Assembly: GCF_964204645.1 (NCBI RefSeq) | Contig: NC_134025.1 | Location: forward strand, 25,834,299-25,898,298 | Direction of reading: 5' to 3' | Length of the DNA stretch: 64,000 nt | Source of the DNA: Tubulanus polymorphus | Lineage: Eukaryota > Animalia > Nemertea | Part shown: piece after piece, positions 1 through 64,000 of the stretch | Numbering within the stretch: the first letter of the stretch is position 1 | Layout of the letters: the number at the start of each line of letters is the position of its first letter | Notes under the pieces: model-generated | Database searches by the model: none | Told to the model about the DNA's origin: nothing | What the model saw: only the letters and a program-made list of their open reading frames with translations | Position numbers and translations under genes: made by a program

Positions 1-894
1 AATGTTTTGTGGTTTAACAGCAAGAATATGGTAATAAACCATAATGACTTCAGTTGTTTGACTTTTTCAGTTATTCATTTCAAGCTTTCCATTGATGACT
101 TTCAATTTGTAGGGTTTTGACTCGAGCATTGGCACTTCAATTATCTAATTTGTATAAGCAGCTTCATGATCAACTTATCAATATCCATAATCAACCAACG
201 CAATGGGTAAGTTACTTTACAAAAATATGTGTCATCCATGCCACTACTGGTTTTCCTAACTAATGATTTTGTTTTGAAAGCTTCCCACTGGTGTAGACAT
301 TCCAAAAACTCTTGACAAATGGGTGGAGAAAATTTGTGATCCTTCAAAACTACCAAGTTCTACCAGGTAATTTATCATCTTTCCACAGTGAAATCTCATT
401 GCAGCAAACTTTTAGGGCCATAGAATGTGTTTGAACATATTTTTTCATTGTCTCTGATTTTTAGGACTAATGTTGAAAATATGGATATTGATGATATCAT
501 TGACCGTATGGAGAAGAAATTTGGTGAAGATTCCAAAAAGGAGGAAACACCATTAAACGAAGCAACACAGAAGAACAGCAAATTGAACTTGCATCTTTTA
601 CCAGAAAATACAGATCTTGGAGGTATGAATTGTATTTTTTTCTATTTAAATCTAATCCTCTAGCAATTTGATCTGGTTTGTTCGCTGTAACAATGTATCC
701 TTTCTTCTGTTTTTGTAGTTGCTATTTCACGGAAGATGGCCGAGAGGGGTGCTGTTAAAGTGAAAGGCAACAAACGCAAGAAAGATATGCAAATTCATAT
801 GACGCATGTGAAGCCGGCTAAAGTTACTAAATCATCGAAAACTGATGTGACCAACAAGTCAAAGAAAAAGACTCAGAAAACTGTAAAGCGATGA
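1..894 (+). CDS. NEPRO: Nucleolus and neural progenitor protein / RNase MRP subunit RMP64 (DUF4477), 3' part; exons <1-30, 113-206, 281-366, 465-622, 719-894
   Basis: Phase-consistent GT-AG splicing gives MFCGLTARIW|VLTRALALQLSNLYKQLHDQL...QW|LPTGVDIPKTLDKWV...TDLGVAISRK, a Lys-rich tail and TGA 892-894. The ARIWVL...LY..L...LP..L..W and DLG motifs resemble NEPRO (recalled, not searched). AATAAA at 1032-1037. Confidence 0.7.
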
Positions 895-1171
895 TGAACA
901 AAATCTACTCAGTGCCATACATCAGTGCCTTTCCATTCTGACATAGTTGAAACATGTTTTTGAGCTGACCTCAAAAAATTCTGCAGGAAAAAATGAATTC
1001 AAGAAAAATGAAATATTGTTATTTTTATTGAAATAAAAGTCGATTATAATTTTCATCCATTGTTTTTGAAAACATGTTGCTATCACAGTTTGTTATTGGT
1101 TTGCAACCTGCTGCTTCCACACTTCCATTCACAGGTGAATTGAGCTACTGCCACTGATTCTATATTCAATT

Positions 1172-1871
1172 TCACTTGTCTTTAGTTTGTCTTGGTTGCA
1201 GATCTCTTTTTGTCATGATTTTGATTATTTCTTGTGGCGAGGTTGATGTACCAGTAGAGCCATATTCCTGAAATTAGGACAACACGTCAATTGTTTATTC
1301 CATTTGATTAATCAGACAAGTTTTGTGATTAAGTTGATGTCCTGCCCAAATAACATGGTTTCGCAGGGATTCAAACCCCCAATGAACCTTTTGATTGTGA
1401 GTCGAACACTATCAAGCCAGAGAGACGGGACAAATCTTGAAAGTCAATGAATAATAATCCCTCATTTGTGCTTAATACCCGCCGTGTAAATGGCTCGTCT
1501 GTCGTCGTCCTGTGCTGTAGACTCTGCTACTACTTAGTTGTTAGTACAAACTAGTGCAGTAGTAACTAGTGCTGGCACAGGGACTTGACACAAAAGGATT
1601 TTGACCCCAGTATCCTAGGTACTATATACAAAAAGACTTTTTATATATAGTACCTAGGATACTGGGGTCAAATCCTTTTGTGTCAAGTACCTGTGTCGTG
1701 ACTCGTGAGTGCTGGTGTATGGCAGTTAGTATTGTGGACTGCTGACTGATATGGGTTTTACCTCACCTTCTTAATTTTATCTTCACTCGGTGGTATCGTT
1801 TTCCACATGAAGACCCCCAATCCAGCTAATCCAATAGAATATAGGATTGCTTTAGCCAGCCTTTCAGACAT
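1172..1871 (-). CDS. 66-aa single-pass membrane microprotein, Cbp4/UQCC3-like complex III assembly factor candidate; exons 1871-1767, 1267-1172
   Basis: ATG 1871, donor AAG|gtgagg, acceptor atttcag|GAA, phase 0, TGA 1174-1172. Protein MSERLAKAILYSIGLAGLGVFMWKTIPPSEDKIKKEYGSTGTSTSPQEIIKIMTKRDLQPRQTKDK: a Gly-rich TM helix followed by K-T-x-P-x-E, as in Cbp4/UQCC3. Confidence 0.7.
1356..1420 (-). pseudogene. Degenerate tRNA-derived fragment (tRNA pseudogene or SINE head) in the microprotein intron
   Basis: Minus strand ...gttcgactcacaatcaaaaggttcattgggggtttgaatccctgcgaaacca has a B-box-like GGTTTGAATCC, an anticodon-loop-like ctcacaa and a terminal CCA. The cloverleaf is not intact. Confidence 0.35.
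1576..1695. mobile_element. ~120 bp near-perfect palindrome (fold-back MITE, CACAG...CTGTG ends)
   Basis: The left arm cacagggacttgacacaaaaggattttgaccccagtatcctaggtactatatacaaaaag is the reverse complement of the right arm, apart from ~2 substitutions and 1 indel. Confidence 0.7.
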
Positions 1872-2104
1872 TTCTGTGTTATTATACAATAAGAATTGTA
1901 CAATCTTTCTTACAAGGCAACGACCTTGGGACAATCGACTTCGAGTGTCACTTCATTTTAGGAGTCACCCTTTACTTGATCGTGATCTCCCCTTCATCCG
2001 AATTTATTACAGCTTTACCTAAACAAATTAAGTTTGACCCTTCACTTCCTATTAAAAAGTTGTTTTACTGAAAAAAATTGATACTAAGTCTAAAATATCA
2101 GAAG

Positions 2105-2742
2105 ATGGGCTCGGGATCAGGTCACAATGAATTTAAAATACCTGATTGGAGAATGTACAAGATTGATGGAATCAAAGAACTCGAAGATGTGCAGAATTTG
2201 TTAGCCACAAAAGGACTGAAAGATCCATGGATAAGGTTAGTTACTACCTACATCATGTACTACTGTTACTACTCTTGACTTAGGCCACAGTCCGCCCAGT
2301 CTACTGGTTGTGATTAGTGTGCAGTGTGGACTGTTGGTTGCCAGTTGGATCTGGACATGGTCCTTGACTTTTATATTGACATTCTCAGACAATCTACGGT
2401 ACTGAGATTATAGGGCTAATTATGTAATTAAAGAAATAAAATGACATTATGTGGAATATTTTTCAATGATGATGGTGATGTGGGTGTTATTCTGACCCAT
2501 GCTCATAAAAGGACAGCTCCTCAAGTCTTGTAATAGGACTCAATCAATTCATGTTACTTTTTTTTAATTTCAGGAATGAAGTTTGGCGATACATGCCGGA
2601 AAACTATATGCCACCTCACAGAGCTGCATTCAAATCAGTGTTCAGAGGATTCCGCTATGGTTTCGCAGCATTCTTAGCCACTATTGCCATTGAGGAAGTG
2701 CTACGACGTAGAAATCCGGATCCACACAGTGGACATCACTAG
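2105..2742 (+). CDS. NDUFB3: NADH dehydrogenase 1 beta subcomplex subunit 3 (B12); exons 2105-2235, 2574-2742
   Basis: KIPDWRMYKI...LATKGLKDPWIR|NEVWRY signature, C-terminal TM segment (FRGFRYGFAAFLATIAIE) and His-rich end. Confidence 0.95.
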
Positions 2743-4411
2743 GACGAAATAGAAATAGTTTAATCAATGAAAACCTGTACATATTGATAAATGTAACATA
2801 TTGTAGTTTAATGACATTCTAATGTAGTTGGTTGCATTGTGTCTCTCAACAATGAAGTAGAAACTGTAATTTTTGCATTGATAATAATACAGTCTGTTGT
2901 TTAAAAGAATCTTTCATTGTTCTTTTTTCTTGCTTAAGGATTTGTTACCGCAAGGTTTACTGTAGATTATCAATCATCGTGACTCACCGAATCAAACGGT
3001 AAAATATCGACATGATTGCAAATCTTACTTCAATATTCAATTCTGTATTCAAATCTCATTGAAAGAAAGTCTCTATTTCAATATTTCCAGAAACCGGGGA
3101 CAGAGACAGATAGGAAAACAATTGTTCTGTTTCTTTCAACTTCTTACACGAATAAAAATAACAGAAAATTCACTTAAAATAAACAACCGATAGAAAATTA
3201 ATTGTCTGGAGAAAACCACACAGGGAATTTCTAAAAGGTTTTTGGAATCATGTTCGATACGCTTTCTTTTATAGGAAAATAGACGGCTGAGCGAGTGAGG
3301 AGTTACGGGATGCGCCATAAACCCTCGCTAGGGGATATCGCTCGCTACGAAATAAAAGAAAGATTAGACAGCCTAAATTGGTATCCATTTATAAATGGAT
3401 CGAGAAATATCCCGTCGGGAGCGGAAATGAAATTCACGTAGCGTAGCAATGCTGTCATGACTACGAGCGCTTAAATACGTATGTTCATGTTGAGTGTCAC
3501 TACACTGCGCGCGCGCGTCTTTTCACTAAGTCACGAACGACATTCTCCAGAATGAAATGATAGATCCGTCATAGCGAACTAAAAACGATTTCATATCATA
3601 TATTACGACCTTAGCCATAAGAAACACTAGTCAAACAATCTAGACACATAGTCTATGATAAAACCAATATAAAAGTCCCGTTTACATTTTCATTCATCGA
3701 AAACCAACATCATAACTGAGAAAAAATATTTTATTTCCTATATATAAATGTAATTTTACAATGTTATTGAGTATTTGTAGGCACAGCTAGAGGACATTTC
3801 ACGATGTTTTAGTGAAATACATATAAGCAAATTATCATGAAAGTTTGAATATCTAACTGCATATATTACTTTTTTTCGCTACACAATTTTCACTAATTTT
3901 GTCAATCTTTCGAACATTAAGAATCACTCTATTTTCTCACATGTATATATAAATTTGCATTAGATTTATTATATAGAAGTACATGCAAATATACGTTTGC
4001 AGCATTTCAACCGTAGGTGCACGTACTGTGAAGCACGTGATTAGTTCTAACGCGTATGGTGATTTGTCTTCGAAGCGAAGCTAGCAAATATAATAATCTG
4101 CAGTTGACGAGCTGTCTTGAATGGTCGTATTTATTAGACTTTTAAAAGACATTAATGACAAAACGTCATTCACAGTTCAAAACAAGTTGTCGGATCGACT
4201 AGTTCATACGAGCCGGTTTTTGTTGTAAGAATCGAGGCTTAGCACAAATTTCAAGCTGTCTTCAATGATTTTGTTTAGCTTTTTGCTGAGCAAATACATA
4301 AAAAAGAATCACAGAACGACGAAAGCATTGAATGGAAAGGTTGATAATCTTTCTATAAAGTTAAAGCACAAAATTATGCACGCGTATTCAACACAATTAA
4401 ACCGGCTATAT

Positions 4412-6710
4412 CTAAAGTTTTACTGCTTGCGAAAATATCTTGATGGCGTAGAGTTTCTTTGAAAGAGTCTCGAACCCGACGATGTGAGTGATTCGGATCA
4501 GTTCATCTACTGATGCCAAGTGACCTTTTGATTTTTTCCAGTAATTCATTGCCTGGATCACCCGTTCTTTAAGATTCGCATTTCCTTTATATTTCTCCTC
4601 CAATTCACCGATTTTATCGTCTTCAAAGCGAAACTTTCTCATCAAATGGCGCAGATCGTGTTTATTGATAAACGTTGACATTTCTACGAACATCTTCTGT
4701 AGCAATAAATCTAAAACGTAAAAGAAACGGCATAAATGAAAGGACATAGACAAATTTGGGTTTCTAATACGTTTCTTCTTATATATATATGTTACCTTCC
4801 CGCTCTACATGCTTTCTAATGAACAGGCCAATCGGTTGCATGACGCCACTTACACACACGTCCATCGGTGGATTGCGAAGCGGGTTGTCCTGCAGTTGCA
4901 AATCTTTCAAACCTTTCATATTGTCAAAGTTCTCGGGTAAATCTCTTAGTTCGTTGGAGTACAGTTGCAGAACCTCTATTTTATCCATCGTGCAAATGCA
5001 TTCCGGAATCGAACGCAACAAATTATGATGGGCAACCAACGTAACCAAGTTCTTCACCTCTGATATGTTGTTCGGAAGATATTCGATACTGTTGTTTTGG
5101 ACATGTAAATGTTTTATGCTCGAAAGTCCAATTTCTTCGGGCAAGAATTGAACTTTTGAACCATTTTCTTGGTCGAAAATAAGCGTTTCCAAATTTGGTA
5201 TGAAACATACTTGAATCGGGAATTCTTCATAGTCATTGTGAGACAAATCTAGAGAAGTTAAACCGACCATCGATCTCACTTCATCCTGTACGTTCATCAA
5301 ATTATTACGCGACATGTCCAGCGTATTTAAAGACGAAAGTTCGCATACTTGGAACGGGAAACTTTCGAAGCAATTTTCATTCAGTCGCAGAATCTCCAAT
5401 GACACTAATCGTGAGAACTCCATCGGGATTCCTGACAGTTTGTTACCGTGTGCGTCCAGTACTTGAAGGTGTTTCAAACTAGTCACACACGTCGGGAATT
5501 CCTCGAATAGATTCCCGCTAATGTTCAATTCTTTCAGCTTCTTCAGTTCAGAAAATTCATTCGGTAGAACTAACAATTTGTTATTTTGAAGAAGGAGTAT
5601 TTCTAACTGATTTAATGAGCAGATAGCAATAGGGAAGTGCTCGATATTATTGTCATTCAAAATAAGCGTGGTCATTGTTTTTAGATTCTTGAGCTCAAGT
5701 GGTACCGAAGATAACATGTTTTTCCCTAAGTAAAGCATACTGATATCCGAACAATAAGCTAGCTCTTCTGGAATCTCATTTATTTCATTGCTACCCATGT
5801 AGATTTCTTGCAGATCAAATAATTCGGCAATGTTTTGAGGTATTTTTCTTATTTTATTGCCCTCCAAACCTAAAACTTGAAGTTTTGTGCACTGGCACAA
5901 TTCATTCGGTAGGTTTTCTAATAAATTGTTGTTGAGACCGAGAGTTACTAAATTTGAGAGCATTTTCACTTCAGGTTGTAGTTCTCTTATTTGATTGTTG
6001 GATATTCCAAGATCTTCCAAACTCTCCAACCAAAATATCTGAATCGGTATAAATTCGAACTCGTTGTCGTCCAGCTGTAATTGTACCAACTGTGTGAAAT
6101 TTTCGAACTCTTTCGGTAGATTAGTAATAGAATTCCCTCGCAAGAATAATCTTTTGAGACCTTGAATTTTGCAAATCTCTGGTAGTAGGAACTGCAGATG
6201 ATTATTATCTAAACCAAAGATTTCAATTCTTTGGAGCTTTGCCACCTCTTTCGGTAACTCTCTGATATCATTATCGTTCAGCAGAAGAACTTGCAGTTTC
6301 TCCAAGTCGCATAAAGTTTCCGGAAACTCCGATATATTGTTGTTGTCTGCAAATATGTGCTGTAAATTTTCAAGTCTCTTTATGTCGCGAGGAAAACTCG
6401 TTATTTTGTTCCCAGATATATCGAGAGTTCGGAGGAATTTCAATGCCGTACATCTTTTCGCATCGCACATAACTGGGTTCAATTCGGTGAGAAGATTGTT
6501 TGCTAAACTGAGAATCCCGAGTTCCTGCAGTTTCCCGATATCATCCGGAACTTCTTCGATGGAGTTATCGTTTAAATAAAGCGTGTCCAAATGAGGAAGA
6601 TCAAAAATGTCTTTCGGCATTGTCAATAGGTTGCATTCACCGAGATTCAAGCAATACATATTTCCGTCCATGCGGAATAGACGCGCGAAAATATCAACCG
6701 ATTCACCCAT
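4412..6710 (-). CDS. LRRD1: Leucine-rich repeat and death domain-containing protein (~737 aa); exons 6710-4796, 4710-4412
   Basis: One long exon of ~25 tandem 23-aa LRRs (LxxLxLxxNxLxxLP) ending in the NPLRNPPMDVC cap. It splices G|gtaac..tttag|AT to a death-domain-like exon (LMRKFRFEDDKIGELEEKY...RVIQAMNYWKK). Confidence 0.8.
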
Positions 6711-7589
6711 CTTCACGGCGTGTTCAATTAGTTGACTATGCGGTTAACGGTCACTAATGCTGAAATAATCAGAGCATATGATATGTGTCAGTCATAGGTG
6801 AAAGTTGTGAAAAATATCCAGGACCATAAATCGCCCCTAATCTACGCATGACGTGCCGTGGCAATAAAAGACAAAATGTAAAGATGATCCGGTTGAAATT
6901 AAGGTAGAGGCAATCTGTTTTCCATGCCTCGGAGGAACGGAAAGCCGTTCTTTCCATTGCAGAGACTATTCAATTGAAGATGGAATAATCTCTGTATAGA
7001 TTGAAAGAATTGAAATCTTTCCGTTGCGAGTAAGGAAGCAGATTCAATAGCCCTCTCGTCTAATATTTTGGGGTTATATTAATATATATTCAGGCATATA
7101 TTTGAAATGAATTAATGATCCATTCTCAAAATAATTCCTCAAATTAAATGAATGTAATAATTCAGAATCAATCAAAAATATGTATTTTTCTATACAATGT
7201 ATACATTTTACAAAATCACGTCTATGGAGGTTCTTATAACAATTTCTCTAGATCTGTTGTTTAGGAATAAGCTAAAACTACTTTTCAAAATTAACTGTCC
7301 AATTTTTTATGTGTATGCTTAGTTAGTTTTCTCAATTCATTTTCAATTCTAGATTGACCAATTAATTACTTATTTAATTTGAGATAATGTTTATATTGAG
7401 TTTACCTCGCGATAAATATGTGTCAAAGAGAATAATCCATATTATAGGAGACTAGTCAAAAATAATTCTAGCTACCGCCTCTGACACCCGCGAGTCCGGC
7501 ACTGTAAAACTAATGTGACTTGGGTAGCGTAGCGACACGACGCTCAGTACTGCTCAGTGCGCGCAAGGTGCCCGGTGTACCCAAGTAAC

Positions 7590-7640
7590 GTGATTTCTCG
7601 CGAGAAGTGGGAGTCGATAGCCAATATGGCGGCGAAAAAC
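7590..7640 (+). promoter_or_regulatory. CpG-type promoter between divergent LRRD1-like and DNAJC13
   Basis: TCTCGCGAGA palindrome (BANP/CGCG element) at 7596-7605; CCAAT at 7621; YY1 consensus CAATATGGCGGC at 7622-7633; donor gtatga at 7641 for a non-coding first exon. Confidence 0.65.
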
Positions 7641-7938
7641 GTATGAAATATTTTCGAGACTCGACAATTGTCAGAAATAAAACTCCACAATAAATCCCCT
7701 CGAAGTGGATTGATGACAAAGACCTATCACTAATGGTTCGCGGTGTTTAAATTAAATGGTAATCATTAAATTTGAGAAGTGACTTCGTTCCAAAGTCGAA
7801 GAAGCGAGGAATTAAAAGTTATTTCCTGCAATCAAATGCGGAAGTGAAAGTAAAAGTCATGAAAGAAGTTTTGGTTTTGACAACAAAACTAATTTACTTT
7901 TTCTAATACACGTTGACGTTTCTATGTTTTAGTAAGAA

Positions 7939-10900
7939 ATGGCGAATGTTACACTGAAAGATAATACAGATGTGGCTTGTTACTTTGTGACGAAGCATTC
8001 ATGGCGAGGAAAGTAAGTATTAGATTTGAATATTAATATTATTTACATTATATTCGAATATTATTCATTATTGTCAATTAATTGAATAATTTGTCCAGTC
8101 AAGTGCAAATAAAATTGAGATTGATATGCTCTCCTTGACCACATTTTTCTGTTAGAATGTGCTTGTTGAAAGACAAAATTTTCGATATTATTGGAATAAC
8201 CAATTATGCTGACATTTGATAACGAATGAACATCCCTCTATCATACAGCGTTTCAATCTATTTTTAGATACAAGCGAGTTTTCTCCGTTGGTACCAAAGG
8301 CATTACCACGTACAACCCTTCAACATTAGAAGTCACAAATCAGGTCAGTCTACAGTCAAACCATGAACAGAATTATCACATCAGCGTGCAGCAATTGCAG
8401 ATATTTTATGTGTCATTTTCAATTTCAGTGGGCGTACAGCGAATTCATAAACATAGCGCCCAATACGAAAGCACCAGCAAATAATGAATTTCTGATTACG
8501 ATGAGACGTAAAAAAGTTGAACAGATGAGATTTTCAACTGATCACAGAGCTGATGTCTTAACTGAAGCTTTGGTAAGTTGGAAAGGTAACAAATTGCAGT
8601 TGATTAATGATTTCATCAAACTCTCCCGTCATATCATTGTGTGAAATTGTTTTTGCAGCGTTTTAGGGCTCAGTTTGCGGAGAAAGGCGCCCAATCCAAG
8701 CGCTACAATTCATACAAATTCCACTGGAGTGAAACTCGCGTTCCCGTAATTCTGGAAGTAAATCAGGGCTCTTTAGATCAAATAGACCCATCTACTGGTA
8801 GACTTTTGTGTTCATATGATTACAAAGACATGGAGGGGTTGACTCAGGTATGATTTCGTTCAAAACCAAAATACTTTCATTCAGGCCTACTCAATTTGCT
8901 TCTTTCTGCTGAAAAAAAAACAATTTTTTTCTAGGTGTCTGACTATCCTGGAGGTATAGCTGTCATCTACGGTGGTTTCAGTCGTTTGGTAAGAATATCA
9001 AATATAATGCATTTATATTTTATTTTATACTCTCCCCAGGTTGTCACTCGAAATTGAAATCTATTTTTTCCCTCCAGCATTTGTTTGCCCTTGAAAAACG
9101 AGATGAGTTGATAAAGGCTGTCATCGAATCTGCGGGAGCGTATGTAGGAATATCTATTAAACAAAGGCGGGATCCGATCTCTCATGACCAGTTTTTGTTG
9201 CACCGTCTAGGAAAATACAGGTAACATTTAAAATCTCGGCACCTTCCGTACGTATGATTTCTTAAGTACGTTCATGTTACATTTATCATTGACTGCGTGT
9301 TTCTAGCACTGATGAAGCTTTGACATCATATACTGAATTCACTGTACAGAAGATCAGCCCACGACATTCAGACCCGGTGCGACGTACGTTGTGTTTATCG
9401 GAAACCTGTCTCGTCGAGCGAGATCCAGCTACGTATAACGTCACCACGGTCAAACCACTCTGTGATGTAAGTTCTATGTAACGTGATGAAAGTTTTAACT
9501 TATAGTTATTGAAGCTGTTTGTTCAAAATAGATTTTGCTTAACTTATGTTTGTTTTTCAGATATTTGCGATAATCCGTGATAAAGATAATCCGCAACAAT
9601 TTAGTGTAGAATATGTAAAAGGAGCTGTGCGTACATACACATCAACAGATCGGTTAGTAAACTGTTAAGTGGAAAAATTTGACCTTTGTGCCAGTTCATA
9701 TAGCCATGACCGTGTCATAACATTTTTCCCAATTTTCAGGGATGCTTTGATTGCGTCAGTTTTAGATGGTGTAAGAGCTTCTGGTAATAGGGATGTTTGT
9801 GTGGTCATGAAGTTAACCAATAGAGGTTTCAGACTAGGTAATGTGTTCACTGAAACACTGACCAAATCATTTATCAGTTCCAATGCTTCATTCAATTCTA
9901 TTGTCCTTTCAGGGCCGTTTACTGTACCGCTCGATGAGGAAGTTGAAAGCCAACATATGAAGTTTTTCCAACAGCTGCCAGAAAATATGACTTTCAATGA
10001 AGTCGTGCATCGGTTTAACTGTAATATACCGTATAGTGGATTATTGCACGCTGTCACTCAAGATGCACGTATCATCTAATGAGAAATATATTAGGCCCAG
10101 CTTCTTCTATTTCAGGCTTTTAATTCATTAACGATCCGCTTGAAATTGTAGGGATTCTTCTCTGAAAATAAGGAGAAATTGATCAACGGTACATTAATAG
10201 CACTGCTCGAGAGGCAAGGAGATCAAAATTCGATCAATTCCGAAGATCTAGAAGCGCAGTTTCATGCCCTGCGTCGACTTGTAGCTTCTAAAGCTGGATT
10301 CAATGCATTTACTACTTTGCCGAGGTAGACTTCTGCGCTGAATTTTTATAGTCAATTTCACCGTATAAAACTAGAAATTAATACGTCTGACTCTTTTTAG
10401 AATGCGGGAAAGTGTTGGTGTAAAAGTTGTGAAAGCTTTGAAACGTAACAACGACGGCGTTACCCATGCGGCTATAGATATGTTGAATGCTTTAATGCAG
10501 GTATATTGCCGGCTCATGATCTCAATATCTTTTCTAATAACTTCGCATTATACTTACTTAAATGTATATTCATTTCAGCCTATGCATGACAACTATGATT
10601 TACGAAAAGAGCAAATGAACAAATCGTCTCTGATGTCATCGAAGAAATTCCTTGAAAATCTCTTGGATATGTTTCGCGGTCACGTCGTAAGTTATCCACA
10701 CTATTTCATCCGGGTAAAACTTGTTCATAATTTCTTGATGTACTATTGACTGCTTATATTCATGATAGATGCGTGGTTCTGGAGCCTTGGTCATAACAGC
10801 TATGTTGGATTTCCTAACATTCGCTCTATGTGCTCCGTATAGTGAAACAACTGACGGTACATATTTTGATACATTGTTGGAAATGGTGGCTGATGATGGT

Positions 10901-13900
10901 CGAGCAATGTTTAGATTATTCCAGGTGAGATCTCGTATCCGATAATCAATGTGGGGTTTATGACCAGAAATAAAAAATAAAGCACATTTCATGGTTTATA
11001 TGCATTTGATTTCGTTAATTTTCAGCACCCATCGATGGCGATTGTTAAAGGTGCAGGTATGGTAATGAGAGCTATAATAGAAGAAGGCAATGCTGAGATA
11101 GCTGCTCGTATGCAGGAACTAGCGCTTGCTGAAGGTGCCTTACCTAAACATCTACACACTGCATTCTTTACGCAAAGCACTGATAGTAGAATGCTAACAA
11201 ACAGGTCTGTAACTGCTGGCTAATAACCAACATCGTATAATCAATCGTGGTTTTCATAACTAATTAGTTGATTTGTTTTTCAGACAGCTGAGCCGTCACT
11301 TGGTTGGATTATGGGTCACAGGTCATCCTACTGCTCTAGGTTTACTCAAACGAATTCTGGTATGTATGATTCAATTTCATACACCTCAAACATAGGATAT
11401 TATTGAATTTGTTCTAGATATGTGTGCTCTTCTCATTTTGAATAGCCTAGCGGACTTCTAAGTTATCTCGACTCCACTGATCCTGTTCCTGAGCACGAAG
11501 AAGATCGCTTACTAGTTCGAGATACTCTCAAAATGGCTGTGGTAAGATTCTGTATCTTGTTCAATGTCAGATCGAGTTGTTGATCTTGATCTTTTCCCTA
11601 TTTCGAGATGTCAAGAAGAATTTCAATATCGAATTTCATTGACAGGATCATCAGAACAAAAACAAACGCAATCCCCACCTACGCGCCATTGAGAAAGCTC
11701 TAGAAAAACAAATTGAAAATGTCATGGTCCATTGGCGAACGAGGATGGGCCTGGAAAAGAAACAGGTATTCTTATAACTTATGGTTGTGGTCTGAAAATG
11801 TTGAATTATTCTTTCCAATGTGCAATAAATTGCTGATTGCATTTCTTAAATACAGGAAGAGAAGCCAATTGTTCTCAGAAAAAGACGCCAACGAATAAAA
11901 GCAGAAGCTAACTGGCTGTTGTTTTACTATCAGCTGAATAGAGACCATTCGAAACCAAATCTTATATGGAATTACAAGGTAATGAAATTTCTTTCCATTT
12001 CCAGATGATTCCTCATCTTCTGCGTGTTCAAACTAATTCGATATTGTTTCTTTGAAATTATGTTACAGACTAGAGAGGAATTAAAAGACGCATTAGAAAA
12101 TGAAATCAGGGCTTTCAACGTCGATAAGGATCTGTGTGGCAATGCGGAAATATCGTGGAATCATCAGGAATTTGAAGTGCAATACAAATGTCTTGAAGAG
12201 GAAATTAGAATTGGTAAGTATGAATGATGTACGAACTTACAACACGCCGTCATGCTTTCAGAAAAACATTTGTGAATTGAATAATTCTTTGTTCAGGCGA
12301 TTACTATTTGAGATTATTGTTAGAAGAAGATGAAACGGAAGAAACCAGTGCCATCAAACGATCGTAAGTTGCTAACGAACAAAACATCATTTGAAATTAC
12401 CTCGCATATGATACTTCCGCGATATGCGAGGCATAAAATTATACTAAAAGACTTAATCTCAAATAAATTGAATGATTAGAAAAAATTTAAATCATTTGAA
12501 ATTGCCTTCTGCTGAGATTCCTTCATTAAATCAGATCAGATTCATATTATTCTGATTCATTATTTCAGGTATGAATTTTTCAACGATCTGTATCACCGCT
12601 TCTTGCTGACTCCTAAAGTTAATATGAAGTGTATGTGTCTCCACGCGATGGGTATTGTGTACGGTAGATGTCATGAGGAAATCGGTGCCTTTAATGATAC
12701 GAAGTATATCGTTGGTATGCTGGAAAGATGTTCGGATAAACTTGAACGCGATCGTTTAGTTATGTTCCTCAACAAGCTTATTCTGAATAAGGTAATAACG
12801 TGGAAATGCAAACCAGAGTCATGTATTTTCTGTACCGGTATTTGTTTAGCAGTTTCTATACAAATTTCTGAATGTCATTTGTAGAAAAATGTGAAAGAAT
12901 TGATGGACGCTAATGGTATGAAAACATTAGTTGATTTATTGAGTCTCGCTCATTTACATATTTCACGAGCTGTTAGCCCTCTACAGGTAGTTATTTTCAT
13001 TAATACTGGATGCAAATACTGGTTTAAATATAAAGTTTTCATTTTAACGAATGGTTCATTGAATTTAATTTTCAGTCCAATGTGATAGAAGCTGGCACTG
13101 ATATGAGACGGGAAAGTGAAAAAGAATGGTATTATGGAAACAAGGAAAAAGAACGGCTCGGTCCATACAGCTTTGAGGAGGTACGCAGCTCTTCTATTCT
13201 TAATTGACCTCTTTATTCATATGTTGCCCCTCGTCAATAACGGTACCGGTAACTATCTTATCGGTTCAACAGATGAAAGAATTGTGGGCAGAAGGCACTA
13301 TCCATGCAAAAACGCGATGTTGGGCTCAAGGTATGGATGGCTGGCGACCTTTGCATCTTGTACCGCAGTTGAAATGGTGTCTCCTGGCTACTGGTCAGGC
13401 TGTAATGAATGAAAGCGAATTAGCTACCCTCATATTGAATATGCTCATTAGAATATGCGAATATTACCCTAGTAGGTAAGTAATTTTGCACACTAGGCCT
13501 CGGTTTATGCTTTTCTTATCATTCATTCTGTTGGTTTCATCAATATTTCATCATTTTTTGATGTAGAGATTCTGACGGAGCTGTGATAAGACCTTTGCCC
13601 CGGTGTAAACGATTACTTTCCGACTCGATCAATCTTCCGCACGTCGTCCAGCTTCTGCTGACGTTCGACCCGGTACTCGTCGAGAAGGTGGCGACACTGT
13701 TGAATCTAATCATGCAAGACAATCCAACGTTGCCAAGAGTTTACCTGACGGGCATCTTCTACTTCATTATGATGTATACAGGCCACAACGTGTTGCCCAT
13801 TGCACACTTCTTGAAATATACCCATCTACGACAAGCATTCCGCTCAGATGAGGTACCCATAACTTAAATGCTTGCTTAAGAGTTACAAATATCCTATGTC

Positions 13901-16900
13901 CTTTTCTGCTATACATTCTTTTGATTTTTCCAGAATTCATCTTCTGACATTATGTTACGCAGCATACTTGGCCATATCTTACCAGAAGCAATGGTTTGCT
14001 ACTTAGAGAATTACAGCGCGGAGAAATTCGCTGAAATATTTCTGGGTGAATTCGATACTCCGGAAGCGATCTGGAGCAGTGAAATGAGGTATGTACTGAT
14101 TTGAATACGAACCTGAAAACGACATGAATAGCTGGTCAGGTGCATTTATCGTTTTATTATCTGTCTTTGAGGCGTTTAATGATTGAGAAGATCGCGGCGC
14201 ATATTGGTGACTTTACCCCACGTTTACAGAGTAATACTCGCGCATTGTACCAGTACTGTCCGATTCCAGTTATCAGCTTTCCACAGTTGGAAAATGAACT
14301 GTTCTGCAATATTTATTACCTACGCCATCTGTGCGATACCAGAAAGTTCCCAGACTGGCCAATCAAAGAACCGGTAAGATCTTTAGTATTATGAAAGAGA
14401 AATGGTGATTGATTTAACAGCTATACACATATTGGGTGGGTTATTTTTGTTGTCTTTCTTAGGTTCAATTGCTGAAAGACATTCTGGAATCGTGGAAAAA
14501 AGAGGTTGAAAAGAAACCACCAGTGATGTCTGTTGAAGATGCCTACGAAACCTTGAACTTGCCTAAAATTCCTGGAGGGTTAGTATTTCTTATGGTTTCA
14601 CCTACAGCGATATAATAACCTATTCATTCGTTATGATTTTAATTTTATATAATGTTACATCTTTCAGTCATGATGAGGGTAAAATCCGTAAAGCATACTT
14701 CCGTTTGGCCCATAAATATCACCCAGACAAAAATCCAGATGGCAGGGTAAGAAATGTTCCTTGCATTGTGTAGCCACGTCGGTAACAAAATATAAGCTTG
14801 AATTTCTTCCGCCTTCTTCAGGATATCTTTGAGAAAGTGAACAAAGCTTATGAATTTCTGTGTAGTAAAGCTAAATTGACTGATGGTCCAGATCCGATGA
14901 ATATATTGCTGATTCTGCAAGCTCAAAGCATCCTATTTAGTCGATACAAAGATAGTAAGTATTACCGGTATATTGTTATTTGATTGCCAATTTCTGAAAA
15001 ATTTCCATGGTGGTCTAAATATTTATGCATTCATTCTATTATAGCTTTGGAACCGTATAAATATGCCGGTTATCCGATGTTGATTAAAACTATCAGAATG
15101 GAGACAAATGATTCAGAGTTGTTTTCTAAAAAGACGTCACTGTTAGCTGCTAGTAGTGAACTGTGCTATCATACTGTCAATTGCTCGGCACTCAATGCTG
15201 AGGAACTGAGAAGAGAGGATGGTATTGAGGTAAATAGTACCCATATTTCAATTTAACTGCGTCTCCTTAATTTCTTGAAAGTCAATAATGTTTTTGTTTC
15301 CATCTTGTAGTTATTACAAGAAGGATTTGCCCGGTGCGTAGGAGTGCTGGGACAATCGACAAAACACGAAGAAACGTCAGTCCAAGTGTGTATACAGATT
15401 GCTCAATGTTATGCTGTGGCGTCGCAGTTTGAAGGTTGTCGAGAACGTATACAAGAATTGCCTACAATCATAAAAGACCTGTGTCGCTGTTTATACTTCA
15501 AGGTAAGGGAGTAATCTGGGCCCAGTTACTCAGTTAACGCTGCAGCGCAAAAATTGATTAGAAATTCGTAAGACATGTCTAATTGTTATGGAAGAACAAT
15601 GATTAATTCAAATGTATGATTGAATTATCTATCTTCAGCAACTACAACGATTATGCACAGTTGTTACGGAATGCATTGGAGCATTCTGCATTGATTTTTG
15701 GCTTCAGACACATCTGTTCCAAGCTGGAGCTCTGTGGCATCTATTACTCTTTCTGTTTAACTATGATTATACGTTGGAGGAAGGCGGTGTGGAAAAAAGT
15801 GACGAATCTAATCAACAGGTAAACTCATAATGCAACACATGACAAAAGGAAAATTCTTATTCTAGATACCAGTAGATAGATAGAAAGAGAGAAAAATAAA
15901 ATAAAATCCCTCACCAGTCAAAAGCTAAAATGAGTAAAAGGGTATACCGTCTAATGAATAAGATTGGAAACATGATTGAAATTGTAAAATTATTAATTTC
16001 CAGGAAGTTGCAAATAAATTAGCTCGATTGAGTTTACGAGCCTGTGCTCGACTTGGGGGATATTTACAAGGTAATGACGCTACACCGGACAACCCTGCCG
16101 TGAAGAAGTCATTGACTGTTATGTTGACTCCTTATCTCGCACGAAAACTGTCTGCAGACGACCCAACAGAGGTATGTCTGCATAAATGGCATATATATGC
16201 ATACCATATTCAAAAGATTATTCATGCACATCTAGTTACGTTGGTTTATGTTTAATGTTTTTCAGTTGTTAAAGATACTCAATTGTAATACAGAAAACCC
16301 ATATTTACTTTGGGACAATATGACTCGTATGGAACTGACTGAGTTTCTCGCTGATCAACAGCAACAGAAAATACGAACGGTAGGTTTAATGAGTAGTGTG
16401 GCCACTGATTCAGAGATTCGCGAACGATGGGATAGGTTGTGAATTCATATTTCAATGAAATTTTCTCAGATTTTTGATGACGGCTTGGATTGGATGACCG
16501 AATTTAAAAAAGAATTGGTATCTAGATTTTTTCAAACCTTCACGAGATGCATGATGAACTGGACTATACTCTAGATGGAATACTCATTATTATTGTTTGG
16601 TTTTGAAACATGCGGATTTTCTATTTGAGTGTATTGAATATTATTGTTGAAGACTTTCACTTATTACTTCTTGCTTCAGGATTGATTGTTATGTTTGAAT
16701 AATTACTGCTGGCATGATACTCTTCATTTTGCTTCTGTGTTAAAGAATAATTTTCATGCCAATATAATTCTTACCGTGCAGATCTTAGTTTTAATTCAGA
16801 TATCAATCTTTTGTATGTTCTTTTTCCTCAGGGTGAATGTGATCCATCATTTGGTTCCGAATTTGAATATTCGATTCATAAGAAGGAGCTGATAATCGGA

Positions 16901-19900
16901 GAAATTTTTGTTCGAATTTACAACGAACAACCTACATTCCCATTGGAGGTAAGAACAAACCTTATACTGGTACTACTATATAATACAACGTAGAAGTTGT
17001 GGATTATAATAACCATACTTCATATGCCATTTAATTAAAGACTGACCTGGAAATTCCTACAGTAAGAAAACGCTCTCTTCTAACTAGATAGCTCTGGTCT
17101 GTTATTTGTTGTCGTGTTATGATTCTCGTTCTTGGGTATTGATTCCTTTTGAACTTTGTGTAGAAATGGATGATTATTCTCTTTTGTTCGGACGTTTTAT
17201 TGATGTATATAGTATATATAGTATATATGATATCGTATGAGATAATTGTTGTATATATAGTAGAAAGTCAGTATCGTACTTGATTATTTTCTAGAATGAT
17301 AGGAAATCTGAAAATCAGGTAGCGTATTATAGAGGTTTTTCTTGGTGTGGAATGATATTCTAATATTTTTCAGTATTCTTTCACATTATAATGTGCAGAT
17401 GTTTCTTCTAATCCTTCATATGAAAGGAGGATGTATTTAACCAAGTTATGGCTCCTCATAGGAAAGGTTATGCACTTGTTTTGTCATTTTAGTTGTGATG
17501 AAAGTACATAAATCACCCGTCACTTTGTTTAAGCTTTGTACACATTGGTGGATAGAACCATGGACATATAAACTAGAGTTTATATGTCCATGATAGAACT
17601 GATAACTCCTGTTATTCACTCCAGTTCAGGATTGTGTAGATTCTCTACTGTTCCTCTAATCCTGCATGTTGCAGACTATTTTTCTGTACATGTATACATG
17701 CCGGAAAATACTTTATTTCAGATACATTAACAATTAACTGCATGTTATTTACATTTCATTAACATATCGTTGAATTCATCTACCTCCATGAACTGTGATT
17801 GAGTAACCTTGTCCAACATATCATCATTTTCATTTGTAATATCTTTACATGTATTTGTAGAATGCTAAAGGTTTCACAATTGATTTACTTGACTTCCTTG
17901 GATCACAAGCACAGGTAAATTAATGCATCATAAGTCATCTGTCATTTTACTTGCCATAAACTAGGCCGTTATATCAAAGGTTAATTTGAACACGCATTTT
18001 TTTATGCTATTCCAGTATTTACATTCCCTTATGGCATTGAGTCAACAGGATTGTATCAAAGCCACACAACAATCACAGAATCAACGTCTCACTCATGTAG
18101 AAATGGCGCTGGAAGCCTTGAGAAATGTCATTAAAAACAATTCAGGTATTTGCCTACTACTATTCACTATATCATAAGATTATGTTTGGATCTTTGTATG
18201 AAAATAATGTTTTTTCTGTTTTTCAGGAGTTGAGATTCAGTGCATTGGTCATTTCAAGTTGTTGTTTTCCTTGCTGCGGCTGACTGGCTGCAATAAGATA
18301 CAGCAGTATTCCTTAGAGGTAAGCTTCAGGTTGATGAATAAGCGACTGAATTTTCAATTGATCCTCATTGTATTACTGTATCATGGTTAAATTATAGGTG
18401 CTATCTAGTGTAACTTGTAATCAGGAATGTGTGAATGATATTGCTGCATCTGAAGTGCTGGCTTATTTGCTGCTAGTTTTAGAAACTCTCCAGTCTAGTA
18501 AGTAGATGTATGATTGAAATTCTTTGCCTATTTGACACTGATTTTCAATTGCTTATTTAATTAGTGTTTTTTCCATTGCAGGTCGACAACTTGCTCTTGA
18601 AACTCTTTATCCTCTCACATCAAACACTAAAATTGTCAAAGAGGCAATGAATAAAGGTAAGAGAATATGGCATTGCATTTTACGCTGTCTCAACTCTGAT
18701 TATTCTCTTTGAAATTTATGACTTTTGCGAATATTTGCTTTCAGGTGCTCTCATCTATCTGCTTGACTTATTCTGCAATGCTACGAATCCAAACATACGG
18801 GAACAGACTGCCGAACTGTTCGCTAAAGTCCTCGCTGACAAACTCGTTGGTCCAAAGATTCGCATCCTCATGTCAAAATTCCTTCCAGGCATATTCATGG
18901 ATGCTATGCGAGATAGCCCTGAGGCTAGTGTACATATGTTTGAAGGTACAGTTTTAGCTAACATGCATATCTGTTTTGTTTTATTTGCCATCTGTATGGC
19001 AGATGAATTACGAATTGCCTTTGATTTCAGGTACTCATGAAAACCCTGAACTAATTTGGAATGAGGAAACTAGAGAGAAAGTATGCAATACTGTAAAAAC
19101 TATGAAAGATGCGTATGTATTTGATCAGTAGTTTTCATTGATCTATTATCGAATAAAATTGCAATACACATCTTTTGATTTATTGTTTGTTTCTTTTACA
19201 GGCATTTTATGAAACAGAAGGATAATCCTGAAATCCGTTGGAATTTGAAAGAGAATTTCTCGGTAATTTACTCTGACAACGAATCAGAAATGATCATAGG
19301 TGGAGTCTTCCTTCGCTTGTTCATCGCCAATCCAGGATGGGTACTACGTCGACCTAAAGAGTTTTTGTCAGAACTATTTGAAAGATGGTCTCAGCTTTGC
19401 AGTATTCCAAGCCCTAATGTAAGACATTTCCAGAGCAGTTAAATCATGAGTGTCAGAAAAATATTGGTATAGTCGCAATTGATTATCATCCATTTCTGTT
19501 TGTTTCTTTATAGGGGGAAACCTTAGAAATGGTCACGCAGGGTCTAGTCAGTTTCTTTATTGCTCAACAAACCATGTTGGATTCTGTGCCTCAACTTGGT
19601 TACATTCCACAGATATTTAAAGCCATGACCGCTCGAAACACTGCCATCCCGTACTCGGCTGTACTATTAATCAGGCAGTTGGTGGAAAACGAGGTAGATC
19701 CCAATAGTTATTATTGCTCATTATTCCTTAAAAGTTCCCTTAATTGAGTTGAACTGTGACGCTTCATTCTTCACATTTTTCTACTGTAGACATGCATTTC
19801 GAGCATGGCTTCCTCTGAATGTATCGCTCCGATGAAAACAGCCATGAAGATGCGAAAAGATGCGGTTGGAAAGGCTTGCGAAGCTTTGCACAAAATGTTT

Positions 19901-20430
19901 GACACCGGTGACGATGAGCTTGTCAGCCAGGTCAGCAATTTCTCTTTAAATACATGTATCATTGGTTGGGTGGTGTTAATTTTTGTATTAAGAAATTTTT
20001 ATCTCTCTCTCTCTCTCTCTCAGGCTTTACAGTGTGATATGATAGAGTATTTGTTGAATTTACTGGAAACCGGATTGGAGAGACTGGATAGTCCTGCAGC
20101 GATTAAAGCACAGATAGTAAAAGCGTTGAAAGCAATGCAGAATTCACTGCAGCATGGTGAAGAAGTGACTTCAATACTTAGCAAATCAACAATCTGGAAA
20201 GAGTATAAAGATCAACGACATGATCTGTATATTCCAAACGCACCAGTTGCCGGATATCTAACAGGTAATGCTAATTAACCAAAAGCCTGTCTACTTCAGG
20301 ACAAACAGAATTGATATATTTACTGAATGTTATTTCAGGTGGAACTCCAGGTGTAGCTGGTTATCTAACTGCTGGAACAACGTCTAATGCGATGCCGAAA
20401 AAACCACCACCAGATCCATTCATGCAATGA
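7939..20430 (+). CDS. DNAJC13: DnaJ homolog subfamily C member 13 / RME-8, ~49 coding exons
   Basis: N-terminus [22 protein letters not shown] repeats, GYF-like WAQGMDGW region, J-domain [11 protein letters not shown] (~14.7 kb) and C-terminal QRHDLYI...AGYLT. All exons join in phase; TGA at 20428-20430. Confidence 0.97.
17552..17599. mobile_element. 34-bp palindromic mini-insertion with 7-bp target-site duplication
   Basis: atagaac|catggacatataaac-taga-gtttatatgtccatg|atagaac: perfect 15-bp arms and identical 7-bp flanks. Confidence 0.75.
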
Positions 20431-22745
20431 CCAATCTAGAAAACCATTTGTTTAGATAGTTTTAATTGAATGGCTTACACTCTGCTATACAATAACATAC
20501 ACCAACTAATTGGTCAGATTACTGGAAATTAGCGTGATATGTATGTTCTCAAGGTCAGATGACTAAAAACAGTCTAGATTTACTTTTAGAAATTTGATTC
20601 TTTACTAATGTGATTTATGTATAGATGTGATTATTGTTGGACACCAAGGTTGTAAGTGGACAAGTGTTCTTGATATTTCGATTTTCTTTCTAGTCATCTT
20701 GGTAATTGTTATTATGTAAGTATTAAGATAGCGTGCTATCTATATGCAGGATGAAATGGTTTTTGTTCAAGGGTGTTTAGACGTGTGCATTTCGATGCAT
20801 AATATTATACCATATACCTTACCAAGGGAAATGTTAACCCATACATCACAATTTTGATTGAATGATATTTCCTTTTATGTGCCAAATCAATGGAGTACAT
20901 TGGAATCACACTAAACCTATCATTCTGTAGGTTAAAAACCTTTTGCTTTGATAATTCTATGAAGACAGTCATGAGACATACTCAAATTTCAAATTCCAGG
21001 ATGAAAAATGTAGATTCCGTCCTAAGTGAAATATTAACTAAATCTCCTCTTTGACATTAGTTGAGCAGTAATCAAATGCTGATTAGATACTTAAATGCTG
21101 GACTAAGTGGTCTATATGAAACAAAGTGAGCTGCCACAGATTTATCAGAATTATGTATATAATGAGGTGTTGAAAGAATTAATGAATGAATCTGTGCATA
21201 CCATGTGATGTATTTATTGTTGAATATGTGCTTTTTCATCTTATCTGTGCTACTGCCATTTCATAGAAGTATAACAGTACCTCTATTAACTCTTTATGTA
21301 AAACATTTTTCCGAGGGCTCAATGACTTGCCATTTGTCTCGGCGATTCGAATTGATAGATGCCAGTTTGTGTGGGACATTATGGTGGAATGTAATACATG
21401 TACTGGTTTATACATTGATCTTATATATCAACATATCTCGATGTAATCATTGTGTAACTATTGTAACGTGATACGATTCTCCATGAAAATGTAGCAGATA
21501 TCTTTTCCTCATTCTCCCCACATGTACTATGATAGTATTGTTGAATTATAGAACTGCTTTCAATTATTCATCTATAGTTCAATGCCTTATTCGCTGGTGA
21601 AGTCTGACCAGTTAGATGATTTTTAGAACTCCATTCAACTGTTGCTTTGTCAATTAGCATTTGTAAAAATAGTGAAGTAATACACATGATTAAAACACAT
21701 TTAACCGATTCTTCTATGAGCTTATGTACAGATATGTATAATTTTAATGAATGCTAGAGATAACAAATAAATTAAGTATAAAATAATTTGATGTTTGTTT
21801 TTCTTGTGGTTGTATAGTCTTAATTGCGATAGATGGCGAACTAGTCGATCGGTAAACTGCTCGAAAGTTTACGACTTTCCACTTGGAATTTTATCCATGT
21901 TTATTATTACGTTTTGGTAAATGACTAAGAAATTCCATCAATATGATTTAATCTCGCTTTCGAGTAAATATGATTTTCAACAAGTGAAATAAACAATATT
22001 GAAAGATGATGCGTAGTTGATGGAACAGCCTTGCAGTGCACCGAACTGACCAATCAGAATCGCGTTTACAGATATGACGACGTGTAGATAGCAGCGACCA
22101 TTGCATCGTGAATTTCAGTGGAACATCTGCCTTTTGAGACCAATCTAACCACGGTGGCAGCCGCTAAGGCTGAATAGTGCTCGTGGATATAATCTGTAAG
22201 TTACGGGGCCGATATTTCTGTAGTTCTTATCTATAAAATCCCGCTGTATTCATGTTTAGGAAGTGAATCGAAAGTGAAAAATGATTAAAAATTTACTTCC
22301 GGGTTTGGTTGGGTCTGGGCTGGGGGGCAGCGTGTGTCATCATTGTGGTATAGCAGCACTTATACAATGTCTGTATAAGTAGCGGTTAGCTTCAAAGAGT
22401 GCGGTTACCATTCGACCACCCTTCACTCTCCCTGACCCTGAATTTGTCAATAGACGAAGTCAAGTACATGTTGTGTGCACAGACAGTGGGTTAGACTGGG
22501 ACGGGTACTTAAGACTTAATAGTTTAGCCTCATTTTAAAATGAGATGTTTAGATTGGTCCCATCTTTCTATTATGAATTACATCGTTAATTGAAACTAAT
22601 CATTTCAACGATAATCTTGCTTCATTTGAATAATAAAGGTGATCAATAAACTTACAAATCTAGGCCTATTTTAAAGATTTATATTTTTTCAATTGCAGGG
22701 ACCTTTGATTATTATAGGCCTACCAAGAATCAATAATACACTAAA

Positions 22746-25700
22746 ATGGATACCCAAAGTTTAGCGATAGGTGGAGCAGTGTTTGTCATTTCTGCTGTTG
22801 TCATTTACTTAATTTCTGTTTGTGGTATGCGGGAGCGTACTTATGAGGAAGTTATGGCGGAACAACGAAGGTGGCAAGAGGCTCAAATCAAAAAACCAAC
22901 GAAAACAGACAAGAAGGACAAGGTGAAAAAGAAAATCAAGAAGAAGGAAAAGGCTGCGACTAAGGACGAGAAAGGAGAGAACAAAGAGGAAAGTGAAGAG
23001 AAAGAAGAAAAGGTGGAAAAGATCGAAGAAGCACCAGTTCTTGCTAAAGAAGAAAAGATGCTCGAAATCGAACCTGATCCAGAAATTATCGATTCCGAAG
23101 CTCCCCCGAAACAACCGAAGGGAAAGAAATCTAAGAAAACCAAATCCATCTTACATAACCGCTCGGAGCGTTCGCCGAGTACAGATGCTGTTGATGTTCC
23201 GGAAACCTTTCACCCGAAACAGATGCCGAAGGACGAGCTGGAAATCAAATACAGTCACGTATCGACCAGTGAAAGTGATTCCTCTCCAGCGATCCGTCAT
23301 AGAAAAGGCAAGAAAGGCAAGGATAAATCTGGTTCATCTAACAACAGCCAGGAGGTCAGACATGAGACAAAGGCCGAGATATTGGCCGAGGCTGAGGTTG
23401 AAGAAGTAATTCATGTTACTGAATCTACTTATGCGACTGCCGAGGCCCCTCCTCAAATGGAAGCACCAGTCAAAGAAAAAAGAAAAAACAAGAAAAATGA
23501 AGGTAGGAGATGATTTTTTCTCACTATTTAGCCTATTTGATTCAAAACACAGTTAAATTTTGGGACGACCAGTTCAAAATCTAAGCTTTATGATAAAGGG
23601 TGAAAATAGCAATTTTTTTCTGATCTCCATAGCTTGTGTAGTACTTATACAAGGCCCTCGATGAAAGAAAACAAGTTTTGACATTCTAGACCACCAATTA
23701 ATGATATCAATTCCTTTCTATTGAAAATTTGACACAATGCTCTTCCGTCTATCAATCACTTAGATCATAGTCAGTCGCTGGTCGGCCCATTTCAAGTTAT
23801 ACGACAAGATAGCGAGTTCATAGTTATTGATCATATGTCAGTAATAAATTGAATTGTATCTTTTGTCTGTCTTCGTAATCATTACTTTAAGTTATTTCTT
23901 TGTGATAAAGTTCTTGATACATCGAAAAATATATTGATATGGGTATAAGGCCTTAAGTTCAACACGTAGACTTTTTGCTTGTTGTTATATTCAGACAATT
24001 ATTGGGTGAATGTATATTTTCTTGATCTTTTAATGACTTGCACATGATCCATAGATATGTGTGGGGGCTCTATTCATTTGTTTTAGTTTGATATAGCCTA
24101 TAGGCTTAGTCTGTATGTATGTGTGAGAGCTATTCAACAGCTGGTTGGAGTCATTGACAAAAAAAGAATATATATAATAATCAATAGCCTCTGAGCGTCA
24201 TCATATGGTGTTGGTGATACCACACTCGTTCTGAGGATCAATGCCTCGAATCTAGATATAAAACACTGTCCACGGATATTTCACCTAACAGATGCTTATT
24301 TCATTTAGTCACTTCTATAAGATGTGTTTCATTCGGCCCTTCTCATTCATCTGAACTGGTGAAATATGAAATTATGCTATGGTCTGAATATTATAATATT
24401 TTACCCTTTAATGACCCTTTAATTTGCTATCACTGAGTGAAGAAAATGATTCATGGAACAACATATTTTGCGGGAAGAAATGTTTATAAAAATCCCATAT
24501 AGCGGGTATAGATGTCAAATATTTCATTTCATTATACATTTTCGTCATCAGATTATCATATCGAATGATTCCAGGTTTGAACGTTGAAGAAGCAACCGAT
24601 ACAAATGATCTTTTGAACATCATTAAAAATGCTCCTCTTACTGAAATGGAAGTACAGACTCTGATTGACATTCTTTTGGCTAAAGGAGGACGTGCAGAAT
24701 GGAATAAGGTGAGCTTGCCCACATTTTCATTCGCACATATAGAATTTATTAGCAGTGGAATCAGTAACACTTCCATATCTCTTACGTGTTGCTAAATACC
24801 CAGTAGATCATACTTTTTGTCTTTTTCACAGAAATCCCAGAAGACTGATCCAGTTTACATCTTGAAAAAACAATTGGAAGACAAAGAAAAGTCACTTCAG
24901 GAAGGTATATAACCGGCGGCTTGTTTGATGTCTGTGTTTGATAGGTATCATGTTTCAAATTTGGAAAATTGTTTTTCAGAGCAACAGTTGGCCATGTCGG
25001 CAAATTCTCGTATCAAGGAGCTGCGCCAAGAGCTATCCCAAGAGAAATCTCGATACAGCCAAATAGAGAAATCGTCGCAGGAAAAAATCGCTGACCAACA
25101 GAAAGAGATCCAGGCTTTACATTCGCGCATGCAACAAACTCATGAACAGCATCGTTTGGAAATGTCACAGGTTCGGGGCAAAATGGACGGTCAGATGATG
25201 GGCGATGGACAGGCTCAGATCATTCAAAGACTGAGCGAGGAAAATAAGCAATTGAAAGAAGCCGCTGCCAAAGCACAGTTAGTTTTTGAAAATCTTAGCT
25301 CTCAATTATAGCCTAACCATTAAAAAAACGAACAAACTAATTTTCTCATCTCTTTTGCGATGATCTCCTATAGAATGAATGCTATGCCTGCAGTAGACGT
25401 GGCCAGTTTACAACAACAACTGAAAATTGTCAACACTGAATTGTCTAACAACGTGATGAAATTGAACACTAGCGAAAACGCGAAAAGGTCAATGGAACAG
25501 AAACTGCACAGATATGAGGAACAGATTAGAAGCCTTGATAATACAAAGGTAAAACTAGTTCTAATTTCTACTTATGATGTCTTAAATCAAAATCCATATT
25601 GATGGGTGAGTATAAATTTGTATTTCTGATTCTGATTATAGAAAGATTCCGAATCTGTTTTGACCCGCAAACTGAATGAGGTAAGCGAAGAACTCCGAAA

Positions 25701-28700
25701 ATCTGAGGCTCGGGTTGGAGCTTTGAAGAAAGATTATGACCGTGCTAATACTAGCAAAGACATGGCTGAAACTGAGTTCGCGAATTTGAAAAATAAGTTC
25801 CAACAATTAGAACACTCCTCAACCGATAAATCAGGCCAGGTGAAGTCAATGGAAAACCAAATTAAAATTTTGGAAGCTAAAGTGCAGGTAATTGAATTTG
25901 TTTTGAAGTGAGAGTTTATTAGAGCATAGTGCCGATAAAGACTAGAAATGTTTACGTATGATATTTTGATGTATGATTAGGAGGCAACCTCGCAACGTCA
26001 AGATTTAGAAACTCGCATTACTGTCATCTCAAAGGATATCGAATGCAGAGATCAAGAATTAAAGTCTGTGAAAGAGGAGAATACATTGTTGGCAACTCAG
26101 TTACAGACTACAAAAGAACGTCAGTCTGGCGAAGGTCAAGAAGCTCCTAGTAATCAACCTACTGGCGCTGTAAATGGTCATGTTACCAACGAGAAAGATA
26201 TTCCGAAAGTATCAGTTACTGAACATGAAAAAATGTAAGTTTGCGTAAATCCAAGATTCTTTTTAAAGGGATGGGGGTAATCGACTTGTTGTTTGAGTCG
26301 GAATCAATAAATGAATTCTCTATTTTTCGACAGAGTTGGTCAGAAAGCGGAAGAGGTCTCAAAGTTGGAGTCAGATTTATCAGCAAAAATAGAAGAAATA
26401 AAGCGTTTATCAGACGATCTAGAAAACCAGAAAAAGAAAAATAATGTGAGTACCAGTAGATTGTGATGAACGAGATGACGCTTTTCTCAGGTCTTCTGTT
26501 AAGTATCGGATTAACAAAGGAAAATGTCGAAAGTCATAACTTTGAGATGATATGTTTGGATTTATCTAATTGCTTGACAAGAGACTTCGAGACTTGAGTT
26601 TGGTATTCGCTAATTATTCTGTTATTCTAACCAAATTTTTCAGTCTGTGCAATTAACTTCATGTTTACGCTTAAGTGAGGGTAAATGAGTGCAGCAGTGG
26701 TGTCACGGTGGTTTATGTAAATAAATAAACCCCTTTGATCTGAGTGTAGTATAGAATGTTGAGTGTATGAATGAATGAAATATTCCTATATGTATTTATG
26801 TACTACAATAGTCTAGTTAATCATTTAGAAATGTACACACATAGACAGTAGATTTAACCCTTTAGCCGCCATTACTTCTATTAGCTTCTTGAGAAAAAAA
26901 TTACATACCGGTAATCATAAGATATATATTATATTAAGAAAAATGAATTAGATTGTTTTCAAGCAATTTTCATCGTTTCGATCTGATTTCTTTTTTTTTT
27001 GGTAAAATGTTCTCCATTGTTTGGCAATCTTCCGTCGGTTCTTGATTTAGGCATTACGCGAGAAAAATTGGAAAGCCATGGATGCGTTATCGCAGGCTGA
27101 AAAACGCGCTGAAGAATCGCCGAAAATTCAACAGCAACTCGAACAAAAAGAGAGCGATCTTAACCAGCTAAGGGAGCACATTCAGAGATTAAAACGTGAA
27201 AATAATGTAAGAGTTCGTCTGCGTTTTGTCTGCTTGCTTTTTCATCGTCGCACATTCATCCTGTCATTATCAGGCAGACATCATAAATTCATTGTTGTTA
27301 TATTTGTGTCGATACTGTGTTAACGGCGTGAATTTGTCAATTAAACTGGATATATTATCGTTATTATGTCGTAAATTAAGTAACGAGCCTCCTTAGAATA
27401 TCCTAGAATGGTTTGGTGAATGAATGTAGTATGAATGAATGTTTCGTTCAGAGCAGTTTATGCTTCGGTATCGGCTTTCTTCGCTCTGTCCGTTTTGGTG
27501 GCTTCAATTTTGACCTTATTCTTATTTACTGACCGTATTGAATTATTTCTTCCTTTCAAATTTCGATCTGAAACAGGGCCCAGTCAATTTCAGATGAATC
27601 ATTATTACCCGCATGTCGTCTTCATCCTGACTTTTATTTCCTAATTGATATAAAAAGTGTAAATATATACAATGGTTGAATATCTATTTCTAAATGGAAT
27701 TTTATTTGTAGGAGCTGTCTGAACAGCATCGTCAAACCATGCTCGATTTAGAATCAGTGTCCAGTTCTCACCAACAAGTCACTGATATGGAACAGCAATT
27801 AGCTAAAAGTAAATTAGACGTAGATCAGTTACGTCAAGAACTGGAAAATAAACATAAAGAAAATGAAGTAAGCAGGCATCGTTTTACTCACTCCTTTAAC
27901 TATGAACTCGGTTTCCCAGCTTATCGATCATATATCAGAATTCCACTATTAAATATTGGCTATATCGATGACCAATTTGCTGGTTAACTTTGTTGTAACA
28001 TTGGTATGTGTTTGCTTTGCTTCTTACGGTAATATATTTCAATTGATGAGTTAGCTGGTTCACCAATTATCTTATATTTTGGTAAACTTGGGTAAACTCG
28101 TATTGAACCACTAACTAACCGCATGATATTATATCTCGGGCTTATTTTCAGTGTTCTATTGTTAAAATGCTTGCTTAACGTTATATTTGGCGCGTCGGAA
28201 GTTTTAACCGAGACAATTAATTTGATACATGTATATATGAGTTAATTTATTTTAAAAATTGTTCAATTTATTCGAAGCCTCGCTGAAGGGCATGTGGTCC
28301 ATGGATCTATGAATTTCTAATTAAATCCGTTTCATTCATGGATGATTAGCTACCAGTTTCTAACATGTATTCACTGATATCCTATTCAACAGCTATCGAT
28401 TGAAGATGATGCACATTGTTCCTAGTGTATTGCGCCTATAGTTTTTAGCTGTCAAAATGGATTTTAGTTTCGTAAATATTTCTATCGATTGTGAATTTTG
28501 AGCAACATTAATAGTGGCAGATGGGTCTATGCACATGTTGCACCCACTAACATTTTCAGACACATTTAATACAGACGATGATTTTCTCATTTTAGTAGTG
28601 TAGATAATTTTTCCCCCTTTTTTGGTGAACTGCATAATAGTTAAACTATCTATATCCAGAGCTGCCAACTGATTCCCAGTTAGCCTGAAGAATATCGATT

Positions 28701-31700
28701 TTATATGTTCAGCGTATAACTGAAAAGAATCGATTGACTGTCCCTTGATTACCGATTGAGAATCTTCCATATTTCAACTTGGTACTGATTCAACTCGACA
28801 TAAACGGCATGTATAAGTTGGCAGCTCTTTCCCTTCCTAATCCTTTGAAGTCTTAATTATAAACTAGTACCATATATCTGATACCTCTTGCCGTGGCTGT
28901 TGACTGCATGTAATTGCTGGAACCCTCGGATATTTCTTAAATCTTCCGTTCAGCTTCAGTTTAGTAGTATCAATGTTGTCGTCGCACGCTATTCGGTGTT
29001 TCATTTTGTTTTTCCGTTGTAGGAGCTATTGTTAGTCGTAGATGAATATGATTGTTTAAATAAAACTCACTTACTTGTTAACGCTGTGCAACATGAACTA
29101 GATGAGACGCATTCTGAATTACGTGACATCCAAAAAGACATGCAAGGCTGCTGCGATAAAGAAAGCTTTGTAAGGATAAGCATGTAGCATGTATCCTGCA
29201 CTGAAACAGCTTTCATAACGTGTTAACGCAATAGCACTAGCGTACATTCACATATAGCCTACGTTAGCATGTCATATAGAATTAAAACACATTTGTGATA
29301 TGATTAGATTAATTTTAAGTTGGAATATTAAATTTCATCGCACGAATTATGAATTTGGAATTCATTTAATATTATCGATAAAGAACTTAATTTAAAAGAT
29401 TAAAAAATGCATAAGGTTGTGAACGGTAGTTGTTAAAGCGTAGAACATTTTTCTGTGCATGTGTAATTAATTCTCTGCTCTGACTAGTAGTTAACATTTC
29501 TAATCCTCCAGGAAATGTCCGAAAAGTTCCAGCAATTATCCGCTCAGTTAACATCTCTGACCCAGTCCCATGACAAGGTGACAGATCTCCAGCATGATCT
29601 AGCTCAGGCCAAGTCTGAATTGGTTCGACTGCAATTAGAACTGGAAACAAAGACAATGCAAAGCGATGTAAGGCTCCTATCCTATTTATTTATGTATATT
29701 TTCTAGAAGTATACCCTCTCTACTGCTGACCCATTGATTTGTCTTGTTCGTGCTTAGTACTTTTTCACTTCTCGGTCCTCTGGATTGTGGGTTGAGGTTT
29801 GGATTTATGATAATATTTTAATGTCGATTCCCTGCTACTACCCCGATACTAAAAAGCACTTTGTGTACTAACTTTGTATACTATCATTGTTTGCCCATAT
29901 CCCCAACAAACCATAGTTATCGTCATATTGGAACTTGATACGAAAAAGAGCCACTATTTATTTATGATGTAGGAATTGAACCAGAAGTATTTATATCTAC
30001 ATGAAGAGCTCGCCTCGACAAAGTCGGAACGCGCTTCATTCGAGGTTGTCGAAGAGCTGGAACAAATGAAACGAAGCCTCGTCAAGGCTCAAGTTGAAGC
30101 GAAGAGAAAAAGCCATGAATTAAGAGTGAGACATAGGTGTCATACGCATGTTTTATGTTCCATCCACATGGCTTCAGTTTAAGTTTCTGTTCTCAACAGC
30201 TGCTTATGATCAAACAGAGCTTTTTCTGTACATAACGATTTTGATTTTGATTTTAGGTCTCTTATTTAGTTATTTTTACGATTACGAAATGGTTGAAAAT
30301 TTGGCTGTTCACATCGATATTGAATTGTTGTTGTAGTTAGATGCAAGATAATTTTGTTGACATATTTTCAGCAATAATTTTTCTAATATAGTTTCAGTTT
30401 TTGTGTCTAAAATTCTCGCTATTTTATATTTTAGGTCAATATTCGATGTTTGATAGTTTCAATATAAGCTTGTCTTAGTTCTTTTTTCACAGATACTTGT
30501 TTTTACTGTTGGCCTATTGGATAACAACTGTAGTCTAGCCTAGATATTCATTTGTTGGCATTCTTCTTACAGGACATAACGGACCAATTCCAGAAACTTT
30601 CATCTGAACTCGATTCGTTGAGAACTAATGAGTTGAAAAGTTCGGAGTTGCTGAATAAAACCAAAGCCGAACTCGATGACGTTGAAAAACAGCTCGCTGT
30701 TAAGAATGAAGAGAATACTGTAAGAGTATTGAATGCTAACTGTACTTGCCGTAAAGCATGATATAATATTACCTTACTTCATAACAATTTTCTATTCCAA
30801 TGATTTTGATAAGCATTAGGATTAGGTCTATTTATGTATGAAAAGTATTAAGTCCTTACTACATTTGGTTCAGAATGAATTTCGGCTTATATTCCTTGTA
30901 GGAATTGTTAGGCAAATTCCAAGGTTTAACAGTTGACATTGGAACAATGAAAGAGCGAGAAAGTGAAGCTTTTAATGAGTTGAATCGTATAAATACTCAA
31001 TTAGAAATGTCTCAGCAACAAATCTCAGCATCGTCCCTGGAAAAATCTGTAAGCAAGGAAAACTGCTACTATGAAGAATTAATCATACGCCTAAAGTGTA
31101 TATACAAGCGGTTATATAAGTACCGCATGAATCTGCACATAGCTTTGAAAGAAAATGGTTTTATTTTAGGAGTTAGATGCAAAATATGAAAAGCTTTTAT
31201 CTGAATACAATTCCGTTAAATCAACGAGTGCCGTTGATAATGACAGCGAGCAAAAGATCGCTCAGTTTGAAGAGAAAATTTCCCAATTAGAACAAGTTAT
31301 AGCATCGAAAAGTGAAGAAAATGAAGTAAGATTAATTTGGCCGAATTATGATTCGTAGATTTTTCTACAAACGCTGTTCAATATTGTTGTGTATTTGGCA
31401 GTGTCTAATTATGAATGTTTCTGATAACTAGGAATTGAAAGAGAAACATAAAAAATTGATGGATGAGTTGAATGTAATAAATTCAAAGGAAATCGATGTG
31501 AATGAGATTGAATTGAAGTATCAACAAGCACAAACTGAGTTGGCTTGTGTGAAAGAGACCATTCAAGCGAAATCTCTTGAAAATGAAGTAAGCTTCAATA
31601 TTCAGACAATGATATGAACGTGATTGGATCGAATTTGATTGAAAATGAAAATATTATGTTGAACTGACTGGTTTGATTCCCAGAGCAAATTGAAACTGAC

Positions 31701-34700
31701 TGTGAACAATGTGTTATTTTTAGGAATTAAGCACAAAATATCAGAATTTGTCCACAGAATTATATACAGTCAAGTCTGACAGCGAAAATAGGGAAGCTGA
31801 ACTAAAGCTTCAACTGCAAGAGTCCCGAGATAAACTCGATAATCAGAGTGAAATAATCTTATCTAAAACCTCTGAAAATGAAGTAAGCCGCTTCTTGAAA
31901 AGAGCTTGCTGAATTGCGGACTTGCTTATAAAGCCAGTGTTTGCTTGAAATAATTTCTCACAGTTTGATTATTAGGATGTATTCGTCAATTATAAATTGA
32001 AGACAAGTTATGATTTCGGATAAGCTTGCATGATATCCTGCTGTGAAAAATACCCTATAGCTTTTACTAACAGAATGTATATATTTGTGAAAAGTGAATT
32101 TTTGTGCAGACAGAACAATTCTCTGTAGAATAATTTGCATCTTTCTGTCCGCTTATTTAAGTACCGCCATCAATTCAATTTTAGGAGTTTCATGGCCGTT
32201 TTAACAAATTGAGCGCGGAACTCGAACTATTGCTCAAAGCTCAGACAGTGTCTAGTACGAGCGATAACGACAGGGCCGTGAATCGGTTACGCGATGAATT
32301 ATCAGTAACCACTGCTGAAGTGAAAGATCTTCGTTCGCAGTTAATCGCGGTTAAATCTCAACTCGAAGCTGCTGTAAGACGCTCTATATATAGACACACA
32401 TAAATATGTCATCTATCATTAATCACGGGGTTGAACTCAATGATTATTTGGATGATGGAATTCTTCTTTAAGGCGATAGTAATTCAATTGAAAAATTGAT
32501 GGGGTCTTCGCAAACTGTGCTTTATTGATTTACTGTATGCATGATGATTGCTCTGTCTCTTCGTTTCAAATTGTCATTAATATAATTCAGTTATTTCAGC
32601 AATCAATTTATTCCGTAATGAAACCCGCTTTATCTGGATCGTACCGATGTAAAAATTCTGTTACCGTAGATCTAAAGATTCTTGAAAGAACAAGTAGACT
32701 GTGAATGTCCTGATTAGATCAATACAGTTGACCGGGCTTAAACCATCATTGCGTATATCGTAGAAACATTTATATTGTATTCCGTATTTCATTAGGTTGA
32801 AATAGATATCAGTTTAGCTATTACACATCTGATACTGTACTTATATCGTGTGGACATTGCCAGTCCTGGTCATATGATATAAGCGTAGTCTATTGTATTC
32901 GACATGATTCAGATGAAGTGTGTTTGATTATTTTTGATACCGGTAACCCTCTATCCATAAAGCCCAAGAGCCCACTTAATCCGTATCATTTTTTACCAGT
33001 TAATGAATATTGTTCTGGATTAAACATTTTCAATAATTTCTTCGATTAAGTGGGTTTGATGTTCAATAACCTTGTTAGTTTGTATTTTCATATTCCAATT
33101 GATTGCATGTGATTTTCAGATAATCATGATTTTACTAATCGCATTGTATTGCTTTTGCATGCTCTGATCAAGATGAATTCAATTTGTACTTAGTGATTTA
33201 TACTAATGTTAATTTTTCTGAAGCCACTGAATTCAGGGTCAGTAATTTGGAAAAAGGAATTTGATTCTGATATCAGGCTCATAGAAAAATTCTGAGCATG
33301 ATCGTTCCTAACTTAATATATTCTCTCTGGAATGATGGTAGAGAAGTTAAGTGTTCATGGAAAGTATTTCTGTCTAGAACAAAACTCACTCGGCTCTTCT
33401 ACCTATTTCGAAATTCATGATCTTGATTCGAGAATTATCTGTAATAGCGCTGCGTGGTCCTGTGAATGTCATCAGCTGCCTGTATTTTATAGATAATTAT
33501 TGGGTTAAAAGACTATGTATGTCTATATGTTATGAAGTTAACTTGAAATTTTACAGGAGCTGAAAGATAAAAATACGAATTTGGCTCGACAACTGAACAG
33601 CGCTAATGAAAACGTACAACAACAGGTCGAAGATGCGCTGAGAGGAGAAAGAGTAAGTATGATCCAGTCAAATTTCAATCTAATTTCTATATTTCTTTAT
33701 GTGGGTTTTACTATCACATTCAAACGCTGTCCATCAGTAACATGTCCAGTCTAGAGCATCACTTTGCTCGGTAAATATGTTGATTCCTTGGTCTTCTCAC
33801 ACTCTCTCTTACTGTAGATGCAATCATTATTTTTTTTTCTTGTTTAATGAGAATTAACGCACTCTCACTTCTTTCTCTTTACTAGAATATAACAGTAAGT
33901 ATATGTATATATATATATATATATATAAACCGACCTTGGTGAACTGAACAAAGCGTATTTTTGCAAATATTCATATGGATTTAGTTACTTAATAGAAGCC
34001 ACTTAAGTTACTGTTCTTTTAATTGTTTCGATTCTTGTGTAAATCAATATTGTGGCGAGTTGTATATTGAATAGGAATTCATTTGTCGATTAGAAATTAA
34101 TTACTCGGCATCGATAAATTTGCCGCTCCTTAAAGAAATGCTGCCGATTCGATAACTAAAGTGTACTTGTATGAATATTTCAACTTCAATCTCTCTTCGC
34201 AGCTTAAACGAGGTCAAATAGTAGTGAAGGTACAGGCTCATTATAAACCTGTGTTAGGCTTCATTAATTCATATCTGGCTTATATAACGCGGCTGCTTAC
34301 TACGTATTCATACATCATATTTTCATTCGTAGAATTTCCGCTTATCGTTCGTCGACTGTCCAGTTTTTAAGTGAATAACCTATACATTGTGCGTTGCTAT
34401 TTTAACGAAGAATGTAAATTTTGAATATGATGACCCGGGTTAATTCAGTGAGATTAGCAAAAAGTTGATAACTTTGAAAAGTCTTAGACATGCATGAGTG
34501 CTGACTGCTTCAGTATAATACACCTTCATACATATGTTATATCATCAAATATATTATCAATCATGCGGCTAAATATTTTTGTCAAGTCATCGTCCTGCCG
34601 AACACACCGTGGTATAAACATCTGCTTCAGAACGCAGTTTTACTATAATCTCGTTTTATACTTGCTTTCTATGGTGTCAGCTGTTTCTATTGAATTCATG

Positions 34701-37700
34701 CTTTAACCCTTTATACCGCGCGGTTACACGAACACGCTTTCATGACATGCTGTCCGTTTGCCGATACTATGGATCTTTGAATTAAGTCCTTGGTCTATAT
34801 ATTAGTAGTGCTGGCAAAATATAAGATCTTATTCTAATTGGTCTTTAAGTATCTTACATATAATACAGTTCAATTGTAATGAAAGTTATGAAGAAATGAT
34901 AGCCCATTCCATAGCACTGGGCTAATTGTGATATGAAACGTTTGATGGTATTTTTTTCTGATATTACAGGAGACTTCGTCGAGCACTCGAGCTGATGACA
35001 GCAAAAAGATTCGCCATAAACTACAAAAAATATTTCCTTCAATATCAACAGATTTACAACAAGATGATGTAAGACCTCTTCGATTTGAGTTATGCTCTGC
35101 CTTTCTCAGTTTACGAGACAATATATGTCACATCGCGTTCATCTTTATTTAGGAGGACGAATGGTGGGAAGAATTTGAGACCAAAGCACAAGAACATATC
35201 AACCAATATGCTCGAAGACAAGTCAGTACTTCCACATATATATAATACTGAATATTTTTGTACAGAATTTTAACGAAACATTATTTTCTTTTTGTTCAGA
35301 GCGTACAGTTAGAACAGGAATTAACACAGTCTCAAGATGCCCAGGGTAAACTGATATCTCAAGTACAACACTATAAATCAGTACTTTCTGATACAGTAAG
35401 TATATAATGTCCATTTTCCAAAGAACGATGAATATCTGCTTAGATTTAACTGATCTTCTCATAATTTTTCAGGAGTCAATGTTGAATAAATTACAATCCA
35501 GTGTAGAATCAGAAGAGCAAAAATGGCAGAGTAAATTAACAGGCACGGAGAGTGAATTAACTAAGGTAGTTTCAAAGAATGCTTGCTCATTGAAATGCAT
35601 AACACATGTGATTTTGGAAGTGACATTTTGATTTGTTCTTTTTATTCAGACAAGGGAACAATTTGAAAAACTTACAAATGAACTTAGAAAAGCCAGGGGT
35701 GGAGGAGAAGAGGTAGGTGATCATTATGAATTCTTATAGTCCATTATTATTATGATTTTGTGATTGTTGTGATTTTGCTGTTTTTAAACAATCATGACCA
35801 TCAATTGTCGGTACAAATATTCTTTTTGTTAATCTCTATAATGGAGAATAGAAAGCTTAATGAATTTCGTTTATTTAAAGCTGTCTTACAGATATTTTAA
35901 TTCGCAATGATAGTCTGTGCATTTAGCTAGTTTGATTTTTTGCCAATTCAATTCTTAATCTCACTATTTTCTAAGAAGCTGCTTTGTTTGCCTTTGCTTT
36001 TTGCAATCATTCTGTTGATTGATTGATTCGCTCAGGATTTGAATGATTTGGATTTCGCGTATCGCTGCGTTGAAAAAAGTCTAACGCATATTGTTGATGA
36101 GGTAATGAACTCATATTCACAAATTTATGGATCACGGGAACTAAAGAATTATCGTTGTTTTCATGCTTTCACTAGAACCTGCTTCGGTTTATAAGAATTC
36201 CTGCAAATCCATTTGTAGTCCCAACTTTGTTGTATGTAGTGTCATAGTGTCTTTTCTTCGGATTACTACTTCCCATTTTCGCTTATTGTATATTTGAAAT
36301 ATGAGAATTTTTATGAAGTCTTTGTTATAATAGGCCCTATTCCAATATGGTGATACCTCCTTTATATTTCCAAACCAATATCTCATACAGCTATGAACAA
36401 TGGCATTTTAGACTTTTTGAAGACATATTTTACGTTTTTTTCACATCCTGAATATTTTATGTTTAGAGTCTTTCGCAATGCATGATTTGTTCAAACAAGT
36501 TTTGAATAATGTTAATATCTCCTCTTCAGATATTTTTTATTTTCTTGACTTTGACATAATTCGATCTTATCTTTCGTTTTTGAATTTACAGATGGAGGTG
36601 AAAGTTCAGACTCTTGAAACTGATTTGGCCACCGCTGAAAAAGAGAAAGAATCGTTACAAGTAGAATTACATGAGGTATATGGCAACAAATTAAGGATTC
36701 TAGGACAATTGCCCCCCCCCCCCCCCGAATAAAATCCCTTTTGACTTGGATTAACACCACCTAAATACTTTACTTAGAAATTCATTTGTATATCATTGAA
36801 TATAGATTTATAAGATATAGAATTACTGATTTTGTGTGCAGATCAAAAACCTTAAATCAGTCCTTGTGTAATTTTTATTCACTTACCAAATTAAAGGAAA
36901 CTTAGTAAGTTCACTTATTAGTGCATTAGTTAACGTTGGCTAATTTATTGGAATTAGTTTTAGTGTTACTTCTGCCAATCAAAAATTTTAAAGCAGTCCT
37001 AGAGTAAATAGCTAGAATTAGTTCACTTTGTCTAATTAATTTGAAGTAAATATCTGTGTTACTTTAAGATTAAAAAGATTTAATTTGGGGGGCAATTGTG
37101 CGGGGGGCAGTTGTCCGGGGGGCAATTGTCCTGATACCCAAATTAAGTGATTGAAATTCATGAACTGTCAGAATTTCGTTCTAATAGCATTGAATTCAAC
37201 TTCGTCTTTTTAGTCGCAAGAAATTTTATCCTCCGTCAAGTTGGAATTAGAAAAATTAAAAGAAAGTCTTGCTAGTCAAGAAATTACGAAGAAGGTAAGC
37301 GCTGAAGTTTAGCCATATATTTGGAAGGTTTACTATATAATATACTTGTATACGTATGATGTTGCGGTGCTTTGTGATAGAATGTCCGACAAATGTGCTT
37401 GTGGAGTGGGTTGCAATTATAAAGGTTACGTTGTTATTAGTTGTAGGGTGTTATGTTCCTGTCTTGACATCTATAAATAATCCTTGTTTTTTTTTAAACG
37501 AGTATTAATTCGCCCACAGATTATATTTAGATCACGTTCTTATTTCATATTCTGTGAAATACTAAATTCAGATCGGTATATTTGATATACTCTCTTAGTT
37601 ACAACTAACTCAGTCTTGCTCTCTTATCTGTTCATACATTATCATGTCATATCTGCCTTTCAGCGGGACACAATACGGGCAGAAAGGGTAAGGGTGGATG

Positions 37701-40700
37701 GCTGTTCAGTCAAATGGGATTTTGTTTGTTGTTTTATTTCTAGTTTAACTTTCGTTCTGCTGATGATGTTTCATCTCAGTAGTAGAGAAAGTCTGCTTGC
37801 GTTGGCTTTTCCATTTGTGCTACTTTTTGCGGAATTAAAACGTTGCCTTTGAGGCATCATTAACTGACTCCCAATTATTAACATACTGTAAATTCCCCAG
37901 TGAAATCGTTGCTATTTTCTTGTGTGTTAACAAAAGATAAACATGATTATTATACCTCTGTCCAAAAATGTATAGAAGAAATAACATAAAAACTTAAAAT
38001 TTGTCTTGCATGAGTCTTTAGAGACCTAGTCTGAATTATATTCTAGCACCTCCATTGTTTTAAAGCATTGTAGCCGCACAAGCATGATACAGAATACATA
38101 AACGAAGAATGATAAAAAGGATAGATGTCATATAAGATTCCGTGAAAAGATAGAAAAAATGATTATAGTAAATCTGTAGGCCTATAGAATAATTTAGGAA
38201 CAGATATCACTATTGATATGTTCTGGTTATGAGAAAACACTCTTTGAATATGCATATAAAATTTTATATCTGAGAAGTTTATTGTGTAAATAGACAGGAA
38301 ATAGGTGTTGTTTATGATAGATGTTTGTGGCACTTTCATTTCATCTTCTGAAATATCAGATCATAGATAAATATATACCAGTTTATATATATTTTTTATA
38401 TTATGTGTATATCGAGAAAAATACATATGCTATTGTGAAGGATAATTGCTAATCTGGATATTGGGTGTTTAATCAGTGTGTCTTCTAAATCTAATATATC
38501 GACCATCTGTTTTATCATGACCTTGTATCTGTTCATCTAAAGAAATTCATTGTGAAATAAATCCTCTTGTAACTTATGTTTTATTACATTCTTGTTTCTT
38601 ACAGAAATTAGGAGAGTTAACAGCTGAGTTGGAAAAGGAGAAAAAGGAGAAAGCCGATCTCGCTAGTCAAACTTCTAAATTAAACTCCATTGTAACTACT
38701 GGGCAAGATGCCCTAAAAGCTGAACAGGAGAATGTCAAGCAATTACAAGCTCAACTAGATGAAAAATTGAAGGTAAAAATAGAATCATCTCGTGCTATAA
38801 AAGGAATGCGCATTTCTAATATATCTTCATACAATGTATGATCATGTTCTAAACGCATGATAGCATTTTATCAGTGCATCGTGCCACATTATCAAATTAT
38901 TGAATATCTATTGAACTTCCATTGATGAAACATTGCGTCGTACGGTGTAACAAAAATGTACATTCAGTGTTTAACCCTAGTAGTTACTGCTTCGCCATCA
39001 TTTCGCACTTATTGATTATGTATATAGACTACTCTAATTTTGCCTTGTTGGAAATGAAAATAAACATTAACTTCCGTTTGAATGATGTCGCTTCGTCAAA
39101 TACGCTTCAAATTAACTTTTATCTGAATATTTTATTTAGATAGCTTACGATTAATACATTTCTGTGTGTTTAGGTGTCTATTAACGCTTATTGATAATGT
39201 AGATATGTATGTAGATGTTAAAATATCGTTTGTAATCTTTACCAGTCGGAAAAAAAGCCTGAAAAGAAACGAGATTCGCTTCCAAAACTCAGTCTATTTC
39301 GGTCAAAAGCTAAAGACAAAGATAAAGATGAAAAGGTTTAGTATTATCTAATGTTATTTAAAAATAAACCCAGATTTACATTTAAGACATTAGTTACCTT
39401 GGACGTGGGGTTTATGTTGTAATCGAGGTATAATTCTGGTAATCGGTTTTGATTTTAACATAGTTTGTTTGGCTTTGTTTGGTGTTTCCTTTGATAATAT
39501 GATAAACTCCGGATACGATGTTTGATATATAGCGTGGTTTGAATCTATAACTGGATTTCTAGAGCATGCTGATTTATCTAATATATCTAGTGCTAATCAT
39601 CTTTGAAACCAATCAATGAATCAATCATTCATTCATTTATTCATATTCATATGTCTAGTGAGAAACTTCCTCCTTGAATACCTTAATCATCAAATCATCA
39701 AATCATTTCAACCTCTTGGCTACCTTCACTGACCCATGATTTGCTCAGCCCTGTATCTACTGGTCGGTACAATATACAATAGCAGGGAATAGTCTGCCTC
39801 CCTCTAATTTTGGTTCTCAGCTGTGTAGGCAGTATCGGTAACATGTAGTTACTACCTGTAGGGTGCAGGGTTGGCATTAGGCTATGGTAGTCAGGGGAAT
39901 TATTTGGATCTATTTGTCTATTAGTAATGAACTGTAGAGAAAATGAATGAGATCTGATTGGTCGAAATTTCTCTCATTATCATCACCAAAACGGTGAATG
40001 ACGGCTGAGTTGATCAACACATTATTGCTTCTATCATACGATGCAATATTCTCTCATGATTTTCTCTCTAGGACATACAAAAGTTTGCGAATCTGTCTGA
40101 TTGGGAAATTGTCGACCCTTCATCAACTTCAGGTGCAGGGGATCAGGTAGTAGAATATTGGAAACGTAACCAAATTTGACAGTTATTACCTATTATACTA
40201 ACGTTGTTTTTTCGTGATTGTTCCTAACTTCATTTTGATTAACATCACCAATGAAACATGGTTTTATACTCGAGATCTAGAACATAGGACCTTGTTCATT
40301 GAGTTGAACTGGTTCTACCAGTACTTCTCAAAATCTTTTCTGCATATTTCTGTAAACAATAGTTGTTCATGAGAAAATATAAGCATGCATGCCTATTCAT
40401 TTCAACTGCTTGGAATCATTAGTTTCATGGACATTATTCATTGTTATTCTTTGCTTCCTTTCCTTCAACCTGAAATATTTAGTTAAAAAAGAAAGTTTTT
40501 TTTTTGTTAGCCAACAGAGTTGTAGTTACGTTTTATTTCATATCAAGCTTGATTTTAGCATTAGAAACTGTTAACAAAGAAAAACATTATTGTTGTTTTG
40601 TCATCTCGATGATTGTAGATTATTATTAGATAAGCAACCTACTGTATGTCACACATACTCTCCATTCGATTTTTCGATCTGTTATTTCGTTGATTATCAG

Positions 40701-42720
40701 TAGATTTGTCTATGTTATGCATCAGTGTGTTCAAGGATTTTGCATCGAGAAATAAGCTATGAATTTGCATAAACTTGTTTATATTTTCATCTATCAGTGC
40801 TTGTTTACCTAAAATATGCTCACGTGATGTTGAAAAATGGCTGCCATGACAGAAATGTTGAACATGCCGACTGTGTTTTGTTATGCAAATGAATAGGGGA
40901 TGATGTCACAGTCATATCTCTGAGCGTCTGAGCATAAACAATTGCTGATAAGTGATGACAAAAACAAGTTCATGAAAAATCATTCAAAAGTCTTTTTGAA
41001 CTAATTGATGCATAAATATCAACTGATTAGGAGAGGTGTCACAAACAGTACCCGTAGATATGTTTTGGAGGATTTTTAATCGTCTAATAAAGTCAATCGG
41101 TGATTTTCAGAATGGAGTGTCCTCTGATTCCCAAGCAAAAGAAATACAAGAGGTAAGGAAGGAATTTCAAAAACTAGTAAAGCTGATGATAGGCTACTTT
41201 CATTGGCATTTCTTTAAATGATTTCTAAATATTTTTCATTTCAGTTACGGAATAAATTAGCTGAACAGGAAAAGCAATTAGAAAAAGAAATTGCTAATAA
41301 TAAACATTTATCACAAAAACTGGTAAGTAAAATATGTGAATTCTATTAGAAAATTTTAAATTCCTGATTTTGCATTTTCCCCCGTCAAAGCATATAAACC
41401 ATTTTATTAATTTCTGATCAATTATTTACTCATAAAGCCTTGCTAATATTCCTCCTTTGTTTCTTGGTTTCATAAAGAGAATGCTGGTAAACCATAAATT
41501 GTCATGATGCATGTGTGATTTATTTGTTTTCCCGATTTTAAAGTGTATTTTTGTCATTTTGTCACCGCAGTTTCGTAAATTGGCGTCGTAGGGTAATGAG
41601 ATTTTTGATAAGTTAAACAGGAAATGTACTGAATGAATTTACTGGGAGAACAGGCTCATTAAGTCCTTGAACTGTCTGAAACTGCAATAGACCTCCTCTA
41701 TCTTACATATCTTCTTATAACCCTGATAGAATCTTGGCTTTGAAAGAAAAAATAGAATGAAAAGTTCAGTAGATTTTCTGTTTGTAAATGTGGAATCAAA
41801 GTCTCGTATGAACAGTATTTAGTACAGTTTGTCTACCTTTATTTATTTATTTGCCTGTGTGGTGTCGTGTGGTTCCTGAATTGATTATTCTACAAACATA
41901 AATTTGCGCGCATAGATTTTTGAATTTTGATTTTCAATCAAACTGGTTGCTGATTAGACAAAATCTATCATCAATCTGCTGATTCTAAATCTTAAGTATT
42001 TAATGATATACTTTATTATATTGCCTATGTATACATAGAATGAAAGGACTTCGACAGGTACTTATATCCTGGCTAAAATATCATAGTTCAATTTTCCGCC
42101 TTGAGTTTTCACGCAGTTTTTGGCATTATACGGTGATGTTTCCTTTGGTCTGCGCAGCCATGTTACCTGTTCTGGGACAACATTTTTGGGGTGTATTGTA
42201 AATTTAGTATTACTGCCATCTAGATATATTATGTTATTATTATGGGAGTAGTTGTTGTGTATGTGTATATGCATTTATTGAGAATGAGCCAGGCTGAAGT
42301 TTTGGTTGAGGATTATTATTATCAGTGAATACGTACTATTTAGAGCAGTGATAATGGTTGATTTAAATTTCAAGGAAAAACCTTTTCATTTTATACTAAT
42401 TATGTCGTAAGAAAACGAATATTACTTTTATTTGCACATTTTAAAGTTTTGTACAGGTGACAGATCATGAAATTTACAGATGTTTCCCTGAATTTGTCAT
42501 AATTCGTACCAAAGAATGGTATAATTTCGTTCACTGCATGCCAAATCGTCAAGTTTTTTTAGGGATTAGGTTGCAATGCTCGCTGAATGTTGATAATATT
42601 TCTTATCGAAATTAAATGAGTTCTGTTCTGCATGATTCGATAATATTTCTTCTTTGTATTGTTGTTTTCCAGGCTGTTTCTGCCGGCGCCCAAAAAGATG
42701 ATAGCGGTACTTCAGTGTAG
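22746..42720 (+). CDS. RRBP1: Ribosome-binding protein 1 (p180) / kinectin-family ER coiled-coil protein, multi-exon and probably alternatively spliced
   Basis: N-terminal TM MDTQSLAIGGAVFVISAVVIYLISVCGMRERTYEEVMAEQR, Lys-rich region, DPVYILKKQLEDKEK, LREKNWKAMDAL and a long coiled coil. The last exon (42673-42720) ends ...SGTSV*, like vertebrate RRBP1. Confidence 0.88.
27051..33652 (+). repeat. Array of 12 similar phase-0 exons, mostly ~50 codons, inside RRBP1
   Basis: 27051-27206, 27712-27867, 29023-29169, 29512-29667, 29973-30125, 30573-30719, 30902-31048, 31170-31325, 31432-31587, 31724-31882, 32185-32373, 33557-33652. All are AG/GT bounded, multiples of 3 and stop-free. Confidence 0.85.
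36695..37139. mobile_element. Non-autonomous TIR element (MITE) in an RRBP1 intron
   Basis: aggacaattgcccccc (36702-36717) is inverted to ggggggcaattgtcct (37117-37132). Three tandem 15-bp ggggggcaattgtcc-like units at 37087-37131; AT-rich interior. Confidence 0.65.
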
Positions 42721-45601
42721 AACTAACTGCATGTATACGTGAAGGTCATCCTCTGACTAGTTCAGATCTGTGGACCAATCAGGGATTATTGTTGACCATG
42801 AAATTGACAATAGTAACTGACAAATCTTCGTTGATGTTCCCTTGGATATTTTACAGAATGTTTTAATGGAGATTTTAAAACGAAAAGACCTCTAACTTGT
42901 CTGTGACTCCTTAAGTTTCTATATGCTAATATTCTTTTGAACTGTCATTGATTCAGTAATGTTGTGAAATAATCAACTCAATGATTGACAAGTCATACAG
43001 TTTCACTTATGAGTTAATAATATTCTAACGCTAGAACCTAGACAAGTGCTCTTTTAATTGTGGCTACTACCTAAAACTATCTGTAACAGCTAGGACTTGC
43101 CCATATTCTCTCTAAATTTTCACATTTCACAATTAACATGTTTCAAGAACATTGTTGTATTAATTAATCTATGCATAAAGTCGAGATGCAGCGAATTTAC
43201 CAAGCCAACATCATTGAAGTGATGAAATATGATAATGATGTGATAAATCATAATCACCGTTTTGATCTAACTCAACCTTTGCAAACACAAATTCTAATAT
43301 ATACTCTAATTTGAAATATTATACTGTAGACAATTCATAAGCAGCCAGTGAAATGAACTTTGCTTTGAAAAAAATTGTCCTTATTTGATTGTATTTAATG
43401 CTGCAGTGGAAACTTTTAGGAAAGTAAATGATTTACTGGTGCTAGATTAAAGAGTACAACCAGGTATATAATTCTGTTTTTAATTAAAGCCTCGAAAGTG
43501 TACGTAAATGAATTCAATTGTGTTATATGTATCACTGGGAAAAGTTAGTGTTGTTCAAAGTTACGCATTGAGTAAAATAAGGGAATGATCGCAGTACCCT
43601 TACATCAGTCAGGGGAAATATGAATGTTCTGTGGTATATAGATATATACATATATAAATACGTGTGTATACATACATAAACGAAGTTCTGTACTTAAAAA
43701 TGTGTTGCTGAATCCGTTATTATTTAAACGCATTTATTTTGAACAGTATGTTAAATGATATAAGAAAATACATGTACATCGATTAGTCGTTGATGAAATG
43801 ATGATTGATATGATATCTACATTAATGCATTGATGTGTGGTCTCAAATATTATTCAATACAGTGATTACTATAATAATGATAATGATGTTGATAACAATG
43901 CATTGCATGTTTTTGCTTTTTAAGTCGATTTATAATGTGCGAAATGCTCTTCGTAATATAACGTATCACTCAGTTGATATTATCTGGTTTGTAGATGTGC
44001 CATCATCGCTATATTTGAGCGGCAATTTACGACAGCGATTTGTACCATTTAGTTTGTGTACACGCCTGCCTGAGTTACTATCACCAGAGACGTGCTATAT
44101 GAAAAATAACATGAGGCTCTATTAGTGATTTATTCTAAGTATTCGATGATATTGTGTTAATTGTTCTGAACGATATTCTCAAGTCATTAATAGAAGTATG
44201 AAGTGACTAGTTTTTTGCTCAAAAGCATATTTTGTGTTAACTTATTCATGCGTATGTAGGTTAAAATATTAAGGAAAAGTCTTCAATACGTGCAATAGTT
44301 GAGCATTCTTCATTACAATTCTCTATATTACAATGTCCAAATTTGAAATATAATTGTATACATTGGCTGATTTCAATTAAGTCTTTTTTGGGTTCCAATT
44401 TTCATTTATGTGAACGAACCTATGCGCATAGTTATAAAAAACCATGTATCGTAGTTCCATTCACATTAAAGAAGCCATTTCATTCAAATTGTTAAAGATT
44501 TAATTTTTTACTTTCAATTCAACATGTGAAAGGAAATGTGATAAGATTTCCCCTTTAAAAGTTATCTCTGTTATAAGGTGTTGGTGATACTAATTTTCTT
44601 GTGTTCACACCTATGTTGTGTACACCATTGTCGACTGAGTTTACACTGGGGTATACATTGTTAGTGTATTGATTCTTGGTGCCTCACAAGAAAACTGTGG
44701 CTCCAATAAAATACTGCTGCAGTAAATTTGTCTCTTTTCCTTTATTTGATATTTTCATCTCTTTCATCAATTTCCTTGGAGAAATTAGTCTACATGTCTA
44801 GTTTGTTGCCAATGTTGACCCAATGTCCACAGCCGGTGGTTTGTAGTAGTAAGGCCTTATTAACACTTTTAGTATGGAACTGAAAAAGTCAGTGACATGT
44901 GCTTATGAATAATCACAATAATCCCTATTGACCTACCTTGTAGCCGACACATGATTTAATACTAAACTTTTTAACCAAAATCAAAAGAATATTTTGGGTG
45001 AAATGAATTGGAATCATTGAAGTGTCTTTAAAGTCAAAAGGAAAATATTATTAAACAAGGCATTAGCATTGATGGAATTGGCAATTGAAACAATATTAGC
45101 CCGACATATTAAAAATACCTCGACCGCCTAGTGCTGCCCCTATGTATAACGATAGCGGGGAAAACGTGAACTAACACAATACTCGCTTGCCAAAGTCTCC
45201 GTACGGCTTACTGGTCAAACTATTTACCGATTTGCGGGCCGGATTCCGAGAAAATTCTCGTACTCTTAGGACGGCAGTGAAACTACTCAACTTACAATCT
45301 ATAATAGAATTAGTTCTAAAAGAGTAAATTTGTTCCAGATTTGTTTAAGAGAGGGCGACGGATGTACTATCATTTTCTCACAATGTTATGGAAGTTAGAA
45401 AGTGGAAGTTTTGTCAATGCCTTAGATAGACGATCATTCAAACATGTTAATAATCTATTCTGTATATAGATACTACAAAGAAGTAAAGCACAGCAATGGC
45501 ATTGTTTTTAATAAATAAAGATGTATTCCCATATATACAATAGATACATATCAATCATGCATTAGATTAGCACAGTCCCGAGCACCAAATCAATTGTTTT
45601 C

Positions 45602-48600
45602 CTAATTCCCGGTTTTAGTCGTCAGCAAAAGGTTTATCTGTAATGGAAGAAGAGACTTCAATTAGGAATTTGTCACTGCTCAATAGACATGAATTCATGA
45701 TGAAGCACAAGATACCTGGTCATTTGATGGAGCTGCAATTATTAAAACATCATCATCTGCATACTGTTCAATTATCAACGTATTGAGTTGTTGAAAACTT
45801 TGTTGGACATTCAACTGAAAATGAGTTAAAAAGGCAACATAATTACATATTGTTCTTCAATTACCGCACTTCAATTGATTCAGAATCAGGATGAACCGAA
45901 ACCTACTCTGATTGGCTTGAACAGGATGTATTCTGTATCCTTATTGGCTAGGTAAAGATTCATCGCACGAGCAATGATTGGCACTTTAGTTTTCAGCAGT
46001 TTGTAAGTTTCAGCTACGACATCGTGAAGCTTTTCTGGGTTGGCGAAAGGTTGAGATCTCAACGAAACATGAGGCGCATCTTTATCCTTAGCCATTTGCG
46101 TGATGACAACAGCCTAGAATTACGAAAGAATGCAAATACCGGTAAAACCAGTAAAAATAAAATTCAATAACCTCACCGCATTATTCTCACATGATCGCTG
46201 TTTTTACCTTGTTGAGAAACTGCTGCAGTGGACCTATAAACATATCGGTGCAGGTTCGAATGAATTCCTCGCAACTTTTCTTCAGCTGGTTGTCGACGTC
46301 ACGTTTCGAGTCGACGAGGTGTTCAGTCACCTGTGGCGTTCCTTCTAACAGAAACTGCAGTAAAGCATTCGTCGCATTCATCGCAAATAATTTCGACCGC
46401 TTCTGTATCAGTCCAAAAGCAGCATCTTCAATTAGAATTTGAAAACATATATAAGCCATATGAAAATAATACGATTCTCGATTAAACCTAGACAAGTGCT
46501 CTTTTAAACAAACGGAAGATTTATTCGTTACCTTTGATTTTGCTGAAGTCTAGAGATGTCTCTTTAATGGCGAAGTCGATGTGAAATGGCGCAATTTGTT
46601 CTCTCAGTATGAGCAAATGTTTTATTAGGAATAGCAGCCCATCCACAACAGCCTGAAATAATGACAAATCTCAACTTACTCGGACATGCTATCATTTTGG
46701 AATACATGGAATCATTTTAATTTTTCTGACTTCCTTCCCCTATCCTTAACTCGGACTCCGTTAACCTCAGACCAATTTTACCAGTCCCAGTTTGTCCGAG
46801 CTAGGTGAGGTTTACTGTATTGATACTTACCTTCTGTTTAGTGATTGTTTGACTGGCAGTGACTAGTGAGTGAACACATAAACTAAGAGCCTCCTGAGAC
46901 AGACCTTGGAATGTAGTTTTCTGCACAAGAGAATAAGATAATAGATATTACATAAAGATGAAAAAGTCGAGTTCGCAGCCTTAATCGTATCGCTTACATC
47001 GATGCATCTTGAAAGTTTCGAAAGACAAACGAGCGTTCTTCTAACAGTTGGGTACCACATGCCGTGAAGGTCAGCAGGTGACATCGGCATATTACTCACA
47101 GATCCTCTATCTACAGAAATAATCAAAACATGGTTATTTTCAGCATGGTTTTATCTAAACCAAAGATCGGACTCAAAGTCAGTGATTCGTACTAACCTGA
47201 TACAGGAGACATTATACTAGATCGACCATTCGTTAGATTACTGGTACCATTCTCTTCAAAAACCTCCGGCATTATTTCAGCTGCATTAGCATTGATCGTG
47301 GCAACTTCTTGGCTATTCAGAGACATGTTTGAATTCGTTCTCGAAAGCTGCCTGTCCTTTTTCAAACTCTCAGCGATACTCTTAAACGAAATAAACAGTT
47401 AACAGAGTAACAAAAAATATCACGGGAATTAGATTCATTCTCAAATTCCTTCCACTATACTGACTTCCATCATCTCAAGTTTTTCAGGATAAGCCAGATC
47501 ACCGGCTGCTGGTTTGTAGCCGAGAATATCACTTTTGATGTAGATGTACGTCCTGTATACGAGCCGTTCTTGAACATCTTCGAGCATTTGTGAGCAGATC
47601 GTTTCGAATGAAGTCAGTTGATTTGCTGGAAATAACAAGAAGAATCTATTTACTAATAGCAATTGAAAATCATTGAACGTAACCTCATCGCTTATGAACA
47701 CTTACGATTGTTAGAAACATGTTCATCTAACATTTCAACCTACAAGACAAAGTTCTGGATCTGTCAGTTGACAATTGAAATGCAAATACGGTTTTCATAA
47801 CAAAATGAAACGTTTATTCAACAATGAATAAAGAATGGCAAGCATTTATTTGAAAAAATTTATAACCGTAACCATACATGAAGTACATAACTTAAAAGAA
47901 AGACAAACCCAATATTTCAACTACCTACGTGGGGTAAATAATTCAACCTTGACATAAATATTGAACATATACATCTCGATACATTCATACAGTACCATTA
48001 AGTGAAAGAGGTGGTCAATAAACATAAACAGTGTATTTAACATTTAGTGAGGGCTAGCATGCTGAACTTCACAGGAACGAGTAAACCCAGGGGCATGTGG
48101 TATTCTGTGCTATAAACTCCAAACTCTAACTAGACGACAATTTGATGAAACTTCCGAAATTTCTCTAGAAATTATTTGGATTTTATGACACATTTGTTCT
48201 TAACTTTGATTAAAACTAATACCCTAGAAAGATCTGGAGATGGGGACTGACTTTCGCTGTGCATCTGTAAGGATGAGACTCAGATATTTGTAAAGCAAAA
48301 TCAGGTAAAAATCAAGTTTCCAAGTTGGAGAAAGACGTCTTTTTATATAAGTGACAGAAAAACAAGAAGTGTTAAGAATTAAGCAAATAAAATGACTTGA
48401 AAATTACATCAATGTACATGTAATTCTAATAGGTGATTATAACAAAAAAATTAAAAGTGAATTATCAATTGAAATGTAGAACTACAATTACATGTCAACC
48501 ACCAAATAGACAGGGAGATAGCAATGAGTTTATCTGCAGGTAAATTTAGCTATTTCATTTTCATTGTAAATGTTTATCACTGATTTAATGCGTTTACATA

Positions 48601-51113
48601 TGGAGTACTTTATCATATACGATTATCTTACCTTCAATATGCTGCATAGTTCTGATAAAGTCTCGAGGTGATTTATATGAATAATTAGAGGACGAAACAC
48701 ATCATATAACAGTGTACACAATCGTTGTAACATATGACTGCAAACAGATAATAGGAAAGATTATTCATGGTTTGATGCATAATGGACCGAAACGCTGGTT
48801 TTATGTAGTTGTCAATCTGCTGTCTGTACCCAATCCTTCAGACGATCCCCATTTGAATGACAAAGTCTAGATGAACATATTTTTAACAAATGATGAATGT
48901 CTGTCTAAAATTCATAGTTAAGACATGACACCCTTATTCATTTTCAAAGAAAAATGTCTGGGGTACTACCACAGGGGGCGATGCCTGGACGAACATGTTT
49001 TGGTAAAATGGTGAATGTCTGTCGAACGCCTGAGGGAGGTGTGTACAGACAGCAGGTTGATAGCTGCATTAATATCGATGTTAACTCACTCTAGCTGCAT
49101 GGTATGTTCCGTGAAAAACTGATTATAAAGTTGATATTCGTCTTCACAAACGTGCACCAAAAATGCGCAGCCACTTCGCATCTGACAAGATAAAAGAATA
49201 GAAAATAACCTGTGTATCTTTGCTGAACAATTCCACAGGGTTTTTGGAAATTCTAAGAAGACTCTACACACCAGTGCGCAGTGATCTCTATTGTGTTTAG
49301 TAGCTAATTCAGCGACGGCTTGAGAAATGCTCGGACCGAGTAATGTTTCACGCTGAGAAAAATAACACTGGTGACAATCTGATAATAGCTGTTCATACCT
49401 GAAATAAGCGCCCAATGAAATAAGTAACGAGGGAGGGGCAGCAGATATTTTATGAGGGATGTCTGCCTTTCAGGTGGCAGTAAAAATGAAAGGAGTGATT
49501 GTGGAGAACTATAGAACTACTTACTCTGAGCTGACACCTCTACGTTGTTCCATTTGTTCCATCAGGGCTTTTACCCGAGGAGCGTTTGTCCGAAATTTAC
49601 CGTAAAATAATGTGAATGCGTTATCATCCGTACCAGTTATATCCTAGAAATCCGAGATTAAATCAGTTGTCAGGACTGTTAAATTCAAGATTGTACCTAC
49701 ATCCTCAGATTGAGCCATCGAGGATTGAATTTACCTTCCGTGGCATCGCGTTTAGAGTGGCATTTTGAAGGATGTTGACGACGTGAGTCTTAATGAGCGT
49801 TAATGCTTTCGACAGTGACTGCTTGAAACGTGCCAAATATACCGGAGATTCTTTATAACGAGGCTGAAAGTAAGAATCACACAAAAGATCGGTTCCAAAT
49901 ATATCTCATTTCTGGTGTTGTAGTCGTTTACATTGATGGTTACAATGACTTACATTTTTGTTTAGGTAAGCTATGCATTCGTCAATCCTGGATAGAGTCG
50001 GTACAAATGAATCACTTGTCACAGTCAGCGTAGGTGCACCCAGTCTCTGTGAAAAATACAGCATTTTTTGGTAATTTATTTCTTATTAAATGCCGTGAAA
50101 AATGATGGAAAGTACCGAGAAGATATCTTACACTGGTAATCTTGTCCAATTCATTAAAATATGACAACTTGTTTTGGATGGTCTCAGCTTGGTTGACTAG
50201 TTTCGTCTGAAACAGAGAATTAAAGGTTTAGACTCGGTACGCAAAATGCTATGAAAAGTATTTCTAACATTTTACCTGTTCATCCAATAAGTGTTCACAA
50301 GCTTCGTGGAGCGCATTCGTTTTCGTTGAAACGTGTACGTATTGATTCATCAGTTCTTGCAGATGATCTAATGCAGTGGTAACTTCATTCAGTATCTGAT
50401 CGCACTGCTCTCCGTAATCAGCTAACTGGTCCAAATAAAAACTACAAGAAAAAGGAAAGAGACAAATTAAAATACTTGTTGTTCATAGAGGACAAGCTGT
50501 TGGTCAAATATATATGATCCTACCCGTATTGCAAATCATCTTCAGTTTTCACCTTGTCCTCAATTTTCGAATACCAGAGGAAAAACTGTTGGGCATTCTC
50601 TATCGTTTGTTCTTCGATTTCTAAAGCAGCGAATCCCTTTGCTATGATATCGTCCTCCGACCCTGTCGTACCACTGGTGGTACTGGAATGTAGATTCGGC
50701 ACACCAGGAAATTCATCAAGAGGCAACTGAAATTACAATATGCTGAGTTCAAGTACGATATGGATGATTGATTTCCATAGAAAATTAGTTAGAAAGCATA
50801 AAGCACTAATAAAGATTCACTTTCCAGGACCCAGACCTATGCCACAGTACAGAACGTACATTACAGATTGTGATGACATTTGACAGCCAGCAAACCCGGA
50901 AGTAAAAATATTAATATGTTAACAGTTTTCGACTATTAAATGCCCTCATTATGTTACCTCAATTGGTAATTGTTTATTTCCAACGTGACCAGTTAGCTCC
51001 AAGATTCCGTGTCTCTGTCGTTCAGTCAACGGAGCTTTAGGGGACGATTTGGCTTCCCAGGCGGAGAGTTTTTCTCTCAAAACCTTGTTCGAAATTGTAA
51101 ACGTGTCAGCCAT
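45602..51113 (-). CDS. COG3: Conserved oligomeric Golgi complex subunit 3 (Sec34), multi-exon
   Basis: MADTFTIS...[110 protein letters not shown] at 45604-45602. Confidence 0.96.
46664..46819. mobile_element. Degenerate Tc1/pogo-type MITE in a COG3 intron
   Basis: The right end reads TA-CAGTAAACCTCACCTAGCTCGGACA on the minus strand; a degenerate inverted copy ...tctcaacttactcggaca lies at the left end. Confidence 0.45.
48805..49067. mobile_element. ~260 bp MITE-like inverted-repeat element in a COG3 intron
   Basis: Perfect 13-bp core ctgctgtctgtac (48817-48829) / gtacagacagcag (49043-49055), extending imperfectly to ~40 bp. Internal direct repeat ctagatgaacat / ctggacgaacat. Confidence 0.6.
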
Positions 51114-52149
51114 TTTTGTTTGGGCCCGGTTCCTACTCGGTTGCCGGTGCATACTTCGATTCGCTTGCGGCTAATTGTCTTTCATCGCAAATATCGTCCT
51201 TTAGAAAAAAACCTATTAAATTTGTATCACTTGCCGAAATAGGATGCCAACTTAAGAAAATTTTATCCTTCGATGTATTGCTTTGTAAATAGCAAATTAC
51301 GGGATTCGAAACTGAACATCACAAACTTTGCGCCAATCATCGCTCAGAACGGACTGACGCACCATTGGCGCGAAAATGCGAATGCAAAGTTCTCACCGAC
51401 TGGATTTATGTTTCATAGTGTATACTTAAAAATCTTTTTTAAATCAAAATTATAAAAAAGCGAATGCACAAGTTGAATCACTTACCATCATGCAGATTCC
51501 CGATTAGCGTGCTCTTGACCATTCTCTTTGTTGACGTCAGTTTTACAGTATCATTTCTTTTTACAGAGTATTTTCCCTATTACAACTCTTTGTTGACATC
51601 CATCAATTTTAAAGTATTATATCTTTTTACGAAGTGAAGTCTGTCTAAACATTGACTGGTTTCGTGAATCTAGATAGTACAGTTTTCCATGTGCGTGGGA
51701 AGTATCATCTTGGGCCGTACCAAACGCGTCGACTAATTATAGGCTGAGGAATTTGGAATTTAGAAAAAAAGGGAATGGGTTGGGTTTCAAAAAAGCGTAT
51801 ATCCCGTATATCGGAGGGACAAATAAAATTACGTACAGTCATAATTTTGATAATAAACGTAAATATGGATGGAATTTCCGGGAAAACGATATTTGGAGGT
51901 TGAGACCCATGAAGTTTCGAAGGTTCGGGGTATTTGGAGGTCGGTGAGTCTATCTGGTAGACCAGGTAGCGTGCGGGAACGAGTTACCGAACTGAGGATC
52001 GAATGCATCTCGGATTATCTGGAGACACTAGTAACTTGTAAAGGATCTTGTGGTCAGGGAGGTCGGGCTATTAGTAGATCGGCTATGTGGAGGATTGTGG
52101 TATCAGGGTATTGGAGGAGGGAGGATGGTGGTGATATTTGGTGGCAGAT

Positions 52150-52765
52150 TTGGGTACCAGTACTAGTAGTCCTACTGGTATTGCCATTAGGCAGTCATCG
52201 CAGTCTAAGACGGCATATATTCCTGACACTGCAAGGCTGTCCCGCCTTCCCAACTCTCAATGTGCACAAAATACGACGCGCATTAGTAGGAGGGAAGGAG
52301 TTTGGGCTTGGACTGAGGTTTATTACCGCAGTCCTATTGTTTTCCACTGTGCGGTGAGGATAACAGTACCCAGGGCCTCTCTTTAAGCCCCGGGTACGGC
52401 CTACCCATTGAATGGGCAAGTTCAAGGGTTTTTCAAGAAATTTATGCGTGAGCCTCAGCCCTCGCATCTTTGAAAAATCCTATATGAAAGCTTATCCCCC
52501 CACCAGAAATAAATGGGGGGAGAGGGGCAGTTCCCAGTGTTTCTCAAAGCTTGCAATGCTTTGATGACAAACCTGGGAACCGCCTCGTTCGCTTAAGTTC
52601 CCAGGGTTTTTATAATGATAAATGCATGAGCCACGGCCCGCATCTGAAAAACCCTGGGAACTTCTTGCCTCATTCAATGTGTAGGCTAAAATTGCAGTGT
52701 CAGAATTTTGCCGTCGATCTTGAGACAATCGAGCCGATTTGGTACTACCGGTAGGGTACCAGTTG
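52150..52765 (-). ncRNA. Putative structured RNA domain (nested multi-branch fold), family unrecognised; strand tentative
   Basis: Nested stems 52209-52234/52692-52715 and 52399-52420/52664-52686 enclose seven hairpins, including a perfect 17-bp stem 52595-52611/52647-52663. Confidence 0.6.
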
Positions 52766-53859
52766 ATAGATTCCCGTATAGAAGTATTAGTAAAGATGGG
52801 ATTGGGAGGGTATATAGAAAGAAAGTTCATTTCAAGAAATCGTTTGAAGATGGGAAGTTTGGGATTGATAAAGTGCTTGAGGTTAATGCGGGGATGGGGA
52901 GGGGCTGACTACAAACAGGAATCAACTGTCCGATATAGGTTTCTAAATGGAAACACACGCCTCCGTGCATTAGGAATGGCCAGATAGCTACCAGCAGTGG
53001 GTTTTATATGGATGATGATGTACGAATCCCGGATTTGGGATAAATAGATTGGGGTAATCTTGGACGGAAGAGGATTGTTGGGATCTAGAACGAAAACCAT
53101 GGATATGAAACAATAGATTGCAAGGCAAGGCTGACATACAACCAGACACTACGTAGCCTATGTTGATAAATGAACATCAGTGAGCCAAAGTTTCATTTCA
53201 GTTTGATTGGAAAGTTAGATAGGAGAATTTCTGACACAAGTTGATTATTTATTGTGATAGGTGGAAGATTGGGAAGTTTCAATGTGTATTATTTTGAATA
53301 CGGGAATTTTGTTGCAAGTTTAATTATGGCCGTCAAGCAGCCATTGGTAAAGTTTCAAAATGGCTCATGGATGATGACAAAAATGACTACCAGTTAGTTT
53401 TTACATGAACCTGATTAAGATTAGTCAAAAAGAAAAACAATCATTTAAAGATTGCGCAAGAAGCATTTGATAAAGCAGGAGCGGTGTGGCGGGTGTAAGA
53501 AAAAAAACCGGAAATTTTGGAAAGAGATGGGGCGTAATCTGATCAGGTATCAATGTACAAATAACGTGGCTGAAAAACATCCATTGGTTGCTTTTGAAAT
53601 TGCCACTATTCGTGTATGATGACAAGAAGGCTACCTGTAAGCTGTGATTTTAATTATTTGCAAATTATTTCGGAGAATGATTTGAAAGTGACCACGCGTT
53701 TGGCAGGCGATCTGTACAGATATGTAAATACATCAGGATAACTGCACCAAATTTACATAATTATTTGCAATATTTTACATTATTCGTGAAATCCACTGCA
53801 CCATAAATAATGCATGAGATCACCCGAAAATCTAAGTATTTGCGTTCATGCCCATGCTT

Positions 53860-54985
53860 GTGATCCATACTTAACCCTTGAATGAGTGTTCCCACTCTGT
53901 CTCGGAGAGCAACACAAAAACTGGCCATTAGATATAAGTATTGACTTTACCATCGATGTATGGATCACCTGATACTTTTCTACAAGTCGATCGTTTAGAT
54001 TTTCGAGGACACATACGTAAGTTTGTACGAAATTTCATTATTATCGGTTTAGACAGACCAGGGAGGTCTCTCGCACCTCCCAACATACATTGCGTACTGT
54101 ACATCATTTGTGATGATGGATGCCGAAACAAGTTAACAAACATTGGTCACGCTCCTGATAGAGTGTGATAGGGTACCCTAGTACTTTGATTACTTTCATG
54201 AACAACTTATTCCGAATACATGATCTTAAGCTTTGCGAACTTTGCAAAATTAGGAAAACATTTTGTTGCGTATCATTATTGAACTCGTGGATACGTGAGT
54301 TCGAGAAAATTTGAGACAGTTTCCTCCTGATACATGATCGTTGCGTCACATATAGCACTTTAGTTAGTTTTTCAAGGCGACGACTTTTTCCACTTCGGAA
54401 CATAGGAAAATGGTCTCCAAATGGTGGAGCATCATAATCCCTGAGTCATGTATGATACGCGAGACTATCGCGGGTAGATATGTAATAAACCGGCCCGTGG
54501 TTTGAAAAATTACCCCTTTTACATTACGTACTCACATATCATATAATACTTCTTTTCGTAGGATCTTTACATAATTATAGTTAGATCTCAATGTGACATC
54601 AAATATGTTTGTTCATTTGCATGAAATATCGTGTGGCCATCTCAGTATTTCTGTCGTCTGAGATTTTACACAAATGTATAAACGTTACATAATTGTTTTC
54701 ATTTTGAACACCTCGTTCATAAGACATTAAAATAACGATACCCGGCTGATGGTACCAAGCTTTGCTCTAAGAAAAGGCAATCATCTAATGAATGAATGAA
54801 GATACTATTCTGTAATCATAGATGTTTCGTGCCTTATTGTAATTTTGAGACATTTGAGTCGGTGATCCAAACTTATGGGAAACGATTTTAGGACGGTTTC
54901 TCTCATTTAGACATAAGTAATACAACCTAAACTGGCCCTAGTTTTTGATGTAATATTTATCATGCACATGGAGTTTGGATCACGG
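53860..54985. ncRNA. Putative structured RNA region with two homologous GTGATCC stems and many short hairpins
   Basis: Perfect stems 53860-53870/53958-53968 and 54862-54873/54972-54983; hairpins at 54061-54081, 54147-54168 and 54281-54302. Confidence 0.4.
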
Positions 54986-55229
54986 AGTGGTTGTTGATAT
55001 AACACAAAAATATTAACAAAGATACTAACATAGGTAAAACTATAGCTTATAGGTAGAGATGCAGTGTAAAAAGCTATTTATGATATAAACACAAGTAAAA
55101 CTAGGTGATGCAGTGTAAAAGGGTGCATCAGAGAAATAGTTTAATTTTTGGAAATATTTGAATTTTAGAGATTTTTTTGTTTGAATTTTTACAGTTTTAA
55201 AATGTTTTTGGTATTTAAAAAAAATTACT

Positions 55230-56853
55230 TAAGTCCGCACTGTACACATGGGGTATGATATATAATGCAGAGCTGCCATTACTCTGCATATCATACGAAA
55301 CAATTAACTTTCAAATTCACAGTTAAAATAGTAGTACCAGTATCAAGTAGTTTCAATAGTTACAACAGATTAATAAAGATAACACAATGAGAAGAAGTTC
55401 GGCGTAATGAGATATGATATGGGGGTATACTGGTACCGGCAATGAATGACGATTAAAATCAGAAGATAAGTTGAATTTTAAAGAAGAAAATATATGTACA
55501 GTGCGTCTTAGTAGAAATACCACTTGTGGCTTGGCAAATTTTTGTACCTTACCCATCAATAACTGGTATCAAAATATCAAGAATCTAAGAAATAAGCTGT
55601 AAATCTGAAACGATCAGTAAAAAGTGTAATGAAATGTTCATTTCGGTTGGATGGGTAAGGACAGGTTGACGATCTTGCTGGCGATTTGGCGATGGAGTGA
55701 CGGTTATTGTTTGATTTTGAATTTTGAATTTTTCGCAGAATTGAAGCGAATCGAAATATAATTTTTCGGTGAATGGCTTCTGGGGCGAAAGATGAAGCCA
55801 AAATATTTGATGTTAGAAATAGGTTCAAGACGAACAGGGAAGGAATTGGTAGAATTTGTGAGAATTCTTGATTTTGCGCACAGCAGGAAATTCCACCCAC
55901 TTTCTAGAACCAGTCAGTTCAATTGCTCGTTCACTGGATGTTGATAGAAGGTTGAATCGTGACTGGGCAGTAAAGCGATCCATAGACCAAAATCTGATTT
56001 GGTTTGCAGATTTGGCTACGTCGGGAATTTCCATTGTGCTAAGGCCAAACACACATGACGATTTTTGCAAGCCGAGTCATGTGCCCCACTCAATCGCCAC
56101 CGAGCCTCCAGTCATACGATGTAGTGAGTAGATCAGGCGATTTTTCGAGCCCACTCACCGGAATGCTGCACTCCCGCGCAGATTACATAGTGCAATTCCC
56201 ACGGTGACCCCGCTCGACAATGTATCAGTTTCGGTGCCAATGATTGGCTACCACGAATCCATATTTGGCAGATCTAATTGATGCAGTGGACATACCAGAC
56301 GATATTGATCGAGCGATTGATTGGTCGTCCAAGTCCAAGATGTTCGAAATCAAACAGGCGATTTTTTAGTCACCCGATCAACATAGGTACAGGTGTGCCC
56401 AATTCATTGATGAGATTCGCCCAATTAAGACTCTCAAGATGATAGCCGTTCCTTGGGCCGAAATTTGCACATGAACGACCTGATAAACGGGAAATTGTAT
56501 TATGTAGTCAGTGCAGTAGTACAACCACCCGTGAATAAGTTTGAAAAGCCGTCTGATCTGCTCACTCCATCGTGCAAAGTAAGGACCGGTGCTGATTGAG
56601 TCGGACACATGAATCGTCAGGATAAGTCGTCAAGTGAACCCGGGAAGAATTCTGAAATATCCAAAAACATTACATCCTTCGCGTACCAGAAGCCATAGCA
56701 CATTGCACTGAACTTCGGCCGAAAAGATGTGAGATATTAAAGTTGAATCGGAAAGTATCAGTTCAGTGCTTTTTATAGACATATTATAGCTAGCTATAAT
56801 ATGACTATGTTAGACCTACATAAAGTAGGCCTGTGAACCGTCAATCCATCGCC
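55230..56853 (-). ncRNA. Long branched fold-back directly downstream of the orphan ORF (structured 3' UTR / hairpin RNA)
   Basis: Basal stem 55688-55705/56836-56853 (17/18); 55773-55783/56686-56696 (11 bp perfect); ~280-bp imperfect rod ~56060-56330/56357-56635; side branches; further stems 55236-55246/55495-55505 and 55547-55557/55650-55660. Confidence 0.65.
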
Positions 56854-56866
56854 GCGCGGAGCAGAT

Positions 56867-57565
56867 TCATGATAAAATATCTACGCTGTTGGAAGAGAAA
56901 CAACATCCGAACATCTTCTTGAAGAATTTCTTGATTTTCTTGAATCTGCTGGTTCTCCTCCTCGGCTCCTCAATTACAAATGCATTCACTGGAGTGATTT
57001 TGTATTCGGGTCCGTAGTCGTAGTCGTAGAATCGCTCAAATTCGTCATCATTTTCGGCGATCATTTCGGAGGCCGTGATCTCGAAAGCTAATTGTCTTCG
57101 CTCGAATTGTCGTCTTCTCATCATCGTGACGGTTGGGGTCAGAGGTCTGCAGATTCGGCGAACAACTGGCGCATACATGGCAATTTCGTCTGGCTGGCCG
57201 AGAGATTCCGTCGAAGAGGAGATATCAATGACGCTGCAAATATCGCTTATGTTGCTTCCGAAACTCTTCAAACTAGCAGCTTCTACCACGTAGGTTTTGT
57301 CAGAATGGAAGCTGTGCTCGTCATCTGCATTGTAGTCTTCATCGCCGACATCAGCGAAATCAGCGACATCAGCATCACCAGCATCGGAAGGAGTAACCGG
57401 GCTAGGCTCTGCCTCAATGCTTTTCCATACAACTTGGTCGGGCGAGAATACTCTACTTGTCGTCCATGTTTTCCCCTTGTCGTCGCGGATAACTCTAACC
57501 ACACCATCATCGCCAATATCATAGCCGATTTCGGCTTCTTTTACCAAAACGCGAGTAACAGGCAT
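56867..57565 (-). CDS. Orphan 232-aa protein (intronless CDS), acidic/low-complexity middle, basic amphipathic C-terminal helix with Cys-Cys
   Basis: 699-nt open frame, GC-richer than its flanks, with a TATA/Inr and a splice acceptor upstream. C-terminus RRRTSRFKKIKKFFKKMFGCCFSS. No family recognised. Confidence 0.65.
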   Translation of the reverse strand: MPVTRVLVKEAEIGYDIGDDGVVRVIRDDKGKTWTTSRVFSPDQVVWKSIEAEPSPVTPSDAGDADVADFADVGDEDYNADDEHSFHSDKTYVVEAASLKSFGSNISDICSVIDISSSTESLGQPDEIAMYAPVVRRICRPLTPTVTMMRRRQFERRQLAFEITASEMIAENDDEFERFYDYDYGPEYKITPVNAFVIEEPRRRTSRFKKIKKFFKKMFGCCFSSNSVDILS

Positions 57566-57697
57566 CTAGAAATATTCATGCGTATCATTTTTGAAGACGG
57601 TGAAGCGGAAAAAATATGCCCAGTTTTTCAATAGTTTGGTTGATAAAGACAGTATTCGAATTTCTTTCGAAATCGTCCACTCAATAGAAATAGACCT

Positions 57698-57730
57698 ACT
57701 GCATCCCCAACGCGATGTCAAATATTTATA
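57698..57730 (-). promoter_or_regulatory. TATA box plus initiator for the orphan gene
   Basis: TATAAATA on the minus strand (57730-57723), 30 nt upstream of an Inr-like gcAgt (A at 57700). Confidence 0.55.
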
Positions 57731-58744
57731 AACTGACACCCTAATATGGTAGGCTAGGCATTAAATGAAACAATGACGGGGCGAATTAATTTTCAACTGC
57801 CAAGAGAAAAAATATTTCGTAAGTTATCTTTAAAAAAAAAATGTGGGAAAACAATTCCTTCCGGCGACGGCATCCGTTCCTCTGTCATTAGTTTGATGCT
57901 CATCTCAAAAATCTTCCGTCTCAATGTTCAATAATCAATATTTAAGATGAAGATCACTGAAGATCTCATACCCAGTGAAAAATATAATATATTTTATGCT
58001 GACACCCCAATCAGGATGCCTAAATAATTGCAGCACCGACGTAAGGGGTACATATTCAATTCTGAAAACCGGATAGCTTAAACTCGAGACCCTTGAAATA
58101 ACTCATAATTAAATAGAAATAAGAGTTGGCAGGTTTATTATTCATTTCTAATTGTTTTTACTTAAAAATAATTAAGTTTACAAGTACATGTATCATCTAG
58201 TAGATATTATATGTCGTTTATGTTAATATTGATGAAAAAAAGCTAAGTAATAAATATCCCATTCAAAACAGTTCAATTCCACCGTATGTTATCTATCTCA
58301 TCAACTCAGGAATTGGATTCGTATCAAAAGACAAAATATGTATTTAGGAATTTTCGCCTAGACCTGCATCTGATGAGGGCCCCTAATCCATAAACACATT
58401 CTGAAAACACTTGAAAAAAGTTTCTCCAGCTTATAGTTACATAAATCAAAAGACAATTCGGAATGTATGATGTTTGTATCTTTGATGTTGAAAGTGGACT
58501 TGGCGTCCCCCGAATCACTTGCACGTATTAAAGCTTTGTTAAAAGTTATACACAATTTGGTTAGAAGACTGAGACAGGCATGATACTGCCACGAAAACAC
58601 CACTAAAATCGCTCACATAATCCACCACAAACACGTAACTAAGTTACAAAAAGCTTGCGAGATGATTTCTCGATGAAATTTTGAATCAATTTAAACACGA
58701 TTTACAACTTAAAAACTTAATGATCTTCATTTCCACATACTTAC

Positions 58745-58950
58745 ATTTGCTAATGCGTCTTGTTTTATTCGTATTAAGTACTATTTTCTTTAATTTTCTG
58801 CTATAAGTCACCTAACAACGGCACTTTAGTCGAGCTGCAACTTTGACTAACTTCACTGAAGCGAGTCTTTATAGTTACTATGGATGCTGAAACTACGCGC
58901 ATGCCCGCCCGTCGTCACGCTATGACGTCACTAGGGGCTCCAGCCGCGGA
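58745..58950 (-). promoter_or_regulatory. CpG-rich distal promoter and candidate non-coding first exon for the orphan gene
   Basis: CRE TGACGTCA at 58923-58930, NRF1-like gcgcatgccc at ~58897, GC box. An ATG-free stretch ends at the donor |gtaagt (58744); an acceptor tttctag| directly precedes ATG 57565. Confidence 0.45.
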
Positions 58951-59448
58951 GGCGAAATTTACCGATTGCATGTATGGCGTGTTGATACCCTGGCTAACGT
59001 TTTGATAATATAGGATAATTCTGGACTTGTCTGCATTTTGAAAGTATTCAAAATCACTGCGTCTAAACAAATAAAATGCCTTAAACATATATTTCGCTAA
59101 CAAATTTAAGACACGACTGAAAACCAGAAAATCATATTGCTTGGAATATGATTTCTTCACAATTCTTATTTATGATACATATTTAAGCATGAATATCCAT
59201 CGACCCGAATCGATGAATTAAAGTGGTACAGATACTCGGTTTTAGTTCACTTCGACTGGCATTTTTCTATCAAATTTTTCATTTATTTTGATTCCCGTTG
59301 ATATCACGCGCGTTATCAACGGGGATCGCTCAAAAGTTATACCTGTGAGCATCACATTTTCAACGTTTTTTGGGGGGAGGGCTCCAGAACACTGTTCAGT
59401 TCCAAATAAAAATCTAACCCTCCCGCCACTTTCCTCCTCACACTACGG

Positions 59449-59627
59449 TGCGGGCCTGATTTGAATGGAGTGTTGTATCATTCAAAACCCAATTCTGAGT
59501 TGAAACTGACTCTAAATGGATTCCGTGGTTTGACTCTTATTAAGAGTTATTTCCAATAGTTTCACTGTGCAGTCGAAATTGAATTCAGAACTGTGGAATA
59601 AGGCGCGATCGACAAATCAGGCCCGCA
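59449..59627. mobile_element. ~180 bp MITE-like element
   Basis: Perfect 15-bp terminal inverted repeat tgcgggcctgatttg (59449-59463) / caaatcaggcccgca (59613-59627). No clear TSD. Confidence 0.55.
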
Positions 59628-60536
59628 TCCCTGTCCTTTGTATTTTCATGATGGTGGACCTCTTACGACGTGTACGGTTAGTGATATTTTCGATACGAGT
59701 TTTTTTTTCACCAAAAATAGTCAGACACAATTTTATTAGTTACGAAACGTTTTACGCAGTTGGTCTGCCGACTTTAGAGCGTCTTCAATTGTCTTGCACT
59801 TCCCCTAGCGGGAAACTTTCTTCCTTTGTTGCAGAATAACGGCTTTAATTCTTCTTGTACGGTAACTACGTGTAAGCAAAAGTCCTCGATTTAGACAAAA
59901 CCGTCTCCTTATCCATCGACAATACATGAATCAACAACGGAAAATAAATTTCTTCTTTTCTGTTTATTTCATTCACTATGTACTTTCTGATAATCTTTTA
60001 CAAAACAAATTCACTCAATACAATATTTCGATTCATATTCACTTCCTAGACACGTTTTTCAAGATTTAATGAATGAATTCAAAAAAGTATTCCTAAATTC
60101 ATAGCACAATATACCCTGACTTTAAATACCCCAAGATTCAAGTCTGACACACACTGGTAAAATTCTTATTCAGCGCTTAAGTTTATTTGGACACTATTGT
60201 GCACTGTATGATATTCTTACTCTAGAACTGCATTTATTTTAGTCACAGCTGGCATCAATCATAATCCATAATAAACCAGGTGACATCAGGTAAAGGTGAC
60301 ATCATCTTAGATTCAGATCATAACATAGTAAAGACATGCTGTCATCACACCGTAAAAGCTTAACTAAATGTTCACAGAAAAAGTATGTAAACCTTGATCA
60401 CATTTATCTATTGATGAATAAAGTTAAAAGTACAGGCAGTATTACGCAATCATAACTGTTTCATTGTTCATCGTGTTAATTTTACTTTCAGATTTATCTG
60501 CTTGAGATCAAAAGTATGTAAACTAATCTCACGCGA

Positions 60537-62772
60537 TCAAAACAATTTAGCTCCGTATCCGAATGTTTGTCGAATGCGATCCCAGTAGAAGTTTTTCCAG
60601 CCGTCTTTCGTACGATCGAAATCGGTCGCCGGTATTCCTGATTGCGTGAGAGTTAATTGCGTTGATCCGTCACGGTCGTCTAGCGTGAGCGTCACCTCCG
60701 AGTAGTGCGCCGCTGGCCAATCTTTCAAACGCCATTTCATTTTGATTTTCTCGTTCAAAACCTGCAATAGACAGATTTACGACAGTTCAATATCCAACTA
60801 GCATATGATTAGGCACCACCATTCGATACAGCAGTTATGACGAGCAGTTCTATCCAATGAGCTTTCATTTAGGTATCAGTTATATCATAATACATTTTCC
60901 AGCAAAAGTTGCACAGCGCACGTGAAGAACAGTTGCTTGAACTCGGACGCATTCAGTTTTCTACTTACAAGTTCAGTGAATTCACCAGATATTGTGTTTC
61001 CATAAAATGAAAATCGTCCACCTTTTTCGCACCTGAATTCACTGACAGCCTTTTGCGTAAATGCATTAACCATCTGAAATAATAAGTAACTAATTACATT
61101 CACAAACTCATATACATAAAAATATCGATTCAACCATTGTGTATTTAATCTACTTACCTCTTCTTCAGTAAGTGATCTATATAGTAGAGGAGGTGGACAT
61201 TGGAAGTCGACTTTTGTGGTTAATTTCTTGGTCGATATTTTAACGCCAGTAGTCGGTTTAGATTCAACTGCTTGATTGAGAATTTTCTTCGCAACATTTT
61301 CCTATGTAGCCGTAATATGAAATTGGTTTTTTAATTTACAGAAAATGCACATACATTAATTACATCATTGAACCAACATGCAGATTCATCTCACCTTTCC
61401 CTGAGCCTTTTCTTCTTTGCGTTCATTACTATTGGTTGTTTTATCTTTTGATGGAAGTATCATTCCCTTCGAAAATTCTATAAATAAAATACAATCTTTC
61501 ATCTAATTTTATCAGAAAATGAATGCACTGCTACCATACGATTACATATGTACAATATACACTAGGGCAGATTTAGGGGGTGGTATGAATAAATCTTAAC
61601 ACCAATGGTGTAATGCACAGTGGCCTTAAAATCTTCCTAGATGTGCCTCTGTATATACCGGTACACTGTGAGAGTAAATTGAAATTTTACCTTCTTTAAG
61701 CCCAGTAATATATTTAGCTAGTTGATTTCTGATAAGAAAAGATCCTTTTAGATGAACGATCTGTTTAAGAGTATACGCAGGATCACTGTTGTCTTTGGTC
61801 GAGACACTTATCTGTTAAATCAATTGAAAGAAGTTAGACCCAGTATTGTGAAATACACATGGCTTATGTGGCAATCATCAACCACTATCAAAAACTAATT
61901 GGCTTCTGGGGCTTTTGAATTAACAAGTCAATTCTTTCAGCATGATTTCAATTGTTTCTGTATCACTTACATCGATCTCCTCTGCAGAATTTTCTTCACT
62001 TAAATTTGGAATTTCAATGGTTCCATTAATCTTTTCATCACTATCAGTCAACATTCCTGCAAATAGAGAGTTATTTTTTTATCTTATGTATTCCACAGCA
62101 TTTAAATCCAATGTGTGACTGCTGAGTTTATGCGCAAATTACCTTCCCAATTTAGTTTTATATGCCATTCGTAGAAGAATATTAATTTAGCCTTTCTATT
62201 ATTTGCTACTGCCTCTCCATCGATGCTGACTACTTCATTAATCCTACATTTACCTGGAATTGAGTAAAAAAAGGCTTGCTGTTATCATCTAAGACAAAGT
62301 TAGGAAAAACATCCGATTTTTCATGGGATTTTTTATACCTTCATTTGTCTCTATAATAAGATCCATCAGCAGTGATTTGAGTTTATCTTTTGACCACCCT
62401 GAAGCATTTTTTTCAGTCCTGAAAAGTAACGACATCTTGTTTCTAGTCAATCACTAATATAAGATTGGACTCTACAATTAAAATCAATTGATTTAATTCA
62501 TGAATTAGTGAAATAACCCTTTTACTGATAATAGGGGTATCAATTTTGTTAATGCCATCATGAGGGTGGTTTGATATGTCAAGAAACTCAAACAGCAGGG
62601 CACAAGTTAAAAAGGTTAAGACTTTGAATGCATTACCACTACTCTACCACTACCAGGAGGGTATAATTACTTGACAACATACAATAACATACCAGTGCCA
62701 ATTGTTTACATTCGTTCCATCAGTCCGATCTTCTACAATCCAACGTGGATCTCCTTCACCCCACTTCGCCAT
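60537..62772 (-). CDS. AHSA1: Activator of HSP90 ATPase 1 (Aha1), multi-exon
   Basis: MAKWGEGDPRWIVEDRTDGTNVNNWHW|TEKNASGWSK, NNRKAKLIFFYEW, EIPNLSEEN, and a START-like C-domain ending FYWDRIRQTFGYGAKLF. Confidence 0.97.
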
Positions 62773-63033
62773 GATACTAATGGTAATCTGCTCGGATTTG
62801 TTTGTAGTGTGATGATGTGGCTACCGCCCGGGGTTACAGAAAAAATAAAAGCCAAGAAGGACAAGGTGGTGGGAATTATTCTCCTGTTCTTATCTGACGA
62901 GTTCAACTTTCCTTCCTCGATCTTGATGATGATGATATACTGGGCCTTTCCTTAGATACTACAGCCAGAGTGTCGGGAATGACGAAAATAAAAGTCGATG
63001 TCGTATCTTACTCTTATTTTACGGAATTCTACA

Positions 63034-63048
63034 TGAATTTTCCAGAAA
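63034..63048. promoter_or_regulatory. Heat-shock element upstream of AHSA1
   Basis: tGAAttTTCcaGAAa is three perfect alternating nGAAn units ~260 bp upstream of the AHSA1 ATG. Hsp90 co-chaperones are typical HSF1 targets. Confidence 0.7.
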
Positions 63049-63513
63049 ATTGTAACCCGGAAATGAATTCGGCACGTTGTGGAGGCGTATGGGGGCAGCA
63101 CCTACCGGGTCTACATCACATGCCAGTGATAACTTCGTGTTCATTCTAGCGGCGCCCGGCCGGCGCGTATGTGTGCCTGGTATTGCCGTACGACTGGAGG
63201 CTCGGGTTTAACTAATTAGCTCAGTACATATTCCTGTAATATCAATAATGTGAGTAATTTAGGTATAATCTATCATAACATAATCGGTCATATTAGACAA
63301 CTTTTTCTCTACCAGCCTTTTGCCATTGGTCATACATTACTCGAACTAACTAGTCTATGGTTATTTGACAATAGGCGCATTGAAGTTTTTATGCCCTATA
63401 AAGAGCCTTTTATTAGAACGAGTCGCTTTGCACAGGCAGATATACTAGCCGGGTTAAAACCGCGTCGCGTTGAGTGAGTTTTTCGTGACAGCGCACGGAA
63501 CTCGAGCGGTAAA

Positions 63514-64000
63514 ATGGTTGTTGATGAGGTTTTAAAAAATCTTGGGAGGTTTGGCCCGTGGCAGATTTTGTTATACTGTGGCTTTGCGGCTAGCACACTT
63601 GGCGCGATTACCTGGCAAATTCTGTCGACTATATTCATAGGTACGTGTATGATTTTTAAACAGGTGTTGCAATAATTCTCAAATGATATGGTTAATCTAG
63701 GTAATGCTAATTTTTAGGAGCCACGCCGCAACATCATTGTAATGTAAACTCAAGCCTTCTTCCTCTCGTGATAAAGAATGGCAAATGGACTATTGACAGT
63801 TGTAAAATATATAATTCCTCATCACCTGAAGACAACACAACCATAGAGTGCAATAACGGCTGGAAATACGATTATTCATATGGAACTTCGATTGTTACTG
63901 AGGCAAAACACCCGATTACGTTCAATTTTTCCCTGTCTTCCCGACTTTTTCTGACTAACATTTTTTTAAAACTTTTCAGTGGAATCTAGTTTGTAGTGAT
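63514..64000 (+). CDS. SLC22-family organic cation/anion transporter, 5' part; exons 63514-63640, 63718-63902, 63980->64000
   Basis: MVVDEVLKNLGRFGPWQ...FIG|ATPQHHC...C..GWKYDYSYGTSIVTE|WNLVCSD, the SLC22 N-terminal and extracellular loop signatures. Confidence 0.9.

Follow-up and report, generated by a model that had tools for sequence, protein, structure and literature searches.

Introduction

In Drosophila, Staufen is recruited by the 3' UTRs of bicoid and oskar, both of which dimerise (PMC7357161, in part). Among the embryonic RNAs of Ilyanassa, 3-4% are asymmetrically localised; a 3' UTR element of IoLR5 is both necessary and sufficient for localisation, and 3' UTR elements direct the centrosomal segregation of RNAs of the Ilyanassa/Crepidula type (10.64898/2026.10.05.756875, in part). 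In roX2, mutually exclusive stems are essential (PMC5710142, in part).

The locus described here, from Tubulanus polymorphus, is a tract of ~5 kb of single-copy DNA that is dense in fold-back stems and lies beside an orphan gene. It was analysed within a stretch of 64,000 nucleotides, referred to below as the window. Like the bicoid and oskar 3' UTRs, the tract is multi-domain and helical, follows a coding sequence and has the potential for intermolecular pairing (PMC7357161, in part); unlike them, it has visibly duplicated arms and an orphan ORF. The likeness is claimed in form, not in sequence, and localisation is here a prediction. The tract is also several times longer than the bicoid 3' UTR. 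IoLR5 of Ilyanassa and the partitioned mRNAs of Crepidula probably come from the same broad clade, but the accessible text on IoLR RNAs describes no kilobase-scale nested structure (10.64898/2026.10.05.756875, in part), a comparison made by description rather than with IoLR sequence. With roX1 and roX2 the tract shares repeated stems with mutually exclusive pairings (PMC5710142, in part); it differs in having no Rfam match and in adjoining an intact 232-aa ORF. No described locus of this kind was met in a literature search of mainly open-access texts, with primary Ilyanassa work outside its scope. Drosophila hpRNA loci have a long imperfect duplex with a short loop, a shape also found in the tract, but the clade of the present host is reportedly without the full endo-siRNA pathway and no target homology occurs in the window.

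Locus and features

The earlier note had placed the tract in a tightly packed genome. Intergenic spacing is indeed compact, but DNAJC13 and, judged from exon spacing, RRBP1 have multi-kb introns. The best named matches of a DNAJC13 exon are from molluscs (76-81%) and an annelid (76%). Elsewhere, the window holds a strong palindrome at about 1590-1690 (z -11.7 for 1470-1790) and a multi-copy element with 33-nt inverted ends (48800-49072). Features of the tract and its flanks are summarized in Table 1.

Table 1. Features of the tract and the adjoining orphan gene (window positions)
Feature	Positions	Strand	Description
Candidate plus-strand promoter	51451..51539	+	TATAAAAA at 51451; Inr-like TCACTT, A at 51480; CRE at 51532
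Domain D	52153..52760		Two stacked multi-way junctions, three related arms
Linker, unstructured	52770..53350		G-rich on plus, C-rich on minus
Domain C	53860..54983		Two direct copies of a self-closing module of 109-122 nt; interior weakly structured
Domain B	55236..55660		Perfect 10-11 bp stems 55236/55505, 55334/55436 and 55547/55660; hairpin 55253-55296
Domain A	55688..56853		Nested closing stems; side domain 55878-56039; 577-nt imperfect hairpin 56056-56632
Stop-codon stem	56860..56950		Perfect 10-bp stem including the UGA stop codon (56860-69 with 56941-50); stem search
Orphan ORF, 232 aa	56867..57565	-	ORF call and shuffle test
Candidate intron, 1.18 kb	57566..58744	-	Ends TTTCTAG immediately 5' of the ATG; splicing predicted
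Candidate distal promoter and non-coding first exon	58745..58930	-	Predicted from sequence motifs

Orphan gene

The single credible ORF claimed for this interval stands: an ATG ORF as long occurred in none of 300 block shuffles of 51700-58950. A plus-strand ORF of 162 aa (51869-52357) is likewise unusually long (its length was reached in 1 of 300 shuffles) but has no codon-position bias and no family above cut-off, and was provisionally not counted as a gene. The orphan protein is acidic and mostly disordered by prediction, with several S/T-P sites and, at the C-terminus, a basic helix and after it a GCC motif, possibly a membrane anchor. A single-sequence AlphaFold model is uninformative (pLDDT 37), with a helix at residues 206-219. 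HMMER gave no match among 1.84 billion representatives, and there was no Pfam or NCBIfam family. Word-index search of 5.8 billion proteins found no relative of the whole protein (near lengths) or of residues 1-60 (longer lengths), viral contigs held none, and no ESM Atlas score exceeded 0.79. Two metagenome matches were put down to chance, covering residues 2-44 only (41%) inside a bacterial-type secreted protein, as judged from one of the two (L001).

The TATA/Inr signals ascribed to this ORF are weak matches, and neither minus-strand promoter passes a loose TATA+Inr scan, which gives 20 plus and 22 minus matches across the window. The candidate distal promoter contains a CRE (58923-58930), a half-CRE, a GC box and TATAAAG at 58873, with a putative start near 58845 and a donor GTAAGT at 58744. 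Its Inr spacing is non-canonical, and it fails the loose scan. An alternative proximal TATAAATA at 57730 lies inside the candidate intron, which, read as minus, has G>C and T>A skew in agreement with the sense-strand pattern of the window.

Known families and copy number

A Rfam 15 search of the 64 kb gave no match at gathering score, in line with the absence of any known ncRNA signature reported earlier; 51200-60500 gave three chance-level matches (E 1.9-4.4). No microRNA family reaches threshold. A tRNA-like element was dismissed (no tRNA found), as was telomerase RNA: neither strand of 51000-59400 has a template of at least 8 nt complementary to TTAGGG repeats, and a TTAGGG-complementary 8-mer at 59414 lies beyond the tract and occurs at chance frequency (3 in the window). 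The hammerhead core has no minus-strand match and one loose plus-strand match, which is background, and no strict four-run G-quadruplex occurs in the tract. Compared by eye on the basis of consensus features, SECIS, the Smaug element, 7SK and, for modules C1 and C2, LTR/TRIM elements did not fit.

The reported lack of a transposase was also borne out, as 77 stop-free frames held no transposase or RT relic and no Pfam family at cut-off. Depth in sequencing run X1 is 35-42 across the tract versus 270 at a known control repeat; the match to high-copy DNA transposon families, an objection raised in the earlier note itself, was not found by X1 depth at a likeness of at least 85%.

Structure of the tract

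Perfect stems of 10-17 bp were found at the positions reported previously. At a stacking energy of -17 kcal/mol or lower, 25 perfect stems lie in 51700-56960, versus 7.5±2.8 (maximum 15) in 200 shuffles and 1-9 in ten other tiles of the window; at -19 kcal/mol or lower, there are 14 versus 2.4±1.5 in shuffles. The structure is far beyond chance. Whole-domain folding was compared with 8-20 dinucleotide shuffles per domain, and z (plus/minus) was -11.4/-12.7 for D, -10.6/-11.3 for A, -1.8/-3.3 for B and -2.4/-3.8 for C, the values for B and C being inflated because the domain boundaries were picked after the stems were seen. The D-C linker gave +1.1/-0.6. In an unbiased 600-nt scan, D (to -4.8) and A (to -5.9) alone stand out, and B and C reach at most -1.8; in the background, 6 of 137 scan positions fall below -2, none of them 3' of DNAJC13 or in 42-45 kb. 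At least four structured domains had been proposed. D and A are strong, their z lying far from dinucleotide shuffles, but B and C are weak overall with real closing stems. "Tiled" was an overstatement: no domain-level structure occurs in 52.77-53.85 kb, and folding is mostly weak inside B and C. The description "non-crossing" fits the strongest stems, those at -19 kcal/mol or lower, where crossing is seen in 4 of 13 overlapping pairs (shuffles 61%), but not those at -17 kcal/mol or lower (25 of 42; shuffles 63%), partly because the duplicated modules have two pairing options. By z, all four domains fold slightly better on minus, an effect partly built in by composition.

Because the structure is beyond chance and the tract is single-copy and neither a known ncRNA nor a transposon, two of the three objections that the earlier note had raised against its own reading (folding like that of shuffled sequence, and membership of a high-copy transposon family) fall away.

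The arms of domain D are 52425-52481, 52526-52584 and 52595-52663, with an apical motif common to arms 1 and 3. D has 163 confident Watson-Crick pairs in 15 helices, versus at most 95 and at most 9 in 57 background tiles, and some helices abut without a linker. Such a compact multi-branched form would be hard to derive from a single decayed palindrome. A covariance model of the arms recovered the three source arms plus a weak fourth match within D (E 0.3); phages, viral contigs and the rest of the window held no other copy of the domain. G·U in D is low (4-5%), and no GNRA or UNCG was found among confident loops. No 6-8-mer passed multiple-testing correction; the YCCAAWY motif, chosen after looking, occurs 9 times versus 1.4 expected in two linkers.

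The duplicated modules noticed earlier are real: the interiors of C1 (53860-53968) and C2 (54862-54983) agree at 55 of 80 positions (2 of 1000 shuffles), and the apical parts of D arms 1 and 3 at 24 of 31 (0 of 1000). Pairing is possible within each C copy or between both. The reported compensatory change was confirmed as one T-A/A-T in the C closing stems. No target-site duplication was seen by eye in the four bases flanking C1 and C2, which have 11-12 bp inverted ends. The array of fold-back modules was likely built through local inverted and tandem duplication.

The long hairpin of domain A has arms of about 280 nt with 184 Watson-Crick appositions and a short loop. Its folding, equalled or surpassed in 72 and 64 of 100 simulations, agrees with neutral decay; the hairpin behaves like a decayed DNA inverted duplication and cannot be told apart from a neutrally decaying palindrome.

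Strand and transcript signals

The minus-strand orientation implied by the earlier note was not established, the wobbles being strand-symmetric and the linker G skew pointing to plus. G·U appositions number 28 plus versus 23 minus in skeleton helices and 24 versus 28 in the long hairpin; such symmetry should not be seen in RNA selected on one strand. In plus-strand genes, the sense strand has G>C in 17 of 18 2-kb bins (mean +0.063). Read as minus, the tract has a G/C skew of -0.136 (z -6.2) and the linkers -0.28 to -0.43, opposite to this sense pattern, which counts against a minus-strand 3' UTR. On plus, the unpaired positions in A and B are rich in A and have G>C.

The minus-strand AATAAA at 53253-53248 lies in the linker. 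None precedes it after the stop codon (3.0 expected; none in 4.8% of 500 shuffles, for an interval chosen afterwards), and across the full 5.17 kb there is no depletion of the signal (2 versus 3.6-4.3). An mRNA could also end early, at a TATAAA variant (56777) or at ATTAAA (55145). PCBP-type C-rich patches number 18 on minus and 6 on plus, with 1-6 in 18 control tiles; 18 was reached by 3 of 500 mononucleotide and 32 of 500 dinucleotide shuffles. Of the 10 UC3-4 motifs on minus, 8 lie in the linker. Sequencing runs X2 and X3 behave as DNA, as a gap-free piece spans an AHSA1 intron.

Interpretation

The ORF, the stems and their excess, the duplications and the start of structure at the stop codon are observed. 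We tentatively favor the reading that the tract is an unusually long 3' UTR of a minus-strand orphan mRNA, perhaps serving as a protein-binding platform for localisation and translational control. Stable multi-helix structure is present 3' of the orphan stop codon, as in localisation-type 3' UTRs. The stop-codon stem ends 7 nt short of domain A, and the structured run starts within the last codons of the ORF; the closing stem of A begins 13 nt past the stop codon, and the gaps along the run of A, B and C are 28, 42 and ~250 nt. Also in favor, the closing stems of the C modules remain perfect (11-12 bp) and include a compensatory change, while identity between the module interiors is limited. 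The AATAAA-free run from the stop codon to 53253, the compact multi-branched form of D, the slightly better z on minus, the PCBP-type patches and the precedents of Ilyanassa, bicoid and oskar point the same way. Counted against this reading are the G skew, the symmetric G·U appositions, the agreement of the long hairpin with neutral decay, the lack of AATAAA depletion over the full tract together with the two possible early ends, an 18-nt deletion at 52449 in X1 that takes away the apex of D arm 1, a second variant that breaks an outer D pair, and a UC3-4/hnRNP K motif count not above composition-matched shuffles.

Under the 3' UTR reading, Pol II would start near 58845 (or 57700), and a short leader would be spliced onto the ATG. 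With a 3' end set by the first AATAAA (53253), the transcript would include A, B and C and have a 3.6-kb UTR; alternatively, it would continue across D. Double-stranded-RNA-binding proteins such as Staufen might recognise the shape of its helices, which are rich in Watson-Crick pairs and poor in tetraloops; the long A duplex might also be edited by ADAR, be it as a side effect or as a signal. D arms and C modules could swap partners, intra- or intermolecularly, and so pack the mRNA into particles, while C-rich single-stranded patches may bind PCBP/hnRNP K-type proteins that would keep it silent in transit. The protein, translated locally, would be disordered and would dock on a membrane by a basic tail that ends in cysteines. 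All this would most likely take place in the oocyte or early spiral-cleaving embryo. The label of a "new system" used previously was not borne out; a 3' UTR platform or a lncRNA stays plausible.

Somewhat less probable is a separate plus-strand lncRNA, likely starting at 51480 in the COG3 promoter region. It would contain D, perhaps also C, B and A, and meet the orphan gene head-on. It could be a structured nuclear scaffold (roX-/Xist-like) or could regulate in antisense. A split arrangement, in which D is on plus while A-C belong to the mRNA, is covered by this reading. The plus-strand G skew has the window's sense sign in 51480-53855 (+0.195, z 6.1) and 54990-56056 (+0.244, z 4.7), and 52-54 kb is the most skewed 2-kb bin of the window, but there is no T>A skew of the sense type (AT skew +0.02 to +0.07), and C is unskewed. 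In A and B, the loops are rich in A when read on plus; the wobbles have no plus preference. TATAAAAA has an Inr at +29 and adjoins the COG3 CCAAT boxes, although such matches arise about once per 3 kb per strand and are therefore weak; this candidate promoter falls just short of the interval given in the earlier note. D and C allow mutually exclusive pairings of the roX2 kind (PMC5710142, in part). Plus-strand AATAAA at 51822, 51852, 52508, 54484 and 55372 argues against such a transcript, which also leaves the coincidence of structure edge and stop codon unexplained.

An equally doubtful reading is a non-functional or DNA-level spacer whose nested palindromes, now decaying, go back to an old fold-back or non-autonomous element and to repeated duplication by template switching. 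It fits the strand-symmetric mismatches, the low G·U, the lack of GNRA and UNCG, the neutral decay of the A hairpin, the clean loss of one apex in X1 and the other strong palindromes of the window. Hairpin correction in DNA can moreover mimic a compensatory change. The inverted ends of C1 and C2 and the strand-symmetric palindromes recall MITE and Foldback elements; unlike these, the tract is single-copy by depth, has no high-copy family at a likeness of at least 85%, no target-site duplication visible by eye at C1/C2 and no transposase or RT relic. Also against decay alone, numerous unrelated helices abut at the multi-way junctions of D, and the strong compositional skew suggests transcription or selection.

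Rather improbable is a plus-strand scaffold lncRNA of roughly 5.4 kb that shares the COG3 promoter region and runs head-on with the orphan gene. Both strands would then be transcribed, and selection would therefore keep strictly Watson-Crick, strand-symmetric stems; the duplicated, partner-swapping arms would assemble multimeric RNP particles. If true, a trochozoan would have a roX/Xist-like RNA with a high degree of structure, a kind not met in the literature search.

It is very improbable that the A hairpin serves, as an hpRNA or a precursor of microRNA type, as the source of diced small RNAs that silence a target in trans: its inverted repeat forms a roughly 280-bp imperfect duplex, but a partial or complete loss of endo-siRNA proteins is reported for Trochozoa (PMC11114477, in part), which weakens the hpRNA analogy drawn earlier, and the arms match no gene in the window and no Pfam or (at threshold) microRNA family, with B, C and D left unexplained.

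Significance

Should the tract be palindromic DNA in decay, it cautions that z-scores of -11 need not reflect RNA function. As a plus-strand lncRNA, it would be a rare example with strong structure from an understudied phylum. Spiralian embryos sort many mRNAs between daughter cells through cis-elements that are barely known, with a single mapped snail element cited (10.64898/2026.10.05.756875, in part). The discrete, strongly folding and duplicated modules of T. polymorphus are a ready candidate set for studies of such elements.

Structure of the tract

The structure of the tract between COG3 and AHSA1 is real. In 51700-56960 there are 25 perfect stems of -17 kcal/mol or stronger, where 200 shuffles gave 7.5±2.8 and ten control tiles 1-9. 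Folding scores against dinucleotide shuffles (z, plus/minus strand) are -11.4/-12.7 for domain D and -10.6/-11.3 for domain A, and only -1.8 to -3.8 for domains B and C, the ends of which were picked by hand. Within the tract, D and A alone stand out in an unbiased 600-nt scan; no signal follows DNAJC13, whose 3' UTR had been proposed as a control. In domain D, 163 Watson-Crick pairs are predicted confidently whichever strand is folded, with 15 helices of at least 5 bp; the maximum among 57 background tiles, which cover 1-35 kb or about half of the window, is 95 pairs and 9 helices.

The earlier note's observations are largely confirmed. Its duplicated modules exceed shuffles in likeness: the three arms of D are related, with an apical motif common to arms 1 and 3 (24/31; 0 of 1000 shuffles), and C is bracketed by two direct module copies with interiors identical at 55 of 80 positions (2 of 1000 shuffles). 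The one compensatory change is found in the closing stems of the C modules, which remain perfect. The description of the stems as non-crossing holds for the strongest only, since two alternative pairings are open to the duplicated modules.

Known families, copy number and sequence differences

In agreement with the reported lack of known ncRNA signatures, an Rfam search of the tract returned no family; it contains no tRNA and no telomerase RNA template. Nor was a transposase found: 77 stop-free frames held no relic of a protein family, five weak matches all lying below the cut-off. The positive control for copy number was a MITE-like, multi-copy element in a COG3 intron (48800-49072, 33-nt inverted ends), with a depth of up to 270, against about 38, in the genomic sequencing run X1. 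Depth across the tract is 35-42; the tract is thus not a high-copy family at a likeness of at least 85%.

Three runs, all from one study, behave as DNA, and X1 is perhaps the source of the window itself, or closely related to it. Its nine listed differences in 51.7-56.9 kb, too few for a selection test, were placed on the predicted helices by eye. An 18-nt deletion takes away the apex of D arm 1, a G-C pair replaces a mismatch or wobble at 56115, a wobble remains on the minus strand only at 56443, and an outer pair is broken at 52166. The remaining listed differences fall at unpaired positions.

Gene content and locus

The coordinates of the features are listed in the table.

Features of the tract and its neighbors
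Feature	Position	Strand	Remark
COG3	start near 51114	minus	tract neighbor
ORF, 162 aa	51869-52357	plus	overlaps start of domain D
Domain D	52153-52760		
Domain C	53860-54983		
Domain B	55236-55660		
Domain A	55688-56853		long hairpin 56056-56632
Orphan ORF, 232 aa	57565-56867	minus	tract ORF
Candidate acceptor	immediately 5' of ORF's ATG	minus	by eye
Candidate non-coding exon, 100 nt	GTAAGT donor at 58744	minus	by eye
Candidate distal promoter	CRE 58923, GC box, TATAAAG 58873	minus	by eye
AHSA1	last exon 60740-60537	minus	Pfam PF08327, E 3e-13

Genes of the window are rich in introns and intergenic distances are short. In one search, the best named matches of a DNAJC13 exon were molluscs (76-81%) and an annelid (76%), and the host is accordingly taken as a probable lophotrochozoan. 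The identity of COG3 is presumed from its earlier naming and the N-terminus of the protein. At 51485, some 370 nt ahead of the COG3 start, stands a strong minus-strand donor, possibly joining an upstream exon, or else a read-through transcript of the tract, to COG3. Only two full CRE palindromes (TGACGTCA) occur in the 64-kb window, at 51532 and 58923, flanking the tract at either end; roughly 0.7 per window is expected from composition. The first lies within one copy of a tandem duplication of about 45 nt (51524-51630, 80% identity).

The 232-aa ORF is, as claimed, the one credible ORF; block-shuffling the tract 300 times never gave an ORF of this length. Purines occupy 70% of first codon positions, and codon preference could not tell the frames apart. 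No Pfam or NCBIfam family, no relative in word-index protein searches, no match among 1.84 billion representatives (HMMER) and none in viral contigs was found; two metagenome matches were dismissed as chance. The single-sequence protein model is of low confidence, with one C-terminal helix. The basic tail with terminal GCC suggests membrane docking. Instead of the proximal TATA noted earlier, a gene model with a distal promoter was judged better by eye; its motif matches are weak evidence. The putative intron, read as minus, has skews matching the window's sense strands. Chance rarely yields an ORF as long as the 162-aa one on the plus strand (1 of 300 shuffles), which has no family match and no codon signature.

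Transcribed strand

The earlier note implied a minus-strand transcript. This is the main point corrected here: evidence exists for minus, for plus and for neither. For minus, a 10-bp stem contains the ORF's stop codon, domain A closes 13 nt beyond it, and B and C come after A with little space between. A stretch of 3.6 kb lacks AATAAA, as do 4.8% of shuffles, a post hoc comparison; depletion over the whole tract is not significant. Motifs of PCBP/hnRNP K type were counted with assumed flanking letters, and only the alphaCP-type count was borderline above shuffles. The minus strand's C-rich linkers may be PCBP/hnRNP K sites under selection. PMC6369361 gives UC3-4 as the SELEX optimum of hnRNP K KH3, and PMC3367169 gives three C-rich single-stranded patches for alphaCP.

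For plus, the window's sense strands carry more G than C (17 of 18 bins; mean +0.063). The tract shows this bias on its plus strand, its two skewed parts reaching +0.195 and +0.244. That strand also has A-rich unpaired bases in domains A and B, and a TATA with well-spaced Inr is present at 51451-51480. A plus-strand scaffold or antisense lncRNA, with a precedent in roX2 (PMC5710142), is possible, if doubtful. For neither, G·U and A·C appositions number 28 and 23 at the skeleton helices and 24 and 28 in the long A hairpin, and among the confident pairs of D, G·U accounts for 4-5% whichever strand is read.

Other structures and motifs in the window

One hairpin, almost perfect over about 55 bp and centered near 1636 with flanking stems (1470-1790, z -11.7), apparently lies within a 5' intron of a gene with a presumably NDUFB3-like product. 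Rfam has no match for it; a MITE, a microRNA-like hairpin and an editing substrate are all possible identities. By eye, the intron that follows (about 2240-2390) also seems self-complementary. At 59300-59720 (z -2.6/-2.4), a perfect 15-bp stem (59449-63 with 59613-27) closes a 180-nt domain, beginning 27 nt past the 8-nt CTAACCCT; telomerase RNA was considered there, the 8-mer being no more frequent than chance and predicted to be paired. Folding on the plus strand is in modest excess in two intronic segments, 17201-17800 (z -2.9) and 39601-40200 (z -2.5). Three plus-strand copies of GATGCAGTG are present (55059, 55108, 56281), two of them forming a 14-nt direct repeat, and CACTGYA is found five times on minus, against 0.5-0.7 in background; neither is significant once corrected. 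In the RRBP1-like gene (30500-32400), similar coiled-coil exons at about 260-295 nt spacing, with the same donor context at their ends, suggest exon duplication.

Origin and interpretation

The arms of the long A hairpin match at 184 positions, and the clumping of matches is ordinary. Of 100 simulations of neutral decay to the same identity, 72 on plus and 64 on minus folded equally well or better. The duplex thus behaves like a decayed DNA inverted duplication without trace of strand-specific selection; despite this fit it may be used as a generic dsRNA platform. Other strong palindromes in the window indicate that this genome generates them, and a non-functional palindrome array is as possible as the lncRNA. 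Domain D is unlike the A hairpin: its two junctions gather numerous short helices that are unrelated to one another, and some of these adjoin directly, with no linker between them. We infer that D is an evolved structure.

The earlier interpretation, an orphan ORF with about 5 kb of structured RNA, is partly supported. We tentatively favor a long 3' UTR that would serve as a dsRNA-protein platform for localization and translational silencing; the lncRNA and the palindrome array are close rivals. An hpRNA is very improbable, given the trochozoan loss, in part or whole, of endo-siRNA machinery reported in PMC11114477, and readings beyond these four have a slight chance. The proposed UTR platform would act like bicoid and oskar (PMC7357161) and like localized RNAs of snails (10.64898/2026.10.05.756875), its membership of that class being putative. 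As a sequence the locus is new, and its scale is unusual; in kind, it is most likely a variant of known regulatory RNA.

Follow-up and report, generated by a model that had tools for sequence, protein, structure and literature searches.

We analysed a 64,000-nt stretch of contig NC_134025.1 of the palaeonemertean Tubulanus polymorphus (hereafter the window), in which a structured element lies approximately 1 kb upstream of the start of COG3 and 4.1 kb downstream of the stop codon of an orphan open reading frame (ORF). COG3 is on the minus strand (ATG at 51113) and carries the Pfam domain COG3_C, AHSA1 is also near the element, and an RRBP1-like exon (window 22746-23510) is 100% identical to a T. 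polymorphus RefSeq protein. A CpG-rich patch at 51330-51372 (o/e 1.56) with two inverted CCAAT boxes is a promoter candidate for COG3 and, judged by these motifs, is likely a bidirectional one. The orphan ORF (57565-56867, minus strand, 232 codons) was absent from the protein collection, homology searches returned no homolog, and its codon score was modest (0.087, compared with 0.15-0.17 in COG3 exons). Its 232-aa product would be acidic, with a C-terminal basic amphipathic stretch containing Cys-Cys. Upstream signals include a TATA box at 58873, a splice donor at 58744, and an acceptor-like TTTCTAG immediately 5' of the ATG, and the promoter region (58840-58960) combines TATA, CRE-like, and GC-box motifs. 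Four ORFs that overlap or adjoin the element (162, 112, 87, and 92 aa) showed no coding signal, and two of them, as well as a 63-codon part of the 87-aa frame, had no match in the protein collection. The 162-codon frame (51869-52357, plus strand) enters the element and contains a hydrophobic stretch, and we take it as a chance occurrence.

Folding predictions for the element indicated a large and highly ordered structure. The region from 52150 to 52765 had predicted folding energies of -270.5 kcal/mol on the plus strand and -273.1 kcal/mol on the minus strand. The corresponding z scores were -8.6 and -10.9, and none of 20 shuffles folded as well on either strand. Relative to the window's GC regression (103 tiles of 616 nt), the element fell 6.0 standard deviations below expectation. 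The structured domain (52152-52763), which we describe on the minus strand as the inferred strand, is predicted to adopt a two-tier multibranch fold with 10 hairpin loops in the minimum free energy (MFE) structure. Pairs were considered confirmed when the partition function gave a pair probability greater than 0.5 on both strands, and both long-range stems and six of the seven hairpins named in a preliminary description of this DNA reached that level. That description also held that nearly every base lies in a stem, which was an overstatement, as 64-66% of bases were paired at p >0.5. Its suggestion of an evolved structure fared better. The 17 core helices comprise 165 positions, of which 150 form Watson-Crick pairs and the remaining 15 divide into 8 minus-strand G-U pairs, 3 plus-strand ones, and 4 others; in addition, double compensatory swaps distinguish the paralogous stems. 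On the basis of these models, we regard the predicted fold as real. We note that the two strands give nearly the same fold, which DNA parameters also reproduce.

Two long-range stems organize the domain. The outer closing stem (52209-52234/52692-52715) consists of 7 bp and a further 11-14 bp at p >0.5 on both strands (7 bp and 14 bp with one G-U on the minus strand), and the inner stem (52399-52420/52664-52686) consists of 6, 9, and 6 bp at p of at least 0.9. The four inner hairpins were recovered: h1 (52425-52481), h2 (52495-52521), h3 (52526-52584), and h4 (52595-52663). The second of these, h2, is a C-rich/G-rich hairpin with two minus-strand G-U pairs. The outer tier differed from the preliminary account, which gave it three hairpins. 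Two of these, at 52245-52298 (hA) and 52366-52397 (hC), were supported by the partition function, while the third, at 52325-52355, was approximately 10 kcal/mol (plus strand) and 12 kcal/mol (minus strand) above the MFE. In the ensemble its place is taken by a hairpin at 52310-52334 and another at 52338-52365, which brings the outer tier to four; an AAUAAA at 52324-52319 (minus strand) lies mostly in the loop of the former. Two flanking hairpins had also been proposed. They form locally only under DNA parameters; as RNA they instead pair together across the element, and the one checked pair of that stem was lost in a longer transcript context. An alternative fold in which h3 and h4 swap strands was rejected, as it was 14 kcal/mol worse.

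Four of the hairpins share a repeated stem. The reported paralogy of h1 and h4 was upheld, with 27 of 37 nt identical in an ungapped comparison and a score of 36 between their 5' halves (p 0.001, 1000 shuffles), compared with a maximum of 30 among 212 tiles elsewhere in the window. The minus-strand G-U pair below both tetraloops (52451/52460 and 52629/52638) and the GTTCCCAG/CTGGGAAC pairing common to h3 and h4 were also present as described. The full apical module is shared by h1 and h4, but the stem repeat is fourfold rather than twofold. Taking h4 as copy 1 (52593-52665), with a stem of 17 perfect bp and an apical GGGC-CGUG-GCUC, the others are h3 (copy 2, 52524-52586, stem only, p 0.001 versus h4, with a 6-nt palindrome UUGCAA in the loop), h1 (copy 3, 52418-52488, stem and apical GGGC-UGAG-GCUC), and hC (copy 4, 52364-52399, stem only, p 0.001, with compensatory swaps relative to h4), all on the minus strand; h2 is not a module copy. 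The 5' arms of the four copies have AGT(T/A)CCCAG(G/T)G in common, and five of their six pairwise comparisons gave p <=0.008 (1000 shuffles). Only one other of all 28 hairpin comparisons was below 0.05 (p 0.021). Since only 5' halves were compared, hairpin symmetry was not counted twice.

The copies differ in ways that largely preserve pairing. In a hand-set register, double swaps occurred at stem positions 1 (AU/CG), 5 (UA/AU), 13 (UA/CG), and, in h1, 7 (CG/AU), and there were four one-sided changes among copies (G-U on the minus strand in three and on the plus strand in one). In a MAFFT alignment of the four copies, 4 of 17 pairs were changed on both sides, which was seen in 1 of 500 shuffles; three of these double changes agreed with the hand register and one reflected a misregistration of h1, and a control slid by -1 also gave four double changes. 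The comparison comprises only four copies. From the sequences of the copies, we interpret this as evidence that pairing was maintained while the copies diverged, which does not in itself prove maintenance as RNA. Compensatory swaps in hairpins can also come from template switching at the DNA level.

The minus strand is weakly favored for a putative RNA, based on wobble pairs, G-poor flanks, and a set of promoter-like motifs. The wobble bias (8 G-U pairs on the minus strand versus 3 on the plus strand) was not significant (one-sided p 0.11). Both the upstream flank (52766-53600) and the downstream flank (51650-52150) are C-rich, G-poor, and unstructured on the minus strand, where they average 28% C and 13% G, and the five 500-nt windows of highest GC skew in the 64 kb are the element's flanks. 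A candidate Pol II promoter at 52977-53052 has CCAAT at 53052 (-75), TATAAAA at 53008 (-31), and an Inr A at 52977 (+1). This combination, in canonical spacing and 210 nt upstream of the element, appeared in 20 of 2000 flank shuffles, with the motif set defined post hoc. The same set occurs at three sites in the 128 kb of both strands, and one of the other two is located at a coding exon's end. When a 1492-nt candidate transcript (52977-51486) was folded, 13 of 14 checked pairs were kept, and pairing was 47% in the flanks versus 69% in the domain. Minus-strand AATAAA signals occur only in the upstream flank (53253) and in a loop of the element (52324), with none in the downstream flank. On the plus strand, AATAAA signals at 51822 and 51852 separate the element from the COG3 promoter, which argues against a divergent plus-strand transcript reaching it.

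DNA sequencing data suggest that the element is single copy at 85% identity and that its h1 tip is variable. In DNA run X1, one 11.3-kb contig spans the element with flat depth (34.5-36.5), which suggests that there is no further copy at 85% identity, with the caveat that a filter drops some records. This contig differs from the window by a G>C change at 52166 and by the absence of 18 nt at 52449-52466, corresponding to the tip of h1. In prediction, the deletion raises the folding energy to -262.8 kcal/mol from -273.1 kcal/mol, with the lower stem and the remaining fold surviving. The deletion argues against an indispensable h1 tip and is compatible with either redundancy with h4 or no function. 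Two further runs (X2 and X3) barely cover the element and contain no splice joints, and their loose ends resemble what we take to be a proximity-ligation bridge; we treated both as DNA on these grounds.

A 10-nt direct repeat, GGGTACCAGT, which the preliminary description had missed, brackets the element (left copy 52152-52161, right copy 52754-52763) and could represent a target duplication of 9-10 bp. Inside the 9-bp reading of this repeat, the ends of the element match in register at 10 of 13 positions as an imperfect inverted repeat. The 8-nt core of the repeat, GTACCAGT, occurs 10 times in the window, including at 55334 and 55436, and an unoccupied target site was not seen. These last copies, within 55330-55440, are in inverted orientation approximately 100 nt apart.

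Searches for relatives identified none. The preliminary description saw no likeness to RNase P/MRP, SRP, or snRNA, and Rfam 15 families at the gathering threshold, including those three as well as 7SK, U3, group I/II introns, IRES, ribozymes, and miRNA, gave no match in the 64 kb. At E values up to 10, Rfam produced three sub-threshold matches in 50500-54500 (best E 1.8), and the sole relaxed match within the element was mir-9223 (17.7 versus 53 bits). Across 51500-56870, no Pfam family was found at E up to 1 in any of the 12 translated frames, nor was any transposase, reverse transcriptase (RT), or viral domain. The phage and plasmid collections contained no match to the element. Viral contigs contained no locus with the module pattern and three with the stem pattern, which were chance matches; in metagenomes, none of 32 module-pattern loci extended past the pattern or reached a BLAST E <=0.01. 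A covariance model search, as the preliminary description had proposed, recovered within the window the model's own four copies and a perfect palindrome at 1607-1665, and no fifth copy. Applied to 35 pattern loci, the same model gave four weak matches, the best of which (25.1 bits) was at a locus itself selected by pattern (L014). Because these collections contain nearly no animal DNA, the blank result says little about conservation in nemerteans. A near-perfect palindrome of approximately 115 nt at 1576-1690, whose 150-nt tile has a z of -14, is probably a young inverted-repeat element.

Several known RNA classes were considered and rejected. Metazoan telomerase RNA falls in a similar size class, and PMC8480181 gives 408 nt for apple snail telomerase RNA and long stems without canonical CR4/5 in protostome telomerase RNAs. 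According to the same paper, the template is unpaired and spans 1.5-2 telomere repeats, with a length of 8 nt in the apple snail. The template is absent from our element: the longest match to a CCCTAA permutation in 51500-53700 was 6 nt, as against at least 8 nt, assuming this telomere repeat for nemerteans, and the sole TAACCCT, at 53872, is outside the element. Telomerase RNAs also have a P2b/P3 pseudoknot and a 3' box H/ACA domain; among different unpaired segments of the element, no pair of loops was complementary over 5 bp or more. A retrozyme or viroid-like RNA was rejected because the CTGANGA hammerhead core is absent from the element and no Rfam ribozyme matched. A circular form was rejected because a 602-nt circle of the repeat-bounded unit folded no better (-262.2/-261.6 kcal/mol) than the linear form (-263.7/-266.0 kcal/mol), and a Pol III RNA because T5 runs occur inside the domain (52429 and 52607 on the plus strand, 52651 and 52477 on the minus strand). 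SECIS, K-turn, ENE, and Smaug elements were rejected by eye against their consensus.

A second strongly folding stretch of approximately 600 nt (56050-56640; z -9.4 and -10.9), hereafter the rod, begins approximately 230 nt past the orphan ORF stop. It is a single imperfect hairpin whose arms are approximately 68% identical (182 of 259 aligned positions), with mostly transitions between them. The rod has one loop compared with 10 in the element and a G-U share of 13% compared with 6%, and its G-U pairs show no strand bias (19 plus, 24 minus). It is single copy at 85% identity in run X1, and an Rfam search of it gave no match. The rod looks like an old inverted duplication, or alternatively a long dsRNA (an editing or endo-siRNA substrate) within a 3' UTR.

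The explanation to which we tentatively incline, at somewhat less than even confidence, is an independent lncRNA, made by Pol II from the minus strand, with the element as its core and a predicted role as a multivalent protein scaffold. Transcription would start at 52977 and proceed towards lower coordinates, downstream of the first poly(A) signal of the upstream gene (53253). The domain may have grown by tandem duplication of a hairpin unit of approximately 55-67 nt, followed by selection for pairing. The G-poor flanks would remain single-stranded and allow the domain to fold independently, while the two long-range stems would cluster the modules for multivalent binding. The twin GGGC-N4-GCUC tips could be recognized specifically, and the long stems could be bound as dsRNA in the manner of Staufen targets; the predicted partner is a single kind of hairpin- or dsRNA-binding protein, present in several copies, which would form an RNP with the RNA. 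The UUGCAA loop of h3 is the only loop (self-)complementarity of at least 5 bp, and no complements of that length exist between different unpaired segments of the element. Dimerization via this loop is speculative, because with about eight loops we estimate an approximately 20% chance of such a palindrome anyway. A role in transport or granule assembly is equally a matter of speculation.

Other origins would not involve a present RNA function. One possibility is that a non-autonomous mobile element, either of a foldback or MITE-like kind or a retroposed structured RNA, inserted here with a target duplication of 9-10 bp and left a relic. The structure would then have been selected during the life cycle of the mobile element and would have no host function now. 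We consider this unlikely, although more probable than the other rivals: GGGTACCAG(T) exactly brackets the element, the inner ends form the 10/13 inverted repeat, the near strand symmetry and folding with DNA parameters would be expected under it, an allele with the h1 tip deleted exists, and other inverted-repeat elements (1576-1690 and the rod) are present in the window. However, perfect repeats and near-perfect helices suggest youth, and no second copy was found at 85% identity in X1; the recurrence of GTACCAGT means that the bracketing repeat may be a recurring local motif. The mobile-element reading is further weakened by the lack of transposase, RT, and viral domains in the 12 frames of 51500-56870, by the lack of an A-tail at either end, and by a branched, 10-loop interior that contrasts with the single decayed rod nearby. 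A purely DNA-level accident, in which local tandem and inverted duplications and template-switch hairpin repair produced the structure with no meaningful transcription and at most a DNA role, receives little credence from us. The spacing of the four copies (55, 109, and 67 nt) resembles a decayed tandem array, the loss of a hairpin tip in X1 is compatible with slippage at hairpin-prone sequence, and the pairs are mostly strand-symmetric. Yet nested stems 270-500 nt apart that are nearly free of mismatches, together with 10 loops, are unlike decay; the decayed inverted duplication nearby is only approximately 68% identical between arms, with transitions dominating. Such an accident would also leave the G-poor flanks and the promoter set unexplained.

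Two further readings place the element within the transcript of a neighboring gene. It may be a distal, bicoid-like cis signal that acts together with the rod in a 5-kb 3' UTR of the orphan gene, which we find rather improbable. The element is on the strand of the orphan gene, which has a TATA box, a donor, and the acceptor-like TTTCTAG before its ATG, and similar C-rich, G-poor tracts lie at 54900-55900 and around the element. The minus-strand gap from 58139 to 53253 is the longest AATAAA-free gap of the window on either strand and would fit either an extended final exon of the orphan gene that ends just before the candidate promoter or read-through. The AATAAA at 53253, however, lies approximately 490 nt before the domain, so that only a read-through isoform would include it, and AATAAA depletion over 56866-51500 was not significant (2 observed versus 3.95 expected, p 0.25). 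The ORF has no homolog and a modest codon score, and the rod lacks strand bias. There is precedent for such a signal in the structured, dimerizing bicoid and oskar elements, as described in PMC7357161 and PMC5785220. Alternatively, COG3 could have a second type of transcript whose structured 5' leader, 1.5 kb long, contains the element and exerts IRES-like or repressive translation control; an exon from 52977 to 51486 would then be spliced to exon 1 of COG3. Both the candidate promoter and a donor with perfect consensus, G|GTAAGT (51480-51486, minus strand), are on the COG3 strand, and by eye the ATG at 51113 is preceded by a run of pyrimidines that ends in AAG (51200-51199). That acceptor is not YAG and was missed by the splice scan, the leader would contain 23 ATGs, and COG3 has its own CpG-rich promoter (51330-51372); of all the readings, we regard this leader as the least probable. 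Taken jointly, the readings that involve RNA function (lncRNA, orphan 3' UTR, and COG3 leader) are probable.

We consider the element, as modeled, to be real, unusually ordered, and unclassified, with internal signs of structural conservation. It is conceivable, though we lean against it, that it represents an undescribed class of large ordered animal ncRNA: an independent ribbon-worm lncRNA in which tandem amplification of a single hairpin built a four-module nested tree, with compensatory change preserving its pairing, that would form a multivalent and possibly self-dimerizing RNP. Under such a new class, the element, the rod, and the orphan gene would constitute one lineage-specific RNA-regulatory locus.

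Parts of the architecture recall known systems. The roX1/roX2 RNAs and the Xist A-repeat carry tandem related hairpins in non-coding Pol II RNA that provide multivalent, partly redundant protein sites. Their repeated related hairpins resemble the modules of the element, but the latter are enclosed by two nested long-range stems and match no Rfam family. Retroviral RRE, RcRE, and CTE elements have a long closing stem and a multibranch head with duplicated sites. The element has a comparable closing stem and head with duplicated sites but, unlike these, is single copy, without a retroelement coding remnant in 51500-56870 or an Rfam match. MULE and foldback-type MITEs generate target duplications of 9-11 bp; the element has a direct repeat of 9-10 bp on its flanks and, at its ends, a short and imperfect inverted repeat, which may correspond to the features of these transposons. 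In contrast to these transposons, the element is single copy at 85% identity, has a branched interior, and has terminal inverted repeats of only approximately 13-25 nt.

Among mRNA signals, a likeness exists with the bicoid and oskar 3' UTR localization elements, which are substrates of Staufen, Egalitarian, and Exuperantia. Like these, the element is predicted to be multi-domain, its long helices being recognized by their shape and its 6-nt loop being capable of a kissing contact. A 6-nt palindromic loop in oskar and a 6-bp loop-bulge contact in bicoid are described in PMC7357161 and PMC5785220. The palindromic loop of the element (UUGCAA) is AU-rich, whereas that of oskar is GC-rich. Unlike bicoid and oskar, the element is built from four paralogous stems and its membership in an mRNA is uncertain.

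Few animal lncRNAs have a compact 600-nt fold that is well determined, and none from nemerteans was among the literature matches listed; no title among those matches concerned this locus or a structured nemertean lncRNA. If expressed and conserved, the element would offer a tractable example of how duplicated hairpins make up a structured RNA, with an internal record of compensatory change and a naturally occurring deletion allele with which module redundancy can be probed. RNA localization in spiralian embryos might likewise be approached through it; centrosomal mRNA localization has been reported in Ilyanassa and Spisula (PMC8595238). If it is a transposon relic, it would mark an element family with an unusual branched interior.

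Smaller repeats and hairpins occur elsewhere in the window. Two diverged AT-rich repeats with 66-nt spacing (51537-51635) lie just downstream, in the minus sense, of the C-rich tail, and further C-rich, G-poor tracts are those at 54900-55900 mentioned above. Many other contigs align partly to short stretches of COG3 introns at 49000-49072 and 49434-49473, and these stretches are small dispersed repeats. The 150-nt tiles at 17551-17700, 37051-37200, and 56701-56850 contain further local hairpins, with z from -5 to -7.

Follow-up and report, generated by a model that had tools for sequence, protein, structure and literature searches.

A branched 1.2-kb fold-back beside the stop codon of a predicted orphan gene, likely of nemertean origin: an inverted duplication that appears to decay within a frame of short stems

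Does a long imperfect fold-back that starts almost at a stop codon represent an RNA structure kept by selection, or an inverted duplication decaying inside a 3' untranslated region (UTR)? The question is raised by a 64,000-nt stretch of animal DNA with a GC content of about 35 % (the window; all positions count from its first letter), in which roughly 1.2 kb of self-complementary DNA lies 3' of the stop codon of an orphan open reading frame (ORF), behind a spacer of 13 nt. A preliminary description had read this fold as a likely substrate of Dicer, ADAR or Staufen and had argued against a simple decayed inverted duplication.

The window likely comes from the nemertean Tubulanus polymorphus, since the last exon of AHA1 (60540-60740, minus strand) is 100 % identical over 67 aa to the AHA1-like protein of this species. 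The fold-back and the orphan gene are flanked by AHA1 and by an exon near 51.1 kb, which we take to be the start of COG3 and which gives no Pfam match. Farther away, the window holds an LRR exon of 654 aa (4779-6743, minus strand) and a ribosome-receptor-like exon (22737-23513, plus strand) whose match to Rib_recp_KP_reg is weak. Judged by title or by the start of the abstract, none of the listed papers on T. polymorphus and its genome deals with this locus. The orphan gene and the predicted ends of its transcript comprise the following elements:

56867-57565, minus strand: orphan ORF of 232 aa, whose product is acidic, probably disordered, and carries a basic helix and then a Cys-Cys pair at its C-terminus
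56869-56867, minus strand: TGA stop codon of the orphan ORF
57566-58744, minus strand: predicted 5'-UTR intron, read from the sequence, with a GTAAGT donor at 58744-58739 and an acceptor AG directly before the ATG
58868-58930, minus strand: predicted promoter, with a CRE-like TGACGTCA at 58923-58930 and TATAAA at 58873-58868
55140-55145, minus strand: poly(A) signal of the ATTAAA/AATAAA type, the first one 3' of the stop codon; a GU-rich stretch follows, and the mRNA is predicted to end near 55120
55493-55500, minus strand: Pumilio-type motif TGTACATA, downstream of the fold; a single match that could be due to chance

The 232-aa ORF looks like a real gene by several sequence measures. Its frame exceeds every stop-free frame in 40 shuffled windows (their maximum being 175), is fully open in none of 2000 composition shuffles, and has a codon-use score above all 500 non-coding controls, with one other frame close behind (0.114 vs 0.079). 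The CRE and TATA motifs and the predicted intron presumably suggest a two-exon, inducible gene. The protein has no Pfam domain and found no homologue in homology searches; the best score against the Atlas was 0.79, with the leads below significance, and a single-sequence structure model reached a pLDDT of 37. Two metagenome loci (L001 and L002) were considered as relatives and set aside as a motif coincidence, being bacterial Asp-box-type repeat proteins matched over 43 residues. The C-terminus carries an RRRTS kinase-type site besides the basic helix and the Cys-Cys pair, an arrangement presumably suggestive of a palmitoylated membrane anchor. Two sequence variants fall in the ORF, one synonymous and one H87R. 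On either side of it, six-frame Pfam scans of 51200-56868 and 57566-60534 gave matches in none of the 12 frames.

How far the transcript extends determines whether the fold is part of it. No AATAAA or ATTAAA occurs on the minus strand from the stop codon up to the signal at 55145 and, as this is the first one after the stop, a 3' UTR of about 1.75 kb enclosing the whole fold is predicted. Weak variants of the poly(A) signal are present inside the fold at 56777 (TATAAA), 56501, 56408 and 56370, and the GC skew of 55100-56000 has the sign opposite to that of the minus-strand genes upstream; for these reasons the UTR may instead be shorter, or the transcript may come from the plus strand. By-eye candidates for donor- and acceptor-like sites on the plus strand (55656 and 55739) stay under the cut-off of a rough splice matrix, which also missed the orphan gene's own donor. 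On the same rough matrix, a strong donor-like site on the minus strand inside the central rod of the fold (CCG/GTGAGT at 56158) scores 7.4 and would, if used, imply a 3'-UTR intron. A search of the window with Rfam gave no match at gathering score and five at E 2-5, all of them chance.

The fold itself is made up of a long central rod and an outer scaffold of short helices (elements listed without strand):

55688-55705: basal stem, left arm
55769-55794: second stem, left arm, partner of 56673-56701
55878-56039: three-way side branch, with four variants that each break a Watson-Crick pair
56052-56330: rod, left arm, an inverted duplicate in which 185 of 274 aligned positions match
56356-56636: rod, right arm
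56673-56701: second stem, right arm
56705-56832: three local hairpins (56705-56769, 56775-56808 and 56812-56832)
56836-56853: basal stem, right arm, which begins 13 nt past the stop codon of the minus-strand ORF

This architecture agrees with what had been noticed at the outset. The basal stem forms Watson-Crick pairs at 17 of 18 positions, the very count given before, and adjoins the orphan stop; the inner stems, hairpins and side branch are all present by pairing counts and by folding. The core of the second stem (55773-55783 with 56686-56696) is paired at 11/11 positions and lengthens to 24/26 with a bulge. Of the local hairpins, the first is paired at 10/10 (56705-56714 with 56760-56769), the second contains a palindrome (56780-56803) paired at 12/12, or 16/17 over 56775-56808, and the third is paired at 7/8, to which the minus strand adds one G-U. 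Occurrences of the 18-bp basal motif with at most 3 mismatches number two in the window, compared to an expectation of 0.02, and the stem is retained in a folding context of 1.7 kb. By contrast, an outer helix extending over the stop codon (55670-55683 with 56855-56869) disappears in the wider context and was discarded. The folding of both strands that had been proposed earlier gave near-identical structures, the side branch included: 394 pairs exceed a probability of 0.5 on the plus strand and 384 on the minus strand, 298 of them common. Since the fold forms equally on both strands, it does not by itself point to the mRNA strand.

The rod of about 280 bp, likewise described beforehand, was recovered by self-BLAST of the window as the second-best non-self match (E 4e-38, 63 % identity) and by folding on both strands. 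Its arms of 279 and 281 nt are collinear with 7 small gaps. It folds far better than 40 dinucleotide shuffles (z -11.1 on the plus and -9.3 on the minus strand) and ranks second among 159 windows of 600 nt after correction for GC content.

An RNA helix under selection should keep G-U and lose A-C pairs on its own strand, a pattern described for multi-species alignments (PMC1892782). On the predicted mRNA strand the rod has 26 G-U against 24 A-C pairs (95 % CI 0.37-0.66), and hence lacks the G-U preference that would mark a strand-specific selected helix; the test had a power of 0.78 for a 70 % bias and 0.51 for a 65 % bias. The alignment of the arms (K2P 0.44) has 7 gaps and 185 matches, the mismatches being 50 transitions and 39 transversions. 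The statement that the arms differ mostly by transitions thus holds as a count (50 of 89 mismatches, 56 %, above one third), but it loses its weight as this share is no different from that of the SNPs (10/15; Fisher p 0.58). Seven of the 50 transitions lie in a CpG context. The order of the mismatches is equally unremarkable: the actual rod folds no better than 60 versions with column-shuffled arms (z +0.9/+1.5), and run lengths fit a random order, the longest run being 8 Watson-Crick pairs, or 15 with G-U. Over-dispersion of the mismatches, as expected if long perfect duplex were avoided, was not significant (P 0.07-0.10). A forward simulation of rod decay was tuned to the rod and is informative only for symmetry and run lengths. 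Since the other pairs of units show no such agreement, the direct likeness of 56046-56096 to 56522-56572 is probably an artefact of multiple testing.

Sequence variation offers a second view of the same question. Out of nine listed runs, of which X5-X9 contain almost none of the sampled words, reads of four (X1-X4), from at most three samples and with X1 possibly the source of the window, were aligned to 54600-58200. In all four runs the fold occurs once only at an identity of 85 % or above, a threshold below which copies would be missed; X1 yields one contig, 140 reads of X4 are all at least 95 % alike, and depth does not pile up. Runs X2 and X3 have patchy depth and loose ends at unrelated places that are reverse complements of one linker, presumably a Hi-C bridge although a literature search turned up no paper confirming its identity, and they appear to be proximity-ligation DNA. 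Eleven of the 17 variants in 54600-58200 fall inside the fold, whose 1166 nt thus hold 11 variants compared to 6 in the 2435 nt of flanks; this higher density (p 0.008) is confounded with depth. Nine of these 11 switch a position between Watson-Crick and non-Watson-Crick pairing; on the mRNA strand, 4 of them involve G-U, 3 A-C and 2 other mismatches, therefore again without strand preference. The density in 55878-56636 is several times that of the flanks. Because three variants restore a pair, raised mutation or template switching in hairpin-forming DNA could lie behind this excess. Taken together, the equality of G-U and A-C, the random order of mismatches and the accumulation of variants make the rod likely to be an old single-copy inverted duplication that decays without strand preference. 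The mixture of G-U and A-C pairs, which had been put forward as a mark of a selected Dicer, ADAR or Staufen substrate, is the same on either strand and does not support that idea.

The scaffold behaves differently. With the rod removed, the fold region still has z values of -6.2 (plus) and -9.1 (minus) relative to 40 dinucleotide shuffles. Five perfect stems of at least 10 bp occur in the fold, a number reached by none of 300 shuffles and by 2 of 105 background windows, in a palindrome-rich window where 43 of the 105 hold at least two perfect 10-bp stems. The outer stems, at 17/18 and 24/26, surpass the best rod windows of the same size (16/18 and 22/26), and a post hoc comparison of terminal stems at 94 % with a rod at 68 % fits poorly with uniform ageing (p 0.009, 0.004). 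What lies between the outer stems shows no homology from one side of the axis to the other and is self-folding. Rod and side branch together carry 10 variants in 759 nt, whereas the scaffold has a single one in 438 nt, located in a linker (p 0.049); by run, X4 alone gives 8 vs 0 (p 0.014) and X1 gives p 0.17 against the rest of the stretch. This contrast was drawn post hoc from linked alleles at shallow depth in at most three samples, and the lower number of variants in the scaffold is only suggestive. Three features nevertheless support the outer stems as more than the decayed edge of the rod: their pairing exceeds that of every rod window, they fold beyond chance in its absence, and they start just past the stop. 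The short-helix frame around the rod is possibly under selection. The earlier objection to a simple decayed inverted duplication consequently stands for the outer stems, which are distinct and set at the stop codon, but not for the rod, which shows the pattern of decay.

What could such a composite do? The explanation that we favour, tentatively and a little short of an even chance, is a near-neutral rod inside a likely selected frame of short stems, the whole forming a structured 3' UTR that shortens the life of its mRNA. The rod would be an old inverted duplication, present in single copy and in nearly neutral drift, while the near-perfect short stems, from 13 nt past the stop, would likely be kept by selection. 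The mRNA would run through to the ATTAAA at 55145, so that the first 1.2 kb of its predicted 1.75-kb 3' UTR would form a long imperfect duplex. Considering the footprint of a terminating ribosome, pairing would begin just past it, and pairs any nearer would be unwound. The structured UTR would then act as a sequence-independent signal for decay of the UPF1/G3BP1 or Staufen type, a mechanism that comes from mammalian work, and such an effect would suit a gene with a CRE and TATA promoter. Editing of the rod by ADAR may occur as an incidental by-product. Structured 3' UTRs shorten half-lives via UPF1/G3BP1, and the sites bound by Staufen are duplexes formed within one molecule (PMC7407380). The fold resembles known long 3'-UTR duplexes (inverted-repeat dsRNA, Staufen sites, UTRs of structure-mediated decay) in its length, its imperfect pairing, its non-coding nature and its position directly 3' of a stop, as well as in an intramolecular stability beyond chance. 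It differs from them in that it does not consist of two copies of a detectable repeat family, has a branched frame of short near-perfect stems, and is part of an mRNA by prediction. Against the composite count, among other points, the lack of strand bias in the scaffold (9 G-U on the plus vs 8 on the minus strand) and the existence of a second branched fold at 52.3-52.8 kb, away from any stop.

That second fold (52340-52800) has z values of -8 (plus) and -10 (minus) and 11 G-U pairs on each strand. Its inverted repeats are nested (15/16 and 17/17), and its three hairpin units are related to one another. The plus-strand stretch around it (51.8-53.6 kb) is rich in G and gives no Pfam or Rfam match, and the fold has neither a target-site duplication nor an adjoining stop codon. 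Elsewhere, a near-perfect palindrome at 1557-1714 has a z of -11.8 and lies near short direct repeats of 7-8 nt; it is likely MITE-like. Upstream of the orphan promoter are found a 38-bp palindrome (59290-59327) and a 15-bp perfect inverted repeat that closes a small branched fold (59449-59627).

The best-surviving rival, unlikely but to be taken seriously, holds that the whole fold is functionless DNA debris, either an old inverted duplication plus template-switch palindromes or what is left of a non-autonomous transposon of the foldback type, inserted after the stop. Folding is indeed strand-symmetric throughout, variants sit at pair positions in 9 of 11 cases and are denser than in the flanks, the window contains further palindromic elements, and inverted duplicates are known to be frequent in the genomes of animals (PMC3176832, PMC8728187). 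Like foldback or MITE transposons, the fold has 18-bp ends resembling terminal inverted repeats (17/18) and internal inverted repeats. However, the only candidate target-site duplication is no longer than a 4-nt chance match, and the four runs hold no second copy at 85 % identity or above. Terminal stems at 94 % around a 68 % rod speak against uniform ageing, and the start of the 18-bp stem 13 nt from the stop would have to be accidental.

It is improbable that the rod itself is selected, as a hairpin RNA giving rise to endo-siRNAs or as a dedicated ADAR or Staufen substrate. Its length, its collinear arms and a dsRNAscan-type duplex score of 116 (threshold 75) would fit, and A-C mismatches would be tolerable if editing turned them into I-C pairs. 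The long inverted repeat and short terminal loop recall Drosophila hpRNA loci, one of which is reported to have arisen within a 3' UTR (PMC10317233), but here the arms are 68 % matched without strand bias, and neither the orphan ORF nor the rest of the window shows homology to them that would designate a target. In addition, there is no G-U excess, perfect runs are short, and variants break pairs freely. The pairing of the rod, about 75 %, can be compared with human duplexes, for which one study gives medians of 77 % and 17 bp for the unedited and 85 % and 31 bp for the edited class (PMC11838218); by this analogy the rod appears closer to the unedited class, though it is long and above the same score.

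About as improbable is a selected, lineage-specific RNA machine of 1.2 kb within an inducible orphan gene's 3' UTR. Invariant helices just outside the terminating ribosome would clamp and loop out a tolerant 280-bp rod, bringing the stop codon beside the poly(A) tail and the Pumilio site, a motif of the kind bound by Pumilio proteins. Structure on both strands would be kept because of convergent antisense RNA or because ADAR makes use of the A-C pairs. If true, a lophotrochozoan would offer a natural example of a UTR that exerts control by spatial rearrangement.

Less probable still is a use of the fold in both polarities, by a plus-strand lncRNA that would start in the promoter region of COG3 and run antisense to the mRNA of the orphan gene, or as a viroid-like relic. 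This would account for the G-U/A-C symmetry and the short helices (no Watson-Crick run above 8, P 0.07-0.10), and the plus strand has a G>C skew over much of 51.8-56 kb and an acceptor-like site at 55194. But neutral decay yields the same symmetry, and the ORF lies outside the rod and has an intron of the spliceosomal type. As for a viroid or retrozyme, no Rfam match in the window reaches gathering score, those near the fold are at chance level, and a hammerhead descriptor has no match in the fold. Finally, it is very unlikely that the basal stem stimulates stop-codon readthrough into a 17-residue C-terminal extension: a UGA followed by a short spacer and a stem enclosing a long loop is the architecture described for alphaviruses and for Drosophila kelch and headcase, yet the spacers described there are 7-12 nt and the loops about 50-270 nt long (PMC3159437), compared to a 13-nt spacer, a loop of 1130 nt, a UGA-A context and 16 codons until UAG, i.e., no long open frame, in the present case.

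The statistics of the rod are those of ordinary decay, and the value of the locus is modest. On present sequence evidence the composite remains the best reading, with the fold as a well-ordered example of a predicted long imperfect 3'-UTR duplex that would act as a generic structured UTR. Maps of long endogenous duplexes and of their handling by ADAR, Dicer, Staufen and UPF1 come mainly from human, fly and nematode. Set at a nemertean stop codon, a 1.2-kb fold that is single-copy and not made of repeats would allow one to test cleanly whether an inverted duplication, once captured, turns into a regulatory UTR, and the same fold would show which part selection keeps, the short frame or the long rod.
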